A DNA stretch of 63,519 bases from a virus. Its lineage: Duplodnaviria; Caudoviricetes. Below are positions 1-63,519 of the stretch, in pieces. The translations under genes and the position numbers were made by a program. Within the stretch, counting starts at the first letter, position 1, and every line of letters begins with the position of its first letter. A model generated the notes under the pieces. The model had not been told where the DNA came from, did no database searches, and was given only the letters and a program-made list of their open reading frames with translations. The stretch spans positions 1 through 63,519 of IMG/VR virus record IMGVR_UViG_3300022602_003808. One strand, given 5' to 3'.

Positions 1-3
1 ATA

Positions 4-126
4 CTAACTCTTTTTATTAAATTCTTTTTTCTTTTTATTGTTTAAAGGTACTTGATTTAGTATTAAAGTAACTTCTTCCAGTGTTTCTAATACTTCCCAG
101 GTACCGTGCGGTGGGCAATGAATAAA
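4..126 (-). pseudogene. C-terminal remnant of a paralog of the 75-aa gene at 6896-7123
   Basis: Reads FIHCPPHGTWEVLETLEEV...KKS* versus YVFCPPHGNWEVQESVEDI at 6896-7123. In-frame stops lie directly upstream and there is no start codon. Confidence 0.7.
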
Positions 127-144
127 CTATCACTTCTATTTGGA

Positions 145-1224
145 TTAAAAATGGTTGTCTGGTTTGAACTTTAACCATTCGAGATATTTATCTTGTATTC
201 TCTTAACGATCATAGTTTCTTCAAAATTGTCTATTATGTATTGTCGTGAATTTTCGCCTAAAGTCAAGCGTTTTTGTTTGTTTAATACTAATTCTTTTAA
301 TCGATTATAGTATTCATTATAATCCGTACATACAAAACCGTTTACACCAACTGTATCCACCTGACCGTTATATCCAGCTCTATGAGTTATGCAAGGTAAA
401 GCATATGACATAGCTGTTGATAGGGCAATAGAATGTACCTCTCCATCGCTACGATAATGACAGAATATGTCTAGATTTCTATGAAATAAATCTAGAGCTT
501 TATCATTATTAGTAGCTTCTATAAAAATAACATTGTTGATATTATTAGTTTTAACGAAACTGGTTGTATGCGAACAGGGCGAGACTATTAAATAGTAAAC
601 ATTACTAAATTGGCTTTCCTGTTGTAATAATTTGAAAGCCTGTAAGGCAATAGGGTCAAAGTTGTCTGCTCTACCAACTCTACCTAGTACAATAGCATCA
701 ACAGGAATGTTAAGTTTTTGTCTATATGTTGTGTCTTTACTGATATCAGACGGTATACTAATAGGGTTAGGTATCAGTACATCAGCACCACCTCTAGACT
801 CATAAACAACAGGTGCAATAGAAATAGACTTATCAAGATACTGCGACGTATCTTTAAACCCAAATATATTTGTTTCTACCTGTAATTTAGCTAATCTATC
901 TGTAAACGGCCATTCATAATAACCGGAGCGTGCAAAGTGAATAATATCAAACTTATTCGCTAATGCTATTTCTTTAAAATTAGTTAACACTGGTGTATAA
1001 CCAGTATCGGGACCGCTTTTATCTATACTTCTTTGAAATGGTATTAAGCGATCTTTACCGAACTTTTCCATTACCACTTTTAATCTATTATTAGCATTAG
1101 GATTATCCCAATACATAATATATGGATCAAAAATAGTTCTATCAAGATTTTGCATTATCTTTTCGTGTGAACGCCAGGTGCCAGCAAAATCTACAGAGTG
1201 AGAGTATAGACAAATCTTTATCAT
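145..1224 (-). CDS. GT-B (GT4-like) glycosyltransferase
   Basis: Motifs LGRVGR, EVHSIALSTAMSYALPCI, NGFV and RLTLGENSRQYI match a GT4 C-terminal domain. Confidence 0.8.
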   Translation of the reverse strand: MIKICLYSHSVDFAGTWRSHEKIMQNLDRTIFDPYIMYWDNPNANNRLKVVMEKFGKDRLIPFQRSIDKSGPDTGYTPVLTNFKEIALANKFDIIHFARSGYYEWPFTDRLAKLQVETNIFGFKDTSQYLDKSISIAPVVYESRGGADVLIPNPISIPSDISKDTTYRQKLNIPVDAIVLGRVGRADNFDPIALQAFKLLQQESQFSNVYYLIVSPCSHTTSFVKTNNINNVIFIEATNNDKALDLFHRNLDIFCHYRSDGEVHSIALSTAMSYALPCITHRAGYNGQVDTVGVNGFVCTDYNEYYNRLKELVLNKQKRLTLGENSRQYIIDNFEETMIVKRIQDKYLEWLKFKPDNHF

Positions 1225-1233
1225 TACTCTATA

Positions 1234-1761
1234 TTATATAAGTTTTCTAAGAATAGCAATAGAAAAGTCAAAAGCATTATTAGCTTCTTCAGCTAAATCT
1301 GGTGTTGCTGCTTCTCTAATTTTTAAAATTAGACCTCTTACATCATCAAATCTAAACCATTTAGCACCGCCAGGTACTTTATTTTTAAGTGTTTGACCAC
1401 CAAATAAATCCCCCATATGTCTAACATAAACGTGTGACATTACCTTTTTAGGGTCGGCGAGCTCGTTTAAATAGTTTACATATGTAATGGTTTCAGGTAA
1501 AAGAGGAAAAGTACTAATTGATAATTCGTCTTCTAGTTCTTTTCTATCTTCTTTAATTCTAGCTGAACGCTCGATACCTGGAAAGTCTTTAAGCGTACCT
1601 AAACTATTAGCTTTGTTTTCAAGTGCTTCATACAGTGCATCCATTTGCACTAAATAGTTTAAATACTGTTCTTTAGTAACTGTTTTATTAAACACAGCAT
1701 CCAAAAATGGAAGCTTATCGGCAATATCGTGCTTTGGTTGTGTTAATTCTCTTAATGTCAT
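1234..1761 (-). CDS. ho1: Heme oxygenase
   Basis: LRELTQPKH (proximal His) and HVYVRHMGDLFGGQ distal-helix motif. Likely start is MTLREL at 1761. Confidence 0.9.
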   Translation of the reverse strand: MTLRELTQPKHDIADKLPFLDAVFNKTVTKEQYLNYLVQMDALYEALENKANSLGTLKDFPGIERSARIKEDRKELEDELSISTFPLLPETITYVNYLNELADPKKVMSHVYVRHMGDLFGGQTLKNKVPGGAKWFRFDDVRGLILKIREAATPDLAEEANNAFDFSIAILRKLI

Positions 1762-1765
1762 AACC

Positions 1766-3004
1766 TTATTTAACAATAAACTCTTTTAAATCAATTTTCC
1801 AGCCATTTATATAGTCACTCATTATAGTTTCACCGTGAGTCCAATAAGTTAATATTTTACCTTCTTTTTCACATAATTTAGCATAATTAACAAACGAGCC
1901 AGAAGCTTTTAAGCTTTCTACTGCTTTGAGTCTTGTTTGTATCCAATACTCGCTTTGAATTTTGTTAGGGCTAGCATAATGTAAGGCGATTAAATCTAAC
2001 ATTTGTGTTATATTGTATGAGTATCTTTCATTAAAATCAAGAGTTACATCAGCAAAGTTTCTTTTACCAGCCAAGCATTCCATTACTATAGGTAGTATAT
2101 TAGTCAAATAAGTACAGTAAAAGTGTAATGGCATAGACATAGCAGGCTCAAAAAAATGTAATCTATTACCCATATATAAAATTCTATTGTCTATAGCTTT
2201 TTTCCTGTAATATTGTTTCCAGTTTAATCTTCTTAAAACAGAGGCGTCTATATTTTTTAGTTCTGAAAAATGTTCAATTGCTTCTTTATCTGTAGTAATA
2301 TTATTATTATAAAGATACCCCCAAGTTTTTCTATGTTGTAGCGGTATACCAAACATCCAACCATTTTTATGTATATGAGCAGAGGTATACGTTTCATTAT
2401 ATGTTTTATATTCAGGATTTAAAATAACACTATTAACTGCAGCAAAATCTACTGTATTGTATGTACCGCTATTTAATTCTTCTGTAGAAGGGGTACCACG
2501 ACAGTCAATTAAAAAATCGTACACATATGCGTTGTTTTGACTTTTTAAAGTAACTTTATTTTTATCTTGCGATATATTAATAATATTATCTTTTATAACA
2601 TTAAAATTAGAAAACTTTTTAACAAGTTCATTTAAAACATAAAAACTAAATGTTTCGCTATTAAAATGTAAACCGTTATGAAAATGACGGATTATAAAAT
2701 TATTATCATTTGCGGGTTCCCAAAAATAACGCGCACCCCATTTAACAGTGCCATTGATTTTAGGAAGGTCTTGTATTATACAAAAATCCAGCACTTCAAA
2801 CAATGCTTTGTATACAGCAATAGAAGAGCTTTCTCCAACTTGAATAGTCGGGGTGTTTGGATCGTATATGCAATCTATTGTAAGATCAGAATTAGCTATT
2901 AACAGGCTTTTGCGTTTTTTTAGAACGTTAAGATGGCTGTATAAGTCTAATAAAGCAATAGAACTTGCTGTACCGGCACCTAATACACATATTTTTACAC
3001 TCAT
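1766..3004 (-). CDS. Flavin-dependent tryptophan-halogenase-like protein (short form)
   Basis: GAGTAS, VGES, GTVKWG, IDCRG, GWMFGIPL and FFEP motifs. Confidence 0.8.
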   Translation of the reverse strand: MSVKICVLGAGTASSIALLDLYSHLNVLKKRKSLLIANSDLTIDCIYDPNTPTIQVGESSSIAVYKALFEVLDFCIIQDLPKINGTVKWGARYFWEPANDNNFIIRHFHNGLHFNSETFSFYVLNELVKKFSNFNVIKDNIINISQDKNKVTLKSQNNAYVYDFLIDCRGTPSTEELNSGTYNTVDFAAVNSVILNPEYKTYNETYTSAHIHKNGWMFGIPLQHRKTWGYLYNNNITTDKEAIEHFSELKNIDASVLRRLNWKQYYRKKAIDNRILYMGNRLHFFEPAMSMPLHFYCTYLTNILPIVMECLAGKRNFADVTLDFNERYSYNITQMLDLIALHYASPNKIQSEYWIQTRLKAVESLKASGSFVNYAKLCEKEGKILTYWTHGETIMSDYINGWKIDLKEFIVK

Positions 3005-3070
3005 AATTATATATAATTATGCTCAGCATTAGATTTATCTAAGAAATCCAAATTTATGGGTAATTTATTT

Positions 3071-4588
3071 TTACGACACCGGACACAGATTACCAGGGGT
3101 AGTAATCTTTACACTACCATCTAAAACACTGCTTAAAAATTTGCTATGCCTTACAGTATATTGTTTACGTGCAGCTTCTTTAAGTTGCGCTAATTGTTCA
3201 GATAGTGCCCGGGCTTCATCATACCTATTTCTTAAAATTAAAATATCTTTAATTGCTTGTTTATTAAATTTACCTAACCCGTAGGATATTGGTGTAAAAT
3301 TAGTATATGTAAACATTACTTCTTCAGGAAAATTATATTTTGTAGTGTAAGAGCAGCTAAGCTTTTCTTCTAAGTCTTTTACTTTTTGAGGTGTGGTGTT
3401 GGTCATATACTCCCAAAACTTTGAATCTGTTCTACCAGTGGTATAACAAAATCTTATATAAAGGTATATATTTTCTATTACATCGTTTTGCTCTCGATTG
3501 TATTTGCTGCGTTCAAACTCTAATAATTGAAAATTGTATATTCTATAAAGTGCAAATAATTGAGTTATTGTATGATGTATATTAGTAGCTTCTAAGGGTT
3601 CAGCAAAACTGCTTGCTAAACCTACTACGACGCAATTACCGACCCATTGTTTTTCCCAATAACCACTTTCAAATTTTATAATTTTATCTTTATTAGTGGG
3701 TAATCTGTTATAATTTTTTTGCGTAAGTTTTGTAAAATCTTCAAACGCTTCTTCATCTGTTGCAAAATGAGATGAATAAACATACCCAGTACCATATCTA
3801 GTCTGCAAAGGTACCTGCAGTGCCCAGCCGTGTGTAGTAGCTTCTGCAACGCTATAACAGGGTAAATTTTTATCTATACCATTTAATGGTAAGGGGCTAG
3901 GTATAAATCTATTTACAGGCAATTCGTTGCTTTTGTTTATCCACCTATTAGGTAGTTTTTTCATTAATACAGAATCTAAGCCAGTCGCATCAATATAAAG
4001 ATCTGCAGATAAATTACCGTTTTTTTCTAAAACTAGATTGGTAATTTTATCTGCATTAACAATTATATTCAATACTTTATCATCTAGTATTTTAATTTTA
4101 GTTTTTGCTTTTTCTAGAACATAATTATTAAAAGCAAGAACATCAAAGTGTAATGCAAATGCTTGAGTATTAATGTCAGGTAACATATTGTTCTCCATAT
4201 ACCAAGGAGAATACATAACATCTAAGTCATATCGATCGTTAATAATATCATATGCTGCAGCTAAATTTTCATAAGTAGGAGCAACTCTAGATGCTACGTC
4301 TAAGTGATTAAACGAATGCCAGTGATGCTTACCGTTGTTCAGCCAATTTTTAAATTTTATACCAAGTTTTATAGTAGCATTACAATGTTTAATTAATTCA
4401 ATAGTTGTAATACCCACTTCTCTTAAAAATTGATGTATTTTAGGTGTTAAGCTTTCTCCTACACCAATACTGGGTTTGCTATGATCAAAGATCAGAACAA
4501 TCTCTGCAGCTGCACCGTAATGAGTATTAGCTAGCGCGGCCGCCATAATGCCAGCTGTTCCTCCACCAACCACAATAATTCGTTTCAT
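3071..4588 (-). CDS. Flavin-dependent tryptophan-halogenase family protein
   Basis: GGGTAG, GVGES, ATIKLGIKF (catalytic Lys), IDATG, GWALQVPL and FAEPLEAT motifs. Confidence 0.9.
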   Translation of the reverse strand: MKRIIVVGGGTAGIMAAALANTHYGAAAEIVLIFDHSKPSIGVGESLTPKIHQFLREVGITTIELIKHCNATIKLGIKFKNWLNNGKHHWHSFNHLDVASRVAPTYENLAAAYDIINDRYDLDVMYSPWYMENNMLPDINTQAFALHFDVLAFNNYVLEKAKTKIKILDDKVLNIIVNADKITNLVLEKNGNLSADLYIDATGLDSVLMKKLPNRWINKSNELPVNRFIPSPLPLNGIDKNLPCYSVAEATTHGWALQVPLQTRYGTGYVYSSHFATDEEAFEDFTKLTQKNYNRLPTNKDKIIKFESGYWEKQWVGNCVVVGLASSFAEPLEATNIHHTITQLFALYRIYNFQLLEFERSKYNREQNDVIENIYLYIRFCYTTGRTDSKFWEYMTNTTPQKVKDLEEKLSCSYTTKYNFPEEVMFTYTNFTPISYGLGKFNKQAIKDILILRNRYDEARALSEQLAQLKEAARKQYTVRHSKFLSSVLDGSVKITTPGNLCPVS

Positions 4589-4595
4589 ATAAGAT

Positions 4596-4623
4596 ATTAT
4601 ACTATAAGTTTATAAAAAGGCAA
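4596..4623 (-). promoter_or_regulatory. Sigma70-like promoter of the halogenase operon
   Basis: TTGCCT-16 bp-TATAAT, 7 nt before the ATG. Confidence 0.7.
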
Positions 4624-4632
4624 TAAATTGTA

Positions 4633-4736
4633 ACGGCTATAGGTTGCAAGCTCGAGTGCCAATTCGTTGATACCGTGAGCAGAAAGGTGAAAAAAGCTCA
4701 CATCCTTGATCCCTATAACGTCACCTTAACAGCCGT
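4633..4736 (-). ncRNA. Candidate structured small RNA downstream of the tmRNA
   Basis: ORF-free. Ends pair (ACGGCUGU/AUAGCCGU, AGGU/ACCU) around an inner GUGAGC/GCUCAC helix. Confidence 0.4.
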
Positions 4737-4740
4737 AAAA

Positions 4741-5121
4741 TGGTGGACCTGCCGGGTACTGCCCCCGGGTGTTCCGTAACGTTCTTATCAGTTTCTACAA
4801 GCTTAGCACTATTAATAAAATGTATATCCATAGTGCTGATATACAGGTTGTTTGGTAGTGTTCCTGCTATTCTACTACCATTGAATAGTCAGTCTCGCTG
4901 AATGACAGTTATAATATATAGCGAGAATCTATACTACAACCGATCGCTGATTAAGCAGCGAGTGCGAAGCTTTCGCTTGTATTGAATGAATCCATTACAG
5001 AAGCGACTGCGTTCTTGAGGCTATTGATAATGCCGTTTGTTTTTGTAGTAATTTATAAAGGATTTACTAATCCTGCTTGCTTCTAATACATCTGCCACAG
5101 AGTCGAATCTGGTACAGGCCC
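4741..5121 (-). ncRNA. ssrA: tmRNA (one-piece)
   Basis: 5' GGGCCUGUACCAGAUUCGAC and 3' CAGGUCCACCA give a G3:U70 acceptor stem with encoded CCA. The internal tag frame 5034-4951 ends FALAA*. Confidence 0.95.
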
Positions 5122-5148
5122 ATTAAAAAGTGTCAAATAACAATAAGT

Positions 5149-5176
5149 AATATAATATATTTACTATGAATAGCAA
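5149..5176 (-). promoter_or_regulatory. tmRNA promoter(s)
   Basis: TTGCTA-16-TATATT, plus a nested late-type TAAATA at 5158-5163. Confidence 0.55.
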
Positions 5177-5579
5177 CTTAAAAGTGTTGGCAGAACAGTA
5201 TCAATTGATAATGGAAAAACGTGTTCAGCCTGAACCAGAAACAGAAGAAGCACTTGAACAGTTCTTAGCTAAAAGAGCTGCTGGTGCTGCTAAAATCGCT
5301 CATAGTTCAAAAGAAAAGGGTGGTTTTGCTACTTTAACAGCTATTCACTTTGCAGCTAAAGCTAAACCTTATGCAGAGTGTGAAAAAATGGAAAAAGCGT
5401 CTGATAAGGATTGTGATAAAGCTAATGCTCATTACAAAAAAATGGCAGAAAAAGTTTATGCTAAATTAGCAGATTTAGATAAATTATCTCAAAAAGAGTT
5501 TCAGGCTCTTATGGGTGAGCTAGAAGTTTGGGGCGAGGTTTATATTCGCGCTACAAAACCAAACAGTCTTAAGATTTAA
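5166..5579 (+). CDS. Hypothetical late protein
   Basis: 137-aa charged helical ORF with TAAGTA at 5144-5149. Confidence 0.7.
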   Translation: MNSNLKVLAEQYQLIMEKRVQPEPETEEALEQFLAKRAAGAAKIAHSSKEKGGFATLTAIHFAAKAKPYAECEKMEKASDKDCDKANAHYKKMAEKVYAKLADLDKLSQKEFQALMGELEVWGEVYIRATKPNSLKI

Positions 5580-6141
5580 GCCAGTGTTGTGCGTTATAAT
5601 ACGACGCAATAATAGGTAGTATCATAACTTCTCTACCGTTTTCTATTGTTACTATTCTCATTTCAGTAGCAAAATACCCATCACCTCTATAGATAGGCCA
5701 GTACCTCAATTTACCCACAGCAGTTCTACGTAACAGGAATTGACCGTTATCAATCTTTTGTATATTAATACCTTCTGGGTTAAAGATATATCTAGTATTA
5801 GTACTGTCAAGCTGTTGACCAAGCACTACCATATCACAATTAAGGGAATGAATGTAGTTGTTAACAATAGGAAAGTTAGGATGAATTAAATTATCATCAT
5901 CTAATATGTATACCCATTGACCTGTATCAGGAATGACATCATAATAATAGTTAACACCGGTATGCATAGGCATACTATCCGGTTTAACTATTTTAGTTGT
6001 ATTCTGATACTTTGTAAAGTCTAGATCCGGGTTGGGGGTAACAATATACCAATGATAATTTACATTTAAAGACTTAATAGATTCATATATTCTATCAAGA
6101 AATTCTGGTGTTCTGGTATAAGCAGTAACAATATGAATCAT
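5569..6141 (-). CDS. GT-A (GT2-like) glycosyltransferase
   Basis: IHIVTAYTR start and WVYILDDDN DxD motif. Confidence 0.7.
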   Translation of the reverse strand: MIHIVTAYTRTPEFLDRIYESIKSLNVNYHWYIVTPNPDLDFTKYQNTTKIVKPDSMPMHTGVNYYYDVIPDTGQWVYILDDDNLIHPNFPIVNNYIHSLNCDMVVLGQQLDSTNTRYIFNPEGINIQKIDNGQFLLRRTAVGKLRYWPIYRGDGYFATEMRIVTIENGREVMILPIIASYYNAQHWLKS

Positions 6142-6875
6142 ACTTTCCAGCTATCTTTATCATAACCAAACTCAACAAACTGACGTTTACAGTTTTCATA
6201 TACTAAATTGGCTGTTTCTTCTGTATAGAACGATTGCCAGGGTACTACCACATCTCTTGTTATTATAGTTTTTTCCATATCTTTGGGTATTTCTTTACCC
6301 ATTTCTTTAGCAGTACTTCTCATCATTTCTTCTAGCTGGCCTTTTGTAAAGTTTCTACTTTCAACACCATCAAAAGGATTATTAATTATATTTTCCTCGT
6401 ATTGTTTTTTAACAAAATCATCATTTATATCGATAAACGGTATTTTTAATACGTCCTCCTTTAAATGTTCGTACCTAATAAGCAAATCTGGTTTTTTTAT
6501 GTCTAAACCTGCTGAATAATCGTCCACCATTACCCCTGCTGGTAAATCCCCGTATTCTTTAATTGGTTCTGTTAACCATTTTAATAATGTAGCTTTAGAG
6601 CGATTGCGCCAAAAAGAAATCACTCTCGAATACGGGTTACGTACATTTAAAATTAGAAAATAATCTTCTTTATCTTTAGGTATATCTATAATGTGAGAGT
6701 ATTTATATTCGGGAGGAGCTAAAGGCACTAACGGGTTAAAGGTTCGTGCTCTGGTTTGTTTAGATGGTTTTACTACATAAAATTTGTATTTTTTTACTAT
6801 TACAGCAGCAACTGCACGAGTGGCATTACGTTGTGGAGCCCACCATACACATTTTACTTTATCTGATACGTTCAT
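6138..6875 (-). CDS. Sulfotransferase-family protein
   Basis: PQRNATRA (5'-PSB-like), VRNPYSRVISFW, IRYEHL and WQSFYTEE...FGY. Confidence 0.75.
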   Translation of the reverse strand: MNVSDKVKCVWWAPQRNATRAVAAVIVKKYKFYVVKPSKQTRARTFNPLVPLAPPEYKYSHIIDIPKDKEDYFLILNVRNPYSRVISFWRNRSKATLLKWLTEPIKEYGDLPAGVMVDDYSAGLDIKKPDLLIRYEHLKEDVLKIPFIDINDDFVKKQYEENIINNPFDGVESRNFTKGQLEEMMRSTAKEMGKEIPKDMEKTIITRDVVVPWQSFYTEETANLVYENCKRQFVEFGYDKDSWKV

Positions 6876-6895
6876 TTAAGTTGTTTAACTTTATA

Positions 6896-7123
6896 TTATT
6901 TCGTCTTAGTGTTACCGCGAATTTGAGCTATAATATCTTCTACGGATTCTTGTACTTCCCAGTTACCGTGTGGTGGGCAAAAAACGTATGTAACTTCTTC
7001 TACAGTCTTTTGTTCATCATCTCTACTAACAAAACCACGGTGCACACTAACAATAAAATCTGTATTTAATAATACAGGAAGACCTTTAAAAGCTGGGCTT
7101 GTATTTGTCAGTATAATAATCAT
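6896..7123 (-). CDS. Hypothetical protein
   Basis: 75-aa ORF; a paralog fragment lies at 4-126. Confidence 0.75.
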   Translation of the reverse strand: MIIILTNTSPAFKGLPVLLNTDFIVSVHRGFVSRDDEQKTVEEVTYVFCPPHGNWEVQESVEDIIAQIRGNTKTK

Positions 7124-7134
7124 ACTATTAATTA

Positions 7135-7404
7135 CTACTGGTAGTTAATATCTCCAATATTATAGTTAGGTCCATTCTGCTGTATAAAGAATACTTTGGG
7201 TGAATGAGATGGTAGCGTTGCTTTAAGCTGTCTTGCAACCGCTACAGCCGCTTCAGCGCTAGGATACACCTTAGATTCAGTAAAAGCTTTTCGCCAGTCT
7301 TCTTTATTTTGATCTAAAAAACCAGCAAAAAACAATCCCTCTTCTAGAGGTGTTCTAGCGTTCATCCGTTTTACAGAAGTATCCATTATAATGTAACCAT
7401 TCAT
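7135..7404 (-). CDS. Hypothetical protein
   Basis: ORF in a tightly packed operon. Confidence 0.7.
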   Translation of the reverse strand: MNGYIIMDTSVKRMNARTPLEEGLFFAGFLDQNKEDWRKAFTESKVYPSAEAAVAVARQLKATLPSHSPKVFFIQQNGPNYNIGDINYQ

Positions 7405-7583
7405 CGTATTCTACAACGACTATTTACATCATACACTTCAGTATGTCCATCCTCAAAAGAAACAGATAGTATGTTTCCTGATAGATTGCAACCGGTCTTA
7501 CCGTTTACAAATATTTCAAAATACGGTGCACCATTAGCTTCGTGCACCATAATTTCGTCGTCATCTTCTTCTATATAGTACAT
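7401..7583 (-). CDS. Hypothetical protein
   Basis: Acidic 60-aa ORF with an ATGA overlap into the next gene. Confidence 0.65.
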   Translation of the reverse strand: MYYIEEDDDEIMVHEANGAPYFEIFVNGKTGCNLSGNILSVSFEDGHTEVYDVNSRCRIR

Positions 7584-7584
7584 A

Positions 7585-7893
7585 TTATTTAATGTTTAGT
7601 TTACGTAGCTTATTTTCCATTTGTAGGTTTCTAATATTACTAAGTGTTTTTTCAATACCACGAGCAGTTTGTATTTTCATTAGCAAAGTATCTGTACGGT
7701 TATCTACATAATCTTGAATATCTAGCGGTTTAATATATTTCATAGCCTGATTACTATTGAAATCTATTTTTTTATCTTCACATTTTTCTGCTATAAGATC
7801 TACAGCTTCCATTAAAGCTGCCCATCGAGCAAATTCATATGTAGTAATATTACGGTTGGTAGAGTCTGGTACGTTAATAATGATATCTTCCAT
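7585..7893 (-). CDS. Hypothetical protein
   Basis: ORF in a packed operon. Confidence 0.7.
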   Translation of the reverse strand: MEDIIINVPDSTNRNITTYEFARWAALMEAVDLIAEKCEDKKIDFNSNQAMKYIKPLDIQDYVDNRTDTLLMKIQTARGIEKTLSNIRNLQMENKLRKLNIK

Positions 7894-7894
7894 A

Positions 7895-8293
7895 TTAGTT
7901 TAGATTATTTGTAGTAATTGGGTTAGTAATAACAGCTGATTCAACATTCACATATACTGCATTTTTAGCTTTACAAAATTGACACTCAAATGTAGTGTCT
8001 TCTCTTGCATTTACTACTACCTCATTAACTTGTTTACAGGCAGCACAAGGTACATTGAAAGTGATTTTAGAGAGAATTTCAAGCTCTTTTAATGCTAAAG
8101 CACGTGTATCTCTAGCAGCACGGTAATCTAAATAAACCCCGTACAAATAAAACACGACAAACTGGGCTACAAATGTAACCACAAACCACAGCAACGGGCC
8201 GTGTCCGGATAGATAAGCTATGCCTGCAAAAATACCGCTAACTGCAGCGGCTTTTAGTACAGACGCCAATAACGTCAATAATGTGTTTCTCAT
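7895..8293 (-). CDS. Membrane protein with Zn-ribbon
   Basis: Two hydrophobic helices followed by CAAC...CQFC. Confidence 0.7.
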   Translation of the reverse strand: MRNTLLTLLASVLKAAAVSGIFAGIAYLSGHGPLLWFVVTFVAQFVVFYLYGVYLDYRAARDTRALALKELEILSKITFNVPCAACKQVNEVVVNAREDTTFECQFCKAKNAVYVNVESAVITNPITTNNLN

Positions 8294-8319
8294 AAGTTAC
8301 TCGTATTAGAGTAACTTTT

Positions 8320-8724
8320 TTACTTAGGTGCAAGAGTAAAGTCGTTTAAATTACCGGCTAATTCTTTGTAAGCAATCATTATGCCAGCTAACTTAGCTCT
8401 AAACTTTTTCAATTCTTTATCTTTGCCCTTAAATAGAGGCATTGTAGAAGCGGTTGCAGCTTTGTTCTTTAAATCTAAAGTCTGCAAATATAAATTTGCT
8501 AATTGCACAACAGCATCCTGTAACGGATATGGTAATGCCTCTGGGTTTACCCCGCCCTGACCGTTATTTTTAAGATCTGCTAATTTCTCTAATGTAGGCG
8601 TATTGTCGCTACTATATTCAGTAGCAGACATTGTCTCTGGTGTACGAGGGGATTGCGCAACACCTGTATAGTATTCAGCTTCGCTTAAGAGTTTATTAGT
8701 TTTTCTTTTGCTCACGGTTCTCAA
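8320..8724 (-). CDS. Hypothetical late protein
   Basis: 134-aa ORF with TAAGTA at its 5' end; start uncertain. Confidence 0.6.
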   Translation of the reverse strand: MRTVSKRKTNKLLSEAEYYTGVAQSPRTPETMSATEYSSDNTPTLEKLADLKNNGQGGVNPEALPYPLQDAVVQLANLYLQTLDLKNKAATASTMPLFKGKDKELKKFRAKLAGIMIAYKELAGNLNDFTLAPK

Positions 8725-8887
8725 TACTTACTACCCCGACCTTAAATCTACCAGTACAATTTGGACAAATCCAATGAGCTTCTGTTACTAATTTGTCACC
8801 TCTAATGACTTTAACTGCCCGGGGCTGTACACCAGCTTGACCGCAAATGTGACATCTCTCCTGGCGCATAGCTACTTGTTCGTTCAT
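8696..8887 (-). CDS. Small Zn-ribbon protein
   Basis: CHIC...CPNC. Likely start is MNEQ at 8887, after TAAGTA. Confidence 0.65.
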   Translation of the reverse strand: MNEQVAMRQERCHICGQAGVQPRAVKVIRGDKLVTEAHWICPNCTGRFKVGVVSIENREQKKN

Positions 8888-8897
8888 AGACGAATAC

Positions 8898-9809
8898 TTA
8901 TCCAAATAGCTTACAGAAATCAACTAAAGCCTGGTTATTTGCTTGCTTATTAAAGGTTTTCTTCCAGTCATCTAGCTTGTCTAGAATACTATTAAACTCA
9001 AGTTCTTTACATTTCTCTTCAAAACCAGTAAAGTCTGCTTTAGATTCTAACAGTACTTTAAGTTGTTCGAGGTATAACCGAACCTCTTCTGGATATGTAG
9101 ATAAACCGTGGGCTAGGTCAACTAAAGGTAAGTTTGTTTGTATTATGCTATCGCATAGTTCTTTTGCTTTTGGTTCTTTAGCTACCCATTGTTTAGCTAG
9201 CTTTTTACCCCTAACTTTACCCACCCCTTCAATACCTTGTACGTTATCGGATTTATCACCAGCTATACATTTATAGATAACGAATTCTTTTGGGGATAAA
9301 CCGTAATGTTCTTCAAAGTTATCAACATTAACTAAAAGTTTTTTAATTGGGTTATAGAAAGAAGTATCCGCGTTAACCAATTGTGCAAAGTCGTTATCAA
9401 CACTGATAATGATTTTTTTATCGGGTATCTCTTTGCTTAACCAGCTAATAACATCATCTGCTTCTAAATTGCCAGGAAATATGTTCCTTATGCCGAGTGT
9501 GGTTGTAATTTCAACAATAGCATCAGCTTCCCCGTAAACAGCCTTATTACGTTCCTGATCTCTATTACCTTTATAAGAGCCTTCCGTAAGAGTTTTACGA
9601 AAGTTTTCTTTATTACCTAGTTTCTTATCCCAAGCAATATAAATCCGGTCAGCGTTAAATTGAGCTGCATTAGATTTAATGGTTTTAAGAAATGCAAAAA
9701 TACTGCCTGTATTAATCCCTTTCGAGTTTACTAGAGGTCTGCCTACGTTGTTTGCGATCCAATACGCCCTGTGTAGGGTGTTGTTGCCGTCTATCAAGAG
9801 CGTTGTCAT
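8898..9809 (-). CDS. rnh: T4-type RNase H / 5'-3' flap exonuclease
   Basis: LLIDGNN, YKGNR, EADD, SVDNDF and GDKSDNVQGIEGVG. Confidence 0.93.
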   Translation of the reverse strand: MTTLLIDGNNTLHRAYWIANNVGRPLVNSKGINTGSIFAFLKTIKSNAAQFNADRIYIAWDKKLGNKENFRKTLTEGSYKGNRDQERNKAVYGEADAIVEITTTLGIRNIFPGNLEADDVISWLSKEIPDKKIIISVDNDFAQLVNADTSFYNPIKKLLVNVDNFEEHYGLSPKEFVIYKCIAGDKSDNVQGIEGVGKVRGKKLAKQWVAKEPKAKELCDSIIQTNLPLVDLAHGLSTYPEEVRLYLEQLKVLLESKADFTGFEEKCKELEFNSILDKLDDWKKTFNKQANNQALVDFCKLFG

Positions 9810-10095
9810 CTTGTTTTAATTTAAGTTTATATTCTTCTAAGCAATTGTTGTATACTTTTTTCGGTAAAATATCAGCTATTTCTAGTATTTTATTTTGTAA
9901 ACCGAATTGTACATCTTTATTAGGTATAGTCCTTATGTGTCGGTCAGGCAAGCTAAAAAATACAGTATGGTCAGGAATATAGGATACAGGTACTAACCAT
10001 TCACCCTTATAAACTCCATTCAATACTACATATATGCTTCTTTCTTTAGGAAAAAAGAAGTCTTTAATTTTCTTCAGGCTCGTCTTTAAACCCAT
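9712..10095 (-). CDS. Hypothetical protein
   Basis: 127-aa ORF overlapping its neighbours. Confidence 0.6.
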   Translation of the reverse strand: MGLKTSLKKIKDFFFPKERSIYVVLNGVYKGEWLVPVSYIPDHTVFFSLPDRHIRTIPNKDVQFGLQNKILEIADILPKKVYNNCLEEYKLKLKQDDNALDRRQQHPTQGVLDRKQRRQTSSKLERD

Positions 10096-10507
10096 ATGGA
10101 TCAGCTCCGTTACTTTGCATTATGTTTTGATTTATTTTAAACATTACTCTGCGGAACCGTTCTAATAAGGCATCGTGAGAAGCTGGATCGCTAGCTGAAA
10201 CTATTTCGACTGGTTGGTTATTAAGATCGTATCCAATAAGCATATATGGTCCAAGAAACTCTTTAATCTGCATATCGAGACTATCAATTTCTCGGCGCTT
10301 TTCGTTTACAATGTTATTTTTTACTGTCTTCATAAACTCTAGCTTGGCAAGCTGTATCATTTGTTGAATATTAGCTTGCTCAGCTTGAGACATTTCAGCT
10401 GTTTGAACCGGTACCGGAGGTGTAAGGACAGGCTTAGGTTGCTCAGGAGTTGTTTCCTTTTTCTTCGTCTGAGCCTTACTACCTTTAGTTGGTTTTTTAG
10501 CGGCCAT
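10064..10507 (-). CDS. Hypothetical protein
   Basis: K/P-rich N-terminus; TAAATA upstream. Confidence 0.7.
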   Translation of the reverse strand: MAAKKPTKGSKAQTKKKETTPEQPKPVLTPPVPVQTAEMSQAEQANIQQMIQLAKLEFMKTVKNNIVNEKRREIDSLDMQIKEFLGPYMLIGYDLNNQPVEIVSASDPASHDALLERFRRVMFKINQNIMQSNGADPYGFKDEPEEN

Positions 10508-10512
10508 TAATA

Positions 10513-11238
10513 TTATTTAGTATCTCGCTCCGCGGAAGCTACAAAGTCATAAAATTCTTTACGAGTTTGTGGTTCGTTCATAAAATCCCCGGATAACTTA
10601 GAAGTGATCATCGCACAACCGTGATGCTTTACACCACGATGGCAAGCACAGGTATGAGCGCATTTAAGAATAACCGCTACACCTTGATTACCGGTACAGA
10701 GTTGATCAATTGCTTTATGTATCTGAACAGTTAAGCCTTCTTGAATTTGAGGGCGGCGAGCGTAATGCTCTACAATACGATTAAGCTTAGATAGACCAAT
10801 AACTTGACCGTTTTTATCTGGTAAATAAGCTACGTGAGCAACACCAGTAAAAGCTAAATGGTGATGAGAGCACATAGACACTACAGGTATGTTCATTTGA
10901 CTAACAATACCATCATAACCGTCTGATGGGAATGTAGTAATCTTTGGTGGGCCTTCATAACAGCCTTTAATAAGATCACATACATATGCCTTAGCTACAC
11001 GACGTGGTGTATCAGCACTATTGACGTCATTACGCCAGTCAATGCGTAGAGCATCTAAAAAGGTTGAATACGCCTCAGTTGCCTTATCGATAATTGCTTT
11101 CCTATCTTCTTCTGTAGTAATCATACTACTATTGGCAGTAGGAAGGGTTGGGTGTTTAATTTCGTTTAACATATTAAATGATTTCACAGACTTAAATCTT
11201 TCGCCCGTGGTATAACTCTGATTTGTTGTTGATTCCAT
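10513..11238 (-). CDS. folE: GTP cyclohydrolase I
   Basis: TPRRVAK, SMCSHH, GLSKLNRIV, RPQIQE and HTCACHRG. Alternative start at 11172. Confidence 0.96.
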   Translation of the reverse strand: MESTTNQSYTTGERFKSVKSFNMLNEIKHPTLPTANSSMITTEEDRKAIIDKATEAYSTFLDALRIDWRNDVNSADTPRRVAKAYVCDLIKGCYEGPPKITTFPSDGYDGIVSQMNIPVVSMCSHHHLAFTGVAHVAYLPDKNGQVIGLSKLNRIVEHYARRPQIQEGLTVQIHKAIDQLCTGNQGVAVILKCAHTCACHRGVKHHGCAMITSKLSGDFMNEPQTRKEFYDFVASAERDTK

Positions 11239-11521
11239 ATTTCACTAAATAGCTTATTATAACCTCAATTGAGTCGGTTTTCAACTTAAACTTTTCAGGT
11301 ATAAATTGACCGCCATCATATAGTTCAAAAAAGGTTTCATTAAAAAGTTCCTTGTGGTTTACGTAACAGGTACACATTACAGATGCGTTACCCGGATCAA
11401 TTAATACAGTCCAGCTACGAGGATCTGCTTCACTGTATTCATCGAATAACTTATAGACTACATAGCCTGAGTCTTTAAGTCTTTTAATAAAATAGCTTTG
11501 TGTTGTTATTTTATTGGCCAT
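11192..11521 (-). CDS. Hypothetical protein
   Basis: 109-aa ORF coupled to the clamp gene. Confidence 0.7.
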   Translation of the reverse strand: MANKITTQSYFIKRLKDSGYVVYKLFDEYSEADPRSWTVLIDPGNASVMCTCYVNHKELFNETFFELYDGGQFIPEKFKLKTDSIEVIISYLVKYGINNKSELYHGRKI

Positions 11522-12255
11522 TATTTAACTAGTCCTGAGATTACAAAAGTAAAATCAGTCTCTTCAGTCGGCTTAACGTAGAAAGACATTACTTTGAACT
11601 TTAAGTTGATACCTACTCTAGCTGTTTCAAATTTAACACCAGTTAAGATACGAAATATATCGAGATTAAATGGTATTACTTGATTAAATGGTTGGCCTTC
11701 TACATTATCGGCTACTTTAAGGCTAATATTATCTGTATTGCTCTTTTCTTTATCTCCTAGCTCACAATATACGCCATCGGTTTGACCATAAAGATAAATC
11801 TTATTGGTATCAGTAGTAAATGAACTAGCTTTTAATATTTCCTGTAGTTTCTTGGTATTAACATCAAAGAAAGTATCATTTGTAAGTGCTTCTATCTTGT
11901 CTTTCTTAAGAGTAACCTTAGGCACTACAGAATCATCTAAGAAGTGATACTTAAACTGTAATTTGCTAGTTTTATAATACAAATGATTAGATTCGATCTT
12001 AAATACAAGCTCGTCTTCATCTATACAGTCAATAACTCTTAGTAGCTTCTTGACATCACCAATATTAAGAGTGATTTCTTGATCTACATTGAATACTTTA
12101 CTATACTTTGCTAATAGAATAATACTTGTATCAGGCTTATTACAGACAGCATATAAGCCATCCTTATTGAGCTTAATAGATACGATATCTACAGCTTTAC
12201 CTATAACACTTAAAAAGTTATCGGCAAAATCTTTCTTAACCAGCTTGAGTTCCAT
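11521..12255 (-). CDS. Sliding clamp, gp45/PCNA-like
   Basis: 244 aa with a clamp-like beta/alpha pattern (LNIGDVKKLLRVID, KYHFLD) in a replication context. Confidence 0.75.
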   Translation of the reverse strand: MELKLVKKDFADNFLSVIGKAVDIVSIKLNKDGLYAVCNKPDTSIILLAKYSKVFNVDQEITLNIGDVKKLLRVIDCIDEDELVFKIESNHLYYKTSKLQFKYHFLDDSVVPKVTLKKDKIEALTNDTFFDVNTKKLQEILKASSFTTDTNKIYLYGQTDGVYCELGDKEKSNTDNISLKVADNVEGQPFNQVIPFNLDIFRILTGVKFETARVGINLKFKVMSFYVKPTEETDFTFVISGLVK

Positions 12256-12772
12256 TTGTTATCTTCGGTTTTTTTTTATTATTAGAGTCGATTAACTGAT
12301 TCACTTTATCGGTCAATATGTTAACCTTATTCTCTAATTTATCAATAGCATTTATGATATCTTCATAACGAGTTTGCTTATTTAAATCAAACTCCATTTG
12401 ATTAGGATCAGTAGGTGGTAAAACAGCTGCAGAGTTATACCCATTTGTAACTGGTTGAGCGGGTATCCATTGAGTATCTGGTGCTGGTAATGGTTGTTGT
12501 ACAGGCTGTTGAAATTGCTGAGGTTTAATACCCATAGCGGGTAAAATATGAGAAGGCATAACCTTACTCATATCTACATCACTAACCTTTAACCCACCAC
12601 CTACCCCAGCTGACTGCTTCTTAATATCGTTAAGATCGTTTTGTAAGATCTTACCGAACATAGCTGCAGCTATTAGCTCTTCGTTACCGATTTGGCTAGT
12701 AGAGACAGCTAGTCTTTGAAGCTCAGCCTCGTTGAGAGGTCTGTTCTGCTGAGGTTGTGGAGGGTTAGCCAT
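12236..12772 (-). CDS. Hypothetical protein
   Basis: Q/P-rich linker plus C-terminal coiled coil. Confidence 0.7.
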   Translation of the reverse strand: MANPPQPQQNRPLNEAELQRLAVSTSQIGNEELIAAAMFGKILQNDLNDIKKQSAGVGGGLKVSDVDMSKVMPSHILPAMGIKPQQFQQPVQQPLPAPDTQWIPAQPVTNGYNSAAVLPPTDPNQMEFDLNKQTRYEDIINAIDKLENKVNILTDKVNQLIDSNNKKKPKITNGTQAG

Positions 12773-13677
12773 TATAGATTATCTAAACCGTTAAGAATAT
12801 CTAAAACCTTGCTATCATTAGATTCTACAACATCTACCTTTTTAAGAGCAGCTGCTTGTGGAGTTGCTTTTACTGGTGTAGTATATGGAACATCTTCTTC
12901 CTCTTCTACTACAGGCGCTGCAACAGGAGCAGCTTCAGCATTACCGTAATAGTGTTGGTCAATAAAAGCTTTGATTTCTTCGCTAGACTTACGTTCTACG
13001 AAAGTATTAAGATCATAGATATTGTTATAGGTCTCTTGAATCTTACTTTCATCTAGGCCTTCAATAGCAGATGGATTTAAGAACTTAGAAGCTGTATAAG
13101 TTGGGTACTTAGGTGCACCTGGCTTATCAGATACTAACTCTACTTTAATACGTAAGTTACATCCTTCGTCACTTAGATCAAAGATCTTAGCACCGAACTC
13201 ATCTGAATCGTCACCGTTAATAGCAGACTGAATAATCTTGTCTAATTGTTTACCGTAACGAAGTACTTTAATAGTACCGTTGTTTTCTGGCTTTTTAGGA
13301 TCGTTTACAACGTAAACGTTTACTAACCAGTTTTCTTTGCGGCGTAAGTTAGCCTTAGCACGTTCTTTCTCTGCATCTGTACCATCGCGAAGTACCTTAA
13401 AGTACAATTCACTCACAGGACAACGATCACCCCAGGTAGAAGGAGAGGTGATACTAGCATACTGACCAGTATCAATACTATTCCAACCGTGATGAAAGTA
13501 ATGTAAGATTGTCTCTTCAGGGTTCTTAATATTAGGTAATAATCTTACTGTGTAAGGTTTCTCGCCTGGTTCTAGTTGTAGCAGATTACGATAAGCTGAA
13601 CTACCACCGGTTTTTGTCTTTGCTTTGTCTAGAGCACTTTTAATGCTTTCGAACATATTTGAGTTATAAGGTTTCAT
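12772..13677 (-). CDS. Single-stranded DNA-binding protein gp32
   Basis: VRLLP, CPV, NVYVVNDPKKPENNG, YGKQL and YPTYTASKF, with an acidic tail. Confidence 0.92.
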   Translation of the reverse strand: MKPYNSNMFESIKSALDKAKTKTGGSSAYRNLLQLEPGEKPYTVRLLPNIKNPEETILHYFHHGWNSIDTGQYASITSPSTWGDRCPVSELYFKVLRDGTDAEKERAKANLRRKENWLVNVYVVNDPKKPENNGTIKVLRYGKQLDKIIQSAINGDDSDEFGAKIFDLSDEGCNLRIKVELVSDKPGAPKYPTYTASKFLNPSAIEGLDESKIQETYNNIYDLNTFVERKSSEEIKAFIDQHYYGNAEAAPVAAPVVEEEEDVPYTTPVKATPQAAALKKVDVVESNDSKVLDILNGLDNL

Positions 13678-13695
13678 AATTTTATATGATATGTT

Positions 13696-13723
13696 ATATT
13701 AGTATGTTATTATTTTTTATCAA
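13696..13723 (-). promoter_or_regulatory. Sigma70-like promoter of gp32
   Basis: TTGATA-16-TAATAT. Confidence 0.65.
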
Positions 13724-14354
13724 GCGAAATATTATTAATTCTCTTTAATCCTTCCGTAATAATTTTTTTAGCCTTGGAAGAATTGTTTAATCGCATTTTA
13801 AACTTGGTTATATCTGTGTAAATGTTCTTTAAATAGAGTTCTTTATCTTGTATTTGTAAGCTATCAAATATAGTGTCAAAGCAAGGCAAGGCAAGAAGCA
13901 CATACAGGTTTACATTTTTATTATTGTAATCCTCTAAGCATCTCCAGGTATATCCAGCTTTAGCGTTTTGATACTGCTTTAGAGTTAGATTTTCATTGAC
14001 ACAAATTGTGGCAATGTGCTTTAAGGATGCAAGAATATGTTTAATGTGGCCATCAGTATCGGGTAATTCTTCTTGTCTCTGTTTTTGTAAGAGAGAATAA
14101 CAGGCAATGGCTTTTTGCGTGAGGTAGAAGTTGAGCGGGAAGTGTTCTTCGTCTTTGTAGATGACATATGGTGCTAATAAAAAATCTTTAATATTAATTT
14201 GTGGAAAGCGTTTAAAGAACATATCCAATCGTAAGCAAAGTATTCCATCTGGGGTTTTATCAAACCCTTCGAAATCCTTACGCGCTTTCCAGGGCTTGTT
14301 CATATGCCCTCTAGATACGCTTAAATATGTATTGTAAACTTGTTCAACGCTCAT
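13710..14354 (-). CDS. Possible gp59-like helicase loader
   Basis: 214 aa directly upstream of gp32, as in T4. VYNTYL...HMN resembles the gp59 N-terminus. Confidence 0.45.
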   Translation of the reverse strand: MSVEQVYNTYLSVSRGHMNKPWKARKDFEGFDKTPDGILCLRLDMFFKRFPQINIKDFLLAPYVIYKDEEHFPLNFYLTQKAIACYSLLQKQRQEELPDTDGHIKHILASLKHIATICVNENLTLKQYQNAKAGYTWRCLEDYNNKNVNLYVLLALPCFDTIFDSLQIQDKELYLKNIYTDITKFKMRLNNSSKAKKIITEGLKRINNISLDKK

Positions 14355-14360
14355 TAAGAG

Positions 14361-14666
14361 CTATGATTTTAATATCTTTCTCACTACTTTGCTACGGCAA
14401 AGATTGGAATTGTACTTGAGAAATAGTAGTATTGCTTCTCTTTCACTATCAGTATCAGTTAATTCCATAAAAATCTTACGATACAATTTATTTTTGACTA
14501 TTAGTGAAAATATGGTAACGTTATTAAGTTTCTTATTATATATAACCGAACAAAATGAACCGAACTTAATAAGCTCAATTTCAAGCTCATCTCTAGCCAC
14601 TTGGCTTAGAGGGTTTTCTAGAACTGCTTCTTGTAATGCTCCTACTATACCAGACATATTACGCAA
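14361..14666 (-). CDS. Hypothetical protein
   Basis: ORF in the replication operon. Confidence 0.6.
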   Translation of the reverse strand: MRNMSGIVGALQEAVLENPLSQVARDELEIELIKFGSFCSVIYNKKLNNVTIFSLIVKNKLYRKIFMELTDTDSEREAILLFLKYNSNLCRSKVVRKILKS

Positions 14667-15570
14667 CAGGCGTGAGTAGTTTGGTGAAATTCATAAAAGC
14701 TTCTGTAACTTTTCCACCCGCTGCGTATTCGTGACCTCCCCCATCACATAATTTTGCAGCTAACTTTGATAAGTCTACTTCACATTTCTTATTTTTGCGG
14801 AACGATACGTGTGAGTTATCTGCATTGACAAAAAATACAATGTCAGCTGGGTGGGTGTTTAACATATGATCGCAAATTTCGTTAACAAATTTATTACCGT
14901 GAGTGCCATACACTACACGCTCTTTTCCTGCTACTGATACTTTACCTGCAAATAATTGCAAATCAGATATAGCTTTATTTTTACGGTCTACGAATTCTTT
15001 TATTATGGCTTTTTCTTGCCTGTTAAATGGTATAAAACCATCAAAGTACTTCTCTAAAAATAATTCAGCTCGGGCTTTTGTAGAGGTTTTTTGAGTATTG
15101 GTGTAAAGACAGTTCAGTTCGTATGATTCTGGTAGTTTAAACTGATAGCAATCGTAATCATCTGCTAAGGCAATAAAATACTTTTGCTCTGATTTTAGTT
15201 TAACTTTATCTTTATACGTATTGTAAATTAATTTTGCACAGCTTGTTGTTTCTACAACAGTTACTTTAGCGTTTTTATAAACATTTAAAGCTTTAACGTG
15301 AGTAAGATGATGGTCTATAATTTCTATATTTTTTCTGTCAACTAAATCTGCGTGCTTAGAAATGTCTAAGTCTAAAATATAGATTTTGTCAAAATCATTA
15401 ATATTGTTTTGATCTAACCAGGTTAAAAACTCTCTACGAAAATTCGATACAGTAGTTGTTTTAAAAGCAATCTGGCCTGGTTTAGCACCAAGTGCCCAAT
15501 GTAACATTGTTAACGAGGCAACTCCGTCTAAATCAAAATCGGTAAAAACGTATATCTTGTTAAAGCTCAC
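14659..15570 (-). CDS. DHH/DHHA1 phosphoesterase
   Basis: DFDLDG, ILD, IDHH, SFR and GGGH..AAG. Confidence 0.9.
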   Translation of the reverse strand: MSFNKIYVFTDFDLDGVASLTMLHWALGAKPGQIAFKTTTVSNFRREFLTWLDQNNINDFDKIYILDLDISKHADLVDRKNIEIIDHHLTHVKALNVYKNAKVTVVETTSCAKLIYNTYKDKVKLKSEQKYFIALADDYDCYQFKLPESYELNCLYTNTQKTSTKARAELFLEKYFDGFIPFNRQEKAIIKEFVDRKNKAISDLQLFAGKVSVAGKERVVYGTHGNKFVNEICDHMLNTHPADIVFFVNADNSHVSFRKNKKCEVDLSKLAAKLCDGGGHEYAAGGKVTEAFMNFTKLLTPVA

Positions 15571-15576
15571 TATTAT

Positions 15577-16938
15577 CTATTTAACCGGTCGGCTTATATT
15601 TTCCAGCTTATTTTCTATATCCATAACAGCATCTAAACCACCACCGGATTTGTTACCTGTCAGCCCTATATAACCTTTCTCTTCAGTTAAAGAAAGCGTG
15701 GTATAGTCAATACGCATTGCAGTAGCACCGTGCTTAGGACCTAAACGATTCTTTACACCGGATACCTTAATAATACCAAGATCTTGGTCTCCTTCTTCTT
15801 GATATATAGCCCACACAACGTCTGCAGTAAAAGCCACACCTAATGATTCTGATACAGTATCTAGGCTTGGTTTCTCCATACCTTCCCGGTTAGTTTGAAT
15901 AGCACTAACAACAGGCATATTAAAAAAGTATGATAATGCTCTTAATTCTTCTGCAGCTACTTTACCTTGCTCGTAAGAGTTATCACCTTGAGACGCCTTT
16001 ATTAGTCCAAGATAGTCTATAACGAGTATATCCGGTTTTATCCCAGCCTTTACTAAAGACTCAAGATAAGCCTTAATACCTGCTACAGTAATGGATTTCG
16101 GTGGGAATTCCTTAATTATTAGCTTACGCTTATGACTGTCTGTAACTCCCTTAAAATATGTATCTAAAGATGTAATTTGATTTTGAATATTGTTGATAGG
16201 GATTTTAGAAAGGTGACTACTAATACGTTTAGCGTACATCATTTCAGGCATTTCAAGAGATATAAGAACAGTTGTTAAACCTCTATTAGCTATATTAGCA
16301 GCCACATTACCTAGAAAGATAGACTTACCCACATTAGTTGGACCCAAAAACAAATAAAGTGCTCTACCGTTTTTCATTAAACCACCACCAATCTTGTCGT
16401 CAATAAAGCCCCAACCAGTGGGTATAGTTTCATTCTTAGTGCCTAACTCTACAATAATTTTTTCATAGTCACCGAAAAAGTCTAAACCAATATCACTTAC
16501 TAGAGATATGTTACAAGCTTTTTCAAACCAAGATAAAAACTTAGGATAATCTGCTTTCTCTTTTGAGACATCATCTACAATTTTTAATACAGTATTGTAT
16601 ACAGCTTTTTCCTTAAAAAATTGTTCAGTATTAGCAATAAGTTCCTCCATATTGAGGTTATTATCATACTGCTTATACGTAGTTACAGTATCTTTGAATA
16701 GTTTTATATCTTCTTCTTTACTAAGATATGTTTTAATCTCAGTAATAGTAGGCAGTACTCTACGCTTACTATAGAAGTCTTTAATTATATTTATAACTAG
16801 CCTATTACCAGGATTCTTAAATGCATCTGGTGTTAAATGCTCTAACACCAGAGAGGTGTAATAAGCATTAGTTAAACATTGACAGGCTACAATGTTTTCA
16901 AAGAAATCGCTATTAACTAGAAGATTATTTTTCTTCAT
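15577..16938 (-). CDS. Replicative helicase gp41 (DnaB-like)
   Basis: GPTNVGKS, SLEM, IKEFP, VIDY, QTNR and KNR. Confidence 0.95.
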   Translation of the reverse strand: MKKNNLLVNSDFFENIVACQCLTNAYYTSLVLEHLTPDAFKNPGNRLVINIIKDFYSKRRVLPTITEIKTYLSKEEDIKLFKDTVTTYKQYDNNLNMEELIANTEQFFKEKAVYNTVLKIVDDVSKEKADYPKFLSWFEKACNISLVSDIGLDFFGDYEKIIVELGTKNETIPTGWGFIDDKIGGGLMKNGRALYLFLGPTNVGKSIFLGNVAANIANRGLTTVLISLEMPEMMYAKRISSHLSKIPINNIQNQITSLDTYFKGVTDSHKRKLIIKEFPPKSITVAGIKAYLESLVKAGIKPDILVIDYLGLIKASQGDNSYEQGKVAAEELRALSYFFNMPVVSAIQTNREGMEKPSLDTVSESLGVAFTADVVWAIYQEEGDQDLGIIKVSGVKNRLGPKHGATAMRIDYTTLSLTEEKGYIGLTGNKSGGGLDAVMDIENKLENISRPVK

Positions 16939-16961
16939 AACTTAATTATATATTATAAAAT

Positions 16962-16990
16962 AAAAAAGGCTAAGGTTTCCCTTAGCCTTT
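16962..16990 (-). terminator. Intrinsic terminator after uvsX
   Basis: AAAGGCTAAGG-GAAA-CCTTAGCCTTT followed by a U-tract. Confidence 0.85.
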
Positions 16991-16994
16991 CTTT

Positions 16995-18131
16995 TTATTC
17001 TTTTGTAAGCTCTTCAGCTTCGTCTATAACCGGGTTACTTGACCCGTACCCGACCTTCTCTTTAAGAGTCTGTTCGAGTAACGGTAGTACCTTATCGTCC
17101 CAAAACTTAGTATCGTTTTCCCAAGTCTTTCTATAACCAATCTTCTCACCATTTAACTGGAAAGTAGAACCGGTTTGTGTAATGACACCAAACGCTACAG
17201 CCATATCCGCTAAACCAGCATACCGGCTTAAACCAGTACGAAAGTTATTGTACAGTTCCGCTTTTAAGAAAGCAGGTACAAAGCGGTTCTTGACTGTCAT
17301 TGCTGACAATGTAACACCGCTAACGTTATGTGCTACTGCGATCGATTCTTCTCCTTCGTTTTTGTCGATTTTTTCGTTTCGAGTTGCAAGCTGAACCAGC
17401 AAAGAAGCAAGATAAATAGGGCCACTACCACCGGACTGGCGCTTAACCAGTTCAGGATATAATGAAGTTGGGTTATCATAAATATGATTAGTAAACAGAA
17501 TAGGCACACGAGCTTTAGCTGCTTTGAACGTGAGTGCACGCATCATAGACTTCATAGCTTTAGCCTTAGTGCCCATATCTGCTGCATCCTTACCTTCAGT
17601 CACGTCGCGTAATTCTTTAGCACTCGCTAAGTTACCAAGACTATCAATAGCAATAATAACCTTTAAATTAGGATCATTAGCTGCAATAATCTTATCTAAG
17701 AATGTAGCAATTTGGTTACGGCAATCTTCTACTGTTTCTACTGGATAGTACTTTAGACGCTTAGGGTCAATACCAACGCCCTCAGCAGACTGTTTGTCCA
17801 CAGCTGCCTCTGTATCCCATACAGCAGCGAAATAACCCTTCTTTTGTGCATTAGCAATGATCTTATTAACAATGAGCGTCTTGCCTGCACCGGAAGGACC
17901 GGAGAAACCAGTAACCCTACCAACAGGAATACCTTTATATAAAGATCCAGAAAATATAGCATTAAGCGCATAAGAACCTGTGTCAATCCAGTCGTTTACT
18001 ATAGATAATGAATTGTCATCTGAAAGCAGAGACGCATCTGCATTCAGTGCGTCTACTGCCTCAAAAATGTCTTTCATTGACGAAGCTTTTGTTTCGTCAT
18101 TATTATCATCTGTACGTGGTTTACGTGCCAT
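16995..18131 (-). CDS. uvsX: RecA-like recombinase UvsX
   Basis: IDTGSYALN, GPSGAGKT, DTE, IDSLG, SGG and KNR. Confidence 0.95.
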   Translation of the reverse strand: MARKPRTDDNNDETKASSMKDIFEAVDALNADASLLSDDNSLSIVNDWIDTGSYALNAIFSGSLYKGIPVGRVTGFSGPSGAGKTLIVNKIIANAQKKGYFAAVWDTEAAVDKQSAEGVGIDPKRLKYYPVETVEDCRNQIATFLDKIIAANDPNLKVIIAIDSLGNLASAKELRDVTEGKDAADMGTKAKAMKSMMRALTFKAAKARVPILFTNHIYDNPTSLYPELVKRQSGGSGPIYLASLLVQLATRNEKIDKNEGEESIAVAHNVSGVTLSAMTVKNRFVPAFLKAELYNNFRTGLSRYAGLADMAVAFGVITQTGSTFQLNGEKIGYRKTWENDTKFWDDKVLPLLEQTLKEKVGYGSSNPVIDEAEELTKE

Positions 18132-18136
18132 ATAGA

Positions 18137-18487
18137 TTATTCGTCAAATAGCTTAACTACCGGTGCGTTAGAATCTGGTGTAGGTGCAGATATATTGTTT
18201 GCCTGGAACATTTGAGTGTATTGTGAAAGGAGGTTAGGTTCAACCTGAGCATCACTTAATACAATAGCAGATTTCGCATATGTCCAGTTAGGAAATACAT
18301 CACGATCAGCAGCAAATTCTCTGAAAAACAACGGATATAACTGTACCTGTAATTTCTTGTCTTGTGTTGGAGATACATTTAAGATTACTGGCTTAGTTAC
18401 AGTAATTGTTGCATCATCTTGCTTTACAAGCGTGGCAACAATAGTGCGTTGAATATTATCTAAGAATACAATTAGGTCTGAGTTCAT
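18137..18487 (-). CDS. Hypothetical protein
   Basis: 116-aa ORF with promoter TTGATT-16-TAATAT (18494-18521). Confidence 0.7.
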   Translation of the reverse strand: MNSDLIVFLDNIQRTIVATLVKQDDATITVTKPVILNVSPTQDKKLQVQLYPLFFREFAADRDVFPNWTYAKSAIVLSDAQVEPNLLSQYTQMFQANNISAPTPDSNAPVVKLFDE

Positions 18488-18523
18488 ATAGTTATATTAA
18501 TATAGTTTTTGTTTTAATCAAGG

Positions 18524-19444
18524 TTATTGACGAGGAAACTTAAAATAAGGATGTTTTGCATTAATAAGGTTCTTATCTAAGAGTTTCTTGCTTGAAGCAC
18601 GAGTCGGTACAATATCCCAACCGCCACGACGAGCGTAGAAACAAGTTACTAATAGTTCATCTGGTTCTAATAAGTCCCAAAGACGTTTATAAGCAGCTTC
18701 ACATATTTCTTCGTGGAAGTGACATTCATTACGGAATGATACGATCCATTCTAATAAAGACTTTTCCGTAACAGCTTTAGATCCTTTATAGTAAATGAAA
18801 ATATCACCTGAATCTGGTTGCTTTGTAATCTTACAGTTAGAACGTAACAATGTACTCATACAGCGGTACGATACATCAGTAATTTGATCGTTTACCTGTA
18901 ATAGCTTTGCATCTTCATTAAATACAGTAAACTTAATCTTTTCTGCTCCTTTAGTCTTTTCTAATACAGGCCAAGCTACTTCACTGTAATCTTGCTCCCA
19001 GGCTGTACGCCAGCTTTCATTTTCACTGTCTAACACTTGAGGGAATAGCTCTACCTTAACATCAGTCTCTAATAATAAAGATAAGTCTTTAGAAGCTGTT
19101 TGTTTAATGTTCTTAAGTACTTCTTTAGTGTTCTTACCCATTTTCTGCATATTAAATGAGTTCCAGTATAGCTTCATTGACTTAGACTCTACAATGAAAT
19201 CGTTTTCAGCAGAATAAACTACTTTAGCAACACAAGTAACGGGTAAACCGTTATCTGTTAATGCACTACATTCATAACCGTTCCAAATGTCGTAACCTAC
19301 GAAAGGTAAGAAACCGTTCTTAAGATCAAGATGGGTACGGTTACGTTGGCGCTCTTCACGCACCAAAATCTCTGGTGTGTAAGTGGTAGGAGAGTCAACT
19401 CTCTGACCAAGTACTTTGTCAATATTATTAGTATTATAGCTCAT
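18524..19444 (-). CDS. queF: NADPH-dependent preQ0 reductase (bimodular QueF)
   Basis: VESKSMKLY QueF motif, SNCKITKQPD (catalytic Cys/Asp), FHEE and YARRGG. Confidence 0.95.
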   Translation of the reverse strand: MSYNTNNIDKVLGQRVDSPTTYTPEILVREERQRNRTHLDLKNGFLPFVGYDIWNGYECSALTDNGLPVTCVAKVVYSAENDFIVESKSMKLYWNSFNMQKMGKNTKEVLKNIKQTASKDLSLLLETDVKVELFPQVLDSENESWRTAWEQDYSEVAWPVLEKTKGAEKIKFTVFNEDAKLLQVNDQITDVSYRCMSTLLRSNCKITKQPDSGDIFIYYKGSKAVTEKSLLEWIVSFRNECHFHEEICEAAYKRLWDLLEPDELLVTCFYARRGGWDIVPTRASSKKLLDKNLINAKHPYFKFPRQ

Positions 19445-20009
19445 TGGTGAAATCTTTCTTTATCTCTGTAATTACTTTATTAGTTCTTTCTTCTACTGTA
19501 CCTGATACATAAACAAGTTTATCAGTAGGCATTGAAAAATGCTTTAAGTAAAAATCAAACTGTTTTACAACTCCGTCAAAAAACTCTTTACCTGTACTTC
19601 TCTCTCCATCATCTTTGATATCAAGTTCGGGTACAACATAAAAAATCTTATCGTATACCTTTAATAGTTCTTCGTAAACTGATAAAGCTGCTTGATATAC
19701 ATCCTTATTAACCTGTCCTTTTTCATAAAAATAAGTAGTATATGCAATACCATCTAAAGCACCTCTATCTAAGATCCAGTTACCTGGAGTTAAACCATAC
19801 TCTAAATGTCTAGCCATTACCAAGTATTGAGTTAAAGAAGTACCACCTTCATTGATAGGTACATTTAAGTCTTTAAGACCTCTAGTTAAGTTAGTTCTAA
19901 AAGAAAAATGATTATCATCTAAAAACGATTCATTCTTTAGAGCTTTTACTAAAGTAGTTTTACCTTGTGAATGAGCACCGCAAATAGCAGCCTTATAGTT
20001 TGTTCTCAT
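19434..20009 (-). CDS. P-loop nucleotide kinase-like (AAA_28/NadR-thymidylate kinase fold)
   Basis: GAHSQGKTT, ILDRGALD and DDGER. Confidence 0.8.
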   Translation of the reverse strand: MRTNYKAAICGAHSQGKTTLVKALKNESFLDDNHFSFRTNLTRGLKDLNVPINEGGTSLTQYLVMARHLEYGLTPGNWILDRGALDGIAYTTYFYEKGQVNKDVYQAALSVYEELLKVYDKIFYVVPELDIKDDGERSTGKEFFDGVVKQFDFYLKHFSMPTDKLVYVSGTVEERTNKVITEIKKDFTNEL

Positions 20010-20590
20010 AGTTTATTATTTAATAGGCTTTTACGCATAAAGCCAACCCAATTTTCAATAGCTAGTTTATGCAATCTTACAATATAGTCATTTAAACTAT
20101 TAAATTCTTTGTAGATACTTTCACTATAAAACTCTTTCTCTGACACTACTTTACCTGCATCTACTTCCGGTATTACTTCGTGAATAACGTGTCCGTGTAG
20201 CTTATATGGCTTTTCGAAATGCTTATACCACACTTTAGCTTGCGGGTCTTTACCCTTTAGTTCAGGAAACTTAGTTATAAGACCCGGATGTCCATTGTAT
20301 ATCCTGAATCTACCGCAGATCTGTGGTGGTAATATACGAAGATAACCGTGAAGTGTAATTATATCAGCGTTTCTTATAGCTTCTTTATATTCTTCTACGG
20401 TTGGTTTCTTAGGTAAGAATATAAAACGATCAAAACATCTCTCTAGAAGATCAGGATTAATTTTATCCATTTCTTCAAAACTTTTGTTAGTTATGATTGC
20501 ATCCGGAAACCTACCGATATTTTTAGATATCTCATATATCTCAGACCCGCTCTGAGAGAAGAATGTTTTCCATATTAAGGTACGTTTCAT
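20006..20590 (-). CDS. PurN-like formyltransferase, probable preQ1 formyltransferase (DpdN-like)
   Basis: FSQSGSE, LHGYLRIL, YNGHPGL and IHEV..EVDAG; located between the DpdA-like gene and queF. Confidence 0.85.
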   Translation of the reverse strand: MKRTLIWKTFFSQSGSEIYEISKNIGRFPDAIITNKSFEEMDKINPDLLERCFDRFIFLPKKPTVEEYKEAIRNADIITLHGYLRILPPQICGRFRIYNGHPGLITKFPELKGKDPQAKVWYKHFEKPYKLHGHVIHEVIPEVDAGKVVSEKEFYSESIYKEFNSLNDYIVRLHKLAIENWVGFMRKSLLNNKL

Positions 20591-20817
20591 ATTTTTAGAC
20601 GATACCCTATTGTATTATCACTAAAGAAAATTACAAGCGTAAAGTCAACAATACCGTGTTTTATTAGATAAGGTTTGACGTCGGATAATTCTCTTACCGG
20701 GAGTTCTTGATTACGAATACAATCCCAAAAATAATAATCCCTAATAAAAACAGAATCTGCCAGGAGGTGGGGATAATTAGCATATACAGAGTTGGTTATG
20801 GCTTCTAATGTTGTCAT
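20587..20817 (-). CDS. Hypothetical protein
   Basis: 76 aa, coupled by ATGA overlaps on both sides. Confidence 0.7.
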   Translation of the reverse strand: MTTLEAITNSVYANYPHLLADSVFIRDYYFWDCIRNQELPVRELSDVKPYLIKHGIVDFTLVIFFSDNTIGYRLKI

Positions 20818-21620
20818 CCATTAACGTAATTTCTAAACTCAATTAAATTATTTGCAATAATTCTCTCTTGTATTTCATCTGGTACTACATCTAAAAGGTC
20901 TACAAGTTTGGTAGATTCTTTCTTCCAGTTACCTATTGCGTGAGAATATCTCACTCTTTTAATACCGTGTACAATAGGAGAAGAGGTGTCTAGTGTTTCT
21001 ATCCAGTTATATTCAGGACCTTGATAGAAACTAAACTCTCTAGGGTGTGCGCAACCTAGTAAATGGTGAGGTTTGTCTTTATTAATAATACCATCGTTCA
21101 TTAATTGAGTTAAAGTTATTACTCTACCCATCATATAAGATACCCATTTGTTAGGATGAGGGAATAGTTTGAGATAATAAGAGTAGTCAAATGAAATAGC
21201 TAACTTATCTACATCTATCTCTTGATCTAAAGTTACATAACATTTAACTAGCTCTGCGTAGGTTTTACCCTGTACTACACCAATAGTTTTAGAATCGTTA
21301 ACAAAGTCCCATTCTCTCCATAAGCATTTCTTGGCAGATTCAATCGTACCGTTGCAGTCTTCTAATACATCTGGTATGATATATTCTGTAGGGTTAAGCT
21401 TCTGTATCCAGTATGCATAACGTTTAGGATCAAAAGCTTCGCCGAGTTCGAATGTTGAGCAATCTAATAAAACGTGTCTACCCATCGCTACACTATCTTC
21501 AAAGAACTTGTAATAACTTGGTATTTCTTCGAACAAATGCGTTAAAGCGTAGTCGTAACAGTTATACGTACGGGATATTTCAAGCATACTCAAAGGCGAT
21601 TCGTGAGATATTTTAATCAT
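20814..21620 (-). CDS. dpdA: TGT-fold deazaguanine transglycosylase (DpdA-like)
   Basis: VLLDCSTFE (DSGGF-like), IIPDV, GVVQG, HLLG and LDTSS. Start is MIKISHE at 21620. Confidence 0.8.
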   Translation of the reverse strand: MIKISHESPLSMLEISRTYNCYDYALTHLFEEIPSYYKFFEDSVAMGRHVLLDCSTFELGEAFDPKRYAYWIQKLNPTEYIIPDVLEDCNGTIESAKKCLWREWDFVNDSKTIGVVQGKTYAELVKCYVTLDQEIDVDKLAISFDYSYYLKLFPHPNKWVSYMMGRVITLTQLMNDGIINKDKPHHLLGCAHPREFSFYQGPEYNWIETLDTSSPIVHGIKRVRYSHAIGNWKKESTKLVDLLDVVPDEIQERIIANNLIEFRNYVNG

Positions 21621-21621
21621 A

Positions 21622-24183
21622 TTAAGAGAACATTTCAAATAGGTCTGTTGTTACTTCGTTAGTTAAATCTGGTAACCGCCAGCCAATAGCTTCATATACA
21701 GCTAATATAGGCGGTTTAATTATTGTATTGAACATTTCAATATAATCTACTTGAAAATCGTTAAATTCTGGTGGAAAGTTGTAAGGGTAGCAAAGAGTAT
21801 CAATGTTATACTTGTTTGGTGCAATATAAATCTTCTTTACTTTACCACCAGAAGTAATACGTTCATACTTCGTTTCTAAATGTAAGTGCTTCAATAACTG
21901 ATTATACCAAATAGCACCTTTAACGTGATTAGGTGTACCTGTGCCTATTTTAAATCCATCTGCCTTAACTTCGTATTTCTCTAAATCGCTAAGACCGCCA
22001 CGGATTGCAATTTCATCTACATTAAGTACTTTAAATGCATCATAAACCTCTTTGTAAAGACTGTTTGCCTTTATTTGATCCTGACCTAGCAGAGAGTTCT
22101 CAATAACCTTCTTAATCAGTTCTTTTGCTTTCTTCGGCGTGGTAGATCTAGCGATTTCAACACCAACATACTTAAACTTATTAACGTTTGCACCTTCATC
22201 GTTTAATACGTGAATAATATAACGTTTCTTCTGTAGATAAACACCTACATCGCAAATCGATTCTCGTTTAAAGAAGTAACGAGGATCAACAGATTTAAAC
22301 TCAGAAGCAGACCACTTTTTAATTTCACTATTTAAATATGTACCAATCTCTTTATCAATTAAATCTATACCTTCTGGCGTTACTTTACCGTCAGCAAATA
22401 ACTTTACCTTAAGCTTATCAACAATTGGTTGAATAGTGATGTGAGTGCTGTCAGTGTCACCATATATATTAAGAGAAACGTTAACATTGTATCTTTCTTT
22501 AGCATATGTATCAAGGATAACACCTGCCTGCTTAACCACTGACTGGCCAGTAAGAGTAATACTACCGGCGTGATCACTATCGCAAATAGGACTAAACTTG
22601 TTAGCAAAAACACCGTAAATAGAATTAAGAAGAATCTTAATGACGTGCTGTATGGTGTCAGCTCGTTCCATATTAAACTTACACGCTTTGTGTTCATCTG
22701 TGTCTGGAGTTAGATTACTTAGCTGTTTCTTATATTCAATGTACTGATTCTTATTTCTTACACGTTCACTGTAAAGACTATCAATTAACGAAGGTACAAC
22801 ACCTTTCTTTTTCTGAGTATACAAAACGTTAGCTTTAGATATAGAAAGTTTTTCTATCTCGACTAGTTTATTAAACTTTTCGTGAGAAATAGTAAAGTCT
22901 TTACCGCTAACCATTAATAATGTAACATCAGTATCAGTCTTCTTAATAATCTTACCCAGTTTAGTTTCTGGTGAAATATTTAAAGTAATGATAGTGTTAG
23001 GGTATAGAGAGTTAGCGTCATAGCTAACAATAGATGTCTTTAAGCCACGCTCTGGATCTCTAACATAACCACCTTCAATTTCATCTCTAGTGGGCCCCGA
23101 AACGAAAGTAGGTATGACCATACCGTGCTTGTATGCTTCTAATGCAACACAACCAGTAACAATGGATACTTTACCTAAAGCAGCTTCAAAGCTAGTTAAA
23201 CCTTTATAAGCTAACATACGAATGATTTTAAAAAACTGTAGTTTCTTTTCCATTCGTACAAGTAGATCAACGTCTTGAATATTATAATCTACAAAGTTAT
23301 TCCAATCGTTTTCAGATAGAGAAGCTAAATTAGTAGCATTGATAGCTAGTTTACCTTCACCTAATTCGTGTTGTGCAACAAAGTTTAGTGCATATGATTC
23401 TAACAGACCACGTGCAAAGCCTTTATAAACTTCAAGATAGTCCATTGCTGATATACCGTGAATGTACCAACGATCTAACTCTTGACCTTTAACAAAGATA
23501 CCTTTACGGCACCAAAGACTCTTTAACGGTGATAAGCGTTTAGCTGCATTTTCACCTAATAAGTTATTAATACGGTTAATAGTATAAGGAAAGTCGAAAA
23601 AGTCTGTGTTCCACCCGGATAATATGTCTGGGTAGTAATCGTTCTCCCAAAACTCTAAAAACTTATTGAGTAGATCTACTTCACTAGAGCATTCCGTATA
23701 TACAACGTTTTTACGAGACGGGGTATAGGGTTTACAGCCCCAGGTATAAAACGTTTCAGATAAGTTGTCGTATATCGTTATAAGGTTAATAGGGTGCTTA
23801 GCATCCTTAGCTTCAGGAAACTCATCTGGAGAATAAACTTCGATATCAAGAAAACAAACCTTTAATGGGTTAGCAGAAAACTCAGGCTTTTCGTAATCGT
23901 CTTTATACTTCTCAATAAGAAACTGCTGTTCTACCTGAATGTTATGATATAAACGTTTGATAGCACCGTCTTGTGCAGATTTGTTACGTTCAAACGCATT
24001 CTTAAATACTTTCTTCTTTAACTTAGTATTAAAGATAGATATAGCATCGTGATTATCTTGATTAGTCTCTACATAAAAATAGGGACTATAGATCTCTTTC
24101 TTAACAGTCCTATTACCGTTTTTATCCCAGGTAAATAGGTATGCTATAGATTCGCGTGAGTTATAATATACGTTACGATACAC
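21622..24183 (-). CDS. Family B DNA polymerase gp43
   Basis: DIEV, GWN..FD, YNIQD, DANSLYP, KILLNSIYG and YGDTDS. Promoter TTGATT-16-CATAAT at 24191-24218. Confidence 0.97.
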   Translation of the reverse strand: MYRNVYYNSRESIAYLFTWDKNGNRTVKKEIYSPYFYVETNQDNHDAISIFNTKLKKKVFKNAFERNKSAQDGAIKRLYHNIQVEQQFLIEKYKDDYEKPEFSANPLKVCFLDIEVYSPDEFPEAKDAKHPINLITIYDNLSETFYTWGCKPYTPSRKNVVYTECSSEVDLLNKFLEFWENDYYPDILSGWNTDFFDFPYTINRINNLLGENAAKRLSPLKSLWCRKGIFVKGQELDRWYIHGISAMDYLEVYKGFARGLLESYALNFVAQHELGEGKLAINATNLASLSENDWNNFVDYNIQDVDLLVRMEKKLQFFKIIRMLAYKGLTSFEAALGKVSIVTGCVALEAYKHGMVIPTFVSGPTRDEIEGGYVRDPERGLKTSIVSYDANSLYPNTIITLNISPETKLGKIIKKTDTDVTLLMVSGKDFTISHEKFNKLVEIEKLSISKANVLYTQKKKGVVPSLIDSLYSERVRNKNQYIEYKKQLSNLTPDTDEHKACKFNMERADTIQHVIKILLNSIYGVFANKFSPICDSDHAGSITLTGQSVVKQAGVILDTYAKERYNVNVSLNIYGDTDSTHITIQPIVDKLKVKLFADGKVTPEGIDLIDKEIGTYLNSEIKKWSASEFKSVDPRYFFKRESICDVGVYLQKKRYIIHVLNDEGANVNKFKYVGVEIARSTTPKKAKELIKKVIENSLLGQDQIKANSLYKEVYDAFKVLNVDEIAIRGGLSDLEKYEVKADGFKIGTGTPNHVKGAIWYNQLLKHLHLETKYERITSGGKVKKIYIAPNKYNIDTLCYPYNFPPEFNDFQVDYIEMFNTIIKPPILAVYEAIGWRLPDLTNEVTTDLFEMFS

Positions 24184-24214
24184 AAAACATATTATGTACC
24201 GTATTGTAAATTAA

Positions 24215-25390
24215 TCAAGAAGGAAAGTAAACTTTTACGTGCTCTTCAATATGATCTTCCAACCAATACCTGGTTGCAACTTTACGTGCAGCATCCGATT
24301 CATTCAAGTAATACTGACGGTTAGTGCAAAGTTTTCTGATAATTTCCATTGCTTCTTCAGGTTCATCAAAGAGTAATGGAGCAACTGGATCGGAATTATA
24401 AGGTGCAATATTTTGGCACACACAAGGAACGCCTAATGCACCAGCTTCAAGATACTTAATAGGTGCTTTTGCTAAATTAAACTTATTGTTCTGCAAAGGT
24501 GCAATAGCTACATTTAAATTTAAAGCATCAAATGCATAAGCATATTCATACAGTGTTTTCCACGGAGTATACTCAATATCTCCGGATTGAACTAAGTCGA
24601 ATAACTCATACGGTACACCACCCATAAATACCCATTTGTATTGCTTTACAGTTTTACGAATAAAAGGTAAAAACGGTCCGATATCATCCTGAATACCTAA
24701 AGTTCTATCTACATTCAAGTGGGTAGGGCTACCAACATAACCAATACGAGGGCGTTTCTTGTTTTGATCGTAATTGTCAGTGATTTTTTTCTTACTATAA
24801 AAACGATCTATCCAGAACTTTGGCATATAGTTAGGAACTACTATAGAAGGTACACCAGTACGTGCTGTATAGTAATCTGCCATAAACTTAGTAGGGCAAG
24901 TGATTGCATCACAGTGTTTAATAATTTCTATAGCTGTTTTACCAATAATAGGATCTACGAAAGCAGCACGAGACTTGTTATACAGTGGAATATCCTCTGG
25001 AAAGATAACATCATCGATTTCGTAGTACAGTTTAAATTTGTTACCTTTATTGGAAACGTCTCTTAAGAACTTTACAAACTGTAATTGAGGCTCTGTAACC
25101 TGACGTTGTATCTTAACGGATTTAGCAGCTGCATAATAACGAGGGTCAAGCAGCATTATTGTAGAGTTTGTAATAACACCTTTACCAGATGAATTAATTA
25201 GGGATTCTGGCCAATGAATACGCCAAAAACCACAACCACCGTGATCGGCTGCAAAGCTCATAGCCATATTTGTGGGTGCAGCAGGTGTAGGGGAGAGCGC
25301 CGGCTCTGATTGAGCTTGTGTAATAGGAGAACCAAATACTGGTGCTCCAAAAGGCAAAGCAGGTGCTCCGAGAACGTAAGGATTATTCAT
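24215..25390 (-). CDS. GT-B glycosyltransferase-like protein
   Basis: GCGFWRI, YEIDD, RIGYVGSPTH and IAPLQNNKFNLAKAPIKYLE. Confidence 0.8.
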   Translation of the reverse strand: MNNPYVLGAPALPFGAPVFGSPITQAQSEPALSPTPAAPTNMAMSFAADHGGCGFWRIHWPESLINSSGKGVITNSTIMLLDPRYYAAAKSVKIQRQVTEPQLQFVKFLRDVSNKGNKFKLYYEIDDVIFPEDIPLYNKSRAAFVDPIIGKTAIEIIKHCDAITCPTKFMADYYTARTGVPSIVVPNYMPKFWIDRFYSKKKITDNYDQNKKRPRIGYVGSPTHLNVDRTLGIQDDIGPFLPFIRKTVKQYKWVFMGGVPYELFDLVQSGDIEYTPWKTLYEYAYAFDALNLNVAIAPLQNNKFNLAKAPIKYLEAGALGVPCVCQNIAPYNSDPVAPLLFDEPEEAMEIIRKLCTNRQYYLNESDAARKVATRYWLEDHIEEHVKVYFPS

Positions 25391-27206
25391 TATTAAAAGT
25401 TGTTGACCGGAAAGTTAAGCCGTTTTTCTTTTCGAGGTATATAATTTCTCCATTTGTGCAATATTTCATACTTTCTTTACGGTGTGATATAATATATATT
25501 GCTTCTTGGTATTTTTCAACTCTTTCCCGTATTATATCCAATACCAATTCAATACCCTTCTCGTCTAATGATGAGTCTAGTAATTCATCGAATATAGATA
25601 GATTTAACCATACATTGGCTTGAGCTCTACGAATATCCTGAAATGTAAATATCATTGCAAGGTCAATAGCTTTACGCTCTGCGCCAGAGAAGTTAAAGTA
25701 ACTACATTCTACACCACGTTCATTGGTAATAGTTTCTTCAAAGAATTCATTAAACTTTACCATACTATTACTTTCAAGCTTTTTAAGATAGAAAGCAAGT
25801 CTAAGATTTAATACTTCTAGTATCTTTTTTACAATAAACGATTTTACACCTTCTTCAGATGTAATAAACTTAGCAGATTCAATAATATCTATTTTTTCTT
25901 GATATGTAGCAATGTTCTTTTTGATATCATTCTGTCTATTTAAAATAACATTAATAGCATCTTGAAAGTTGTTTGAATTAGTATTTAAATGCTCGATATC
26001 TACAACAAGAGTGCTTTGCCATTCATTAAGCTGTTTAACACGATTATTAATATTTTCTACTTCTTTTTTACGAATATTAAAGTCGTTTACCTTCTTTTGT
26101 ATAGCGGTAATACCTCTTTCGATCTTATCTAACTGATTCTGTGTTTCAGTTAAAAACGGCTTTTGAGTATTAACTGCTTCAGTAAACTTTTGTATTTCAG
26201 ACTGACACTCTGCTTTATCTTTTTCGTATTGAGCATTAGTGGCTTCAGCTAAATCCTTACCGCAGTGAGGGCATTTACTGTCTACTTTTTTAAGTTTTTT
26301 AATACGATCATTATTAAGCTTAATATGTGTTTCAGCTTCAGTGATAAGCTTGTTAACTGCAGCTATTTTCTTATCACATTCTTTTTCAGCGGTTTTAAGA
26401 GCTAATAAATTACTTTGTATTTCTTTTTCAGCAGCAGTATCTACAGCATCAAGCTTACTTAACTTTTCATTTAATAAAGCTAGTTCTTGTTCGTTGTTAC
26501 GCTGACGAATTAAAAGTGTATCGAGTCTTTTCTTTTTACTCTCTTCATAAGTTTCTTTTTGCTTGATACTTTCTTGTAGATTGCGTTCAGTTTCATCTGC
26601 TTTAGTAGTCTCAATATCAAGATTGCGTTTAGTTTCGTTAAAGTCGAAGCGAGCAATACTTAACATATTGCTAAATACTTCTAAATCAAGAATACCCTCA
26701 ATAAATTTACGCTTCTCTATCTTCTTTTGTCCCATAAACGGTACAGTATTGTTTATGGTCATTATTACACTATTTTGAAATACTTCTGGTGAAGTATCAA
26801 TTAAGTCTACAATATATTCAGTGGTTTGAGGTACACCCGAACGGGTGATATCTTTATCATTACAATACAAGAAACACTTAGTAGGATTTAATGTGCGTAC
26901 AATTTTATAATTCGACTTTACGTGATTATCTTCAATTGTAAATTCTAATTCTACCTCGCAGACATCTTCAGGGTAAATGTTGTTAACAATATTCTCTTTT
27001 TTAAGATCCCGTATAGTACTACCATACAACGCAAAGTGTATGGCATCTGCAACTGTAGACTTACCTACACCATTAGCTCTGTCAGCTTTATCATAGTTCT
27101 TACCAGTAATAATGTTTAATCCTGGTTTAAAGTCAACTACAACCGGTCTTTTACCTACAGACAGGAAGTTAGTTATTTTTACACACTTAAAGAATACGTA
27201 CTGCAT
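25383..27206 (-). CDS. Recombination ATPase gp46 (Rad50/SbcC-like)
   Basis: NGVGKST, CPHC hook, FSGAE, FDE and ISH. Confidence 0.95.
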   Translation of the reverse strand: MQYVFFKCVKITNFLSVGKRPVVVDFKPGLNIITGKNYDKADRANGVGKSTVADAIHFALYGSTIRDLKKENIVNNIYPEDVCEVELEFTIEDNHVKSNYKIVRTLNPTKCFLYCNDKDITRSGVPQTTEYIVDLIDTSPEVFQNSVIMTINNTVPFMGQKKIEKRKFIEGILDLEVFSNMLSIARFDFNETKRNLDIETTKADETERNLQESIKQKETYEESKKKRLDTLLIRQRNNEQELALLNEKLSKLDAVDTAAEKEIQSNLLALKTAEKECDKKIAAVNKLITEAETHIKLNNDRIKKLKKVDSKCPHCGKDLAEATNAQYEKDKAECQSEIQKFTEAVNTQKPFLTETQNQLDKIERGITAIQKKVNDFNIRKKEVENINNRVKQLNEWQSTLVVDIEHLNTNSNNFQDAINVILNRQNDIKKNIATYQEKIDIIESAKFITSEEGVKSFIVKKILEVLNLRLAFYLKKLESNSMVKFNEFFEETITNERGVECSYFNFSGAERKAIDLAMIFTFQDIRRAQANVWLNLSIFDELLDSSLDEKGIELVLDIIRERVEKYQEAIYIISHRKESMKYCTNGEIIYLEKKNGLTFRSTTFNNE

Positions 27207-27244
27207 TGATTACGTATATTATACTATAAACAAAAATTATCTAC

Positions 27245-28090
27245 TTAAATCTTGCTTGCAAGGAACTTAGCAATACTTTCAGCTCTCTTTTTATAGGTAT
27301 GCTTTTTAGATAAATTATATCCTTCAAGAGCAATTTCGGCAACCGCGGCTGGTGTGTTAGTTAAATAGTTTAAAATATCTTTTATATCTTCTACTTTACT
27401 GTACATAAAGCAATTTTTACCGGAAATAAAACCCAGGTCTTTATAAGCAGGATTGTTATCCGTTAATAATAAAGTACCGCAAGAAATAGACTCAAAGCTC
27501 CGATAATTAATATCATTTGAAATGTTTTTATTAAAACTAATATTAAATCTATTAATTAATTGTACCATTTCATCCCCGAATACTTTAATGTATTGTTTTA
27601 AACCGTGATGCAATGTAAGATAGTCTAATAGTTCTTTTCTATTAACATAATTACCAACAAAACCCATTAATATATCTTTAGTGATGCCTTTATTGATAAA
27701 AAGCTCTTCATCTACTGCAGGCGGTAACCAGGCTTTACCTTCACCGCTCGAATAATCTCTTACAGCTACAAATAGATAATTGTAACCTTGTTGTTTGACG
27801 ATTTGTTCATAAGGCTGTATACCTCTACAGTGAGGGTCTACTGCATAAAGAATCTTATAAGGTTTTTTATATTGGTTTAAATCGGGTAACCAATGATCAC
27901 CGTAATTTTCACAGTTTAATATTACATCATAACTGTTAAAGTCAGGTAATTGATTGTAGTTACTATGACCTAGACCCCAGGCATCAGCTTCCCAGCCAAT
28001 ATACTTAAAAGCCCGTTGGAAACATAAACATTCTCTATAAAGAACATTTTCTGGGTGTCTACTATATTCTTGTATAATTAAAATCTTCAT
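27245..28090 (-). CDS. GT-B glycosyltransferase (CgeB-like)
   Basis: WLPPAVD, GFVG, and INYRSFESISCGTLLLTD. Confidence 0.8.
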   Translation of the reverse strand: MKILIIQEYSRHPENVLYRECLCFQRAFKYIGWEADAWGLGHSNYNQLPDFNSYDVILNCENYGDHWLPDLNQYKKPYKILYAVDPHCRGIQPYEQIVKQQGYNYLFVAVRDYSSGEGKAWLPPAVDEELFINKGITKDILMGFVGNYVNRKELLDYLTLHHGLKQYIKVFGDEMVQLINRFNISFNKNISNDINYRSFESISCGTLLLTDNNPAYKDLGFISGKNCFMYSKVEDIKDILNYLTNTPAAVAEIALEGYNLSKKHTYKKRAESIAKFLASKI

Positions 28091-28824
28091 CCAATGTAAT
28101 ATTTTCTTCTATGGTGTTGAAATAATTGGCCGTAAGGACTCTTATACAGTGCTTTATTACCCCATTCAGAAGGATCTCTATGTATTGTAATTTTATATCT
28201 TATGCTTAATAAAGAAAGAATAGATTGATCGTGTCTATGATCCCGAAATGCTGTATTAAAGTTCTCTGTAATATTGGGTGCATCAGAAATTAAGTTGTAA
28301 TTTAAGCATAACTCAGCATACTGTTTAAAAAACTTAACACTAAACTCGGTTTTACGAAATACAATGTACGATGCATTGACCTGATCCCCGTTAATATATT
28401 CTGGTGTTTTTAAATCGAGTATATTAAAGCAATCTGATTTAGTCCATTGAGCGTTTTTCCAAACACTACCATCTTCTGTACCATCTCTATTATCAAATAA
28501 AATTATACCCTTTTCATCTTGTTGGCACAACTCGAATAGTATTTTTATATCTCTAGTAACTAAATTACCTGCATCAACAAACATAAAAATATCATCATCT
28601 GTTGCTTTGTCGAGTAATTTATTAATAAAGTATGATTTCCATACCCAATAACCAAAGCCTCTTTTATCTCTAAAGTGTTGCTGGTGTTTAGTATAGAAAT
28701 CTGAATCTATATCAGATTCTTTAAACAAAATAACATTATCTACCTTACCTTCAGCAGACTCTTTAAGTCTATCTAAAGTAGGATAATAGTTCCAATTACC
28801 GAAACTGAATAGAGTGGTGGTCAT
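28087..28824 (-). CDS. Glycosyltransferase-like protein
   Basis: GYWVWKSY, FVDAG and HRHDQSILSLL, within a GT cluster. Confidence 0.6.
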   Translation of the reverse strand: MTTTLFSFGNWNYYPTLDRLKESAEGKVDNVILFKESDIDSDFYTKHQQHFRDKRGFGYWVWKSYFINKLLDKATDDDIFMFVDAGNLVTRDIKILFELCQQDEKGIILFDNRDGTEDGSVWKNAQWTKSDCFNILDLKTPEYINGDQVNASYIVFRKTEFSVKFFKQYAELCLNYNLISDAPNITENFNTAFRDHRHDQSILSLLSIRYKITIHRDPSEWGNKALYKSPYGQLFQHHRRKYYIG

Positions 28825-29600
28825 TTTCTAAGATCGTTTTCTACAACAGAATAATCAGCTTTAATATTAAGTTTTTTCTCCCAAAATGCTACTTCTTTGT
28901 CGCGTTCAGGTCCTAATTTACCCCAAAATGCATCAGAACGAGCTTTATTGTCAATAGCATCTCTATCAAGCATTCTCTTTGTTGTACTGTCAGGTGCAAT
29001 AGAAACCTTTTGCTTAATTTGTCTTACCATCCATTGATCGTGTTCAATGTAAATATCTCCTCTATAAGTTAATCTACCTAAAGATTTATAGATTTGATAC
29101 ATCCATTGATCAGACCAATTAACTAAGAATTCATCTCTTACGAAATAACCTATAGCATCATAGTATGCACGGTGCATAAACGCGTTGATACATATAGCAC
29201 TCTTATGGAACCCATCATCACAATGAACACATTTAATTTTATCTTTAGGTAATTTATCACCGGAAAATTCATTAATAATTTCTGTATCCCAGCTATCAGT
29301 CCTAAAGACCATATCGTCTCCAATATAACCAAACACATCTTCAGTAGCTACAGCAGCTAATTGATTCCAAATCTTATTAATATTAACATCTACATTAGGT
29401 TGAGCAGGTATATCTACGATTTTAAGAAACGTAAACGCTTTTGCCATTTTTAATATGGTGTTGCGTTTAGGATCATCTGTATCTACGCCAAAATAAACAG
29501 TAATATTATTAACATCACTAGCAGTACAGAGTATAGAATTAAGTAAAGTGAGTTTCCTGTTAAGTCTTTCACGTGTTGGTACTAATAAAGCTATTTTCAT
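28821..29600 (-). CDS. GT-A (GT2-like) glycosyltransferase
   Basis: IALLVPTRER, VDTDD, IGDD and WSD. Confidence 0.75.
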   Translation of the reverse strand: MKIALLVPTRERLNRKLTLLNSILCTASDVNNITVYFGVDTDDPKRNTILKMAKAFTFLKIVDIPAQPNVDVNINKIWNQLAAVATEDVFGYIGDDMVFRTDSWDTEIINEFSGDKLPKDKIKCVHCDDGFHKSAICINAFMHRAYYDAIGYFVRDEFLVNWSDQWMYQIYKSLGRLTYRGDIYIEHDQWMVRQIKQKVSIAPDSTTKRMLDRDAIDNKARSDAFWGKLGPERDKEVAFWEKKLNIKADYSVVENDLRK

Positions 29601-30418
29601 TTCTTATTTTTAATTTGTTTAAGTATATTTAAAACTTCGTTTTGTGTATAGTTTCTAGGCTCGTTAGGGTAATGTCCGTGTTTGTTTTTATACAATTCCC
29701 TACCTCCATATACGTTCTTTTGCCATTGTTCGGTTTTGTTAGCAATAGAAGAATTATCAATTGCACCTGGTGCTTCTTCAAGAAGTTCTTCGCTATTAGC
29801 TAAATCAGCGAACCACCAAAAAGGAGGATGATAGCCTGCTAAAGCAATACGATACGTATGGTCTACGTGTTCCCAGGCGTTGTAAAACTGTTCGTCAATA
29901 TAACCTACCTTCTCGAGTACCTCTCTAGTAAAGAATGAAAACATTGCTACTGTATGGGTGTATAGTGCAATCTTAACATTACCAGGATATTCCACAATAA
30001 TACGAGGATTAACTGGACTCTTTTGATCTAGTAAGTGTCTGTTATGTAGATCGAATTCAATTTTTTGTTTACGATTGAATGGTGAACCTGGTCCGTAATT
30101 AAAATGTTGTATACCTGTTTCTTGATATGCTTCAATGTATTTCATAAATACACTTTTATCTTTAATAAGCATATCGTCTTCAATAACAAAAATGTAATCA
30201 CAACCAGCATCATATAAATGCTTCATTGCTTTATTCTTAGACTTACCTACCCCTAAATTAACTTCGTTTAATAACCAGGTACCTGGTATCTTTACATCTA
30301 CAGGTAACCCGTCGTTTACGACTACAAGCTCATTAATGACATCCATAGGTAAAGTAGCAACTAAATTGCGTAGATACTCTGGACGATTACAGGTAATAAT
30401 TCCAGCACCAATTTTCAT
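29597..30418 (-). CDS. GT2 glycosyltransferase
   Basis: IITCNRP, VVNDG, IEDD and GYIDE..AWEHVD. Start is MKIG at 30418. Confidence 0.88.
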   Translation of the reverse strand: MKIGAGIITCNRPEYLRNLVATLPMDVINELVVVNDGLPVDVKIPGTWLLNEVNLGVGKSKNKAMKHLYDAGCDYIFVIEDDMLIKDKSVFMKYIEAYQETGIQHFNYGPGSPFNRKQKIEFDLHNRHLLDQKSPVNPRIIVEYPGNVKIALYTHTVAMFSFFTREVLEKVGYIDEQFYNAWEHVDHTYRIALAGYHPPFWWFADLANSEELLEEAPGAIDNSSIANKTEQWQKNVYGGRELYKNKHGHYPNEPRNYTQNEVLNILKQIKNKK

Positions 30419-30419
30419 A

Positions 30420-31505
30420 CTATAATTTACAAGCCCTTTCGTATAAATCACTTATATAGGTTTTAACGGACAGTTTGTTTTTTACATCCATTAAATCAAT
30501 AAATTCATCAATAGATTTTTCTACACTTATATTGAATTCTTTGTTTGCAGCTTCTTCTATATTGACTTTACTTTGTTCAGTAACGTCGTGTTCTATAGTA
30601 AATTCTACTGGCTTAATTGCAACCAATTTACGTACAATAGTTTCAAGTACTGATGGTTCAAGTACTTGATCTACATAGAACTTTACAATATTACCTTTAA
30701 TAGCTGCTTTAAGTGTGTCAGGTGTATACACCCCAGTAGTTAATTCTGTATATCTAAGCTTCATATACCTTGGAGATATATTATTTTCTATAAATTTGTA
30801 GCTTAAATCATTAAGATCTAATATATAAAGACCTTTTGTGGTACCGAAATCACCCCAATCCTCTTGATAAGGAGAACCTACATAAAGAATAGTTCCGTTT
30901 TCGTATTTACGTTCTTCTCTATGATGAAAATGACCGGTAATGGTTAAAGGAGCTCTTTCTGTTAAATCAGATGCTTTAAGTCCATTAGTACATACTTTGT
31001 AGGTGTTCATTTTAAAGCTATTAATTTCAAAATGACCTATTATTAAATCACATTTAGGTACCTGATCTATATCCTGACCCCAAGGACAAAAAGCTATTGT
31101 TTTTCCTTGGAGCTTTTCGACAACAAGTATATCAACAACAGTAATATTACTCCAGCCACGAAGAATGGATACGGAATTAACAGAAGAATTATCACGGTAA
31201 TAAGCATCGTGATTACCCACGGTAATAATGATATTAAAATCACGCAGTACATCAAAAATGTCAGTAACCACGTGAAGAGTATTAACAGCAATGTCATTGC
31301 GATCGTGAAAAATGTCACCGGGAATTATTATATCTTTTATACCGCGTTGTTTAAACTGTTCAGCAGCCCATTTAGCGTGATCTAAGGCAATTTTGTGCCA
31401 AGTTTCACTGTTACGATGTACACCATAATGTGGGTCTGAGAATATACCGACTTCAGAGTTCTTAATCTGCATTTTTATTGTTTGGGTTAACTGGGTCATC
31501 AACAC
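30420..31505 (-). CDS. Recombination nuclease gp47 (Mre11/SbcD-like)
   Basis: SDPH, GDIFH, GNHD, GHFH and YVGSP. Likely start at 31472. Confidence 0.95.
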   Translation of the reverse strand: MLMTQLTQTIKMQIKNSEVGIFSDPHYGVHRNSETWHKIALDHAKWAAEQFKQRGIKDIIIPGDIFHDRNDIAVNTLHVVTDIFDVLRDFNIIITVGNHDAYYRDNSSVNSVSILRGWSNITVVDILVVEKLQGKTIAFCPWGQDIDQVPKCDLIIGHFEINSFKMNTYKVCTNGLKASDLTERAPLTITGHFHHREERKYENGTILYVGSPYQEDWGDFGTTKGLYILDLNDLSYKFIENNISPRYMKLRYTELTTGVYTPDTLKAAIKGNIVKFYVDQVLEPSVLETIVRKLVAIKPVEFTIEHDVTEQSKVNIEEAANKEFNISVEKSIDEFIDLMDVKNKLSVKTYISDLYERACKL

Positions 31506-32034
31506 CTACATTAGGTCCAATGACGCTGTATACTTCTTCTTGATAAGCTGCTAATGTATCTCTCATACGCTTTTCTTTCTTGATACGAGAACGCCAGCAG
31601 TTAAAAGCGATAGAATTAAAATACGAAAATGGATTAAAACCTTTGTCGAAGTTGTACTTCTTATCTTTTAATGCATTGAACATATTAATAAGAGAGTCAC
31701 CGATTGCCTCTTCTTTAAATGTATAGTTAATAAAGTTCGAAGCGTGCGCAAGCCCGTAAGCAATATTACGAATCATAATGGCGAGGTTATCGCTCATTAC
31801 ATTGGTTTCGTAGTACTTCTTAAGTTCAGCAGTAAATTCAGCAGGACTTACATAATAGACCTTTTTAGCCTTAGCAGATTCACTTAACGGCTTTTTAGGT
31901 CTACCAGCTTTAGCAATTTTAGTAATCTTTAACGTTGATTGCTCAAGAGGCGGACTCTGTAATTGTTTTTTCGGTGATTTTGATTTTTTCAAGGTCATAA
32001 AATTCTTTTCGTTTGTCGTAGTGCTTGATACCAT
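31462..32034 (-). CDS. Late-transcription sigma factor gp55
   Basis: YYVS..EF, IAYGLA..SNFINYTFKEE and NPFSYF..IAFN...RIKKEK. Confidence 0.92.
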   Translation of the reverse strand: MVSSTTTNEKNFMTLKKSKSPKKQLQSPPLEQSTLKITKIAKAGRPKKPLSESAKAKKVYYVSPAEFTAELKKYYETNVMSDNLAIMIRNIAYGLAHASNFINYTFKEEAIGDSLINMFNALKDKKYNFDKGFNPFSYFNSIAFNCWRSRIKKEKRMRDTLAAYQEEVYSVIGPNVGVDDPVNPNNKNAD

Positions 32035-33400
32035 AAATTAAATCATCAACAATATCGACTAATGTCAATATATCTTTGTTTTCGTGAACACGTAATCCAC
32101 GACCAATAGACTGTAGAGTTTTAATTTTTGATTTACCGCCTGCAGCAAACACTATATAATGTATGTTTTTTATAGAAATGCCAGTAGAAAAGATCTTACT
32201 AATGGCAATACACACAACATTATTATGCTGTTCCATAATTTCTTGTACTCTGCGGCGTTCTTCCACCTCTACACTACCTTGTATAAAATATACCTGTTTA
32301 TCCGTTAAGGTAGATAGCTCTTTATAGAGATTATCTCCGTGAGCTATATGATCAATAAGGATAAGACAATTGTTTTTAAAGTTATGAGCTAATTGTCTGA
32401 TTACTTTGTTTCTAAACTTACTGTTGTGTATGTAATCTAGTTCTAACAAATATCTTTGTGCAGAAGATACAGCTGTATAGTCTGGCTTAAAGTCATAGTT
32501 AAGTTTAATTGCTAAACATTGTGCGTTAGCAATATACTCGCCACCAGCCGCTTCTCTTAGCTCCGTAGTAGTCTTTTTAAATATAACTGGACCGATAAAA
32601 TTATTAATATTCCAGGTATCAATATTATTTTCTGGTAATGTACCGGTAAAACCAATACGTCTTAATGTGGGCACCTTGTCAAGTAGCTTGCATACCTTAT
32701 TACCTCTACGTAGTTTATGACATTCATCTACAACTAATAAACCTACTTTACTAAACCAGCTAATATCTGAATTCTTACTTTGTAATATGCCCATATTAGC
32801 TACAATAACACGAGCGTTAGGGTCTAATTCAGTATTACCGGTCCATTTACTCACTACTTCCATTGGAAAATTATAGGAAGTAAAATCTTTATAAGTTTGA
32901 GATACTAGACCTAAGTCTGGTACTACTATTAATATTTTTTCAGTAGGTTCTATCTGATGTAATGCAGCATAAACTAAGTTAGCAATAATTAATGTTTTAC
33001 CACCGCCTGTTGCCAGTTCTACTACACCATAGCCACTATCCAGTGCTTTACTAACAGCGGTTTCTTGATAATCTCTGAGTTTAAACTCGCTGTCTAATGT
33101 CTTAAACCGATCAGGATCAAGTATATGAGTCTTTTGTACTATACTACTATATTCTTCATTGACTTTAATTTCAAATGGAATGTTCTGATTGTTTAAAAAT
33201 TCTATAATACCAGGTACCAGTCCAATACCGCAGTACCCGGCCGGTGTTATAGCATATATACGCTGAGGCATAAACCTAGCATAACGATTAAAACGAGCAG
33301 CTGGACTCTTTACACTAAAGTGTTCTTTAATACTAGGAAGATAATCTGAAACGATTCTTACTTCCTTACGTTTGGAGTCATATTGAAACTCAACTACCAT
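31943..33400 (-). CDS. uvsW: SF2 helicase UvsW
   Basis: RDYQ, ATGGGKT, DECH, FTGT and QSIGRGLR. Confidence 0.95.
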   Translation of the reverse strand: MVVEFQYDSKRKEVRIVSDYLPSIKEHFSVKSPAARFNRYARFMPQRIYAITPAGYCGIGLVPGIIEFLNNQNIPFEIKVNEEYSSIVQKTHILDPDRFKTLDSEFKLRDYQETAVSKALDSGYGVVELATGGGKTLIIANLVYAALHQIEPTEKILIVVPDLGLVSQTYKDFTSYNFPMEVVSKWTGNTELDPNARVIVANMGILQSKNSDISWFSKVGLLVVDECHKLRRGNKVCKLLDKVPTLRRIGFTGTLPENNIDTWNINNFIGPVIFKKTTTELREAAGGEYIANAQCLAIKLNYDFKPDYTAVSSAQRYLLELDYIHNSKFRNKVIRQLAHNFKNNCLILIDHIAHGDNLYKELSTLTDKQVYFIQGSVEVEERRRVQEIMEQHNNVVCIAISKIFSTGISIKNIHYIVFAAGGKSKIKTLQSIGRGLRVHENKDILTLVDIVDDLIYGIKHYDKRKEFYDLEKIKITEKTITESAS

Positions 33401-33801
33401 TACGTTGTTTCAAGTTTTTGTAGATCAATAGCGTTTTTATAATCAAACGTTAATGACCCGGTTAGTTTTTCTACTTTTTCAAGATAATCTAATATCAGCT
33501 TAACCTGATCAATACAGGTATTAATTGATACTATTTCATCATCATTGTACATTATTTCATCTCGTGCCGCTTTTGATAAAGCAACGGGTGCATTTATAGT
33601 TTTTTCTTTAACCTTTTGCTTCTTAGCATATTCTAACTTAAGTAATGTGCTTTTGTATTGAGTTGTTCTAGCTACCCACTTCTGTTTAGTAGTAGGTGCA
33701 AGCATTGCTTTCTCTTTAAGAGAGAGCTCATCCATTTTGATATCATTAGTGAGTTCTGATTGAAAGTCACTAATAATTTTATCTACATTAAGTAAGTCCA
33801 T
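33400..33801 (-). CDS. uvsY: Recombination mediator UvsY
   Basis: Helical 133 aa next to uvsW, with DIKMDE..L and KNAIDLQKLE. Confidence 0.8.
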   Translation of the reverse strand: MDLLNVDKIISDFQSELTNDIKMDELSLKEKAMLAPTTKQKWVARTTQYKSTLLKLEYAKKQKVKEKTINAPVALSKAARDEIMYNDDEIVSINTCIDQVKLILDYLEKVEKLTGSLTFDYKNAIDLQKLETT

Positions 33802-33810
33802 AAATCTTAC

Positions 33811-33840
33811 TAAGTATATATTATAAATTTAATAAATCTA
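33811..33840. promoter_or_regulatory. Overlapping divergent promoters at the strand switch
   Basis: Minus strand TAGATT-16-TATACT (uvsY); plus strand TAAGTA at 33811-33816. Confidence 0.6.
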
Positions 33841-33841
33841 C

Positions 33842-34081
33842 GTGAAAAACTTTAATAATTTGTTTAACAAGCTTTTAAGTGAAATGACAACCGCGTCAGC
33901 TGGCGTGGGTTCGGTTACTGCTCCTAATACAGTACCTGGACAAAGCGGTCCTGGAGTTTATACCGGAGATGTAAGAGCAATGGGTTTGTTTAATACAAGT
34001 AAAGTTAAAAAGGGTAAGAAAAAGAAAAAGTTTAACGGAGAAGCTATGCCTTTAATCCGTAGAACCTTTCCAGGTATGTAA
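33842..34081 (+). CDS. Hypothetical late protein
   Basis: Leader MKNFNNLFNKLLSE. Confidence 0.7.
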   Translation: MKNFNNLFNKLLSEMTTASAGVGSVTAPNTVPGQSGPGVYTGDVRAMGLFNTSKVKKGKKKKKFNGEAMPLIRRTFPGM

Positions 34082-34314
34082 TGGCAAATATTAACGATAA
34101 ATTATCTGGTAACGTACAGGGTATGTTTTATGTAGATCAACAATGCATTGATTGTGATTTATGTAGAGAAATAGCCCCTAAAAATTTTACCCGAGATAAT
34201 GTTGCTGGTTACTCAATAGTATATAAACAGCCAGAAACGGATGAAGAAGCTGAACAGTGCCTGGAAGCATTAAAAGGATGTCCAGTGGAAGCTATCGGGG
34301 ATAATGGTAAATAG
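34081..34314 (+). CDS. Single-cluster [4Fe-4S]/[3Fe-4S] ferredoxin
   Basis: CIDCDLC...CPVEAI. Confidence 0.93.
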   Translation: MANINDKLSGNVQGMFYVDQQCIDCDLCREIAPKNFTRDNVAGYSIVYKQPETDEEAEQCLEALKGCPVEAIGDNGK

Positions 34315-34319
34315 GTAAT

Positions 34320-34811
34320 ATGGATTTAGGCCATTGGACTACAAATGAAAATATTGACAATGATAATTTACCTTACGGGTTTATATATCGTATTATTAAC
34401 ACCGTGTCTGGTAAAATATATTTTGGAAAAAAACAAATTAAAAGCGTTAAAAAACTTAAACCTCTCAAAGGAAGAAAAAACAAAAGACACTTCGACATAG
34501 AGACGGATTGGAAATCTTATACTTCATCTTCTAACGACGTTAATGAAGATATAGAGAGGTTAGGCAAAGACAAATTTAAGTTTGAAATAATACGTTTTTG
34601 TGATAGTAAGTTTGAATTAGCTTATTATGAAGCTAAAATACAGTTTGATCATAATGTTTTGCTTAAAGAAGGATACTACAACGGTATTATAAATTGCCGT
34701 ATCGGAAGAGCACCAAATGCGTTGTTAAATAAGCTTGCACAACAGGAGAATAGTACTACAATAACAAATAATGCAGCTCAAAGAACTCAAATACAATCTT
34801 TATCTTGCTGA
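34320..34811 (+). CDS. GIY-YIG (Seg-like) nuclease-family protein
   Basis: GFIYRIIN...KIYFGKK, WKSYTSSS and YYN. Confidence 0.75.
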   Translation: MDLGHWTTNENIDNDNLPYGFIYRIINTVSGKIYFGKKQIKSVKKLKPLKGRKNKRHFDIETDWKSYTSSSNDVNEDIERLGKDKFKFEIIRFCDSKFELAYYEAKIQFDHNVLLKEGYYNGIINCRIGRAPNALLNKLAQQENSTTITNNAAQRTQIQSLSC

Positions 34812-35253
34812 TTTCAATCAAATTGAATCAGAAGCACAAGCATTGTTTAAAGCTGAGTTATTAAAATATAATATTACAACTTACGATAGTTTACCGAAAA
34901 AAGATTACCTTAAGCTTGTACATTATTTCACGTTATCTACGCTACTAAAAGAGTATTCTAATTTAGAATACAAAAAGAATACTATATTTTGGATTAATAA
35001 AGATACCTGTAATACGGATATATTAAACTTTATAAAAGAAGTTAAAAAGTGTTTCCCAATACTACTTTATATTGCTAGTAAACAGTATAGTTCCGTATTA
35101 ACCGATAAAAATACTGCAGAATACACAGAAATAACTACCGAGCTCAAGGAGTTTCGATACTCAATCGATTATAGCAGGTACAGTTTTAACAAAATCAAAC
35201 GGTTTTGCACCAAAAACGGGCTAGAATCCCTCTTAAATTCATTCAAACTGTGA
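34771..35253 (+). CDS. Hypothetical protein
   Basis: 160 aa, with its own promoter TTGCAC-16-TACAAT (34735-34762). Confidence 0.7.
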   Translation: MQLKELKYNLYLADFNQIESEAQALFKAELLKYNITTYDSLPKKDYLKLVHYFTLSTLLKEYSNLEYKKNTIFWINKDTCNTDILNFIKEVKKCFPILLYIASKQYSSVLTDKNTAEYTEITTELKEFRYSIDYSRYSFNKIKRFCTKNGLESLLNSFKL

Positions 35254-35447
35254 GTCGGATTTTTCTCTATATATTATATAATATTAAGGCGAGCGTTAGC
35301 GAGCCTAATAAAAGGTCTGACAAGACCGGAGACGAAGGAGCTTTAGCTCCTGAGTCCCTATCTACTTTAATATACGGCTTATGCTGTATATGGTATACTC
35401 CTTAAACCGACGACACTTTATATTACTTTATTGCCAATAAAAATCAA
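35254..35447. other. Non-coding hairpin cluster with AT-rich tract and promoter; candidate replication origin or ncRNA
   Basis: Four hairpins at 35287-35391, an AT tract at 35268-35287 and a minus-strand TTGATT-16-TAATAT at 35420-35447. Confidence 0.5.
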
Positions 35448-35480
35448 GTGCAAATATGCAAAAAAGTCGTAAATAATAGT

Positions 35481-35768
35481 ATGACCAAGAGTAAATTCCT
35501 AAAAGTTTTGGAAACTGCATTAAAAGAAGATGGATTTGGTATGACTACTGATACTGATCCTTCTACAGAAACCCCTAGCACATTAGGTACCAATGTAAGC
35601 AATGCAGCTACTACAGCAAAGAAAGCAAACACAAATTTAAAGCAACAGGCTTTAGCTGTAATGTTACAAGACCCTGAATTTCAAGCTGCTCATAAAGCTG
35701 GCGACCAAACAAAGATTAATAGTTATATTCAAAGTGTTTTACAGTCAACCAATACTACTACCACATAA
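35481..35768 (+). CDS. Hypothetical late protein
   Basis: TAAATA at 35470, then MTKSKFLKVLETALKE. Confidence 0.7.
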   Translation: MTKSKFLKVLETALKEDGFGMTTDTDPSTETPSTLGTNVSNAATTAKKANTNLKQQALAVMLQDPEFQAAHKAGDQTKINSYIQSVLQSTNTTTT

Positions 35769-36130
35769 TGAAAAGATTTGACAAAATTGCAGAAGGTATA
35801 TTTCGTACTTTATTAGAAGCACCACCTACACCTGTTGGTCCAGAACCAGCTGGACCTGTCGGTCCGGGTCTCGCTCCTGCAGGTTTACCACAAGACGGTG
35901 GTCCTGTTGCTGCTCAAACACCTGCTGATACTGGTGCAGATCGTAATCCTAATGAAATTCAAACCTGGGAAACTACTTTAGTTACTATGTGTGCAGATGC
36001 TATTTGCCGAGTACAAGCAGATCCAAGCATTCTCGGGCCTGATGATATTAAGACTTTATCTTCTGGTGTTAACCTTAAGAATAAAGATACCATTATCGAT
36101 ATTATTAAGACCCTATCTGGTAAGATTTAA
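35768..36130 (+). CDS. Hypothetical late protein
   Basis: MKRFDKIAEGIFRTLLE leader and a P/G-rich linker. Confidence 0.7.
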   Translation: MKRFDKIAEGIFRTLLEAPPTPVGPEPAGPVGPGLAPAGLPQDGGPVAAQTPADTGADRNPNEIQTWETTLVTMCADAICRVQADPSILGPDDIKTLSSGVNLKNKDTIIDIIKTLSGKI

Positions 36131-36741
36131 TGTTTTAAGTATCTAGCTGCAAACTGCCGGTTTCTATTTACTAGTTCTTTGCCTTTTGCATAGTAGCGTT
36201 TGTACTGAGTGTTCACAACATTTGAATCGTTAGCTACTACCCCAGCCATAAATTTTGGAAAATGAGGTAACGCACTGTTAAACGCAAAGTCTGTTAACAT
36301 TTCTTTTCTTGTATTGTCTAAACTATCCCAGGTACCGGAGCCGTGTTTACTATCAACAAGTTTTTTAGCTCTATTAGCAGCTACATTAATATCATTTTTT
36401 AACATTTCTAATGCCTGTGCATCAGTAATACCTTGAGGGTAGTTTTCTCCTGGCACTAGCTTATGACCATACGCAATAGTTTTAGTACCACCCTCAGCGC
36501 TTGGTTGTGCAAACCATTTACCGTCTTTTAATCCTGCTTTAACACCATTTTCAACGTTTTTTATGTAACCAATAAAGTCTGGTGTAATATCAAATTGTCC
36601 TTGATTGTAGTAATCCGCAAATGAGCTAACGTTCTGTACCATAGCCGGACGAGTATCCGACGGCATAGAAAATTTAATTGGAGGTGGTGGGGGTAGATTC
36701 ACGGCTTCATTTTTATTTACTAATTTTCTATTAACAGCCAT
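36127..36741 (-). CDS. Phage lysozyme (GH24-like) with N-terminal extension
   Basis: IKNVENG, EGGTKTIAYGHKL and LTDFAFN. Start is MAVNRK at 36741, after TAAATA. Confidence 0.85.
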   Translation of the reverse strand: MAVNRKLVNKNEAVNLPPPPPIKFSMPSDTRPAMVQNVSSFADYYNQGQFDITPDFIGYIKNVENGVKAGLKDGKWFAQPSAEGGTKTIAYGHKLVPGENYPQGITDAQALEMLKNDINVAANRAKKLVDSKHGSGTWDSLDNTRKEMLTDFAFNSALPHFPKFMAGVVANDSNVVNTQYKRYYAKGKELVNRNRQFAARYLKH

Positions 36742-36772
36742 ATCATTATTTACTAATGCTGTAAATAAATGT

Positions 36773-37126
36773 GTGATACTTAAATACAAAAACAAAAAAT
36801 ACAGCAGTGAAGACTTGCCTATTTTTTTGTATTTTAAAACAGAAACTCATAAAAAGGATTTTATTAATAAGCTAATGAGTTATACTCCCAATGAGTTTGT
36901 AAGGTTTGACTGTGTGGATATTGCACTTGCTGGTAATACACTTATTACAGACAAAAGATCGGCATTATATATTAATCTTGAAACATTAGAAGAAAAAAAG
37001 CATATACAAAGATATATGTTCGATGCAGAAGAGAACAGTAATGCTGTTATATCCACCCCACCAGACATTAAGCCTAGTATATTAGAAGAGTGGATTGAAA
37101 GACATACAAAAGATCACATTTTGTAG
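36773..37126 (+). CDS. Hypothetical protein
   Basis: 117-aa ORF. Confidence 0.65.
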   Translation: MILKYKNKKYSSEDLPIFLYFKTETHKKDFINKLMSYTPNEFVRFDCVDIALAGNTLITDKRSALYINLETLEEKKHIQRYMFDAEENSNAVISTPPDIKPSILEEWIERHTKDHIL

Positions 37127-37159
37127 TTGAGTTTTTTAAATTACTTCATACTATAAGGT

Positions 37160-37624
37160 ATGAGTAAATTTATTTCTACTAAAGTTATACCGTTAGGTTC
37201 TTGTGCTTTTCGTCAACCCTATGCAACTAGCCATTGCAAGTTTATACACGGCTATCGTTTGCAGGCTAAGTTTTGGTTTAGTTGTGACAAATTAGATCAA
37301 AATAACTGGGTAGTAGATTTCGGTTCTTTAAAACCACTTAAAGCTCAATTAGAAGAAATATTTGATCACAAAACAGTTGTTTGGTCAAAAGACCCGCAAA
37401 TAGATATCTTTAAATTATTAGAAGCACAGGGTATGGTAGAGTTAGTTACACTAGATGATGGTGTTGGTATTGAGCGATTTGCCGAACTTTGTCATAAAAT
37501 GGCTAATCAACACGTAAAAGACCTGACTAACGGTCGTTGCTGGTGTTCTAAAGTAGAAGTCTGGGAACACGAAGGAAATAGCGCAATTTATAAAGATAAA
37601 CTACAAACAGAGTGGAAAAGCTAA
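37160..37624 (+). CDS. queD: 6-carboxytetrahydropterin synthase
   Basis: SHCKFIHGY, VVDFG, FDH and EVWE. Promoter TTGAGT-16-TACTAT at 37127-37154. Confidence 0.93.
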   Translation: MSKFISTKVIPLGSCAFRQPYATSHCKFIHGYRLQAKFWFSCDKLDQNNWVVDFGSLKPLKAQLEEIFDHKTVVWSKDPQIDIFKLLEAQGMVELVTLDDGVGIERFAELCHKMANQHVKDLTNGRCWCSKVEVWEHEGNSAIYKDKLQTEWKS

Positions 37625-37645
37625 TCTTATATATTATAATAACGT

Positions 37646-38452
37646 ATGTCTAATATTGACCCTAATACAACTTTATTCATTTCAGATGATTTCGTATTCT
37701 ATACTCTAGAAGGTGAAGGTCGTTACATTGGCTATCCTTCAGTGTTTATGAGAATGGCAATGTGCAACTTAACGTGCATAAATTTCAAGAGTGAAGACTC
37801 GCCTTTCGGTTGTGATAGTTACATAAGCTGGTCTAAGAAAAATAAAATGACATTCGAAGAAGTAGCACAACTCTTTGAAAAGAATGATTATCACGAGCGC
37901 TTAAAACAAGGTGCTTTGTTAAAGTTAACCGGCGGTGAACCTTTTATTCAGCAAAAGAACTTATTACTGTTTGTTAAGTTTATTAGAGATCGTTGGGGGT
38001 TTCAAAACTACAGCAGAACATTAACAGTGGAAGATGTTGGTAAGCCTACATTACATATAGACTTTGAAACTAACGGTACCATTATGCCAGATGAAGAGTG
38101 GTCTTGTCTTGGTGTACGGGTAACATATACTACTTCTCCTAAACTATCTAGTAATGGAGATCCTGTTGAAAAGCGTTATAAACCAGAAGTATTACGTTAT
38201 CTAGCTGTACACGATGCTTGCTTTAAGTTTGTAGCTAAACAAGAATCAGACTTAAATGAAGTACTAGAGAATTATCTCAATAATCCTGAAGTAGCTGTAC
38301 GTTCAGATCAAGTATGGATTATGCCTTGCTGTGGTAGCCGTAAAGAATTACTAGAAGTAGGGCCTGTAGTGGCTGAACTCTGTAAGAAATATAATTTTAA
38401 GTTCTCTAACAGAATGCACTTGCAGGTCTGGGATAAAGCACTTAAGGTTTAA
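37646..38452 (+). CDS. queE: 7-carboxy-7-deazaguanine synthase (radical SAM)
   Basis: TLEGEG, CNLTC-x11-CD, TGGEP, ETNG, SPK and RMHLQVW. Confidence 0.95.
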   Translation: MSNIDPNTTLFISDDFVFYTLEGEGRYIGYPSVFMRMAMCNLTCINFKSEDSPFGCDSYISWSKKNKMTFEEVAQLFEKNDYHERLKQGALLKLTGGEPFIQQKNLLLFVKFIRDRWGFQNYSRTLTVEDVGKPTLHIDFETNGTIMPDEEWSCLGVRVTYTTSPKLSSNGDPVEKRYKPEVLRYLAVHDACFKFVAKQESDLNEVLENYLNNPEVAVRSDQVWIMPCCGSRKELLEVGPVVAELCKKYNFKFSNRMHLQVWDKALKV

Positions 38453-38455
38453 TAT

Positions 38456-38617
38456 ATGAACGACATTCCTGATCCTAAAAGACATAAAAACATTAGCATC
38501 ATTAAAAGCATTATCCGTATTATAGCAAGTACTTGTCTTTGCTTTGGTGCATTCTGGGTTACTGGTGTATTGCTAATTGTAGCAGAAATACTCGGTATTA
38601 TTGAAGAAATGGTATAA
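38456..38617 (+). CDS. 53-aa membrane protein (not in the ORF track)
   Basis: MNDIPDPKRHKNISIIKSIIRIIASTCLCFGAFWVTGVLLIVAEILGIIEEMV*; fills the gap after queE. Confidence 0.75.
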   Translation: MNDIPDPKRHKNISIIKSIIRIIASTCLCFGAFWVTGVLLIVAEILGIIEEMV

Positions 38618-38620
38618 TAT

Positions 38621-38848
38621 ATGAAACAAGAAATTAAATTTACATATACGTTAGAGCATACTAATGACGATATTAATGTCAGTGTGCCTCGTAAAATTGA
38701 AATTATATTTGACGGTCAAGCTGACTTAGAGGAACTAACAGAGCAGTTTAACGCTTTTGTTAAAGCTATAGGTTACAACCCGCCTCACAATTGTGTACTT
38801 GATTGGGTAGATGTCGAAACTGGTCAGCCACCTGAAGACGATGAATGA
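38621..38848 (+). CDS. Hypothetical protein
   Basis: Acidic 75-aa ORF. Confidence 0.7.
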   Translation: MKQEIKFTYTLEHTNDDINVSVPRKIEIIFDGQADLEELTEQFNAFVKAIGYNPPHNCVLDWVDVETGQPPEDDE

Positions 38849-38884
38849 GGTTGCTAATATCACTATAAAGCGTAAATTTTAAAA

Positions 38885-39601
38885 ATGAGTCACTCTAAAC
38901 TTAATAAAATCGGCATTATTGGTACACAATGCATTGGCAAATCTACATTGGTAGATGATATGATACTGCAATGGCCGCAATTATGTAAGTCACAAAAAAC
39001 GTACCGCGATCTTATTAAAGAAAAGAAACTACCTGTTAATAAAAACGGTACCAAAGAATCTCAACAAGCCATACTTAACTTTCTCGTTGATGAAGCAATG
39101 GCTAATTACGGCAATAAAAAAATGATTTTTGACCGTACACCTATTGATAATTTAGTTTATTCTTTATGGCTCTACGATAAGGGTGTAACAGATATTGATG
39201 AGGATTTTATTGATAAATCAATTATACAGGCTAAAGAAGCAATTAAATCTTACTCTATAATTTTCTATATTCCTCTCACTAAAGAAAATGACGTACTCCT
39301 TCAGATTAAAGAGAATAGAGATATTGATCCTATTTATCGCGGAGAAATAGCAGTACTATTTGATACTATTTATAGGGCCTGGGAATCTGGTGCTTCGCGT
39401 TTCTTTGATACTGAAGATCGCACACCTATTATACCTTTATACGGTACACCATTAGAGCGTATAGCAATGGCTAATCTTTATATTAACGAAAAATGTGAAT
39501 TTTTCGGTGAAGAAGATTCTTTAATTAAAGGAGATATTGCTGAACAACAAATGCTTGCTGACCAACTAGGATTAACGGATAAGAAACAGTTTAAATTGTA
39601 G
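38885..39601 (+). CDS. Second P-loop nucleotide kinase-like (AAA_28) protein
   Basis: GTQCIGKST and IFDRTPIDNLVYS. Confidence 0.8.
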   Translation: MSHSKLNKIGIIGTQCIGKSTLVDDMILQWPQLCKSQKTYRDLIKEKKLPVNKNGTKESQQAILNFLVDEAMANYGNKKMIFDRTPIDNLVYSLWLYDKGVTDIDEDFIDKSIIQAKEAIKSYSIIFYIPLTKENDVLLQIKENRDIDPIYRGEIAVLFDTIYRAWESGASRFFDTEDRTPIIPLYGTPLERIAMANLYINEKCEFFGEEDSLIKGDIAEQQMLADQLGLTDKKQFKL

Positions 39602-39616
39602 TAAGTATTGTATTAT

Positions 39617-40258
39617 ATGAAATTCGATGATGCTATTAACTATATTGCTGAGTCCACACTTAATGCGGAAATGGCTCGGCATAAAAATCTTGCTGTACTT
39701 GCAAGAGCAGCTGAACTTGAAAAGAAAGGTCTTTCACCTTCTACTGCAAAAGCTTACGCCTGGAAAGAATTAAGAGCTGGTAAGCTAGGTAGCTCTTCTG
39801 AACCAATAGCTGTTGAACCTGCAGCTGATGAACCATCGAAGCCTGTAGCAGGTTTTAAGCGCTCTACAGAAGCATTAAGAGCTAAAGAACAGGTTGAAGA
39901 CTTTTTAGAATTCAATCGTTCTGCTACTGCAGAAGATGTTGCTGTAGCTCTTGATCTTGATCCTGAATTAGTAAATTCAGTGTATGATGATGCTAAGAAT
40001 GAGATTAAAAATGTAAAAACTTCAGAACCCAGTGAAGAACCTGGTGAAGAAGAAGTAAAAGATCTCGAAAAAGATAAATTAGCTCGTATTAGAGATCAAA
40101 TTATGAAGCTACGCGGGCTCAAAGGCAAACACAAGCACGTAAAAGCACCAAAAGATATTGATGCATCTACAGATGATGATGAATTATCCCCAGCTGTTGA
40201 TCCTGACATTCAAGACTACGTAGGTCGTACTGGTGGTAGTGTTGATCAAGAAAATTAA
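39617..40258 (+). CDS. Hypothetical acidic late protein
   Basis: TAAGTA at 39602, then MKFDDAINYIAE. Confidence 0.7.
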   Translation: MKFDDAINYIAESTLNAEMARHKNLAVLARAAELEKKGLSPSTAKAYAWKELRAGKLGSSSEPIAVEPAADEPSKPVAGFKRSTEALRAKEQVEDFLEFNRSATAEDVAVALDLDPELVNSVYDDAKNEIKNVKTSEPSEEPGEEEVKDLEKDKLARIRDQIMKLRGLKGKHKHVKAPKDIDASTDDDELSPAVDPDIQDYVGRTGGSVDQEN

Positions 40259-40704
40259 AGATACTTTTCGGTAAGAATAATAAACTTCATACCTTTTTTA
40301 GCCGCGTAATCACTCGCGGCTTTCCATTTGGCTTGATTCTTGTGCCACATTAACTGTTCATACAACACAGTACTAGATTTCTTTTTAGTAGACTGCACTG
40401 GTGGTTGTGTTTGAGCGTGTGGTTTAAGTTCAATTAAATATTTTTGTACATTACCGTCTTTGTCCTTGATTGCTGCAATTAAGTCTACATAATAGTTGTG
40501 TACTTTATTATCTATTTCACTGTAATACGGTACAACAATGCCCTCGCTTGCCCAGGCGGTAACGTTAGAATTTTGATCAAAAAACAAAAAGAAGTCTCTT
40601 TCTAATGCAGATCTATAAACAGGATTCGACGAACCCATATATTTATTTTTATTAATAGGGTTATAAATTCCTTGAATAAACTTGCTATTTTTAGGGTACC
40701 CCAT
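40255..40704 (-). CDS. Head completion protein gp4 (TnsA-like fold)
   Basis: YNPINKNKY.G, YRSALE, WASE, YYVD, IELKP and NQAKWKAA. Confidence 0.92.
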   Translation of the reverse strand: MGYPKNSKFIQGIYNPINKNKYMGSSNPVYRSALERDFFLFFDQNSNVTAWASEGIVVPYYSEIDNKVHNYYVDLIAAIKDKDGNVQKYLIELKPHAQTQPPVQSTKKKSSTVLYEQLMWHKNQAKWKAASDYAAKKGMKFIILTEKYL

Positions 40705-40720
40705 ATACTATACTTACTTT

Positions 40721-41734
40721 ATGCTTATACCGCAAAATTTTGTAATACAAACATTCTTCCAATACGCGAAGAGACCTGTATACAAGAAAACCGCTAATAC
40801 ATATAATGCGGAATGCCCTTATTGCCACGAAGGTAAAAGTACGGGTAAAAAGCGTAGATTCTTTTACATACCGGAAGACGATCATTTGTTTTGTCATAAT
40901 TGCGGTGAAAGTAAAAACGGATTAGAGTTTGTTAAAGAAATGACCCATATGTCAGTTAGTGAGATACTAGCTGAATCCGGTAGTCACGCGGATACGGTTG
41001 AAGACTTAATTAAGAAGTCGGATTTTTATAAAAAGGCTAACCCCAACCCTTTACCGTACGATAGTATTAATTTATTCGATAGTAATCAGGTATCATTTTA
41101 TAAAGAAAACCAGGTAGTTAGGGATGCTCTTGAGTTTATCAATAAAAGACGCTTAGATACTGCTATTAATAAGCCTAAAACGCTTTGGATTAGCTTGACT
41201 GATATGACTCATAAGAATAGAGTAGTGTTTCCGTTCTACAACACTGAGGGTAAAATAGTAACTTATCAATCAAGAGCTTTATATAAAGAAGATGAAGATA
41301 GAGCAAAGTACCTTTCTAAAGTTAATAGCGATAAAGGTATATTTAATTTAGATAAAGTATCTTCTGATATAGATTATATATTCTTGCAAGAAGGACCTAT
41401 TGATGCTATGTTTTTGCGTAATAGTGTAGCATTAGCTGGTATACATCCTACAGAAGAACAATTAGAAATGTTGCAAAAAGCATACCCTATGCACAGCTTA
41501 GTCTATGTACTAGATAACCAATGGGTAGATAAAACTTCTTACAAAATAACTAAAGAACTTCTAGAAAGAGGTGAAACCGTGTTTATATGGCCTTCAGTAC
41601 CGTATAAAGATTTTAATGAAATGTGCATTGCTAATAACACTAGTAGTGTATCGATTGACTTCGTTCTACCTGACTGTCATAAAGGTATGAGAGGTTTAAT
41701 AGAATTTTCAAAAATTAAATGCAAACAAAATTAA
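40721..41734 (+). CDS. DNA primase gp61
   Basis: CPYC...FCHNCG Zn finger, EGPIDAMF and LDN. Start at 40721, after TTGCTA-16-TATACT. Confidence 0.95.
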   Translation: MLIPQNFVIQTFFQYAKRPVYKKTANTYNAECPYCHEGKSTGKKRRFFYIPEDDHLFCHNCGESKNGLEFVKEMTHMSVSEILAESGSHADTVEDLIKKSDFYKKANPNPLPYDSINLFDSNQVSFYKENQVVRDALEFINKRRLDTAINKPKTLWISLTDMTHKNRVVFPFYNTEGKIVTYQSRALYKEDEDRAKYLSKVNSDKGIFNLDKVSSDIDYIFLQEGPIDAMFLRNSVALAGIHPTEEQLEMLQKAYPMHSLVYVLDNQWVDKTSYKITKELLERGETVFIWPSVPYKDFNEMCIANNTSSVSIDFVLPDCHKGMRGLIEFSKIKCKQN

Positions 41735-41766
41735 TAGCAGTAACACAACCGAGACGTTTAAAGTAA

Positions 41767-42483
41767 TTAACGAGAGCTAATTTTGCTTGTAGCGTCGTGA
41801 ATCTTCTTACCAGAGCTTGTAACTACTGTTTTGAATAGTTCTGCTAAGCCGCGTAAGTTTTCTGCTAATTTAGTAATACGCTTTTCTTCACGACGGACAA
41901 TACCTTTAAAAGGAATTGAGTTACGCATTTCTAGCGCATTAATTTGAGCATTTAAACTTTCTTCATCAGTACCGTTAATGAATGTTGCCATATCATCAAG
42001 CTTTTTGATCCATTGACGTGCTTTTTCAACACCTTCTGTATCTAACTTTAATGATGGGTTAGATTCTGAGTCAAACTTACTATGATCTGTATCTTTGTCT
42101 AAAGTCTTTTTCCAGGCTGCCTCTCCATCTGGTTCGGGTGTAGGAGCAGGAGTCGGTGCTGGTTTAGCTTCCATACCTAAGCTTGCACCGTAAAAGTTTT
42201 CTGCAATTTTTTCAGCTTTTGAAGTTGCAATAGCACCACGAATGTCCTTACCATAACGCTTTTCAATATCTTTCTTGGGTAAACCTTTATAAATTTTATT
42301 GCGCTCAGCTTTTTGAGCTGCAGTCATATGTTTTTCTTCTTTTACAGGAAAAGTCTTGCCGCCAAGCTTGAATTCCTTTTTACCAGCTTCTTTTGCTTTT
42401 TGATCTTTAAAGTGCATAACACCAGCACCTTCTTTATCTAGGGATTCATTAAATGCATCTTGGAACAAATTCTTCATATACAT
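41767..42483 (-). CDS. Hypothetical late protein
   Basis: TAAATA upstream. Contains AKEAGKKEFKLGGKTFPVKE and a GAIATSKA segment, typical of T4-like head-associated proteins. Confidence 0.7.
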   Translation of the reverse strand: MYMKNLFQDAFNESLDKEGAGVMHFKDQKAKEAGKKEFKLGGKTFPVKEEKHMTAAQKAERNKIYKGLPKKDIEKRYGKDIRGAIATSKAEKIAENFYGASLGMEAKPAPTPAPTPEPDGEAAWKKTLDKDTDHSKFDSESNPSLKLDTEGVEKARQWIKKLDDMATFINGTDEESLNAQINALEMRNSIPFKGIVRREEKRITKLAENLRGLAELFKTVVTSSGKKIHDATSKISSR

Positions 42484-42534
42484 TATTTACTACTTTTTTA
42501 TTGAATTTCTATAAATCTACACTATTATAACTAT

Positions 42535-43257
42535 ATGTCAAAAGCACTAGTCATATTATCAGGCGGTATGGATAGTACCGTATTATTACATTATGTAACT
42601 AAGACTCTTAGTTATGATGAAGTTTATGCTGTAACGTTTAACTACGGGCAACGGATTGCTAGAGAGATTGATTGTGCTAGATTCCAAGCTAAAGTGTGTA
42701 GTGTTAAAGAACATAAAGTTATTGATATGGATTTCTTTAGAGATATCTCTACGATGTCAGCTTTAACTAATACAGACTTGAAAATACCTAAAGCTAAAGA
42801 TGATATTGGTAATGCACAACCTTTAAGCTATGTCCCGTTCAGAAACCTATTACTATTAACAAGTGCAGCAGGTTGGGCTGAATCTATTAATGCACAAGAC
42901 CTGTTTTATGGTGCAGTAGAAGTCGACGATCACAGTGGCTATTGGGATTGCACGACAATGTTTCTAAATAAAGTTAATGACATTTACGGTCTTAATCGCA
43001 AGAATACTATTAAAGTTAATGCGCCGTTTATGCGCTATTCTAAAGAGGAAGTAATTAAGACCGGTATTGACTTACAGGTAGACTTTAGACAAACACACAC
43101 CTGTTATGAAGGTACTGATCCTGCTTGTGGAGAATGTGTGTCGTGTGCTGCACGTATTAAAGGTTTTATTGACAACAAAGCTATTGATCCTATTAAATAT
43201 TCACGTAATATTCCTTGGGAACAATATGATTGCAAACCTTTAACCTATTTAACATAA
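42535..43257 (+). CDS. queC: 7-cyano-7-deazaguanine synthase
   Basis: SGGMDST, YGQR, YVPFRN and CY...CGECVSC..R. Promoter TTGAAT-16-TATTAT. Confidence 0.96.
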   Translation: MSKALVILSGGMDSTVLLHYVTKTLSYDEVYAVTFNYGQRIAREIDCARFQAKVCSVKEHKVIDMDFFRDISTMSALTNTDLKIPKAKDDIGNAQPLSYVPFRNLLLLTSAAGWAESINAQDLFYGAVEVDDHSGYWDCTTMFLNKVNDIYGLNRKNTIKVNAPFMRYSKEEVIKTGIDLQVDFRQTHTCYEGTDPACGECVSCAARIKGFIDNKAIDPIKYSRNIPWEQYDCKPLTYLT

Positions 43258-43258
43258 T

Positions 43259-43915
43259 ATGTGCGGTATAGCTGGTTCAAAATATAAAGATAAAGCTTTT
43301 AATTTATACAAAGATAATCTTGCAAGAGGTTATTATAGTTCAGGTGCATTAACATTAGACTCTAATGACCAATACCACGTACACAAAACTGAAGGTATTT
43401 TTAATGAACCTATAGACTGTTTTAACCCGCCGGGTATAGACACTCGCGGTCGTTACTTTTTATATCATTCCCGTGGCCCTACTGTTGAAACAAAATCATT
43501 TGAAGCGATAAACAATCACCCGTTCATTTATGGTGATTGGATAGTGGCTCATAACGGTATTATCAGTAATTTTGAGAGTTTATGTAGAGAGTATTTTCCT
43601 GACGAAGATTTTACCGGTAGGACAGACAGCTGTATTATACCGCGTATGTTAGAAATAAAGATAAAAGTATCAGAAGCTATGGAATCTCTTAAAGGTACAT
43701 ATGCTATATGGGCTTTTAATAGCAAACACAAAAAAACCTATTTAGCTAGAAGTGCAAGTACACTATTTGCAAATCCAATTACGGGATGTTTTTCGTCTAC
43801 TGAATTTGAAGGTAGTGAATCCTTAAACGAGGGGATTGTTTATGCAATACAGGATTACGATTGTATAGTGCCTGCTGGGAGATTTAAGCATAAATCTCCG
43901 TACTTTATATTCTAA
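43259..43915 (+). CDS. Stand-alone class II (Ntn) glutamine amidotransferase
   Basis: N-terminal MCGIAG, ARG, HSR.PT, NHPF, AHNG and TDS. Confidence 0.9.
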   Translation: MCGIAGSKYKDKAFNLYKDNLARGYYSSGALTLDSNDQYHVHKTEGIFNEPIDCFNPPGIDTRGRYFLYHSRGPTVETKSFEAINNHPFIYGDWIVAHNGIISNFESLCREYFPDEDFTGRTDSCIIPRMLEIKIKVSEAMESLKGTYAIWAFNSKHKKTYLARSASTLFANPITGCFSSTEFEGSESLNEGIVYAIQDYDCIVPAGRFKHKSPYFIF

Positions 43916-43923
43916 GTATAATT

Positions 43924-44295
43924 ATGCCTTCAAAAAAGACTACGCCCGATCGTAATACAGCTATAGACTATATCAATAGAGATATAGTAAACGTAAAGGA
44001 AGATCTTGCTAATATTAGCAAAATTGTACGAGATGGAAATGGACATCCGAGTCTGATGCAACAGGTCGCGACCATTAATAGCGATTTATTACATTTAAGA
44101 TCTGAACTTGATAGTAAGATAACAGAAACACGAGAGTATATACAGGCCGTACACGACGAATTACAAATTTCAGTTAATAAGTGTGATGCTAAACATAAAG
44201 AAAAGCAAGGCCTACATTGGCATATGCAAACAGCTATTTGGGTTGCGTTAATTAGTAGTGTTACTGATTTGTTAATTCATTTTTTCGGAAAATAG
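43924..44295 (+). CDS. Coiled-coil protein with C-terminal TM helix (holin-like?)
   Basis: TAAGTA upstream and a hydrophobic C-terminus. Confidence 0.55.
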   Translation: MPSKKTTPDRNTAIDYINRDIVNVKEDLANISKIVRDGNGHPSLMQQVATINSDLLHLRSELDSKITETREYIQAVHDELQISVNKCDAKHKEKQGLHWHMQTAIWVALISSVTDLLIHFFGK

Positions 44296-44337
44296 TAGTA
44301 GATTTATTTTTATAAACCTTTATACTGTAAGCACTAT

Positions 44338-44598
44338 ATGAAAGGCTTACAGTTAAATACAGAAGAAAAACAACTACTAGTAGAGTCATTGCTTTTTACA
44401 GCAAGTTGTGATATCTGTTCTGATCATACCCCGGTACATCGCAAGCGTATGCTTGATTTGGCTGAGAGAATTAATGATAAGAACATTAAGCTGCACAATA
44501 TTTTTATATACGAAACTGGCGTTAGTGATGACTTTACTGTTGATGAATTAAACAATAGAATTCCTAACATACCACGCCAAACAGTTATTAAAGACTAA
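44338..44598 (+). CDS. Hypothetical protein
   Basis: 86 aa; promoter TAGATT-16-TATACT. Confidence 0.7.
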   Translation: MKGLQLNTEEKQLLVESLLFTASCDICSDHTPVHRKRMLDLAERINDKNIKLHNIFIYETGVSDDFTVDELNNRIPNIPRQTVIKD

Positions 44599-45281
44599 TG
44601 AACGTTTATATTAGTTTTTGTTCTACAGCTACCTCTTACTCAGATCTTAAAAACAGAAGTAAATTTACCATTCTGAATAGTGAGAGTTTAGAAAATGTTA
44701 AAACTACAAACGGAGCTTTTAATAATAAAACTGCTATTGCTAAAATTTACAATTCATATATTGATTCTCATAAAGATGAAGATTGTATTTTGGTACTAGC
44801 ACACGATGACGTTGTTATTATTGATAAAAACTGGATAGAGAAATTAAATCAAGCCTTAAATCAATACGACGTGGTAGGACTGGCGGGCGGTACAAATGCA
44901 GCTATTAGAGAGCCCGCGCTTTGGCATATAATGTGCCCTAAAGACTGCTTAAGTGGAGATGTACAACATTTAGCCCCTAACGGTAAAGCGTTCAATACCC
45001 ATTTTGGTAAAAACGGAAGAGTGTTGCTATTGGATGGTTTATTTTTAGCATTTAACCCTAAAAAGATAGCTGCAGCCGGAGCAAAATTTGATGAGACCTG
45101 CCCGGCTAAGTTTCATTTCTATGATTTAGATTTTAGTTTAACTTGCAATAAAAATAAATTAAAACTAGGAACTACAAATATTGAAGTCGTACATACTTCT
45201 CCGGGATTGAAATCTTTTACGGATGATTGGCTTGCAGGACAAAAATGGTTTTTAGACAAAGCAAGATCTGGACAATATTAA
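44598..45281 (+). CDS. GT-A glycosyltransferase-like protein
   Basis: AKIYN, LAHDDV, VGLAG, LDGLFLA and FHFYDLDFSL. Confidence 0.82.
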   Translation: MNVYISFCSTATSYSDLKNRSKFTILNSESLENVKTTNGAFNNKTAIAKIYNSYIDSHKDEDCILVLAHDDVVIIDKNWIEKLNQALNQYDVVGLAGGTNAAIREPALWHIMCPKDCLSGDVQHLAPNGKAFNTHFGKNGRVLLLDGLFLAFNPKKIAAAGAKFDETCPAKFHFYDLDFSLTCNKNKLKLGTTNIEVVHTSPGLKSFTDDWLAGQKWFLDKARSGQY

Positions 45282-45302
45282 TTTTTATAATACAATACTA
45301 CT

Positions 45303-45884
45303 ATGATTATCAAAGACCAAACTATCTATAACGGCGATTTTATTCACAAGCGTTTTGCTTATAAGTATTTTAGAGATAAGACTCTAGCTGTAGGTAACAT
45401 TGTTAGCTATGTCGCGCCTGTAGAAGTTACAATAAACCTTATTGACTTAGAGGATTCTCTAGAGAAAGATTATATCTATAGTGATTCTATGATTAACTTC
45501 TGTTGGGAAATACCTAACTTAGATCCATTCGGTGCAGTTTGTTTTCAGCGCCTGTTTAATACAGCAATTGCTAATATTTTACACACTTATATTAAGAAAC
45601 CTATCGAAATGAAAGGCGATGACTTAATTGTACACGCTGAACATAATCAAGGCGGTATTGTACAACAGAAAGGTAAAGCTTCAGTTAGCATTACATACTC
45701 TAAAGACAATGTAGCTATTGGCCACACCGGTATTAATATTAGTGCTGGTAAGAAAGCTCCTGCTTTTGCGTTTAGTACTAACCTTTCACCTACAGATGCT
45801 GAGAAGTTTCAATTACAGGTACATCAACAATTCTATCAAATGGTAGACAATATATTTGTAGCTACTGCTAAGGTAATTGTTTAA
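45303..45884 (+). CDS. DUF366-family protein (biotin/lipoate ligase-like fold)
   Basis: YNG..IH..FAY, LIDLED, IYSDSMINF, FQRL, GDDL, KASVSI and GHTGIN. Confidence 0.75.
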   Translation: MIIKDQTIYNGDFIHKRFAYKYFRDKTLAVGNIVSYVAPVEVTINLIDLEDSLEKDYIYSDSMINFCWEIPNLDPFGAVCFQRLFNTAIANILHTYIKKPIEMKGDDLIVHAEHNQGGIVQQKGKASVSITYSKDNVAIGHTGINISAGKKAPAFAFSTNLSPTDAEKFQLQVHQQFYQMVDNIFVATAKVIV

Positions 45885-46276
45885 TGTTTGATTCAATAAA
45901 CAGAGTACTTTATAAGACTAAAGGTTTTGATACTAGTAACATTAACGAGAGTAAGGAATTTCAACCATTCCTTATTCAACGTTGGTGTTCTATGTATTCA
46001 GCACCTATAGCTCATATTGTTAATGAAACTACTAACAGATATTGGAAGTGTTTTGAGAACAATAACGACTGGTTTACTGCTTTAGATACTGTTATCCCGG
46101 CCTGTAAATTCAAGCGGATTAGTTATATTAAAAAAACTAAAAAAGAAGCAGTAAAGAAGAGTAACGAAAACCTTTTAAAGATTGCAAATAACCTTGAAAT
46201 TTCCAGTAGAGAGGTAAATCAGTATATAGAGCAATTTAATTTAAAAATTCCAAATGAAGAAAAATCTACAACATAA
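45884..46276 (+). CDS. Possible clamp-loader small subunit gp62-like protein
   Basis: FQPFLIQRWCSM..VNETN and IP..K..ISYIKK pattern. Confidence 0.5.
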   Translation: MFDSINRVLYKTKGFDTSNINESKEFQPFLIQRWCSMYSAPIAHIVNETTNRYWKCFENNNDWFTALDTVIPACKFKRISYIKKTKKEAVKKSNENLLKIANNLEISSREVNQYIEQFNLKIPNEEKSTT

Positions 46277-46706
46277 ACTTGAAAGAGACTTAAAACAGTA
46301 CGACAAAGTTGATCGTGAAAAAGCTCTTCAAGCCAACGAAGATATTGAAACAGATAATGTAAAAGGTTTAGTACAGCTCGATAATTATGCTGGATCTGAT
46401 ATTAATCTCAGTGACTGGAGATTAGACTCGCTTTTAGATGATATTATGATGTGCCAATTTGCAGATTGTAATGAAGATAACACTCAGATTATGAGAGACG
46501 GTATTTTTGTACCGGTTAATATGGTGCAATCTGCTTGGCGCGTTGCTAAAGTTATTATAGCGGGTCCTCGCTGTAAAACCAAGGTAGGTGAGCACGTAAT
46601 TTTTCCAAGTAACTTTGGAATTAAATGTGCTAAAATGAACGGGTTAAAAAACATTGTATTTCTTAACGAAGAACGTATTTTTGGCAGGGCAACTCCTGCT
46701 AAGTAA
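46254..46706 (+). CDS. GroES-like co-chaperonin (gp31-like)
   Basis: GIFVP, AKVIIAGP, KVGEHVIF and FLNEERIFG. Confidence 0.8.
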   Translation: MKKNLQHKLERDLKQYDKVDREKALQANEDIETDNVKGLVQLDNYAGSDINLSDWRLDSLLDDIMMCQFADCNEDNTQIMRDGIFVPVNMVQSAWRVAKVIIAGPRCKTKVGEHVIFPSNFGIKCAKMNGLKNIVFLNEERIFGRATPAK

Positions 46707-46711
46707 TATGG

Positions 46712-47086
46712 ATGTCCCCGGGTACATTAATTCAAATACTAAACACTCACGCTGTAGAGCTTAAATTTACAAGGCGTAGACCTTTACCTGGTATGTCATT
46801 TCGTAGAATGCTTGCAACTAACGACACCGATTTACTTAACAGTACGCCGGGTCGTTTGGCGCTTAATTTTCACGGAGCTCCGGGTAGATTAAAATTCAGC
46901 CCTGAACAAAAAGGATTGGTTATGACCTGGGATATATTTTTACAAGATTTTCGGTTAATACCAGCAGAGTCTGTAGAAATTGTAAGTGTAATTAGAACCT
47001 CTCCACCCGAAGAGTTTTGGAATTATTTTAATAACGTCTTATCAAAAATGCCAGAAACTCAAAAAGTGGAGTTTATGCACGTATGA
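46712..47086 (+). CDS. Hypothetical protein (possible SH3/WYL-like barrel)
   Basis: VELKFTRR...RRMLAT...WDI...FR pattern. Confidence 0.55.
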   Translation: MSPGTLIQILNTHAVELKFTRRRPLPGMSFRRMLATNDTDLLNSTPGRLALNFHGAPGRLKFSPEQKGLVMTWDIFLQDFRLIPAESVEIVSVIRTSPPEEFWNYFNNVLSKMPETQKVEFMHV

Positions 47087-47415
47087 CCGAAAAAATAGAT
47101 AATTTAATTAAGCCTTATTTACAAAAAAATATAGCTTTTACTTTTAAGCATAAAACATACAAAAGCGGAAAGCTTCTCTTATACAAGCTTTCAGGCAATT
47201 ACCTGTCTTTTGTAATAGTTAATGAAAAAAAGAAAGAAACCTTTGAAATACCGTTTCCGTACTCAGTAGAAGGAGATCTATCCAAACTACAATTTGATTA
47301 TAGATTGGATACACTAGCAGAAAACGACTTTGAATTGCTTATTGCATTAAGAGGTGTTACAAAGGTAAAAAATAGTCGGTTTTACGATAGTGTTTTAACG
47401 ATTTCAGCCTTGTAA
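47083..47415 (+). CDS. Hypothetical protein
   Basis: 110-aa ORF. Confidence 0.65.
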   Translation: MTEKIDNLIKPYLQKNIAFTFKHKTYKSGKLLLYKLSGNYLSFVIVNEKKKETFEIPFPYSVEGDLSKLQFDYRLDTLAENDFELLIALRGVTKVKNSRFYDSVLTISAL

Positions 47416-47451
47416 TTTTAAGATAGTACCGTATACTCTATCTTTTATTAA

Positions 47452-49059
47452 ATGAAGATAGAACAACCAATATTAAGTTATTTTCCTGAAAACTGCCAAC
47501 CTAGAGAGCATCAAATTTCTGGGTTACAGCAGATAGAAGAAGCTATAAATAGCGGTTTTAAGTACATTATTGTACAAGCACCTACTGGTTCGGGTAAGTC
47601 TTTTTTTAGTAAAACACTAGCTAATACTACAAGCGGTCCTGATCCGGAATATGTAAAATTAGTAGAAACGTATCAAGCATACGATAAGGATTTTGAGGGT
47701 AGTTTTTCGAGATTTGCACCGCACGGGCTGTTTGCTTTAACCACTACTAAAGCTCTACAGGATCAATACAGTAATCTGTTCAAGGATAGTGTTATTTTTA
47801 AGGGAAAAACCAACTATCAATGTGAAGTTGATGATAGCTTTACAGTTGACCACGCACCCTGTGTAATTTCACCTAACCTCAAGAAAAAATGCTGGGGAGA
47901 CTGTATTTGTCCGTATTACGAAACTCGTAATTCTGCATTAACTGAAAAGTTTACGGTATTAAACTATGCTTCTTTTTTTAATTTACCCGATCATTTAAAA
48001 AAACGTCAAATTATTGTGTGTGACGAAGCATCTGAAGTAGAAGATGAAATAGTAAAGAACTTTTCTGCATACATTAACTATAGACAATTCGATTATCTAG
48101 GCGTAACTATAGATAAACTCACATCTGAAGTACCTAAGAAAGTGTTAGGGTGGTTATCTGATGTTTGTAGTGCACTTGAAAGCGCAATCGATGAATTTTC
48201 AGATAGACCTCGTTATGAAAAACACAAAGCCGAACTTATAAAACAACAACAGCGTAAGGATCTTTATGAAGCTGTAGTGCACACCATTAATCACTGGGAA
48301 GACGCACAATACGTAGTAGAAAAAGATGCAGAAAAAGTGCTAGTTACACCGTTAAAAATTGACAAACTTACTCAATGTTTATTTGACTTTGCAGACGTAG
48401 TAGTGTTAATGAGTGCTACCATTGTAGACCGTGACATTTTTGCAAGAAATTTAGGTATAACTAATTACAAGTATATAGAGCTTCAGTCAACTTTTGACCC
48501 AAAAAAGAGCCCTATTTACCTTGGTTCTAAGTACCCGTTAAGTTTTAAAACAAAAAAGGAAAACTTACCTAAAATTATTGCTGAAGCTGCAAAAATTGCA
48601 GAACATCATAAAGATGAGAAAGGTATTATACATACCCATTCCTTTGAGTTTACCCAAGAAGTACAAAACAAAATACACGGTAAGAGGTTTTTGTATAGAG
48701 AAGAGGGTACTACTAACGAAACCATCGTAAAAGAGCATATTTTACGTACAGACCCTACAGTTTTAGTAAGTCCTTCATTAACTATGGGGTTAGATCTTAA
48801 GGGAGATCTCGGAAAATGGCAAATTATCATAAAATTACCATATCCGTCTAAAGCAAATAAGCGTATAGATCTACTTCTTGAGAAAGATCCGGATTGGTAC
48901 CGTATGAAAATGCTTATAACTTTAATCCAGGCTGCAGGTAGATGCACAAGAACTAAAGATGATGAAAGTGTAACCTATATTTTAGATGGATTAGCTAAAA
49001 AAGTTATAACAGAGAACAGAAACATACTACCAAAACACTTTTTAGATAGACTTATGTAA
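47452..49059 (+). CDS. DinG/XPD-family Fe-S helicase
   Basis: PREHQ, APTGSGKS, LQDQ, KGKTNYQC plus Cys cluster, DEA, MSAT and QAAGRCTR. Confidence 0.9.
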   Translation: MKIEQPILSYFPENCQPREHQISGLQQIEEAINSGFKYIIVQAPTGSGKSFFSKTLANTTSGPDPEYVKLVETYQAYDKDFEGSFSRFAPHGLFALTTTKALQDQYSNLFKDSVIFKGKTNYQCEVDDSFTVDHAPCVISPNLKKKCWGDCICPYYETRNSALTEKFTVLNYASFFNLPDHLKKRQIIVCDEASEVEDEIVKNFSAYINYRQFDYLGVTIDKLTSEVPKKVLGWLSDVCSALESAIDEFSDRPRYEKHKAELIKQQQRKDLYEAVVHTINHWEDAQYVVEKDAEKVLVTPLKIDKLTQCLFDFADVVVLMSATIVDRDIFARNLGITNYKYIELQSTFDPKKSPIYLGSKYPLSFKTKKENLPKIIAEAAKIAEHHKDEKGIIHTHSFEFTQEVQNKIHGKRFLYREEGTTNETIVKEHILRTDPTVLVSPSLTMGLDLKGDLGKWQIIIKLPYPSKANKRIDLLLEKDPDWYRMKMLITLIQAAGRCTRTKDDESVTYILDGLAKKVITENRNILPKHFLDRLM

Positions 49060-49067
49060 GTATATCT

Positions 49068-50144
49068 ATGCAAATATATAACTATCACTGGGAAATTAAG
49101 GATTTGCTTGCGCAATTCCTGCAAGCCTTTGATGGTGCTGTAGTAAAACGTTTTGATAATAAGCGCAATCCAGGACAAGCTGTTGCTGTTCGTTATGTTT
49201 ACTCTGCAAAAGAAAGAGTACTAAACGATTTAGTTAATAAAGCACAGAATATAACGATTCCCGCGGTAGCTTTTAGTATAAACTCAATATCTCGTGATAA
49301 TAATAGAGTGTTTAATAAACTAGCTGGTACTTATTATAACCTTAATTCTACCGATTCTGCTAGTGTACATACTTTACAACCCGTTCCAGTTAATATTGGT
49401 GTAAGCATTAGTATTTTGACACGGTTTCAAACCGATATGGATCAAATTTTAAGCAACTTTGTTCCTTGGAGCGACCCGTATTTTATTATTTCTTGGGAAA
49501 ATGAATCCTTACCAGGTCAAGAAATAAGAACAGAAGTATTGTGGGACGGTAGCTTAAAAATGGGCTACCCGGTTGATGTTAATAACAATCAACCCACTCA
49601 GGTTACTTGCGACACCAACTTTACTATAAAGGGATGGTTATTCAAATCAACACAAAGCCCTGTTGGTAGAATATATAAAATTGATAGTAATTTTTATGCA
49701 GTTTCTGCTGTACCTACAGATGAAAGTCAGTATGGTTCAATTTTTAATGTATTAAATGAATTAAACGGTACACCTTATAACGAAACAGAAACAGTTTCTG
49801 CAAGACCACAACCGAAATACGTATCAGAATACACGGTTGCAGTAGGGGCTTCCGGTACAGTCGATGTTTATGGTGATATGTTAGGCTACACCAATGCGGT
49901 TTATATTAGTGGTAGCCCTGGTATGTTTACCAATACTATCACAGTTTCAACTTTCTCTAATTCAACAACTTTATCCGCTCTGTATCCGTCATTAAGCGGG
50001 CTTGTAGTTGCACCAAATTACATATTAGATTCGGAAAACAAAATTACTGTTACATATCCTATACCTAGACTTGCTGGTTTAATGGATATTATAATATATA
50101 ATGAAGCAGGCTATGCTACAACAATGGCTTATAACAAATTATAA
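49068..50144 (+). CDS. Tail terminator gp15 with C-terminal extension
   Basis: YHWEIKDLLAQF...F, PVPVNI, DMDQIL and FTIKGWLF; TAAGTA upstream. Confidence 0.85.
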   Translation: MQIYNYHWEIKDLLAQFLQAFDGAVVKRFDNKRNPGQAVAVRYVYSAKERVLNDLVNKAQNITIPAVAFSINSISRDNNRVFNKLAGTYYNLNSTDSASVHTLQPVPVNIGVSISILTRFQTDMDQILSNFVPWSDPYFIISWENESLPGQEIRTEVLWDGSLKMGYPVDVNNNQPTQVTCDTNFTIKGWLFKSTQSPVGRIYKIDSNFYAVSAVPTDESQYGSIFNVLNELNGTPYNETETVSARPQPKYVSEYTVAVGASGTVDVYGDMLGYTNAVYISGSPGMFTNTITVSTFSNSTTLSALYPSLSGLVVAPNYILDSENKITVTYPIPRLAGLMDIIIYNEAGYATTMAYNKL

Positions 50145-50147
50145 TAT

Positions 50148-50306
50148 ATGAAAATATACCCGATTAATCACCCTGAGCAATTTCCATATTATGTAGGTAT
50201 TAATGCAATTGGTGTATATACACCTGGTTTATCCGGTCACTACACCTGGGATAGTATGACAATTACCTGGTCTCAGGCTACACTTACTTGGGATCAGTAT
50301 AACTAA
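50148..50306 (+). CDS. 52-aa protein with TW repeats (not in the ORF track)
   Basis: MKIYPINHPEQFPYYVGINAIGVYTPGLSGHYTWDSMTITWSQATLTWDQYN*. Confidence 0.6.
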   Translation: MKIYPINHPEQFPYYVGINAIGVYTPGLSGHYTWDSMTITWSQATLTWDQYN

Positions 50307-50318
50307 ATATTATAAAGT

Positions 50319-52304
50319 ATGGCCAATATTACCACAATTCTCAATACAGATATAGTTGCAAACAGTCGCACCACTATTAATAACAATTTTGCTGCGTTAA
50401 ATTCAGCTATAATTGCTTTATCTGGAGGCGGTGTTGGTGCTCAAGGCCCGCAAGGTGCAACCGGAGCAACAGGATCTGCAGGTGCAAATGGCGCTCAAGG
50501 TACTACCGGTACTTCTGGTTACAGTGGTTATAGTGGTGGTTCAGGGTATTCCGGTATATCAGGAGTTAATGGTTCATCTGTAACGATTATAGGTTCAGTA
50601 ACTCATTCTTATCAATTATCAAGTTTTGATCCTGTACCTAAAGTTGGAGATGGTATTATTACTACAGATACCGGTCACTTATGGGTTTATGATGGCAAGT
50701 ACTCCGGCGGCGAGGTTTACGGTTTTGCAGATGTAGGTAATATTACCGGTCCTGCAGGCGCACAAGGCGTACAAGGACCGCAAGGACCGGCTGGTTCTGG
50801 TGGCGGCGGAAGCGGTTATCAAGGTGCACAAGGTGTACAAGGACCGCAAGGCACGCAAGGTTATTCAGGTGTAGGACCGCAAGGCCCACAAGGTTTTTCA
50901 GGGTTTACTGGTACAGCTGGTGCACAAGGTAGTCAAGGTTATTCTGGTTACTCCGGAGCACAGGGCACTTCTGGTGCGGGGTATCAGGGCGCTCAAGGCG
51001 CTCCCGGTTCACAAGGTAATATAGGTTTCACCGGCCCCCAAGGAGCAACCGGTGCGGGATTCCAAGGCGCGCAGGGTGTTCAGGGGCCATCTGCACAATC
51101 TGGTTATTCCGGTTTTAATGGCACTATTGGTTCTAATGGAGCTTCTGGTTATTCCGGTTACTCTGGTGTGGGTACTCAAGGTGCGCAAGGATCAGCAGGT
51201 GCTTTTTCGGCTTCTGGTTACTCAGGTTTTAATGGAGCACAAGGCACACAAGGACCAACTGGTGCGCAGGGTTCCGGCCCACAAGGAGCGCAAGGTTCGC
51301 AAGGTGTTGCTTCATCCGGTTATTCAGGTTTTAGCGGTGTACAAGGTTCAGCCGGTACACAAGGTTTTCAAGGTACAGGCACTTCTGGTTATTCAGGGTA
51401 TAGCAGCACTTCTGGTTACTCTGGTTTTTCTGGCGTACAAGGTTCAACCGGTGTACAAGGCTCAACAGGTCCACAAGGATTTCAAGGTGTACAAGGTATA
51501 GCAGGATCTTATGCTGCTTCTGGTGTTTCTGGTTTTTCAGGTGTAAACGGTTTATCTGGTTATTCTGGCTATCAAGGAACTGCCGGTACTAACGGCACTG
51601 CTGGGGCGTCTGGTTACTCAGGCTATCAAGGACCACAAGGTTTAGGACCTCAAGGTTTTCAAGGAATACAAGGCCCTACAGGTAATCAAGGTGTTCAAGG
51701 TACTTCTGGTTATAGTGGTTTAGGTCTTTCTGGTTATTCTGGTTTAACTAGTTATTCTGGTTACTCAGGCGTGCCTGGAGCGATTGGTTATCAAGGAACA
51801 ACCGGTGCACAAGGCTCAACCGGTACATCAGGCTATTCTGGTTATTCCGGAGCACAGGGTACAAACGGAATAGGGGTAGCTGGTGCACAGGGATTTCAAG
51901 GTACACAAGGTCCTGGAGCGGGTACCAGTGGTTATTCAGGTTTTAGTGCTACTTCTACCTCGGGTTATAGCGGGGCTGCAGGTACACCAGGTACTTTAGT
52001 TAACAATACACAAAATTCTCCTTATGTGTTGCAAACAACCGATGTGGGTAAAGTTGTTAATGTAAGTTCTATAGCAGCAGGCGGCATTACAGTAAATATT
52101 AGTATTTTTACTGCCGGTCAAGCAGTAGCAATATTTAATAATACTACTTCCAACTTACAAATTACTCAAGGTTCTGGTGTTACAATGTATCTAGGTGGTA
52201 CCAATACAACTGGTAACCGTACCTTATCGCAGTATGGTCTAGCTTCAGTACTTTGTGTATCTAGTACGACTGAATTTGTAATAGTAGGTCAAGGATTGAC
52301 ATAA
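50319..52304 (+). CDS. Collagen-like fibre protein
   Basis: Long G-X-Q and SGYSG triplet repeats, with a C-terminal YVLQTTD.GK fibre domain. Confidence 0.88.
   Translation: MANITTILNTDIVANSRTTINNNFAALNSAIIALSGGGVGAQGPQGATGATGSAGANGAQGTTGTSGYSGYSGGSGYSGISGVNGSSVTIIGSVTHSYQLSSFDPVPKVGDGIITTDTGHLWVYDGKYSGGEVYGFADVGNITGPAGAQGVQGPQGPAGSGGGGSGYQGAQGVQGPQGTQGYSGVGPQGPQGFSGFTGTAGAQGSQGYSGYSGAQGTSGAGYQGAQGAPGSQGNIGFTGPQGATGAGFQGAQGVQGPSAQSGYSGFNGTIGSNGASGYSGYSGVGTQGAQGSAGAFSASGYSGFNGAQGTQGPTGAQGSGPQGAQGSQGVASSGYSGFSGVQGSAGTQGFQGTGTSGYSGYSSTSGYSGFSGVQGSTGVQGSTGPQGFQGVQGIAGSYAASGVSGFSGVNGLSGYSGYQGTAGTNGTAGASGYSGYQGPQGLGPQGFQGIQGPTGNQGVQGTSGYSGLGLSGYSGLTSYSGYSGVPGAIGYQGTTGAQGSTGTSGYSGYSGAQGTNGIGVAGAQGFQGTQGPGAGTSGYSGFSATSTSGYSGAAGTPGTLVNNTQNSPYVLQTTDVGKVVNVSSIAAGGITVNISIFTAGQAVAIFNNTTSNLQITQGSGVTMYLGGTNTTGNRTLSQYGLASVLCVSSTTEFVIVGQGLT
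50430..51995 (+). repeat. Coding Gly-X-Y repeats (GxQGxQ interleaved with SGYSG)
   Basis: Many caagg and tctggtta units in frame. Confidence 0.85.
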
Positions 52305-52310
52305 TATAAA

Positions 52311-53015
52311 ATGAGTATAATGTATACCTTTTTCACTAACGGTGGCAGGACAAGCCTGGCCGGTAGCTTGAGTTTTGCAGGTGGTAGTACATCTGAAGCT
52401 GGATCTTATTTAAGCTTAAGTCCGGGCATAACTATTGGCTCTGGTGCATATACTATTGAAGGATGGTTTAGATTGCCTAACTTTACAAACGCGTACGGTT
52501 TAATGGGTGCTAATACCGGTTCTTATGCTATGAGTTTATTTGTTGTAAATTCAACTACAATTAGTTCAGATAGTTATGGTGGACACGGTGCATTTAGTTA
52601 TACAGTACCAACTATGAGTACTAATACCTGGTACTATTTTGCACTAACAAGAAACAGTAGTAATACAGAAACGTTATTTCTTGGTACAGTACCAGGGGGT
52701 GCAGCCACTAGATCAACTACCGGCACGCAAACCAATAATATTAATTACAATGCTGGTACTACACCTACAAATGATATTGGTACATATTATGGACAAGAAT
52801 GGCCAGGTAATATAACTAATTTTAGAGTTGTTGCAGGATCTAATGTCTATGACCCGACCCAAACTTCTATAGCTATACCCAATGGTCCGTTAGCAGCTAT
52901 TACTAATACGAAATATTTAATGTTGGGGGGTGCTATAACAACTGATAGTAGCGGGGTACAAACAGTTACTTCACACGGTACTATTACTCAATCCTCATCT
53001 ACAAAGCCGTTTTAA
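52311..53015 (+). CDS. LamG/concanavalin A-like lectin virion protein
   Basis: YTIEGWF, NTWYYFALTR and GNITNFRVV. Confidence 0.85.
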   Translation: MSIMYTFFTNGGRTSLAGSLSFAGGSTSEAGSYLSLSPGITIGSGAYTIEGWFRLPNFTNAYGLMGANTGSYAMSLFVVNSTTISSDSYGGHGAFSYTVPTMSTNTWYYFALTRNSSNTETLFLGTVPGGAATRSTTGTQTNNINYNAGTTPTNDIGTYYGQEWPGNITNFRVVAGSNVYDPTQTSIAIPNGPLAAITNTKYLMLGGAITTDSSGVQTVTSHGTITQSSSTKPF

Positions 53016-53077
53016 TTAAAAAGTAGCATTTTAACAAATCCAGTATATAATAACAACATACAGTGTAAATATTAACA

Positions 53078-54928
53078 ATGGCACAGCAACCACAAAACTT
53101 TTTCCAGAAATCTTTTAATAATTTTGTTAATAAGATGCCATACAACGGTAATTCAACCGTTATTGATAATATATCTGAACTTAATCCTAAGTTTGAAACA
53201 TTTTGGAAAATTGGTACTACTCAACAAGAAAGAAACTTAAGACAAGCGGTATCAGTTGTACAAGATCCTAAAGATCCTGCAAGTAATTTAAACGGTGTTA
53301 TTGTAGATAAAGGTTATCACGATTATCTTTATGCTTTAATTGATACAGATAAAGCAAAAAGAGTAGCAGATTACCGTATTATGGCTTCTTATGCGGAAAT
53401 TAGTCACGCATTAGACGAAATTTGCGATGAATTTTTAGTAAAAGATGATAGAGGTCATTATGCGACTCTCTATACAAATGAAAAAATGGACAACGTGCAA
53501 AAGAAGGAATTACAAAAAGAATTCCAACACGTTATTGAGCTATTTAACCTTGACAATAGAGGTTGGGAATATTTTAGAACACTTTTAATTGATGCTGAAG
53601 TTTTCTTTGAAAATGTAATTAACGAAGATAACAAAGAAGCTGGTATTATTAGTTTAGTACAGATACCCACAGAACATATTAATCCTATTTTCGATAATGT
53701 TCAGAATATGATCATTAAAGGGTATATTTTACGTAAACCTGTACCTAAAGATGAAAATACAGGTGGGTTTAATGTAAACAATAAAGGCCCTTCTGGTGGT
53801 CCAAAGAAAGACGGTATGGAATTAATTCCATTAGAGCGTCACCAGGTTACGTATTTCCATTCACATACCTGGAATGAAAGTAAAACAATTCGTTTACCCT
53901 ATCTTGAAGTGGCTCGTCGTGCTTACAAGCAACTAAGCTTAATTGAAGATAGTATTGTTGTTTATCGTTTAGTGCGTGCACCAGAGCGTTTAGCATTTTA
54001 TGTTGACGTTGGTAATATGCCTGCAGCAAAAGCAGAAGCATACTTAAAACGTTTAATGCAGAACTATTGGTCAAAGCGTACCTATGATAGTAGTCAAGGC
54101 GGCAACGTAAACGTTTACGACCCACAATCAATGTTAGATAGTTATTGGTTTGCTCGTCGTAACGGTCAAGATGGTACCAAAGTAGAAACATTAAAAGGTG
54201 GTGATAATTTAGGTAAATTAGAAGATTTAAACTATTTCGTAACAAAACTTTACAAAGCCTTACGCGTTCCTTCAAGTAGGTTAATGCCTGATACAAAGTT
54301 TGCTGACGGTGCTGAAATTTTTAGAGAAGAACTTAAGTTTGCTAAACTTATTATTAGAATGCAAAGACACTTTGCATCTACTATTAAGGAAACATTTGTT
54401 ACTCATTTAAAACTTAAAGGTTTATGGAAAGACTATAAACTAAGAGATAATGATATAGCAATAATGTTCAATCCTCCATCTCAGTTCTCTGCGATGAGAG
54501 ATCAACAGTTAACAGAGCTTAAATTTAAGAATTTCGGTGCAGCAACTCAAGCACAAAACACAATCTCTATATCATACGCTTTAAAGAAGTATATGAATTG
54601 GAATGATGATGAAATTCTCGCTAATAGAGAGTGGTTAAAGAAAGATGCTGCATTTAATTGGGAAGTAACACAAATCACCAATCTCGGTAAAAACTGGAAA
54701 GAAGCTCTTACACAAGGCGGTGGTGGCGGTGAAGCTGGTGCTGCACCTATGGGTGGCGGTGGTGGTATTGGACCTGGTGCAGGTTCTGCTCCATCGTTTG
54801 GTCCAGGACCTACAGGTGGTCCTGAAGCGGGCGGTCCAGAAGCTGCAGGTGGTGGAGCTGAAGCTGGTGGTGCACCAGCAGCTGGTCCTACTCCAGTAGG
54901 TGGCGGTAGCGCTTTACCAAAAGCTTAA
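53078..54928 (+). CDS. Portal protein gp20
   Basis: YRIMA, IEDSIVVYRLVRAPERLAFYVDVGNMP and LYKALRVP.SR. Confidence 0.97.
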   Translation: MAQQPQNFFQKSFNNFVNKMPYNGNSTVIDNISELNPKFETFWKIGTTQQERNLRQAVSVVQDPKDPASNLNGVIVDKGYHDYLYALIDTDKAKRVADYRIMASYAEISHALDEICDEFLVKDDRGHYATLYTNEKMDNVQKKELQKEFQHVIELFNLDNRGWEYFRTLLIDAEVFFENVINEDNKEAGIISLVQIPTEHINPIFDNVQNMIIKGYILRKPVPKDENTGGFNVNNKGPSGGPKKDGMELIPLERHQVTYFHSHTWNESKTIRLPYLEVARRAYKQLSLIEDSIVVYRLVRAPERLAFYVDVGNMPAAKAEAYLKRLMQNYWSKRTYDSSQGGNVNVYDPQSMLDSYWFARRNGQDGTKVETLKGGDNLGKLEDLNYFVTKLYKALRVPSSRLMPDTKFADGAEIFREELKFAKLIIRMQRHFASTIKETFVTHLKLKGLWKDYKLRDNDIAIMFNPPSQFSAMRDQQLTELKFKNFGAATQAQNTISISYALKKYMNWNDDEILANREWLKKDAAFNWEVTQITNLGKNWKEALTQGGGGGEAGAAPMGGGGGIGPGAGSAPSFGPGPTGGPEAGGPEAAGGGAEAGGAPAAGPTPVGGGSALPKA

Positions 54929-56119
54929 TTAACCGAGGAAAAATAAAGGAGGCTGTTGTGCTTCTGACAACCCGCCTTTTAGCTCATCTTCAAGAGCTTT
55001 CTTTTCTTCTTTACCTTGAGACATTAGCTCTTGGTACTGTAATGTACCTTGACCGAATAGCTGAGTGCCTTGATACTTACCACGTGTATTTGCAACGGAA
55101 ATCTTAATTAAAGCTTTTGCATATTCCATTACCCAACGCTCTTTAACTAAATCTTTAATTGGACGTTCAAGATACACTCCAATGCAAGCATAGTAACGAG
55201 AAGTACCATTTAGACCAGGTTCAGGTGTAATACGTAATACCTGTGTACGAGGGTCAAACCTGCAATATTGTTTCATTGCAAATAACTTTTCACGAGTCTT
55301 TAGCCAATCTTTTAATACCTGCCAGGTAATTAAGTCAAATGCTTTACTACCTAAAGAATATGCGAAATGCATTTGTTGTGCTAATGATTGTTCAATAGTA
55401 AACAATGTATTAACACCTTCGTTTGAACCTTCTTGAAAATTGTATATGTCTATAACTTTACGATAATCATTTAAGTCATAATCCCAACCAGTTTGAAATG
55501 TGTTGTCTAAGGCCGATAGCTCAGGGTTTACTATACTTTGAATAAGTGTATCTAATCTTATACCTTTACCTCTTGTGTAAAGATCGCTATCAAATACAAT
55601 TAATTCTTCTGTACCAGGAGTAAAACGTGTAAACTGCTCAATAGCATATGCTATCATATCATATGCAGCTGTACAGGCTACTTCAAGATTAATTAAAGGT
55701 GCACCTAGCTGAAAGAAAATACGTTCAGCCAACATATCGTAGCTTTTAATACGGTTGTTTAAATTGGTAGATAAAAATGCTGCAGGTCCAACAGTGGGGG
55801 CAGAATTAAACGTTGTTGCATATGGTCTGGAAGAAAATGTATAATTGCTAGCTGGTAATGCATTAGATTGATCAATAGTTACAGTAACTGCATATGTGCC
55901 TTGTCCGGAAATAGATAGCACTTCACTATTAACAACCCCGTTACCATTTACATACCAACCAACCTGTACGTCGTTCAAGCTTGGAGATAATCCAGCTGCA
56001 GGATCCCAGGTACCGGTAGCGGATAATGAAAAACCACTAAGACTGAAAAAAATTAATGTACCACCACTTACACTATTGACATTAGTGTATGCACTAGTTG
56101 GGTTGTAATTATAAGACAT
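54929..56119 (-). CDS. Neck protein gp13 with N-terminal extension
   Basis: QLGAPLINLEV, WVMEYAKALIK, GKYQG and PPLFFLG. Confidence 0.9.
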   Translation of the reverse strand: MSYNYNPTSAYTNVNSVSGGTLIFFSLSGFSLSATGTWDPAAGLSPSLNDVQVGWYVNGNGVVNSEVLSISGQGTYAVTVTIDQSNALPASNYTFSSRPYATTFNSAPTVGPAAFLSTNLNNRIKSYDMLAERIFFQLGAPLINLEVACTAAYDMIAYAIEQFTRFTPGTEELIVFDSDLYTRGKGIRLDTLIQSIVNPELSALDNTFQTGWDYDLNDYRKVIDIYNFQEGSNEGVNTLFTIEQSLAQQMHFAYSLGSKAFDLITWQVLKDWLKTREKLFAMKQYCRFDPRTQVLRITPEPGLNGTSRYYACIGVYLERPIKDLVKERWVMEYAKALIKISVANTRGKYQGTQLFGQGTLQYQELMSQGKEEKKALEDELKGGLSEAQQPPLFFLG

Positions 56120-56127
56120 ACCTATAC

Positions 56128-56631
56128 TTAGGAGGTCTTAAGCTTAGTGAGTACTATTTTTAACAGTTCTTCTGCAGTTACAAATGCTTGTTCAATGTGT
56201 GGTCTATCCCACCAAAACCCGTATTGATCGGGTCTTAAGAATCTACGATCTTTAAGAATATTAGTGTTACGTTTATAACCATATATCTCCGGATCGGATT
56301 GCCCAAACAGCACAAATCCGTTGTTTATCTTGTAGTAAGAACAAAAATGGTTAATAAAATTATCTACTGAAAACCAGGCATCACAGGTTTTAACTTCATT
56401 TAACAACTCTTCAGGTGATAGGTTCTGTACTAGCTTAGTAATACCTTTCAATTCTGGTTCACCAGTTACACCTATCTGTACTATCTCTGCATCAGGGTAC
56501 TCTTTCTTAAAGAGTGTTATAAACTCTTCCCAGTATGGATAATTCTTAGGGTTTTTACCGCTTGGATTAACCGTATGCTTGATAGTTTCTTTAGGTAATT
56601 TCTGAGAGTACGGGCTAATTACAATTTTCAT
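56128..56631 (-). CDS. GT9 (heptosyltransferase-like) C-terminal domain protein
   Basis: KNYPYWEE, IVQIG, SVDNFINH and VLFGQSDPEIYGY. Start is MKIV at 56631. Confidence 0.75.
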   Translation of the reverse strand: MKIVISPYSQKLPKETIKHTVNPSGKNPKNYPYWEEFITLFKKEYPDAEIVQIGVTGEPELKGITKLVQNLSPEELLNEVKTCDAWFSVDNFINHFCSYYKINNGFVLFGQSDPEIYGYKRNTNILKDRRFLRPDQYGFWWDRPHIEQAFVTAEELLKIVLTKLKTS

Positions 56632-57689
56632 AGGTACACCTTTCTGTATGCTTCTGTAACGCTCTTTTTCCAATTATTTTCAAACATAAACTTATAAGCA
56701 TTGTGCGCGTCTTTATTGACAAAAGGTGCACCATCAGTTAATGAGCATAAAACAATACGAGGATCTTTCATATCCCAGAACGTATCAGGATAACAACAAG
56801 CAATAACTAGCTTACAGTCTTTATGTCTTTTGAGTAGCTCGGGTACTAAAGGTTTAAAGGCGTAATGATCGCCCCGACCACTGTCTAAAAAGTAAAACCT
56901 ATAATTGGCTGACTTAACTCCCCACCCAATAAGTTTGTTACGGAATATGTTTTCATCGCTGTGTGCCATATTATTATCTTTTTCACTGCGAATACCGCCA
57001 GTTTGAAAATGATAGTGCCAGGTTGTAAGTCCTAATAACGCAACTAATTTCCAACCAGCACGAAACATTTCATATGTAAAAATAGTTTCCTCTCTATGAC
57101 CTTTACGAGAAAGGTTTAATGGGTAGCCGTGCTTTGCAGCTTCTACTCTATACATAAATGTACTGCCCTGCAGGTGTTCTACTTCTTTTACTCTTATTGT
57201 ATCGTCTTTATAATGAGCCCATTGCTCGTTCATACCAAGAAATATATCTTCCATTTTATTGGAAGCTAGTACAGATGGCTCCATAGGGTTTTTCGGGTCA
57301 ACTATAGAAGGTCCAATTGCACCTATTTTCGGGTCAGCACTGATATGCTCGTACATTACTTCCAATGTATTAGGTAACAGAGTATTGTCATCATCAATAC
57401 GCCACAAATATGTAGTAGTGCAGTTTTTTCTTGCACGTTCGTGGTTAATTACTTGTCCGTTACGCGAACCAGGTTCCCAGAACCACTGGATACCTGAAAG
57501 AAGCATAGCTGTTAATATATTGTTAAGCACATCGTTAGTGCGTGGATCAACAAAATCATCATTATCATCATAGATTATAACTTTGCAAGGTTTTTTATTC
57601 TGATGTAATATAGATGAAAGAACGAGTGGTAATGTTGTATTATGTCGACCTCTAGTCGAAACAGTAGCTGTAACATCATTAAGAATCAT
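56628..57689 (-). CDS. GT2 glycosyltransferase fused to a GT9-like N-terminal domain
   Basis: IIYDD, RIDDD and HREET, followed by SGRGDH...LLKRH..KLVIA. Confidence 0.8.
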   Translation of the reverse strand: MILNDVTATVSTRGRHNTTLPLVLSSILHQNKKPCKVIIYDDNDDFVDPRTNDVLNNILTAMLLSGIQWFWEPGSRNGQVINHERARKNCTTTYLWRIDDDNTLLPNTLEVMYEHISADPKIGAIGPSIVDPKNPMEPSVLASNKMEDIFLGMNEQWAHYKDDTIRVKEVEHLQGSTFMYRVEAAKHGYPLNLSRKGHREETIFTYEMFRAGWKLVALLGLTTWHYHFQTGGIRSEKDNNMAHSDENIFRNKLIGWGVKSANYRFYFLDSGRGDHYAFKPLVPELLKRHKDCKLVIACCYPDTFWDMKDPRIVLCSLTDGAPFVNKDAHNAYKFMFENNWKKSVTEAYRKVYL

Positions 57690-57765
57690 TCATATATTTT
57701 ATACTAACTTATTAAAAATACCAGTAATTACATAGTTTTTTAGCGAGGATGCATAAGTATACGCG

Positions 57766-58425
57766 ATGTTCTACAAACTTATAACTCAGACCCCTATTTG
57801 CGAAGGTCTAGATTATTTAATCGAAGAAGGCAATAAAGATAAGCCTGCGAATATTTATGTTTCTGGGGTTTATATGGTAGCGGAAGAAAAAAACCGCAAC
57901 AATCGTATTTACAGCCGTGAAGAAATGGCTCAAGAAGTAGAGCGTTACAATAATGAATTTGTTAAAACAAACAGAGCTTTAGGTGAACTTGAACACCCAA
58001 ATAGCGCTAATGTTAGCAGCGAAAGAGCTTGCCATTTAATTACCGAACTCCGTATGGAAGGTAATGTAGTAAAAGGTAAAAGCAAGGTACTACGCACCCC
58101 ACTAGGCGAAATTATGAGATCGCTAGTTATGGATGGTGTTAAAATGGGTATGAGCTCGAGAGCTTTAGGTACAGTGGAAGATAAGAACGGCACCAACTAT
58201 GTAAGCAATATGAAGCTTATTACAGTTGATGCTGTTGCTGATCCATCTGCACCAGGTGCCTTTGTTAATGGTATACTAGAATCCAAATCTTTTATTATTA
58301 AACAGGACGGTCGCTATGAAGAATGTTATGATACATTCGAAAACAAGCTCAATACGTTACCTAAAAAGGAAGTAGATATCTACCTCAGAGAAGCAATTAT
58401 TCGCTTTATCAACAATCTTAAATAA
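57766..58425 (+). CDS. Prohead protease gp21
   Basis: NRNNRIY, ALGELEHP, GMSSRALG and DAVADPSAP.A. Confidence 0.96.
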   Translation: MFYKLITQTPICEGLDYLIEEGNKDKPANIYVSGVYMVAEEKNRNNRIYSREEMAQEVERYNNEFVKTNRALGELEHPNSANVSSERACHLITELRMEGNVVKGKSKVLRTPLGEIMRSLVMDGVKMGMSSRALGTVEDKNGTNYVSNMKLITVDAVADPSAPGAFVNGILESKSFIIKQDGRYEECYDTFENKLNTLPKKEVDIYLREAIIRFINNLK

Positions 58426-58426
58426 T

Positions 58427-58588
58427 ATGAATCAAAAACAACAGATTGCTAGCTTTATTAAGCACGTAGTTGATAATAACTACTCTGCCGCTAATTCATC
58501 CTTAAAAGCGGTAATAAATGAAAAACTCAAACAACGTATTCAAAAAGCGGATTTAGCTATTACAAATAAAAGCGCAAAAAAATCCTAA
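58427..58588 (+). CDS. Small prohead core protein, gp67-like (not in the ORF track)
   Basis: 53 aa, MNQKQQIASFIKHVVDNNYSAANSSLKAVINEKL..., between gp21 and gp22. Confidence 0.6.
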   Translation: MNQKQQIASFIKHVVDNNYSAANSSLKAVINEKLKQRIQKADLAITNKSAKKS

Positions 58589-58623
58589 TAATAGCAATTA
58601 ATTTACTAAATATTTAACACGAT

Positions 58624-59565
58624 ATGAGCCAAGACATTTCTACAATTCTTAAAGAGGCAACAAAAGACCTCTTATCCGAGGAATCACTAAAAGCAGTTTC
58701 TGAAGCTGTTCAAGTAAAAGTTGACCTCGCTGTTGAAGCCGCTTTAGTTCAACAAGACGAAGAATACTCTTCAAAACTTGAAAAAGTTTTAGAAGCTATT
58801 GATGCTGATCACACAACAAAGCTTACAAAGATTGTCTCTCGTATTGATGAAGTACACGCTTCACAATTCCAGAAAGCACTGAACAAGATCGACGAAGATC
58901 ATTCAGCAAAGCTAAAGAAACTTGTTGGCTTGTATGAAAACGCTCTTAAGGGCGGTGCAGATTCATTTAAGAATTCTGTTGTTGACAATGTATCTTCTTA
59001 TCTCGAACTTTATCTTGATAAAACAATTCCTACAGAGCAAATTGCTGAAGCTACACAAAACACTCGTAACACAAAGATCATTGATGAGATTAAGCGTTTA
59101 GTAAGCTTAGACGAAACATTTGTTAATGAAAGTGTAAAAGAAGCTTTAGTTGACGGAAAGAAACAAATTGATGAAGCTAATGCTCGTGCAGCTCAGGTAG
59201 CAAAGAACGCTCAGCTGTTAAATGAAAAAGTTGAAAAGCTAGAAACTAATCTTTTATTAGAAAGAAAAGTTGCAGCCCTTCCAGCTAATAAAAAATCATA
59301 TGTACAGCGTGTTTTAGCAGAAAAGAGCGCACAATATATTAACGAAAACTTTAACTACGTACTTGAAATGTATGACAAGAGAGAAGAAGAAAATCTTCAA
59401 ACTCTTAAAGAATCCACAAAGCCGAAATCTCAAGGTGTTGATATTATTACAGAATCCAAAGAAGTAAGAAACACAACAAAGTCTTTTAGCACTGCGGATG
59501 AAGATGGCGGTGAGCAGTTCGTAGCTGAGTCTTACGTATCATTACTTAAAAATAGACTTGCTTAA
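58624..59565 (+). CDS. Prohead scaffold gp22
   Basis: Acidic coiled coil before the capsid gene, with LLSEE and VSSYL. Confidence 0.85.
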   Translation: MSQDISTILKEATKDLLSEESLKAVSEAVQVKVDLAVEAALVQQDEEYSSKLEKVLEAIDADHTTKLTKIVSRIDEVHASQFQKALNKIDEDHSAKLKKLVGLYENALKGGADSFKNSVVDNVSSYLELYLDKTIPTEQIAEATQNTRNTKIIDEIKRLVSLDETFVNESVKEALVDGKKQIDEANARAAQVAKNAQLLNEKVEKLETNLLLERKVAALPANKKSYVQRVLAEKSAQYINENFNYVLEMYDKREEENLQTLKESTKPKSQGVDIITESKEVRNTTKSFSTADEDGGEQFVAESYVSLLKNRLA

Positions 59566-59587
59566 TAAATAAATCAGATTTTTATCC

Positions 59588-59614
59588 AAAAGCCCGAGAA
59601 ATCGGGCTTTTTTT
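59588..59614 (+). terminator. Intrinsic terminator after gp22
   Basis: GCCCGA-GAAA-TCGGGC followed by TTTTTTT. Confidence 0.88.
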
Positions 59615-59617
59615 GTG

Positions 59618-59654
59618 TAAGTATATCTACACGTTGAAGTTCTGTTCAGAACTT
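59618..59654 (+). promoter_or_regulatory. Late promoter and 5'-UTR hairpin of gp23
   Basis: TAAGTA, then AAGTTCT-GTTC-AGAACTT. Confidence 0.65.
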
Positions 59655-59684
59655 GAGATATTGTTAGTTAAAAAATTATAAGTT

Positions 59685-61112
59685 ATGCAAAAAACAATTA
59701 AACCTTCACAATCATACATCGACCGTGATCGCGCAAGCCAACTTTTAAAGAAGTGGGCACCATTGCTCGAGCACGCTGATGAAGCAACTCCAGCTATCAA
59801 AGATGATCACACAAAGTTAAACACCGCTATTCTTCTTGAAAATCAAGAAAAGTGGTGCTTTGAAGCTACCAATTCCGCTGCAACAGGTGGCGTATTCGGT
59901 ACAACAACTCCAGGCGCTGCTGGTAACGGCCGCTCGAGCGACTTCTATGCTTCAGGTGATGCTCGTCTACCAAAGATCCTCATCCCGATGATCCGCCGTA
60001 CTTTCCCAGAACTGATCACAAACGAAATCGTTGGTGTTCAGCCTATGAGTGGTCCAGTTGGTCTCGCTTTTGCTCTTCGTTATAAATACGAGGGTACGTC
60101 ATTGGGATCAAATGCTATTGATAACGGACCTTCAAACGCTAACTCAGCTCCAAGCTATTGGGGTAATTCGGGTTACACGAATGAAGTAGGTTGGAACAAC
60201 CTCAATACAGCTTACACCGGTGCTTCTTCAAACTGGTTAGGCGGTAATGGTGACTTCCAGGTTCCAGTACAAGATCAAGGTATTGCTCAACTCTTAGGAA
60301 GCTTTGAATTAACTTCAAACATTCCTCAGATGGTAGTAAGCTTTGAAAAGACAGCTGTTGAAGCTGGTACACGTCGTTTAGCAGCTCGTTGGTCCGTTGA
60401 ACTTGAGCAAGATCTCAAGAATATGAACGGTATCGACATCGACAATGAATTAACGAACGCTATGTCGTACGAAATTCAGGCTGAAATCGACCGTGAAATG
60501 GTAATCCGTATGTGCCAAACAGCACTCAATGCTGGTGTTGGTCAGGGTTATTCATTCTGGAATGCAGCTTCTGCTGATGGCCGTTGGTTAGGTGAACGTA
60601 ACCGTGACTTCTATGCACGTGTTATCGTTGAAGCTAACCGCGTTGCTATTCGTAACCGTCGTGGTGCAGCTAACTTCATCATTGCAACACCTCGTGTTTG
60701 CGCAATGTTTGAAATGCTTCCTGAGTTCCAATGGTTCTCAGTTAACGGTAATGTAAACACACAACCAGTTGGTATTGCTAAAGTTGGTACTGTCGGTGGT
60801 CGTTTCACGATCTACCGTGATACACGTACAGAAGCTCAATATCAGACAGGTCTTCGTGCTTCAGCTCTTGAATATGCTCTATTAGGCTATAAGGGTGCTG
60901 AATACTATGACACTGGTATCGTTTACTGCCCATACATTCCTGTATTAGTACAACGTACAGTTGGTCCTAACGATTTTGCTCCTCGTGTTGGTTTAATGAC
61001 CCGTTATGGCGTTATTGACCATATCTTTGGTGCAGCTCTTTATTACCACCTCATTATCGTTTCCGGCCTCGGTCAGGCATTCGTTCCTGGTACCGCTGCT
61101 CAAATGCTGTAA
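59685..61112 (+). CDS. Major capsid protein gp23
   Basis: KWAPLLE, LLENQ, GVQPMSGPVGLAFALR, ELEQDLK and YCPYIP. Confidence 0.98.
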   Translation: MQKTIKPSQSYIDRDRASQLLKKWAPLLEHADEATPAIKDDHTKLNTAILLENQEKWCFEATNSAATGGVFGTTTPGAAGNGRSSDFYASGDARLPKILIPMIRRTFPELITNEIVGVQPMSGPVGLAFALRYKYEGTSLGSNAIDNGPSNANSAPSYWGNSGYTNEVGWNNLNTAYTGASSNWLGGNGDFQVPVQDQGIAQLLGSFELTSNIPQMVVSFEKTAVEAGTRRLAARWSVELEQDLKNMNGIDIDNELTNAMSYEIQAEIDREMVIRMCQTALNAGVGQGYSFWNAASADGRWLGERNRDFYARVIVEANRVAIRNRRGAANFIIATPRVCAMFEMLPEFQWFSVNGNVNTQPVGIAKVGTVGGRFTIYRDTRTEAQYQTGLRASALEYALLGYKGAEYYDTGIVYCPYIPVLVQRTVGPNDFAPRVGLMTRYGVIDHIFGAALYYHLIIVSGLGQAFVPGTAAQML

Positions 61113-61143
61113 TAAGCATTTATACGGTAAAACGTTTAAAGCA

Positions 61144-61174
61144 AAGAACCCGCCTAGCAATAGGCGGGTTTCTT
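61144..61174. terminator. Bidirectional terminator after gp23
   Basis: AACCCGCCTA-GCAA-TAGGCGGGTT between convergent genes. Confidence 0.85.
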
Positions 61175-61197
61175 ATTGGTTAAAATAAATTAAAAAC

Positions 61198-61542
61198 TTA
61201 TTCGTGACAGTTCCACTTACGTAGAGCTAGTGCTTTACGAGTAGGTTTACCGTTTGGTTTCTTCATTGGACCTTTTACACCAGACATTCTAGCACAAAAG
61301 CTCTTACGACGTTTAGCTGCTTTGCTGCCTGGTTTTAGTTTACTTGGCTTAGTAGTAACAGCCATAGATAAATGAGAGCCTGGGTGCTGTCTACGATAAC
61401 TTGCGATACCCTTACGGTTAAGACCCCCAGAAGGGGATTTCCCGGCTTTCTTTTGCCAGGTAGGTGCGTGACCCTCTACTGGAAAGGTATCCGTAAACTC
61501 TTTTAATAGTTCATTTACTTTTGTATCAAACGTGTTAAACAT
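61198..61542 (-). CDS. Basic late protein (DUF6321-like)
   Basis: WQKKAGKSPSGGLN.KG, RRKSFCARM and LRKWNC. Confidence 0.75.
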   Translation of the reverse strand: MFNTFDTKVNELLKEFTDTFPVEGHAPTWQKKAGKSPSGGLNRKGIASYRRQHPGSHLSMAVTTKPSKLKPGSKAAKRRKSFCARMSGVKGPMKKPNGKPTRKALALRKWNCHE

Positions 61543-61577
61543 ATATATTATTTAGTTTTTAAAGTAAATATATACAG

Positions 61578-62357
61578 ATGAGTAAGAAAAAACGCCTGCA
61601 AAAACAGAAGTTAGCTCAACAAAGCCAAGACAATACACCTGCTACTAAAGACAAAAGTCTTTTAGTACATCAGGCCGATAAATTAGAAAGACCGGTACAG
61701 ATACGACAAAGGCCGGATTTAACAAACAGGCAAAAAGAATTTCTTAAATTAGCATTAGATAACCATACCAAGATTGTTTTTATTACTGGACCTTCTGGTA
61801 GTAGTAAAAGCTTTCTAGCAACATTGGTTGCTTTGGAATTATTAAACCTAAAAAAGGTTTCTGACCTAATATATATACGCAGTATAGTTGAGAGTTCAGA
61901 TAATAAAATGGGATATCTCCCGGGAGATGCTAATGAAAAATTAACTCCCTATCTTGAACCGTTAATGGAGAAGCTTGACGAATTACTCTATAAAGCAGAT
62001 ATCAACACATTAATGAAAGAAGGACGTATAGACGGTAAACCAACAGGTTATCTTCGCGGTCTTTCCTGGAACGCTAAAGCAATTATTATGGACGAAGCTC
62101 AAAACAGTACGTTTAGAGAGCTAACTACATTATTAACCCGTGTAGGTCAGTTCAGTAAACTGTTTATTTGCGGAGACCCAATGCAATCTGATATTAACGG
62201 TAAATCAGGATTTGAAAAAATGTGTAACGTTTTTAACGATGCTGAAAGCCGCGATAAAGGTATCCACGTCTTTACATTAACTGAAGCAGATATTGTACGT
62301 AGTGAAATCGTGCGTTATATTGTAAAAAAATTAGAATTGTATAATAAAAAAGCTTAA
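61578..62357 (+). CDS. phoH: PhoH-family ATPase
   Basis: GPSGSSKS, GYLPG, LRG, DEAQN, GD.MQSD and DIVRS. Confidence 0.95.
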   Translation: MSKKKRLQKQKLAQQSQDNTPATKDKSLLVHQADKLERPVQIRQRPDLTNRQKEFLKLALDNHTKIVFITGPSGSSKSFLATLVALELLNLKKVSDLIYIRSIVESSDNKMGYLPGDANEKLTPYLEPLMEKLDELLYKADINTLMKEGRIDGKPTGYLRGLSWNAKAIIMDEAQNSTFRELTTLLTRVGQFSKLFICGDPMQSDINGKSGFEKMCNVFNDAESRDKGIHVFTLTEADIVRSEIVRYIVKKLELYNKKA

Positions 62358-62465
62358 CTTTTATAAACCCGTGATTTACCGGGCGAATAAAAAATAAAAT
62401 TTTTTTATAGATAAAAAAATAAAAACAGTTACAATGTGTAAATAATATTCCCTGTAACTAGAACT

Positions 62466-63437
62466 ATGATATTCGACGAACAAATCTCTCGCAAACCTAA
62501 TCACTATCCTTGGACAGAGGAATTTATCGAATCTATGCATAACGGATTCTGGACTCATAAAGAGTTTAGTTTTAAATCGGATGTGCAGCAGTTTAAAGTT
62601 AAACTCAATGACCAGGAAAGGGAAATTATAATCCGTACTTTATCCGCTATCGGTCAAATTGAGGTAGCTGTAAAAACGTTCTGGGCTAAGCTCGGTGAAA
62701 ACTTGCCACACCCATCCTTACAGGATCTTGGTTATGTAATGGCTAATACAGAGGTAATTCATAACAATGCTTATGAAAGACTACTCACTGTACTTGGTCT
62801 TGAAGACGTTTTTGAAGAGAATCTTAAACTAGAATGGATACAGGGCCGTGTAAAGTATCTTAAGAAGTACACACACCGTTACTATAAAGACTCAAAGAAG
62901 CAGTATCTCTATGCTCTTATACTCTTCACTCTATTTGTAGAGAATGTTTCTTTAATGAGCCAGTTCTATGTTATTAACTGGTTTGCGCGTAATAAGAACG
63001 TACTCAAAGATACTGATCAACAGGTTAAATACACTCGCAACGAAGAGCATATTCACGCTCTAGTGGGTATGAAAGTTATTAATACTATCAGAGAAGAATA
63101 TCCAGAACTCTTTGACGATGAACTTACAGAAAGAATCCTTGCTGAAGCTAAAGAAGCATACGAAAGTGAAGCAAAAATTATTGATTGGATGGTTAATGGT
63201 AATAATGCAGACGGATTAACTGCAGCTCACCTTAAAGAGTTTGTAAAAGACCGTATTAATGAATCTCTTAGAGGTATTGGTTTCCCAGAGGTATATGAAA
63301 CGGATTCTAAGCTTCTCAAAGATACTTACTGGTTTAACGAAGAATTACTCGGTAACAATATGGTCGACTTTTTTTCGTCCAGGCCCGTTGAATACTCTAA
63401 AAAGTCACAAAGCTTTTCAGAAGACGATTTATTTTAA
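62466..63437 (+). CDS. nrdB: Ribonucleotide reductase beta subunit (class Id-like)
   Basis: QIEVAVKTFW, EVIHNNAY, FVEN and EEHIH. Confidence 0.95.
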   Translation: MIFDEQISRKPNHYPWTEEFIESMHNGFWTHKEFSFKSDVQQFKVKLNDQEREIIIRTLSAIGQIEVAVKTFWAKLGENLPHPSLQDLGYVMANTEVIHNNAYERLLTVLGLEDVFEENLKLEWIQGRVKYLKKYTHRYYKDSKKQYLYALILFTLFVENVSLMSQFYVINWFARNKNVLKDTDQQVKYTRNEEHIHALVGMKVINTIREEYPELFDDELTERILAEAKEAYESEAKIIDWMVNGNNADGLTAAHLKEFVKDRINESLRGIGFPEVYETDSKLLKDTYWFNEELLGNNMVDFFSSRPVEYSKKSQSFSEDDLF

Positions 63438-63463
63438 TAAAAAGTATAGTATAATATATAAAA

Positions 63464-63519
63464 ATGAGTAACAAGAACATTTACTGGTTAAATAGTGATT
63501 CACGCAAATTCCTTGAACG
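63464..63519 (+). CDS. nrdA: Probable RNR alpha subunit, 5' end (truncated by the window)
   Basis: MSNKNIYWLNSDSRKFLE.., directly after nrdB. Confidence 0.7.
   Translation, partial: MSNKNIYWLNSDSRKFLE

Follow-up and report, generated by a model that had tools for sequence, protein, structure and literature searches.

A polymerase-linked DpdA3-type 7-deazaguanine cassette in a T4-like phage and the nucleos(t)ide kinase that may act with its transglycosylase

A phage in which a DNA polymerase gene is followed by genes for 7-deazaguanine synthesis and insertion raises the question of whether guanine is replaced in finished DNA or, before replication, on the free nucleotide. Such a run lies in the 63,519-nucleotide stretch of DNA from an uncultured T4-like phage analyzed here (the window). 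We propose, with moderate confidence, that this run forms, together with FolE, QueD, QueE and QueC, a DpdA3-type 7-deazaguanine system in which the exchange most likely takes place on a free dG nucleotide or nucleoside. The cassette has already been described (Cui et al. 2023; PMC10516641), this phage being a further member of the DpdA3 type, and the idea of a modified dGTP is itself not new. Hutinet et al. 2019 (PMC6884629) credit Crippen et al. 2019 with the proposal, made for Campylobacter phages, that the polymerase uses it, and Cui et al. 2023 (PMC10516641) set this aside once they had found DpdA3.

The gene run and its predicted enzymes

The run opens with polB (21622..24183, minus strand), a T4 gp43-like family B DNA polymerase gene (PF00136, PF03104; phrog_262, E 2.5e-189), and continues on the same strand with a TGT-fold gene (20814..21620), a 76-aa ORF (20587..20817), a PurN-like gene (20006..20590), a P-loop kinase gene (19434..20009) and queF (18524..19444). 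These coordinates were confirmed, and the coupling of the six genes reported in a sequence-only reading of this DNA was borne out: a single nucleotide lies between the polB stop codon (TAA, 21624-21622) and the ATG at 21620, each of the next three gene pairs shares 4 nt, and the kinase and QueF genes share 11 nt. The position of polB directly upstream of DpdA3 is, with UvsX/UvsY/gp32 and Rad50/Mre11-like genes, among the T4-like traits of this phage.

Homology and conserved motifs establish the identities of the predicted enzymes. The TGT-fold protein had no match in Pfam or NCBIfam, and confirmation of its fold came from structure: an AlphaFold2 model (pLDDT 95.9) matches PDB entries for tRNA-guanine transglycosylases (best match, E 3.2e-9, query-normalized TM 0.64). 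It belongs to the DpdA3 subfamily, with 49% identity to the 'DpdA' of Flavobacterium phage immuto and 41.7% to gp056 of Campylobacter phage CP220; the ATG start yields 268 aa, the usual length of the homologs, and an alternative TTG start lies upstream at 21638. Residues D53/F57, D84, H186-L-L-G189 and D211 are invariant, the last two elements aligning with Leu236 and with the nucleophile, Asp256, in bacterial DpdA (7ui4). The two proteins share the nucleophile Asp, the HxLLG motif and the general-acid Asp, which is followed four residues later by a Phe. Only 57 residues follow the nucleophile in DpdA3, and the large insertion Ins8 (with its Phe265 wedge), used by bacterial DpdA on DNA, is absent; this is weak evidence against action on DNA, because phage DpdA1 is short as well.

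tRNA TGTs have a zinc site in a cysteine-bearing subdomain, and the alignment revealed no cysteine cluster for such a subdomain in DpdA3. This bears on the view, formerly taken of phage Que genes (Hutinet et al. 2019, PMC6884629), that they raise the level of the host's queuosine precursor, in which case the TGT-fold protein would act on tRNA. We consider this highly improbable here: a formyltransferase is not called for in tRNA queuosine synthesis, and the DNA of all three cultured DpdA3 phages analyzed was fully substituted, according to Cui et al. (PMC10516641).

FolE, QueD, QueE and QueC, which the sequence-only reading had placed elsewhere in the window, were all located. FolE, GTP cyclohydrolase I, is encoded on the minus strand (10513..11238; PF01227, E 2e-47), and the plus strand carries QueD (37160..37624; PF01242, E 8.8e-17), QueE, a divergent radical-SAM CDG synthase (37646..38452; TIGR03963, E 4.4e-14, under the family cut-off; 23% identity to immuto QueE by blastp, E 9e-14), and QueC (42535..43257; PF06508, E 3.5e-60). 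Directly after QueC comes a class-II glutamine amidotransferase (43259..43915, plus strand; PF13522, PF13537, with matches to the N-terminal domains of GlmS and PurF), a pairing that recurs in the related locus L086; this enzyme probably provides QueC with ammonia. The two-domain QueF (PF14819, PF14489) aligns with Vibrio cholerae QueF (3bp1, E 1.1e-33) and has the cysteine of SNCkITkQPD as well as the FHE and ESKSxKLY motifs intact, in agreement with the earlier view of a catalytically intact enzyme. FolE, QueD, QueE and QueC would convert GTP to preQ0, which QueF would reduce to preQ1.

The PurN-like protein, DpdN, matches PF00551 (32.3 bits versus a cut-off of 26.1) and is 42% identical to immuto DpdN. 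The best structure matches of its family profile are PurN proteins (3kcq, E 1.2e-14), the N99/H101/D144 triad is invariant, and an N-terminal FSQ(T/S)GSE aligns with the xSGxGSN loop of PurN, whose Gly-Ser-Asn segment presumably binds the substrate phosphate. That DpdN formylates preQ1 in DNA had been taken as known, which overstates the source: DpdN is described as a predicted 'preQ1 or dPreQ1 formylase' (PMC10516641). The substrate being left open there, DpdN might formylate free preQ1, and DpdA3 then insert formyl-preQ1 into the nucleotide or DNA. This order agrees with the lack of a detected dPreQ1 intermediate in immuto DNA (PMC10516641), and the DpdA3-DpdN fusion proteins P0141 and P0248 are compatible with either order. 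We nevertheless judge it improbable, given that DpdN retains the Gly-Ser-Asn-aligned loop and is nearest to PurN, an enzyme whose formyl acceptor is a phosphoribosyl-linked amine.

Related phages and the expected product

The closest experimental guide is immuto, the DNA of which contained 345,000 fdPreQ1 per 10^6 nt and gave no dG peak by LC-MS (Cui et al., PMC10516641); in this relative, fdPreQ1, 7-(formylamino)methyl-7-deazaguanine, takes the place of all genomic G. Both phages have the core order DpdA3-small ORF-DpdN-kinase-QueF and the full preQ0 pathway, and the immuto kinase and QueF are 34% and 42% identical to those encoded here. The immuto gene order and LC-MS data support the earlier prediction that the cassette makes formyl-preQ1 and that G is heavily or totally replaced. 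The two phages also differ. The immuto polymerase is of family A and is encoded three genes downstream, whereas polB lies directly upstream here; the immuto cluster includes a phosphoribosyltransferase and a PRA-PH protein that is MazG-like, whereas the window yielded no MazG or PRA-PH domain; and the window contains a second kinase.

In CP220 and other Firehammervirus phages, dADG replaces all G. DpdA3 is directly followed by an ortholog of the kinase found here (33% identity); QueF and DpdN are absent, the DpdA3-kinase pair is located among tail genes, and an HD+AAA_33 fusion lies directly upstream. In Cellulophaga phage phiST, dDG replaces all G. This phage encodes a distant DpdA3, gp042 (HMM E 1.4e-18), with an adjoining small P-loop protein, MazG three genes upstream and a DNA polymerase after it, but the P-loop protein is annotated as AAA_18 and has no detectable kinship to the kinase here (E 0.056), the polymerase is a Pol III alpha, QueC, QueF and DpdN are absent, and a different product is made.

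Bacterial DpdA/DpdB and DpdA1 of phage 9g share the TGT-like barrel and its catalytic motifs but modify only a fraction of the G in DNA, and bacterial DpdA differs further in its need for the DpdB ATPase and in a 128-residue insertion. The 9g enzyme is described as DNA acting, with at most 27% of dG replaced (PMC6884629); it has 317 aa and a net charge of -7.7, and its gene is two genes from that for its DNA polymerase. Since a DNA-acting enzyme also shows it, polymerase linkage, put forward earlier in favor of a pre-replicative route, does not serve as an argument. Small size and acidity are likewise common to 9g DpdA1 and do not discriminate.

A kinase beside DpdA3

The operon kinase (AAA_28, 40.7 bits; phrog_2107, E 8.7e-23) gave an AlphaFold2 model (pLDDT 91.6) that resembles deoxynucleoside kinases, thymidylate kinases and the NadR kinase domain; among the matches listed, only such small-molecule nucleoside/nucleotide kinases (dAK, dCK, TMPK and NadR kinase domain) appear, with E 6e-7 to 1e-5. 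The second kinase (38885..39601, plus strand; AAA_28; phrog_2107, E 1.2e-11) is a paralog of the operon kinase (27% identity) and shares 33% identity with CP220 gp057. No longer, fused form of the kinase was found.

Our comparative set comprised 285 loci and 58 DpdA3 lineages, 44 of them with at least 2.5 kb of downstream sequence. The kinase was present in 26 of these 44, and in every case (26/26) within 2.5 kb downstream of DpdA3 on the same strand. On the DpdA3 tree, one derived clade stands apart; of the 34 determinable lineages outside it, 30 have the kinase after DpdA3, and CP220 is one of the 30. In the derived clade, which is well supported (19 rows, 14 determinable), neither kinase, QueF nor DpdN was found within 6 kb of DpdA3, and the kinase is absent from all 14 determinable lineages; the DpdA3 family can therefore do without it. 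Among 50,697 phage records, 19 have a DpdA3 of this kind and 18 of the 19 have the kinase, which otherwise occurs only in 54 Streptomyces phages (26-28% identity); no 9g record was retrieved by this search, and no kinase is annotated in the 9g cluster.

Of the four lineages outside the derived clade that lack the kinase, two (L123 and L179) have a DUF3310 ORF in the slot between DpdN and QueF, and the DpdA3 protein P0210 is a fusion with DUF3310. The 84-aa DUF3310 ORFs are putative kinase domains: their family shows homology (44.9 bits) to a nucleotide kinase of T7, gp1.7, over its residues 118-183. T7 gp1.7 phosphorylates dGMP and dTMP (PMC11897194). Taken together, the evidence from sequence comparison and modeling favors the view that a nucleos(t)ide kinase is a core partner of DpdA3.

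Free nucleotide or finished DNA

Cui et al. 2023, who defined DpdA3, proposed post-replicative insertion and make no mention of a kinase (PMC10516641). In their model, the polymerase makes normal G-containing DNA, DpdA3 exchanges every G in it for preQ1 and DpdN formylates the resulting dPreQ1 within the DNA. On this reading the kinase would be auxiliary, either recycling, with a phosphoribosyltransferase, the guanine released in large amounts or boosting dGTP from host-DNA breakdown. We regard the model, and this role for the kinase, as credible but on balance not probable. The characterized members of the TGT/DpdA superfamily all act on a polynucleotide, DpdA3 agrees in its catalytic residues with bacterial DpdA, which acts on DNA, and the derived clade dispenses with the kinase. 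Phosphoribosyltransferase genes, which with a kinase could recycle guanine or feed dGTP synthesis, occur near DpdA3 in immuto (gp211), phiST (gp064) and 7 of 16 derived-clade loci, and dGMP/dTMP phosphorylation is the ordinary role of T7 gp1.7. Furthermore, no dGTP-clearing enzyme of the HD, MazG, PRA-PH or DCD type was found in the window, nor HD, MazG or PRA-PH in close relatives with up to 65% of the genome covered. The lack of a fused kinase was counted on the same side.

On the other hand, exchange on DNA yields no nucleotide substrate that needs a dedicated kinase, and a guanylate kinase is already available from the host; nonetheless, a nucleotide-kinase gene has been kept beside DpdA3 through new genomic backgrounds, non-orthologous replacement and fusion. 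An NTP-phosphohydrolase gene and a P-loop gene lie beside DpdA3 in each of the three phages reported as fully substituted: a PRA-PH/MazG-like protein is encoded two genes upstream in immuto, the HD+AAA_33 fusion adjoins DpdA3 in CP220, and the order in phiST is MazG, one ORF, the AAA_18 protein and DpdA3. Such phosphohydrolases would oppose a need for dGTP. The missing Ins8 wedge points the same way, weakly. For the nucleotide-level reading we also counted the kinase fold, the DpdA3-DpdN fusions and the kinship of DpdN with PurN, whose substrate is a 5'-phosphoribosyl amine. These observations suggest, and do not prove, a pre-replicative swap on free nucleotides. The earlier kinase-based argument for such a route is partly supported, in that the partnership of the kinase with DpdA3 has gained comparative backing.

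Our working hypothesis is that DpdA3, a minimal TGT-fold enzyme with double-displacement aspartates, would remove guanine from a free deoxyguanosine nucleotide or nucleoside, most likely not from finished DNA, and install the deazapurine. DpdN would formylate the aminomethyl group with formyl-folate as the donor, the dNK/TMPK-like kinase, perhaps with its paralog, would phosphorylate the exchange product, and the phage polymerase would make G-free DNA from the modified dNTP. We infer the level at which DpdA3 and DpdN act, as well as the substrate of the kinase.

Pre-replicative replacement of a whole base is familiar from T4 hmC (gp42/gp1/gp56) and from the Z-genome (PurZ/MazZ/DatZ). By analogy, the logic would be the same, leading from a modified dNMP through a phage kinase to a phage polymerase, with MazG or HD enzymes in DpdA3 relatives; the differences are that the base would be changed here by TGT-fold transglycosylation and that the window yielded no enzyme that would clear the canonical dNTP. 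We know of no precedent for TGT-fold transglycosylation on free nucleotides.

The 76-aa ORF between DpdA3 and DpdN has no assigned function and no family match in Pfam, PHROG and NCBIfam-type profile searches. The small ORF at this place in immuto has 50 aa and is not homologous, and homologs occur in close relatives only (65 of 133 loci), with a crude pN/pS of 0.43 across 27 distinct copies.

A DpdA3 operon in a T4-like phage fragment

The window, which spans an entire IMG/VR virus record (63,519 bases, no end repeats), has a G+C content of ∼34% and represents ∼30% of the genome according to CheckV. It is a fragment of a T4-like phage and encodes a gp32-like protein, a DnaB-like helicase, UvsX, Rad50-like and Mre11-like proteins, a UvsW-like helicase, UvsY, a primase, and a family B polymerase. 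On the minus strand, polB (21622-24183) is followed by the ORFs for the 268-aa DpdA3 (20814-21620), a 76-aa protein (20587-20817), the PurN-like protein DpdN (20006-20590), a P-loop kinase (19434-20009), and QueF (18524-19444). The six ORFs succeed one another with no space for signals between them: 1 nt separates the polB stop from the next ATG, and the remaining junctions are overlaps of 4, 4, 4, and 11 nt. These coordinates and junctions bear out the six-gene run recognized from the sequence alone. The placement of the preQ0 genes outside that run was confirmed as well: the window encodes FolE, QueD, a divergent QueE, and QueC at other positions.

The order DpdA3, small ORF, DpdN, "thymidylate kinase," QueF is also that of the Flavobacterium phage immuto, for which the text of Cui et al. 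reports no dG peak and 345,000 fdPreQ1 [7-(formylamino)methyl-7-deazaguanine] per 10^6 nucleotides (PMC10516641). The product proposed by the sequence-only reading, fdPreQ1, was thus already established by liquid chromatography-mass spectrometry (LC-MS) in a relative, and the kinship of the genes leads us to consider it highly probable that this base replaces most or all G in the window lineage. The locus adds an uncultured, T4-like member to the known DpdA3/DpdN fdPreQ1 system, and the cassette itself is ordinary as a further example of what has been described. The question that it raises is how DpdA3 phages reach complete guanine replacement, which, as stated in the same paper, is known only for immuto, the Campylobacter phage CP220, and the Cellulophaga phage phiST (PMC10516641). 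A search for nanopore data in which miscalls specific to G might be visible listed no runs.

In the text of Cui et al., all 7-deazaguanine modifications are proposed to be post-replicative, tests of DpdA3 in E. coli are described as unsuccessful, and the word "kinase" is absent from the main text (PMC10516641). Among the relevant literature, "DpdA3" and "fdPreQ1" appear only in that 2023 paper and its preprint, of which the supplementary phage lists may include relatives of the window. In searches of the literature on deazaguanine together with kinase, dGMP, or pre-replicative, a proposal that DpdA3 acts at the nucleotide level was not found. The notion of a pre-replicative route is older and was abandoned after the discovery of DpdA3.

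Predicted enzymes of the cassette

DpdA3 matched no Pfam or NCBIfam family, and fold searches were needed for both DpdA3 and the kinase because searches of solved structures with their sequences gave nothing significant. An AlphaFold2 model of DpdA3 (50 homologues in the alignment; pLDDT, 95.9) retrieved tRNA-guanine transglycosylases (TGTs) as its top Foldseek matches (E value of 3.2e-9, probability of 1.0, query-normalized TM of 0.64), and the predicted fold is a TGT-like (β/α)8 barrel. D53 with F57, D84, H186-L-L-G189, and D211 show little or no variation among the 50 sequences, further invariant positions include E58, P83, R166, and P215, and the alignment reveals no cysteine cluster in DpdA3. 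The top match of the family profile in the PDB was the bacterial DpdA structure 7ui4, a match that is weak alone (E value of 0.45) and that places HHLLG...DTSxP (DTSNP) of DpdA3 opposite HLLG...SIDSTTP. In the published numbering, the aligned residues of 7ui4 are Leu236, described as stacking on the base, and Asp256, the nucleophile (PMC10164549). D53 and F57 correspond to Asp95 and Phe99 of 7ui4 by spacing alone. Judging from these alignments, DpdA3 appears to possess the catalytic aspartates (general acid/base and nucleophile) as well as the base-stacking residues. Since its C terminus lies 57 residues past the nucleophile, it is without the 128-residue insertion that bears the Phe265 wedge of bacterial DpdA.

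DpdA3 shares 49% identity with its immuto homolog and 41.7% with that of CP220, over 97 to 98% of the length, and the family HMM found phiST gp042, the putative equivalent of CGPG_00065 (E value of 1.4e-18). This kinship places the window protein with the DpdA3 of immuto, CP220, and phiST as named by Cui et al. The family is large, with 2,430 proteins at an E value of ≤0.001 and, after clustering at 50% identity, 1,327 representatives; many environmental phages may therefore have DNA that is free of G or heavily modified at G. Among these relatives, DpdA3 is fused to DpdN in P0141 and P0248 and to DUF3310 in P0210, and it carries a NUMOD3 homing-endonuclease tail in P0128. The N-terminal part of P0173 (317 aa), the C-terminal part of P0251 (160 aa), and the C-terminal parts of P0196 and P0206 had no Pfam or NCBIfam match; the end of P0251 gives the impression of a GNAT-like motif, and the parts of P0173 and P0251 may point to further deazaguanine derivatives. 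At another locus (L179, 6001-7660), tandem DpdA3 paralogues of 265 and 289 aa precede DpdN, DUF3310, QueF, QueC, and a further ORF, the beginning of which resembles MazG on visual inspection.

DpdN scored 32.3 bits against PF00551 (cutoff, 26.1), and its residues N99, H101, and D144, invariant in 16 sequences, align with the NxHP and ELDxG motifs of PurN, consistent with a Formyl_trans_N fold with Asn-His-Asp catalytic residues. Its profile found PurN structures first (E value of 1.2e-14), before deformylases, sugar formyltransferases, and Fmt. With a TIGR00639 score of 36.1 bits, far under the equivalog cutoff of 150.1, DpdN is a paralogue and not PurN (GAR transformylase) proper. Its N-terminal FSQ(T/S)GSE lies in the alignment opposite the SGxGSN loop of PurN, which we take to bind the substrate phosphate. 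The protein is 42% identical to immuto DpdN (YP_010114479), and the window coencodes DpdA and the whole FolE-to-QueF pathway. In the text of Cui et al., DpdN is only a predicted "preQ1 or dPreQ1 formylase" (PMC10516641).

QueF scored 94.7 bits against PF14819 and 67.4 bits against PF14489 and aligned with the Vibrio cholerae QueF structure 3bp1 (E value of 1.1e-33) with the Cys, FHE, and ESKS motifs kept, which points to the two-domain type with catalytic Cys, His/Glu, and NADPH motifs; its TIGR03138 score of 217.6 bits, below the cutoff of 293.45, marks it as a divergent member. On the plus strand, a single base lies between QueC and a stand-alone class II glutamine amidotransferase (42535-43915 for the two), a split pair also found at locus L086. 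The equivalent place in phage 9g is occupied by a protein of 471 aa with the annotation "glutamine aminotransferase," which we take to be a Gat-QueC fusion. The amidotransferase of the window probably supplies ammonia to QueC, and a role in making another base is conceivable. A DUF366 protein (45303-45884, plus strand; PF04017 E value of 1e-20), for which no PHROG or NCBIfam match was found, is encoded ∼1.4 kb downstream of the pair.

The operon kinase matched AAA_28 alone in Pfam, together with phrog_2107, labeled "thymidylate kinase." Its model (pLDDT, 91.6) resembles about equally deoxyadenosine/deoxycytidine kinases, thymidylate kinases, and the ribosylnicotinamide kinase domain of NadR, all of them small-molecule kinases. 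We found no NCBIfam match to the curated Tmk models and no sequence match to solved kinases; with AAA_28 as the only family and the fold resemblance split equally, the name "thymidylate kinase" carried by relatives is unsupported. In a search for longer, fused forms of the kinase, none scored, a negative that is itself weak evidence. A paralogue, also assigned to phrog_2107, is encoded on the plus strand (38885-39601) after QueD-QueE, one ORF-sized gap past QueE, and two kinases in the window would fit two successive phosphorylations. A candidate for the dedicated kinase of a pre-replicative pathway is present in the window and is conserved beside DpdA3.

Kinase linkage and the level of guanine exchange

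The sequence-only reading took the coupling to the polymerase as a sign that the modified nucleotide is made before replication. This argument fails against DpdA1 of phage 9g, a DNA-acting enzyme reported to replace up to 27% of dG (PMC6884629): the 9g protein has 317 aa and a net charge of -7.7, close to the mean of -8.1 in the DpdA3 family, and its gene lies two genes from a polymerase. Being short, acidic, and polymerase linked thus does not speak against action on DNA, since a DNA-acting enzyme has the same three traits. Neither the proposal that DpdA3 is too small and acidic to bind DNA nor the proposal that polymerase linkage implies incorporation was retained.

We assembled 285 loci around DpdA3 homologs from IMG/VR and the phage collection, forming 58 lineages at 70% DpdA3 identity, and took lineage counts over the 44 that have at least 2.5 kb downstream. 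The kinase occurs in 26 of these 44 lineages, and in 26/26 it is encoded on the same strand as DpdA3 and no more than 2.5 kb downstream of it; QueF is found in 26/44, DpdN in 22/44, and polB near DpdA3 in just 7/44. DpdA3 lineages without DpdN still keep the kinase, and CP220 keeps the DpdA3-kinase pair amid tail-sheath, homing-endonuclease, and tail-tube genes. In the cultured-phage collection, 18 of the 19 records with DpdA3 have the kinase, which is otherwise confined to 54 Streptomyces phages (26 to 28% identity).

In a maximum-likelihood tree of DpdA3, 14 of the 18 kinase-less lineages fall in one derived clade (19 rows; support, 100/100; stem length, 0.98), nested in kinase-bearing diversity when the midpoint root is placed on the very long phiST branch, a rooting that is unsure. 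Outside this clade, the kinase is present in 30 lineages and absent from 4, and contig ends prevent a call in 4 more. In L123 and L179, which are among these four kinase-less lineages, the position exactly between DpdN and QueF is taken by an ORF of 84 to 87 aa with a DUF3310 domain (Pfam E value of 2.3e-12 for L123). A profile built locally from the DUF3310 ORFs matches residues 118 to 183 of T7 gp1.7 (44.9 bits), annotated as a nucleotide kinase and reported to phosphorylate dTMP and dGMP (PMC11897194).

Phosphohydrolases lie near DpdA3 in all three fully substituted phages: a PRA-PH/MazG-like protein is encoded two genes upstream in immuto, an HD+AAA_33 fusion directly upstream in CP220, and, in phiST, gp042 comes three genes after MazG and is immediately preceded by an unrelated small P-loop protein. 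Kinase linkage, replacement of the kinase by a nonorthologous domain, fusion to that domain, and neighboring phosphohydrolases together form the pattern expected if the DpdA3 pathway includes a nucleotide kinase activity. In the most far-reaching reading, DpdA3 would be the first TGT-fold enzyme to exchange guanine for a 7-deazapurine in a deoxynucleotide or deoxynucleoside that is not part of DNA; DpdN would act on the nucleotide, much as its parent PurN formylates a phosphoribosyl amine; and dedicated kinases, of the P-loop type or T7 gp1.7-like where the P-loop protein is missing, would provide the phage polymerase with a dNTP devoid of guanine. We lean slightly toward exchange at the nucleotide level over exchange on DNA; for the joint reading, in which DpdA3 is not a DNA transglycosylase and all three steps hold together, we see the balance as even.

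Post-replicative exchange on finished DNA, which has no nucleotide intermediate, strikes us as possible but somewhat doubtful. It would leave unexplained why the kinase is kept beside DpdA3, replaced, or fused, and why phosphohydrolases accompany DpdA3 in immuto, CP220, and phiST; yet the kinase and the phosphoribosyltransferases of several clusters could serve, in such a scheme, to recycle the released guanine. The derived clade also favors it: this clade (loci L211 to L289, e.g., L238 and L266), which has no cultured member, lacks the kinase, QueF, and DpdN, and among 16 of its loci QueC, QueD, and QueE are each found in 14/16, an HGPRT-like protein in 7/16, and a MazG-like protein in 6/16, the last two named from reading the sequences and not from a family search. 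Furthermore, no HD, MazG, PRA-PH, or DCD domain was found in the window (∼30% of the genome) and no HD, MazG, or PRA-PH domain in the related records G001 to G004 (39 to 65% complete), so that the dGTP-clearing step is missing here; of the latter three domains, the complete related record G005 has MazG alone, ∼35 kb from DpdA3. The pre-replicative route put forward from the sequence alone keeps the backing of the kinase linkage and of the DUF3310 replacement and fusion, and loses ground with the kinase-less clade and the lack of dGTP clearing.

If exchange does take place on free nucleotides, the TGT fold would gain a new substrate class, a new enzymatic route to 7-deaza-dGTP analogs would be opened, and the rule that the presence of DpdA means post-replicative modification would fail. 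The joint nucleotide-level reading would, in addition, explain why 100% replacement occurs only in DpdA3 phages. The comparative pattern of kinases and phosphohydrolases makes the level of exchange directly testable with three purified proteins.

Neighboring genes and related modules

In the 54 Streptomyces phages, the distant kinase homolog directly follows a 263-aa "methyltransferase," and in phage Karimac (L134, 6207-7618) a MazG-like gene lies ∼5 kb upstream of the pair. Comparison of the Karimac "methyltransferase" with DpdA3 gave an hhalign probability of 0.15, and we rejected it as a hidden DpdA3; the pair may be another nucleotide-level modification module.

Amid the replication and Que genes of the window are a SegE-like GIY-YIG endonuclease (PF19835; 34320-34811, plus strand) and a TnsA-like endonuclease (PF08722; 40255-40704, minus strand), and at locus L123 the DpdA3 cassette is interrupted by a homing endonuclease. 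A 303-aa DHH/DHHA1 phosphoesterase with weak RecJ-like matches (14659-15570, minus strand), encoded between the DnaB-like helicase and gp32, could be a source of mononucleotides from oligonucleotides. The G+C content reaches 0.463 at 50001-52000, versus ∼0.34 elsewhere, within a 661-aa ORF (50319-52304). Two tryptophan-halogenase-like ORFs lie on the minus strand at 1766-3004 (PF04820 E value of 4.5e-31) and 3071-4588 (E value of 1.7e-81), adjoined by a heme-oxygenase-like ORF (1234-1776, minus strand; PF01126 E value of 1.5e-19) and with glycosyltransferases close by; such flavin-dependent halogenase homologs are unusual cargo for a phage.

Follow-up and report, generated by a model that had tools for sequence, protein, structure and literature searches.

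The DNA of Flavobacterium phage immuto_2-6A contains fdPreQ1, with dG undetectable (PMC10516641), and its modification system is of the DpdA3/DpdN type. Fused Gat-QueC proteins occur in phage 9g and in Crenarchaeota, where they are associated with dG+ and G+, and when the fused protein acts together with DpdA in E. coli, plasmid DNA acquires dG+ (Hutinet et al., 2019; PMC6884629). Another arrangement, known from annotation only, is found in Vibrio phage 2.275.O._10N.286.54.E11 (GenBank MG592671), in which QueC is followed by a stand-alone Ntn protein in the gene row QueF-transporter-QueC-Ntn hydrolase-FolE. In Kutzneria albida, the huimycin glycosyltransferase HuiG is encoded next to FolE, QueD, QueE and QueC homologues, and decorates a preQ0-derived base (PMC7439116). 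The DUF366 family includes PH0223 of Pyrococcus horikoshii (PDB 2DDZ, PF04017), which the single paper found to mention it lists in a two-hybrid table, with proteins grouped under self-interaction (PMC1414084); our literature search found no paper naming DUF366.

In this study, a 63,519-nucleotide stretch of DNA (the window) from an uncultured T4-like phage from water, a member of a large T4-like clade, was analyzed. The first-pass annotation had called 42535-45884 a second que locus; this was right, as the 7-deazaguanine genes are dispersed over several loci of the window, with FolE, QueF, a PurN-like formyltransferase, a DpdA3-like protein, QueD and QueE encoded elsewhere:

10513-11238, minus strand: FolE, GTP cyclohydrolase I, step one of the pathway (PF01227, E 2e-47)
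18524-19444, minus strand: QueF (PF14819 and PF14489)
19434-20009, minus strand: AAA_28 kinase-like gene
20006-20590, minus strand: DpdN-like, PurN-like formyltransferase (42% identity to immuto YP_010114479.1)
within the 18524-21638 module, minus strand: 76-aa ORF between the DpdA3-like and DpdN-like genes
20814-21638, minus strand: DpdA3-like transglycosylase (49% identity to the immuto_2-6A 'DNA guanine transglycosylase')
37160-37624, plus strand: QueD (PTPS, PF01242, E 8.8e-17)
37646-38452, plus strand: QueE (best NCBIfam matches are QueE models, all under their curated cut-offs)
42535-43257, plus strand: QueC, preQ0 (7-cyano-7-deazaguanine) synthase of the canonical Zn type (PF06508, E 3.5e-60)
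43259-43915, plus strand: Gat, stand-alone class II (Ntn) glutamine amidotransferase (PF13522 GATase_6, 36.5 bits, cut-off 27)
43924-44295, plus strand: 123-aa ORF between Gat and GT, a lineage-specific insert
44338-44598, plus strand: 86-aa ORF between Gat and GT, a second lineage-specific insert, without any Pfam match
44598-45281, plus strand: GT, GT-A fold glycosyltransferase-like protein (PF13712 Glyco_tranf_2_5, 42.6 bits, cut-off 27)
45303-45884, plus strand: DUF366 (PH0223-like), candidate accessory of preQ0 synthesis (PF04017, 74.4 bits, cut-off 29.9)

QueD and QueE represent the steps before QueC in the same pathway.

Besides the identities given above for DpdA3 and DpdN, the window shares with immuto_2-6A the identical order DpdA3-small ORF-DpdN-dTMP-kinase-like-QueF, a full FolE-to-QueF set, the dispersal of the que genes and a myovirus setting. 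By analogy, the predicted DNA base of the system in the window is fdPreQ1, and guanine in the phage DNA is probably swapped for a 7-deazaguanine. However, immuto_2-6A makes fdPreQ1 without Gat, a PF13712 GT or DUF366, its QueC shares only 23% identity with that of the window and has no cysteines aligned to the Cys motif of the latter, and its polymerase is of family A rather than family B. Overall, we lean towards an explanation in which 42535-45884 would be the preQ0-forming end of a DpdA3/DpdN-type DNA-modification system making fdPreQ1, with Gat feeding QueC, DUF366 acting as an accessory of preQ0 synthesis and QueC, Gat and GT forming a cassette.

The four genes at the centre of this explanation (QueC, Gat, GT and DUF366) are all real, as judged from their ORFs and Pfam matches. 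Eighty close viral relatives were fetched, and in all 50 that extend as far as QueC the gene order from QueC to DUF366 is the same; the arrangement is therefore not due to chance, although these relatives belong to one lineage and are thus not independent. QueC would convert 7-carboxy-7-deazaguanine (CDG) to preQ0, and both its PP-loop (S9, G11, D13 and S14) and its cysteines (Cys190, Cys198, Cys201 and Cys204) are invariant in a 33-row alignment. The stop codon of QueC (TAA) ends at 43257 and the ATG of Gat begins at 43259, leaving a spacer of 1 nt, as the first-pass annotation had stated. Gat has the N-terminus MCGIAG, also matches PF13537 (33 bits) and has no synthase domain of its own. The glutaminase domain of E. 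coli GlmS (1xff) aligns to it with an E of 1.4e-5, including the HNG and TDS motifs, and the nucleophile Cys2, N99-G100 and D123 are invariant among 22 homologues. Gat would thus be a free-standing Ntn glutaminase that docks on QueC and passes on glutamine-derived ammonia, in which case the pair would have a split asparagine-synthetase-like layout of Ntn glutaminase and PP-loop ATPase. Ammonia supply to QueC, one of the two roles offered in the first-pass annotation, is the best supported and the most likely. The QueC-Ntn pair of Vibrio phage 2.275.O and the fused Gat-QueC proteins also speak for it.

A predicted three-chain fold of QueC, GT and Gat, in which Gat was the scored partner, bears on this contact. 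The ipSAE was 0.39 against 0.05 for the best control (QueC replaced, GT retained), on a scale where 58 of 80 solved complexes and two of 110 mismatched pairs attained the mark; scores of 0.60 or below comprised only seven of the 80 together with both of the mismatches that passed. Contacts agreed by at least 47% between runs, and the pLDDT of the partner was at least 79. The signal for Gat vanished on replacement of QueC, so the model weakly supports a Gat-QueC contact; the pass may also reflect likeness to solved Ntn-glutaminase/PP-loop enzymes. As a counterpoint, the Gat gene is linked more closely to GT than to QueC: the two overlap at most loci, whereas in three sister genomes QueC and Gat are separated by 0.9-1.1 kb of other genes. 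Bacterial QueC is reported to be active with free ammonia (McCarty et al., 2009), a further point against this role of Gat.

GT is the constant companion of Gat, and the two were never seen apart. Gat near DUF366 comes with GT in 21 of 21 distant loci, and six of seven QueC regions from sister genomes have both, the seventh fetched stretch stopping inside Gat. In 20 of the 27 loci with both ORFs complete, the end of Gat and the beginning of GT share 4 nt, with no gene in between. The two ORFs that intervene in the window are present only where DUF366 is approximately 80% or more identical to that of the window; the sole Pfam match of the first is Prominin at 17.1 bits, far under the cut-off of 34.3, with PHROGs and NCBIfam empty, and the second matched nothing in Pfam, PHROGs or NCBIfam. 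Across 22 homologues at 23-57% identity, GT retains H69-D70-D71 (HDD) and four other His residues without change, and a tblastn search of 50,697 phage records gave zero matches to it. The first-pass annotation had not singled out GT. The QueC-Gat-GT trio lies at one of two genome positions, in the primase/DUF366 interval or in the UvsX/DnaB helicase interval, and at one of these it is approximately 30 kb from DUF366. The trio therefore appears to move as one cassette, so GT is not safely a bystander, and it may have a role in the pathway or elsewhere.

The inseparability of Gat and GT, their overlap, the two positions of the trio and the invariant HDD and five His residues of GT would also fit a cassette that makes a further-modified base, with GT, alone or fed by Gat, adding a sugar or amino sugar to a 7-deazaguanine, either as free preQ0 or preQ1 or as a base already in DNA. 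HuiG offers a natural-product precedent for such a glycosylated preQ0-derived base, but it belongs to another GT family (PF13439) and to an actinomycete small-molecule antibiotic pathway without a DNA link. Furthermore, the trio is confined to a single T4-like clade, which means that its linkage may amount to one or two moves of a block; unrelated neighbours in such phages often overlap by 4 nt, and the stop of DUF366 and the start of the ORF after it also share 1 nt. In Vibrio phage 2.275.O, the only place where a QueC-Gat pair occurs independently, neither GT nor DUF366 is present in the 12.6-kb stretch viewed or, by tblastn, in the record; this is an unrelated 349-kb jumbo phage with a YhhQ-like transporter gene, and its Ntn protein shares 24.7% identity with Gat over 99% of the length. 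The clade phages also carry many further GTs and large sugar islands, and the preQ1 amine would already be capped by DpdN. We regard sugar decoration as unlikely.

For DUF366, an alignment of the cellular type gave 80 metagenome loci, which formed 41 clusters at 70% identity, and the immediate neighbour is queC, a queE-like radical-SAM gene, queD or folE in 35 of these clusters. QueC is usually directly upstream and the radical-SAM gene directly downstream, in the typical order queD-queC-DUF366-queE-folE, and the best NCBIfam match of the radical-SAM neighbours is the QueE model in 19 of 19, none at the curated cut-off. No QueF, GATase or PF13712 domain was found at E <= 1e-4 among 127 neighbour ORFs, taken two on each side of cellular DUF366. 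These neighbourhoods show an association of DUF366 with preQ0 synthesis and place the family upstream of preQ0 rather than in preQ1 tailoring; the expected co-occurrence with que genes was thus found, although not in the way proposed. Six clusters have no adjacent que gene, one of which (eight loci) is glyS-PBP-DUF366. The only fusions found were Clp_N+DUF366 (four clusters) and M24 peptidase+DUF366 (one); no QueC-DUF366 fusion was among them.

In larger sister phage records with DUF366 (60-100% complete), QueC is present in 7/7 and DpdA3 in 6/7, but in most sister phages DUF366 lies approximately 30 kb from QueC, so their adjacency in the window could be historical. DUF366 is absent by tblastn from all cultured phage records carrying que genes, including the fdPreQ1-making immuto_2-6A, and it is therefore dispensable for phage deazaguanine DNA; its single match in the 50,697 phage records lies in a bacterial-looking stretch of the 'Microcystis phage MaAM05' record, and no que gene lies closer to it than 10 kb. 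Both GT and DUF366 could be unrelated neighbours, GT belonging to sugar metabolism and DUF366 to a downstream block, with only QueC and Gat in the pathway. Whatever precedes DUF366, the ORFs directly downstream of it are always the same (homologues of 45884-46276, 46254-46706 and 46712-47086), sister lineages have sugar and methyltransferase islands at the site upstream of it, and the window has four other GT genes. However, the cellular queC-DUF366-queE linkage is very hard to explain in this manner, and GT accompanies Gat to the second genome position, which makes two mere bystanders decidedly unlikely.

The second role offered for Gat, in which Gat and QueC act as an archaeosine-type synthase like Gat-QueC of phage 9g, converting preQ0 to G+ and giving dG+ as a second base beside fdPreQ1, has in our estimate little chance of being correct. 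The window and 9g/Crenarchaeota share an Ntn-type glutaminase and a QueC-type PP-loop enzyme with deazaguanine genes adjoining, the activity of the fused protein with DpdA is a precedent, and both the adjacency of Gat to QueC and the weak fold contact are consistent with it. However, the two are separate genes in the window, and QueC is canonical: it passes the QueC equivalog TIGR00364 (174.8 bits, cut-off 150.3) and matches the QueC-like phrog_1550 far better (2e-61) than the Gat-QueC-type phrog_10428 (2.6e-21). Gat falls in another PHROG than the fused form, with no match to phrog_10428 at E <= 0.001, and is closer to GlmS than to the Gat half of phage Gat-QueC. In addition, QueF and DpdN, which in the window point to preQ1 chemistry rather than the G+ of the 9g type, are kept in all five larger sister genomes searched, where G+ would compete for preQ0, and the Vibrio phage QueC-Gat pair adjoins QueF too.

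DUF366 is most plausibly a conserved accessory of preQ0 synthesis. The AlphaFold2 model of the 193-aa protein (68-row alignment, mean pLDDT 96.8) matches 2DDZ with a TM of 0.80 (E 1.9e-11), and the family profile matches it with an E of 5e-38, PH0223 sharing the family and fold at 22% identity; biotin/lipoate protein ligases rank after 2DDZ with a TM of approximately 0.44-0.59, and reach 0.63-0.71 with a cellular member. The predicted structure thus upholds the proposed biotin/lipoate-ligase-like core fold. The profile GDD...K-x-SVS...H-G-N aligns weakly (E 0.0045) to the corresponding GDD/K/GxN stretch of the M. jannaschii biotin ligase 2ej9, but DUF366 is shorter than these ligases, has no Pfam match to PF03099 (BPL_LplA_LipB), and no biotin- or lipoate-related genes were seen among its neighbours. 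A glycine-rich loop is the defining feature of biotin/lipoate ligases, and none was found in the aligned part of DUF366. Phage and cellular DUF366 have 19 invariant residues in common, and the phage protein keeps every one, suggesting that it does the same job as its cellular counterparts. The earlier proposal, in which DUF366 would be a ligase joining an acyl group to the aminomethyl nitrogen on preQ1 or on DNA-borne dPreQ1, draws on the fold and the weak ligase alignment but is highly improbable, given the cellular setting between queC and queE without QueF, the cell-like conserved residues, the absence from immuto_2-6A and the fact that the same amine is already the predicted DpdN substrate (PMC10516641). 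The first-pass interpretation therefore stood for the genes, the fold, the que co-occurrence and the ammonia role, and found no support for the acyl ligase. As an accessory of preQ0 synthesis, DUF366 would probably bind or adenylate the carboxylate intermediate CDG, together with QueC and/or QueE.

Gat, GT and DUF366 look like unrecognized helpers of the pathway rather than proof of a new DNA base. A new base in the DNA of this clade is possible but is not indicated by the evidence; if GT does decorate a 7-deazaguanine, the DNA of these phages would carry a base outside the eight described.

The window is a 63.5 kb piece of an uncultured virus, with a completeness of about 30% and a G+C content of ∼34%. 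It contains genes of T4 type (portal, capsid, prohead protease, gp15, UvsX, UvsY, gp32, a DnaB-like helicase and a family B polymerase), and no cultured phage matched it at the DNA level in blastn searches. Eight 7-deazaguanine bases have been described in phage DNA, where they block restriction enzymes. The genes of the window considered here are listed below.

Genes of the deazaguanine DNA-modification set and of the QueC locus
10513-11238: FolE
18524-19444, minus strand: QueF
19434-20009, minus strand: AAA_28 dTMP-kinase-like gene
20006-20590, minus strand: PurN-like formyltransferase (DpdN)
between the formyltransferase and DpdA3-like genes, minus strand: 76-aa ORF
20814-21638, minus strand: DpdA3-like protein
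37160-38452: QueD and QueE
42535-43257, plus strand: QueC
43259-43915, plus strand: stand-alone class II (Ntn) glutamine amidotransferase (Gat)
between Gat and GT: two small ORFs, function unassigned
44598-45281, plus strand: PF13712 protein (GT)
45303-45884, plus strand: PF04017 protein (DUF366)

The DpdA3-like protein belongs to the DpdA3 subfamily, being 49% identical (98% of its length aligned) to the DpdA of immuto_2-6A, a Flavobacterium phage with fdPreQ1 DNA, and 41-42% identical to proteins of the Campylobacter phage CP220 group; its weak Pfam TGT match (E = 8.6e-4) is as expected for this divergent subfamily. The formyltransferase is 42% identical to YP_010114479.1 of immuto_2-6A, which was named DpdN in PMC10516641, and five further genes of the fdPreQ1 set were detected in the window by Pfam and NCBIfam. 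By analogy, the end product of the window system is predicted to be fdPreQ1, because this base replaces every G in immuto_2-6A DNA according to the same article. The AAA_28 gene at 19434-20009 sits between DpdN and QueF, as does a gene annotated as thymidylate kinase in immuto_2-6A. A second AAA_28/dTMP-kinase-like gene (38885-39601, plus strand) comes after QueE, and homologues are also found a few kilobases upstream of DUF366 in many sister loci; the retention of a nucleotide kinase within a base-exchange pathway is noteworthy. Elsewhere in the window, genes for two tryptophan-halogenase-like flavoproteins, a heme oxygenase and a GT1 glycosyltransferase lie in a row (145-4588, minus strand), which is an unusual auxiliary set for a phage, and a protein of 661 aa that contains collagen triple-helix repeats (50319-52304, plus strand; Pfam E = 1.7e-43) is probably a fibre protein, its stretch having a G+C content of 46% compared with ∼34% elsewhere.

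Gat, the PF13712 GT and DUF366 are all absent from immuto_2-6A, whereas the window has all three, and they really are extras relative to that phage. The first-pass annotation had placed these genes and QueC in this region, and the ORFs and Pfam matches agree with it. A promoter and terminator scan of 41700-47500 gave 24 and three matches, compared with 22.6 and 3.1 in shuffled sequences; since these counts are those of chance, operon boundaries are not claimed. Judged from its sequence, the window QueC is of the canonical type and is predicted to convert 7-carboxy-7-deazaguanine (CDG) to preQ0. It scores 174.8 bits against TIGR00364 (curated equivalog cut-off 150.3) and 203.5 bits against PF06508 (cut-off 22), and both the PP-loop residues Ser9, Gly11, Asp13 and Ser14 of the SGGxDS motif, which we take to be the ATP site, and the C-terminal residues Cys190, Cys198, Cys201 and Cys204, presumably the zinc site, are invariant in 33 sequences. 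QueC enzymes in general use ATP and ammonia in this conversion, for which QueC alone is known to suffice in vitro. The QueC of immuto_2-6A (L083 4519-5400) is just 23% identical to that of the window, and no cysteines face the four-Cys motif there. A tie of the Gat-GT pair to a particular QueC type was considered and dropped, since the divergent 261-aa QueC of some sister lineages is not immuto-like and keeps the Cys motif.

Gat begins directly after QueC, as first annotated: the QueC stop codon and a single spacer nucleotide precede its MCGIAG start, so that the pair forms two ORFs and not a Gat-QueC fusion of the phage 9g type, which is linked to dG+. The start provides the N-terminal Cys nucleophile, with Met1 and Cys2 as well as Asn99, Gly100 and Asp123 invariant in 22 homologues (31-53% identity). 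The HSR, HNG and TDS motifs align with HTR, HNG and TDT of the GlmS glutaminase domain (1xff), where we assume that the aligned Arg, Asn-Gly and Asp are the glutamine-site residues. With 218 aa, Gat consists of the glutaminase domain only; no covalently linked synthase (acceptor) domain was found in it, and it must therefore serve a separate protein. The adjacency of the genes points to QueC as this partner, to which Gat would supply glutamine-derived ammonia. Gat-QueC fusion proteins are known (PMC6884629). The window QueC matches phrog_1550 with E = 2e-61 but the fused family phrog_10428 with only E = 2.6e-21, and Gat had no match to phrog_10428 at E ≤ 0.001. In the jumbo Vibrio phage 2.275.O, genes for QueF, a YhhQ-like transporter and QueC are followed by one for an Ntn hydrolase that shares 24.7% identity with Gat, and then by FolE; this QueC-Ntn pair is an independent case of a Gat-like protein beside QueC. 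Gat-like matches in Campylobacter phages A11a and A18a (27.6% identity) cover the same span as bacterial GlmS matches. The supplementary gene lists of PMC10516641 and PMC6884629, which cover many phages, could already contain stand-alone Gat proteins.

The contact was also modelled in one three-chain fold of QueC, GT and Gat, in which Gat was the chain scored. Gat reached an ipSAE of 0.39 compared with 0.05 for the best control, which supports the contact weakly; values of 0.60 or below were given by just seven of 80 solved complexes and also by both of the mismatched pairs that passed; the ipSAE mark itself was reached by 58 of the 80 solved complexes and by two of 110 mismatched pairs. The fold runs have no less than 47% of their contacts in common, with a pLDDT of at least 79 for the partner. 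In the best control QueC was replaced and GT was kept, and the confidence of the model thus concerns Gat against QueC; for a Gat-GT contact this same value of 0.05 provides neither support nor evidence against. The pass may stem from likeness to solved Ntn-glutaminase/PP-loop enzymes.

Three IMG/VR scans for DUF366 each matched more than 500 stretches, and the loci examined all belong to one large T4-like clade; even the scan whose alignment was aimed at other phage types returned this clade. Among close relatives (at least 78% identity), 50 of 80 loci reach QueC, all 50 in the gene order of the window, but these loci are one lineage and therefore no independent evidence. In distant members, the block immediately downstream of DUF366 stays the same (homologues of 45884-46276, 46254-46706 and 46712-47086), and the helicase and gp15 mostly come after it. 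The content upstream of DUF366 varies. Of the 40 distant loci in which this side extends for 3 kb or more, QueC-Gat-GT is present in 19 and all three genes are missing from another 19; one has only a divergent QueC and one has Gat-GT with QueC farther off. Loci without the trio carry sugar-nucleotide enzymes, glycosyltransferases, methyltransferases or single genes (for example HSP20 or a 5'-3' exonuclease). Islands of 5-8 kb directly upstream of DUF366 in sister phages (L117, L119, L120, L125, L130, L145, L146, L148 and L149) contain GDP-mannose dehydratase/epimerase, several glycosyltransferases, C- and O-methyltransferases, cytidylyltransferases and radical SAM/SPASM genes.

Where DUF366 is not beside QueC, QueC was found in seven of ten records, the three misses being 12-15% complete fragments, and DpdA3 in six of ten, the misses being three 27-42% complete fragments and one record 61% complete. 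In the seven records that are 60-100% complete, QueC is present in all and DpdA3 in six; QueF and DpdN were each found in five of the five records searched. This record-wide presence indicates that the whole clade carries an fdPreQ1-type set together with DUF366. The cultured deazaguanine phages are devoid of DUF366, and tblastn of cultured phages gave a single match, in a part of the record MW495066.1 ('Microcystis phage MaAM05', 106417-126956) that looks bacterial. This stretch carries secDF, glyS, a peptidoglycan transglycosylase, fabI, fliM and pomA, and its glyS-PBP-DUF366 context recurs on metagenome contigs (L170).

GT is a predicted GT-A glycosyltransferase, with 42.6 bits against PF13712 (Glyco_tranf_2_5; cut-off 27), an acidic DxD-like motif (His69-Asp70-Asp71) invariant in 22 sequences and five invariant histidines. 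No match to GT was found by tblastn against cultured phages and no functional lead in Protein Atlas, and neither search gave a characterized close relative. In seven larger sister genomes, QueC lies away from DUF366, between UvsX and the DnaB helicase; Gat comes after QueC in all seven and the PF13712 GT after Gat in six, the seventh fetched stretch stopping inside Gat. A 4-nt overlap joins Gat to GT in 20 of the 27 loci in which both ORFs are complete, and several of these sister genomes have extra genes between QueC and Gat. These contexts indicate that the QueC-Gat-GT trio occupies two genome positions as a unit, with Gat-GT as the tightest pair. The inserted genes include a UDP-galactopyranose mutase (L314 1982-2968) and an IMP dehydrogenase/GMP reductase-like gene (L315 2034-2990); the presence of the latter within a guanine-replacement cassette may be meaningful. 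Endonuclease genes occur in the window (a TnsA-like one at 40255-40704 on the minus strand, which runs into the start of the primase gene, and one of SegE-like GIY-YIG type at 34320-34811 on the plus strand) and around QueC in another locus (LAGLIDADG and GIY-YIG genes at L095 109-660 and 1519-2262), and homing endonucleases may explain the movement of the que cassette.

That the cassette stays together in two genome positions throughout the clade would suit a reading in which QueC-Gat-GT makes a ninth 7-deazaguanine in DNA, for example a glycosylated or aminoglycosylated one, and DUF366 is an unrecognized enzyme of preQ0 synthesis in phages and in many bacteria and archaea; Gat might then feed nitrogen to the GT-A protein instead of, or besides, QueC. 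However, a single clade accounts for all of the cases, genes in such genomes often overlap by a few nucleotides, the Vibrio phage 2.275.O pair has no GT and other sugar genes are plentiful in these phages, and we consider this reading improbable. A glycosylated preQ0-derived base is so far known only in small molecules such as huimycin (PMC7439116 and a 2026 preprint). Formation of dG+ (archaeosine-type) by Gat and QueC is more doubtful still, with a QueC of canonical type, a Gat outside the fused family and conserved QueF and DpdN all speaking against it.

DUF366 scores 74.4 bits against PF04017 (gathering cut-off 29.9), the only family reported for it; it was not assigned to PF03099 (biotin/lipoate protein ligase). 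The ligase-like fold that had been ascribed to DUF366 was recovered in a model with a pLDDT of 96.8 (68 sequences), which matches first PH0223 (2DDZ; TM 0.80/0.82, E = 1.9e-11) and then biotin and lipoate ligases (TM about 0.44-0.59). A 33-member profile matches 2DDZ with E = 5e-38, and a BFVD fold search added just lipoate-ligase-like viral proteins (TM about 0.5). Across 22 phage and 11 cellular sequences, 19 residues are invariant (Tyr9, Gly11, Val42, Asp48, Asp51, Ile58, Phe66, Glu69, Gln82, Arg83, Gly105, Asp106, Asp107, Lys125, Val128, Ser129, His141, Gly143 and Asn145); the phage protein keeps all of them and is thus likely to have the same function as the cellular members. The profile also matches the Methanocaldococcus jannaschii biotin ligase 2ej9 weakly (E = 0.0045), with GDD, Lys125 and H-G-N aligned to a strand of the ligase that is presumably its adenylate-binding part, and with Lys125 and H-G-N opposite KKLGG and GIGIN. 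No fusion of DUF366 to QueC was found in searches with broad and cellular-type alignments; the broad alignment returned no fusion of any kind and the cellular one only Clp_N and M24 peptidase fusions. The Clp_N fusions are proteins of ∼347 aa in four clusters (P0276-P0279), which hints that DUF366 can couple to protein-binding modules. Our searches found no literature naming DUF366 or PF04017, and for COG2029/PH0223/2DDZ only a two-hybrid table listing PH0223 in a self-interaction group (PMC1414084).

The cellular evidence on DUF366 comes from metagenome contigs. A scan with a six-sequence cellular-type alignment returned 80 loci, forming 41 clusters at 70% identity; the loci were searched by tblastn with the que proteins of the window, and two neighbours on each side were examined with Pfam in one locus per cluster (127 ORFs). 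An association of DUF366 with que genes was the check proposed in the first-pass annotation and is borne out, since DUF366 immediately adjoins QueC, a ∼245-aa QueE-like radical-SAM protein, QueD or FolE in 35 of the 41 clusters; the proposed connection to preQ1 tailoring is not, as no QueF domain occurs among the 127 neighbour ORFs, which likewise contain no GATase domain and no PF13712. The usual order is queD-queC-DUF366-queE-folE, with QueC mostly 1-130 nt before DUF366 or overlapping it and the QueE-like gene mostly directly after it. The six exceptions are an eight-locus cluster with glyS-PBP-DUF366 (the MaAM05 context), two short contigs, a cluster in whose sister loci QueE follows 2-3 kb farther downstream, a cluster that gave no que match and another in which QueC is on the opposite strand at a distance of 3.3 kb. 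QueE models are the best NCBIfam match of the radical-SAM neighbours in 19 of 19 cases, although the curated cut-off is reached in none, and DUF366 may be associated with a QueE subtype that these models do not cover. The window QueE (37646-38452) likewise has QueE models as its best matches, and it and the 19 neighbours all score far below the curated cut-offs of the five NCBIfam QueE models. HGD-D (2-hydroxyglutaryl-CoA-dehydratase D-like), once with a BcrAD/BadFG ATPase, or DUF4416 recurs in queC-DUF366-queE operons (L153, L175, L177, L185, L188, L201 and L219). The Protein Atlas clusters nearest to DUF366 are mostly bacterial, with Bacillota the commonest, and the family occurs in only two of 14 control genomes, both methanogens (M. 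jannaschii and M. acetivorans). A profile scan of genome contigs found DUF366 on one contig only, from a mis-binned MAG, and 400 sampled genomes from the phylum of that MAG contained no further match.

This neighbourhood links DUF366 to preQ0 synthesis, at a point after QueE and before QueC, and not to preQ1 tailoring; the earlier suggestion that it is an acyl ligase acting on preQ1 is thereby left unsupported. The pathway intermediate at this point, CDG, is a carboxylic acid. Our best guess is that DUF366 acts on CDG with QueC or QueE, for instance by binding or adenylating it. The absence of DUF366 from cultured deazaguanine phages, the restriction of its fusions to Clp_N and M24 peptidase and the sufficiency of QueC in vitro point against an essential role. 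Overall, Gat, GT and DUF366 most likely help to supply preQ0 in a phage that would have to replace all of its guanine, while the conserved Gat-GT pairing leaves a little room for chemistry beyond fdPreQ1.

The finding is real, and the locus goes beyond the usual kind of que cluster. Its clade abounds in water metagenomes and extends the known set of fdPreQ1 genes by three conserved ones. A free-standing glutaminase working with QueC would make preQ0 synthesis glutamine-dependent, and a new base could still be signalled by one element only, GT, the constant companion of Gat. Many bacterial operons have DUF366, a family with a solved structure, placed between queC and queE. The family may therefore be a helper so far missing from the synthesis of preQ0, the precursor of queuosine, archaeosine and DNA bases.
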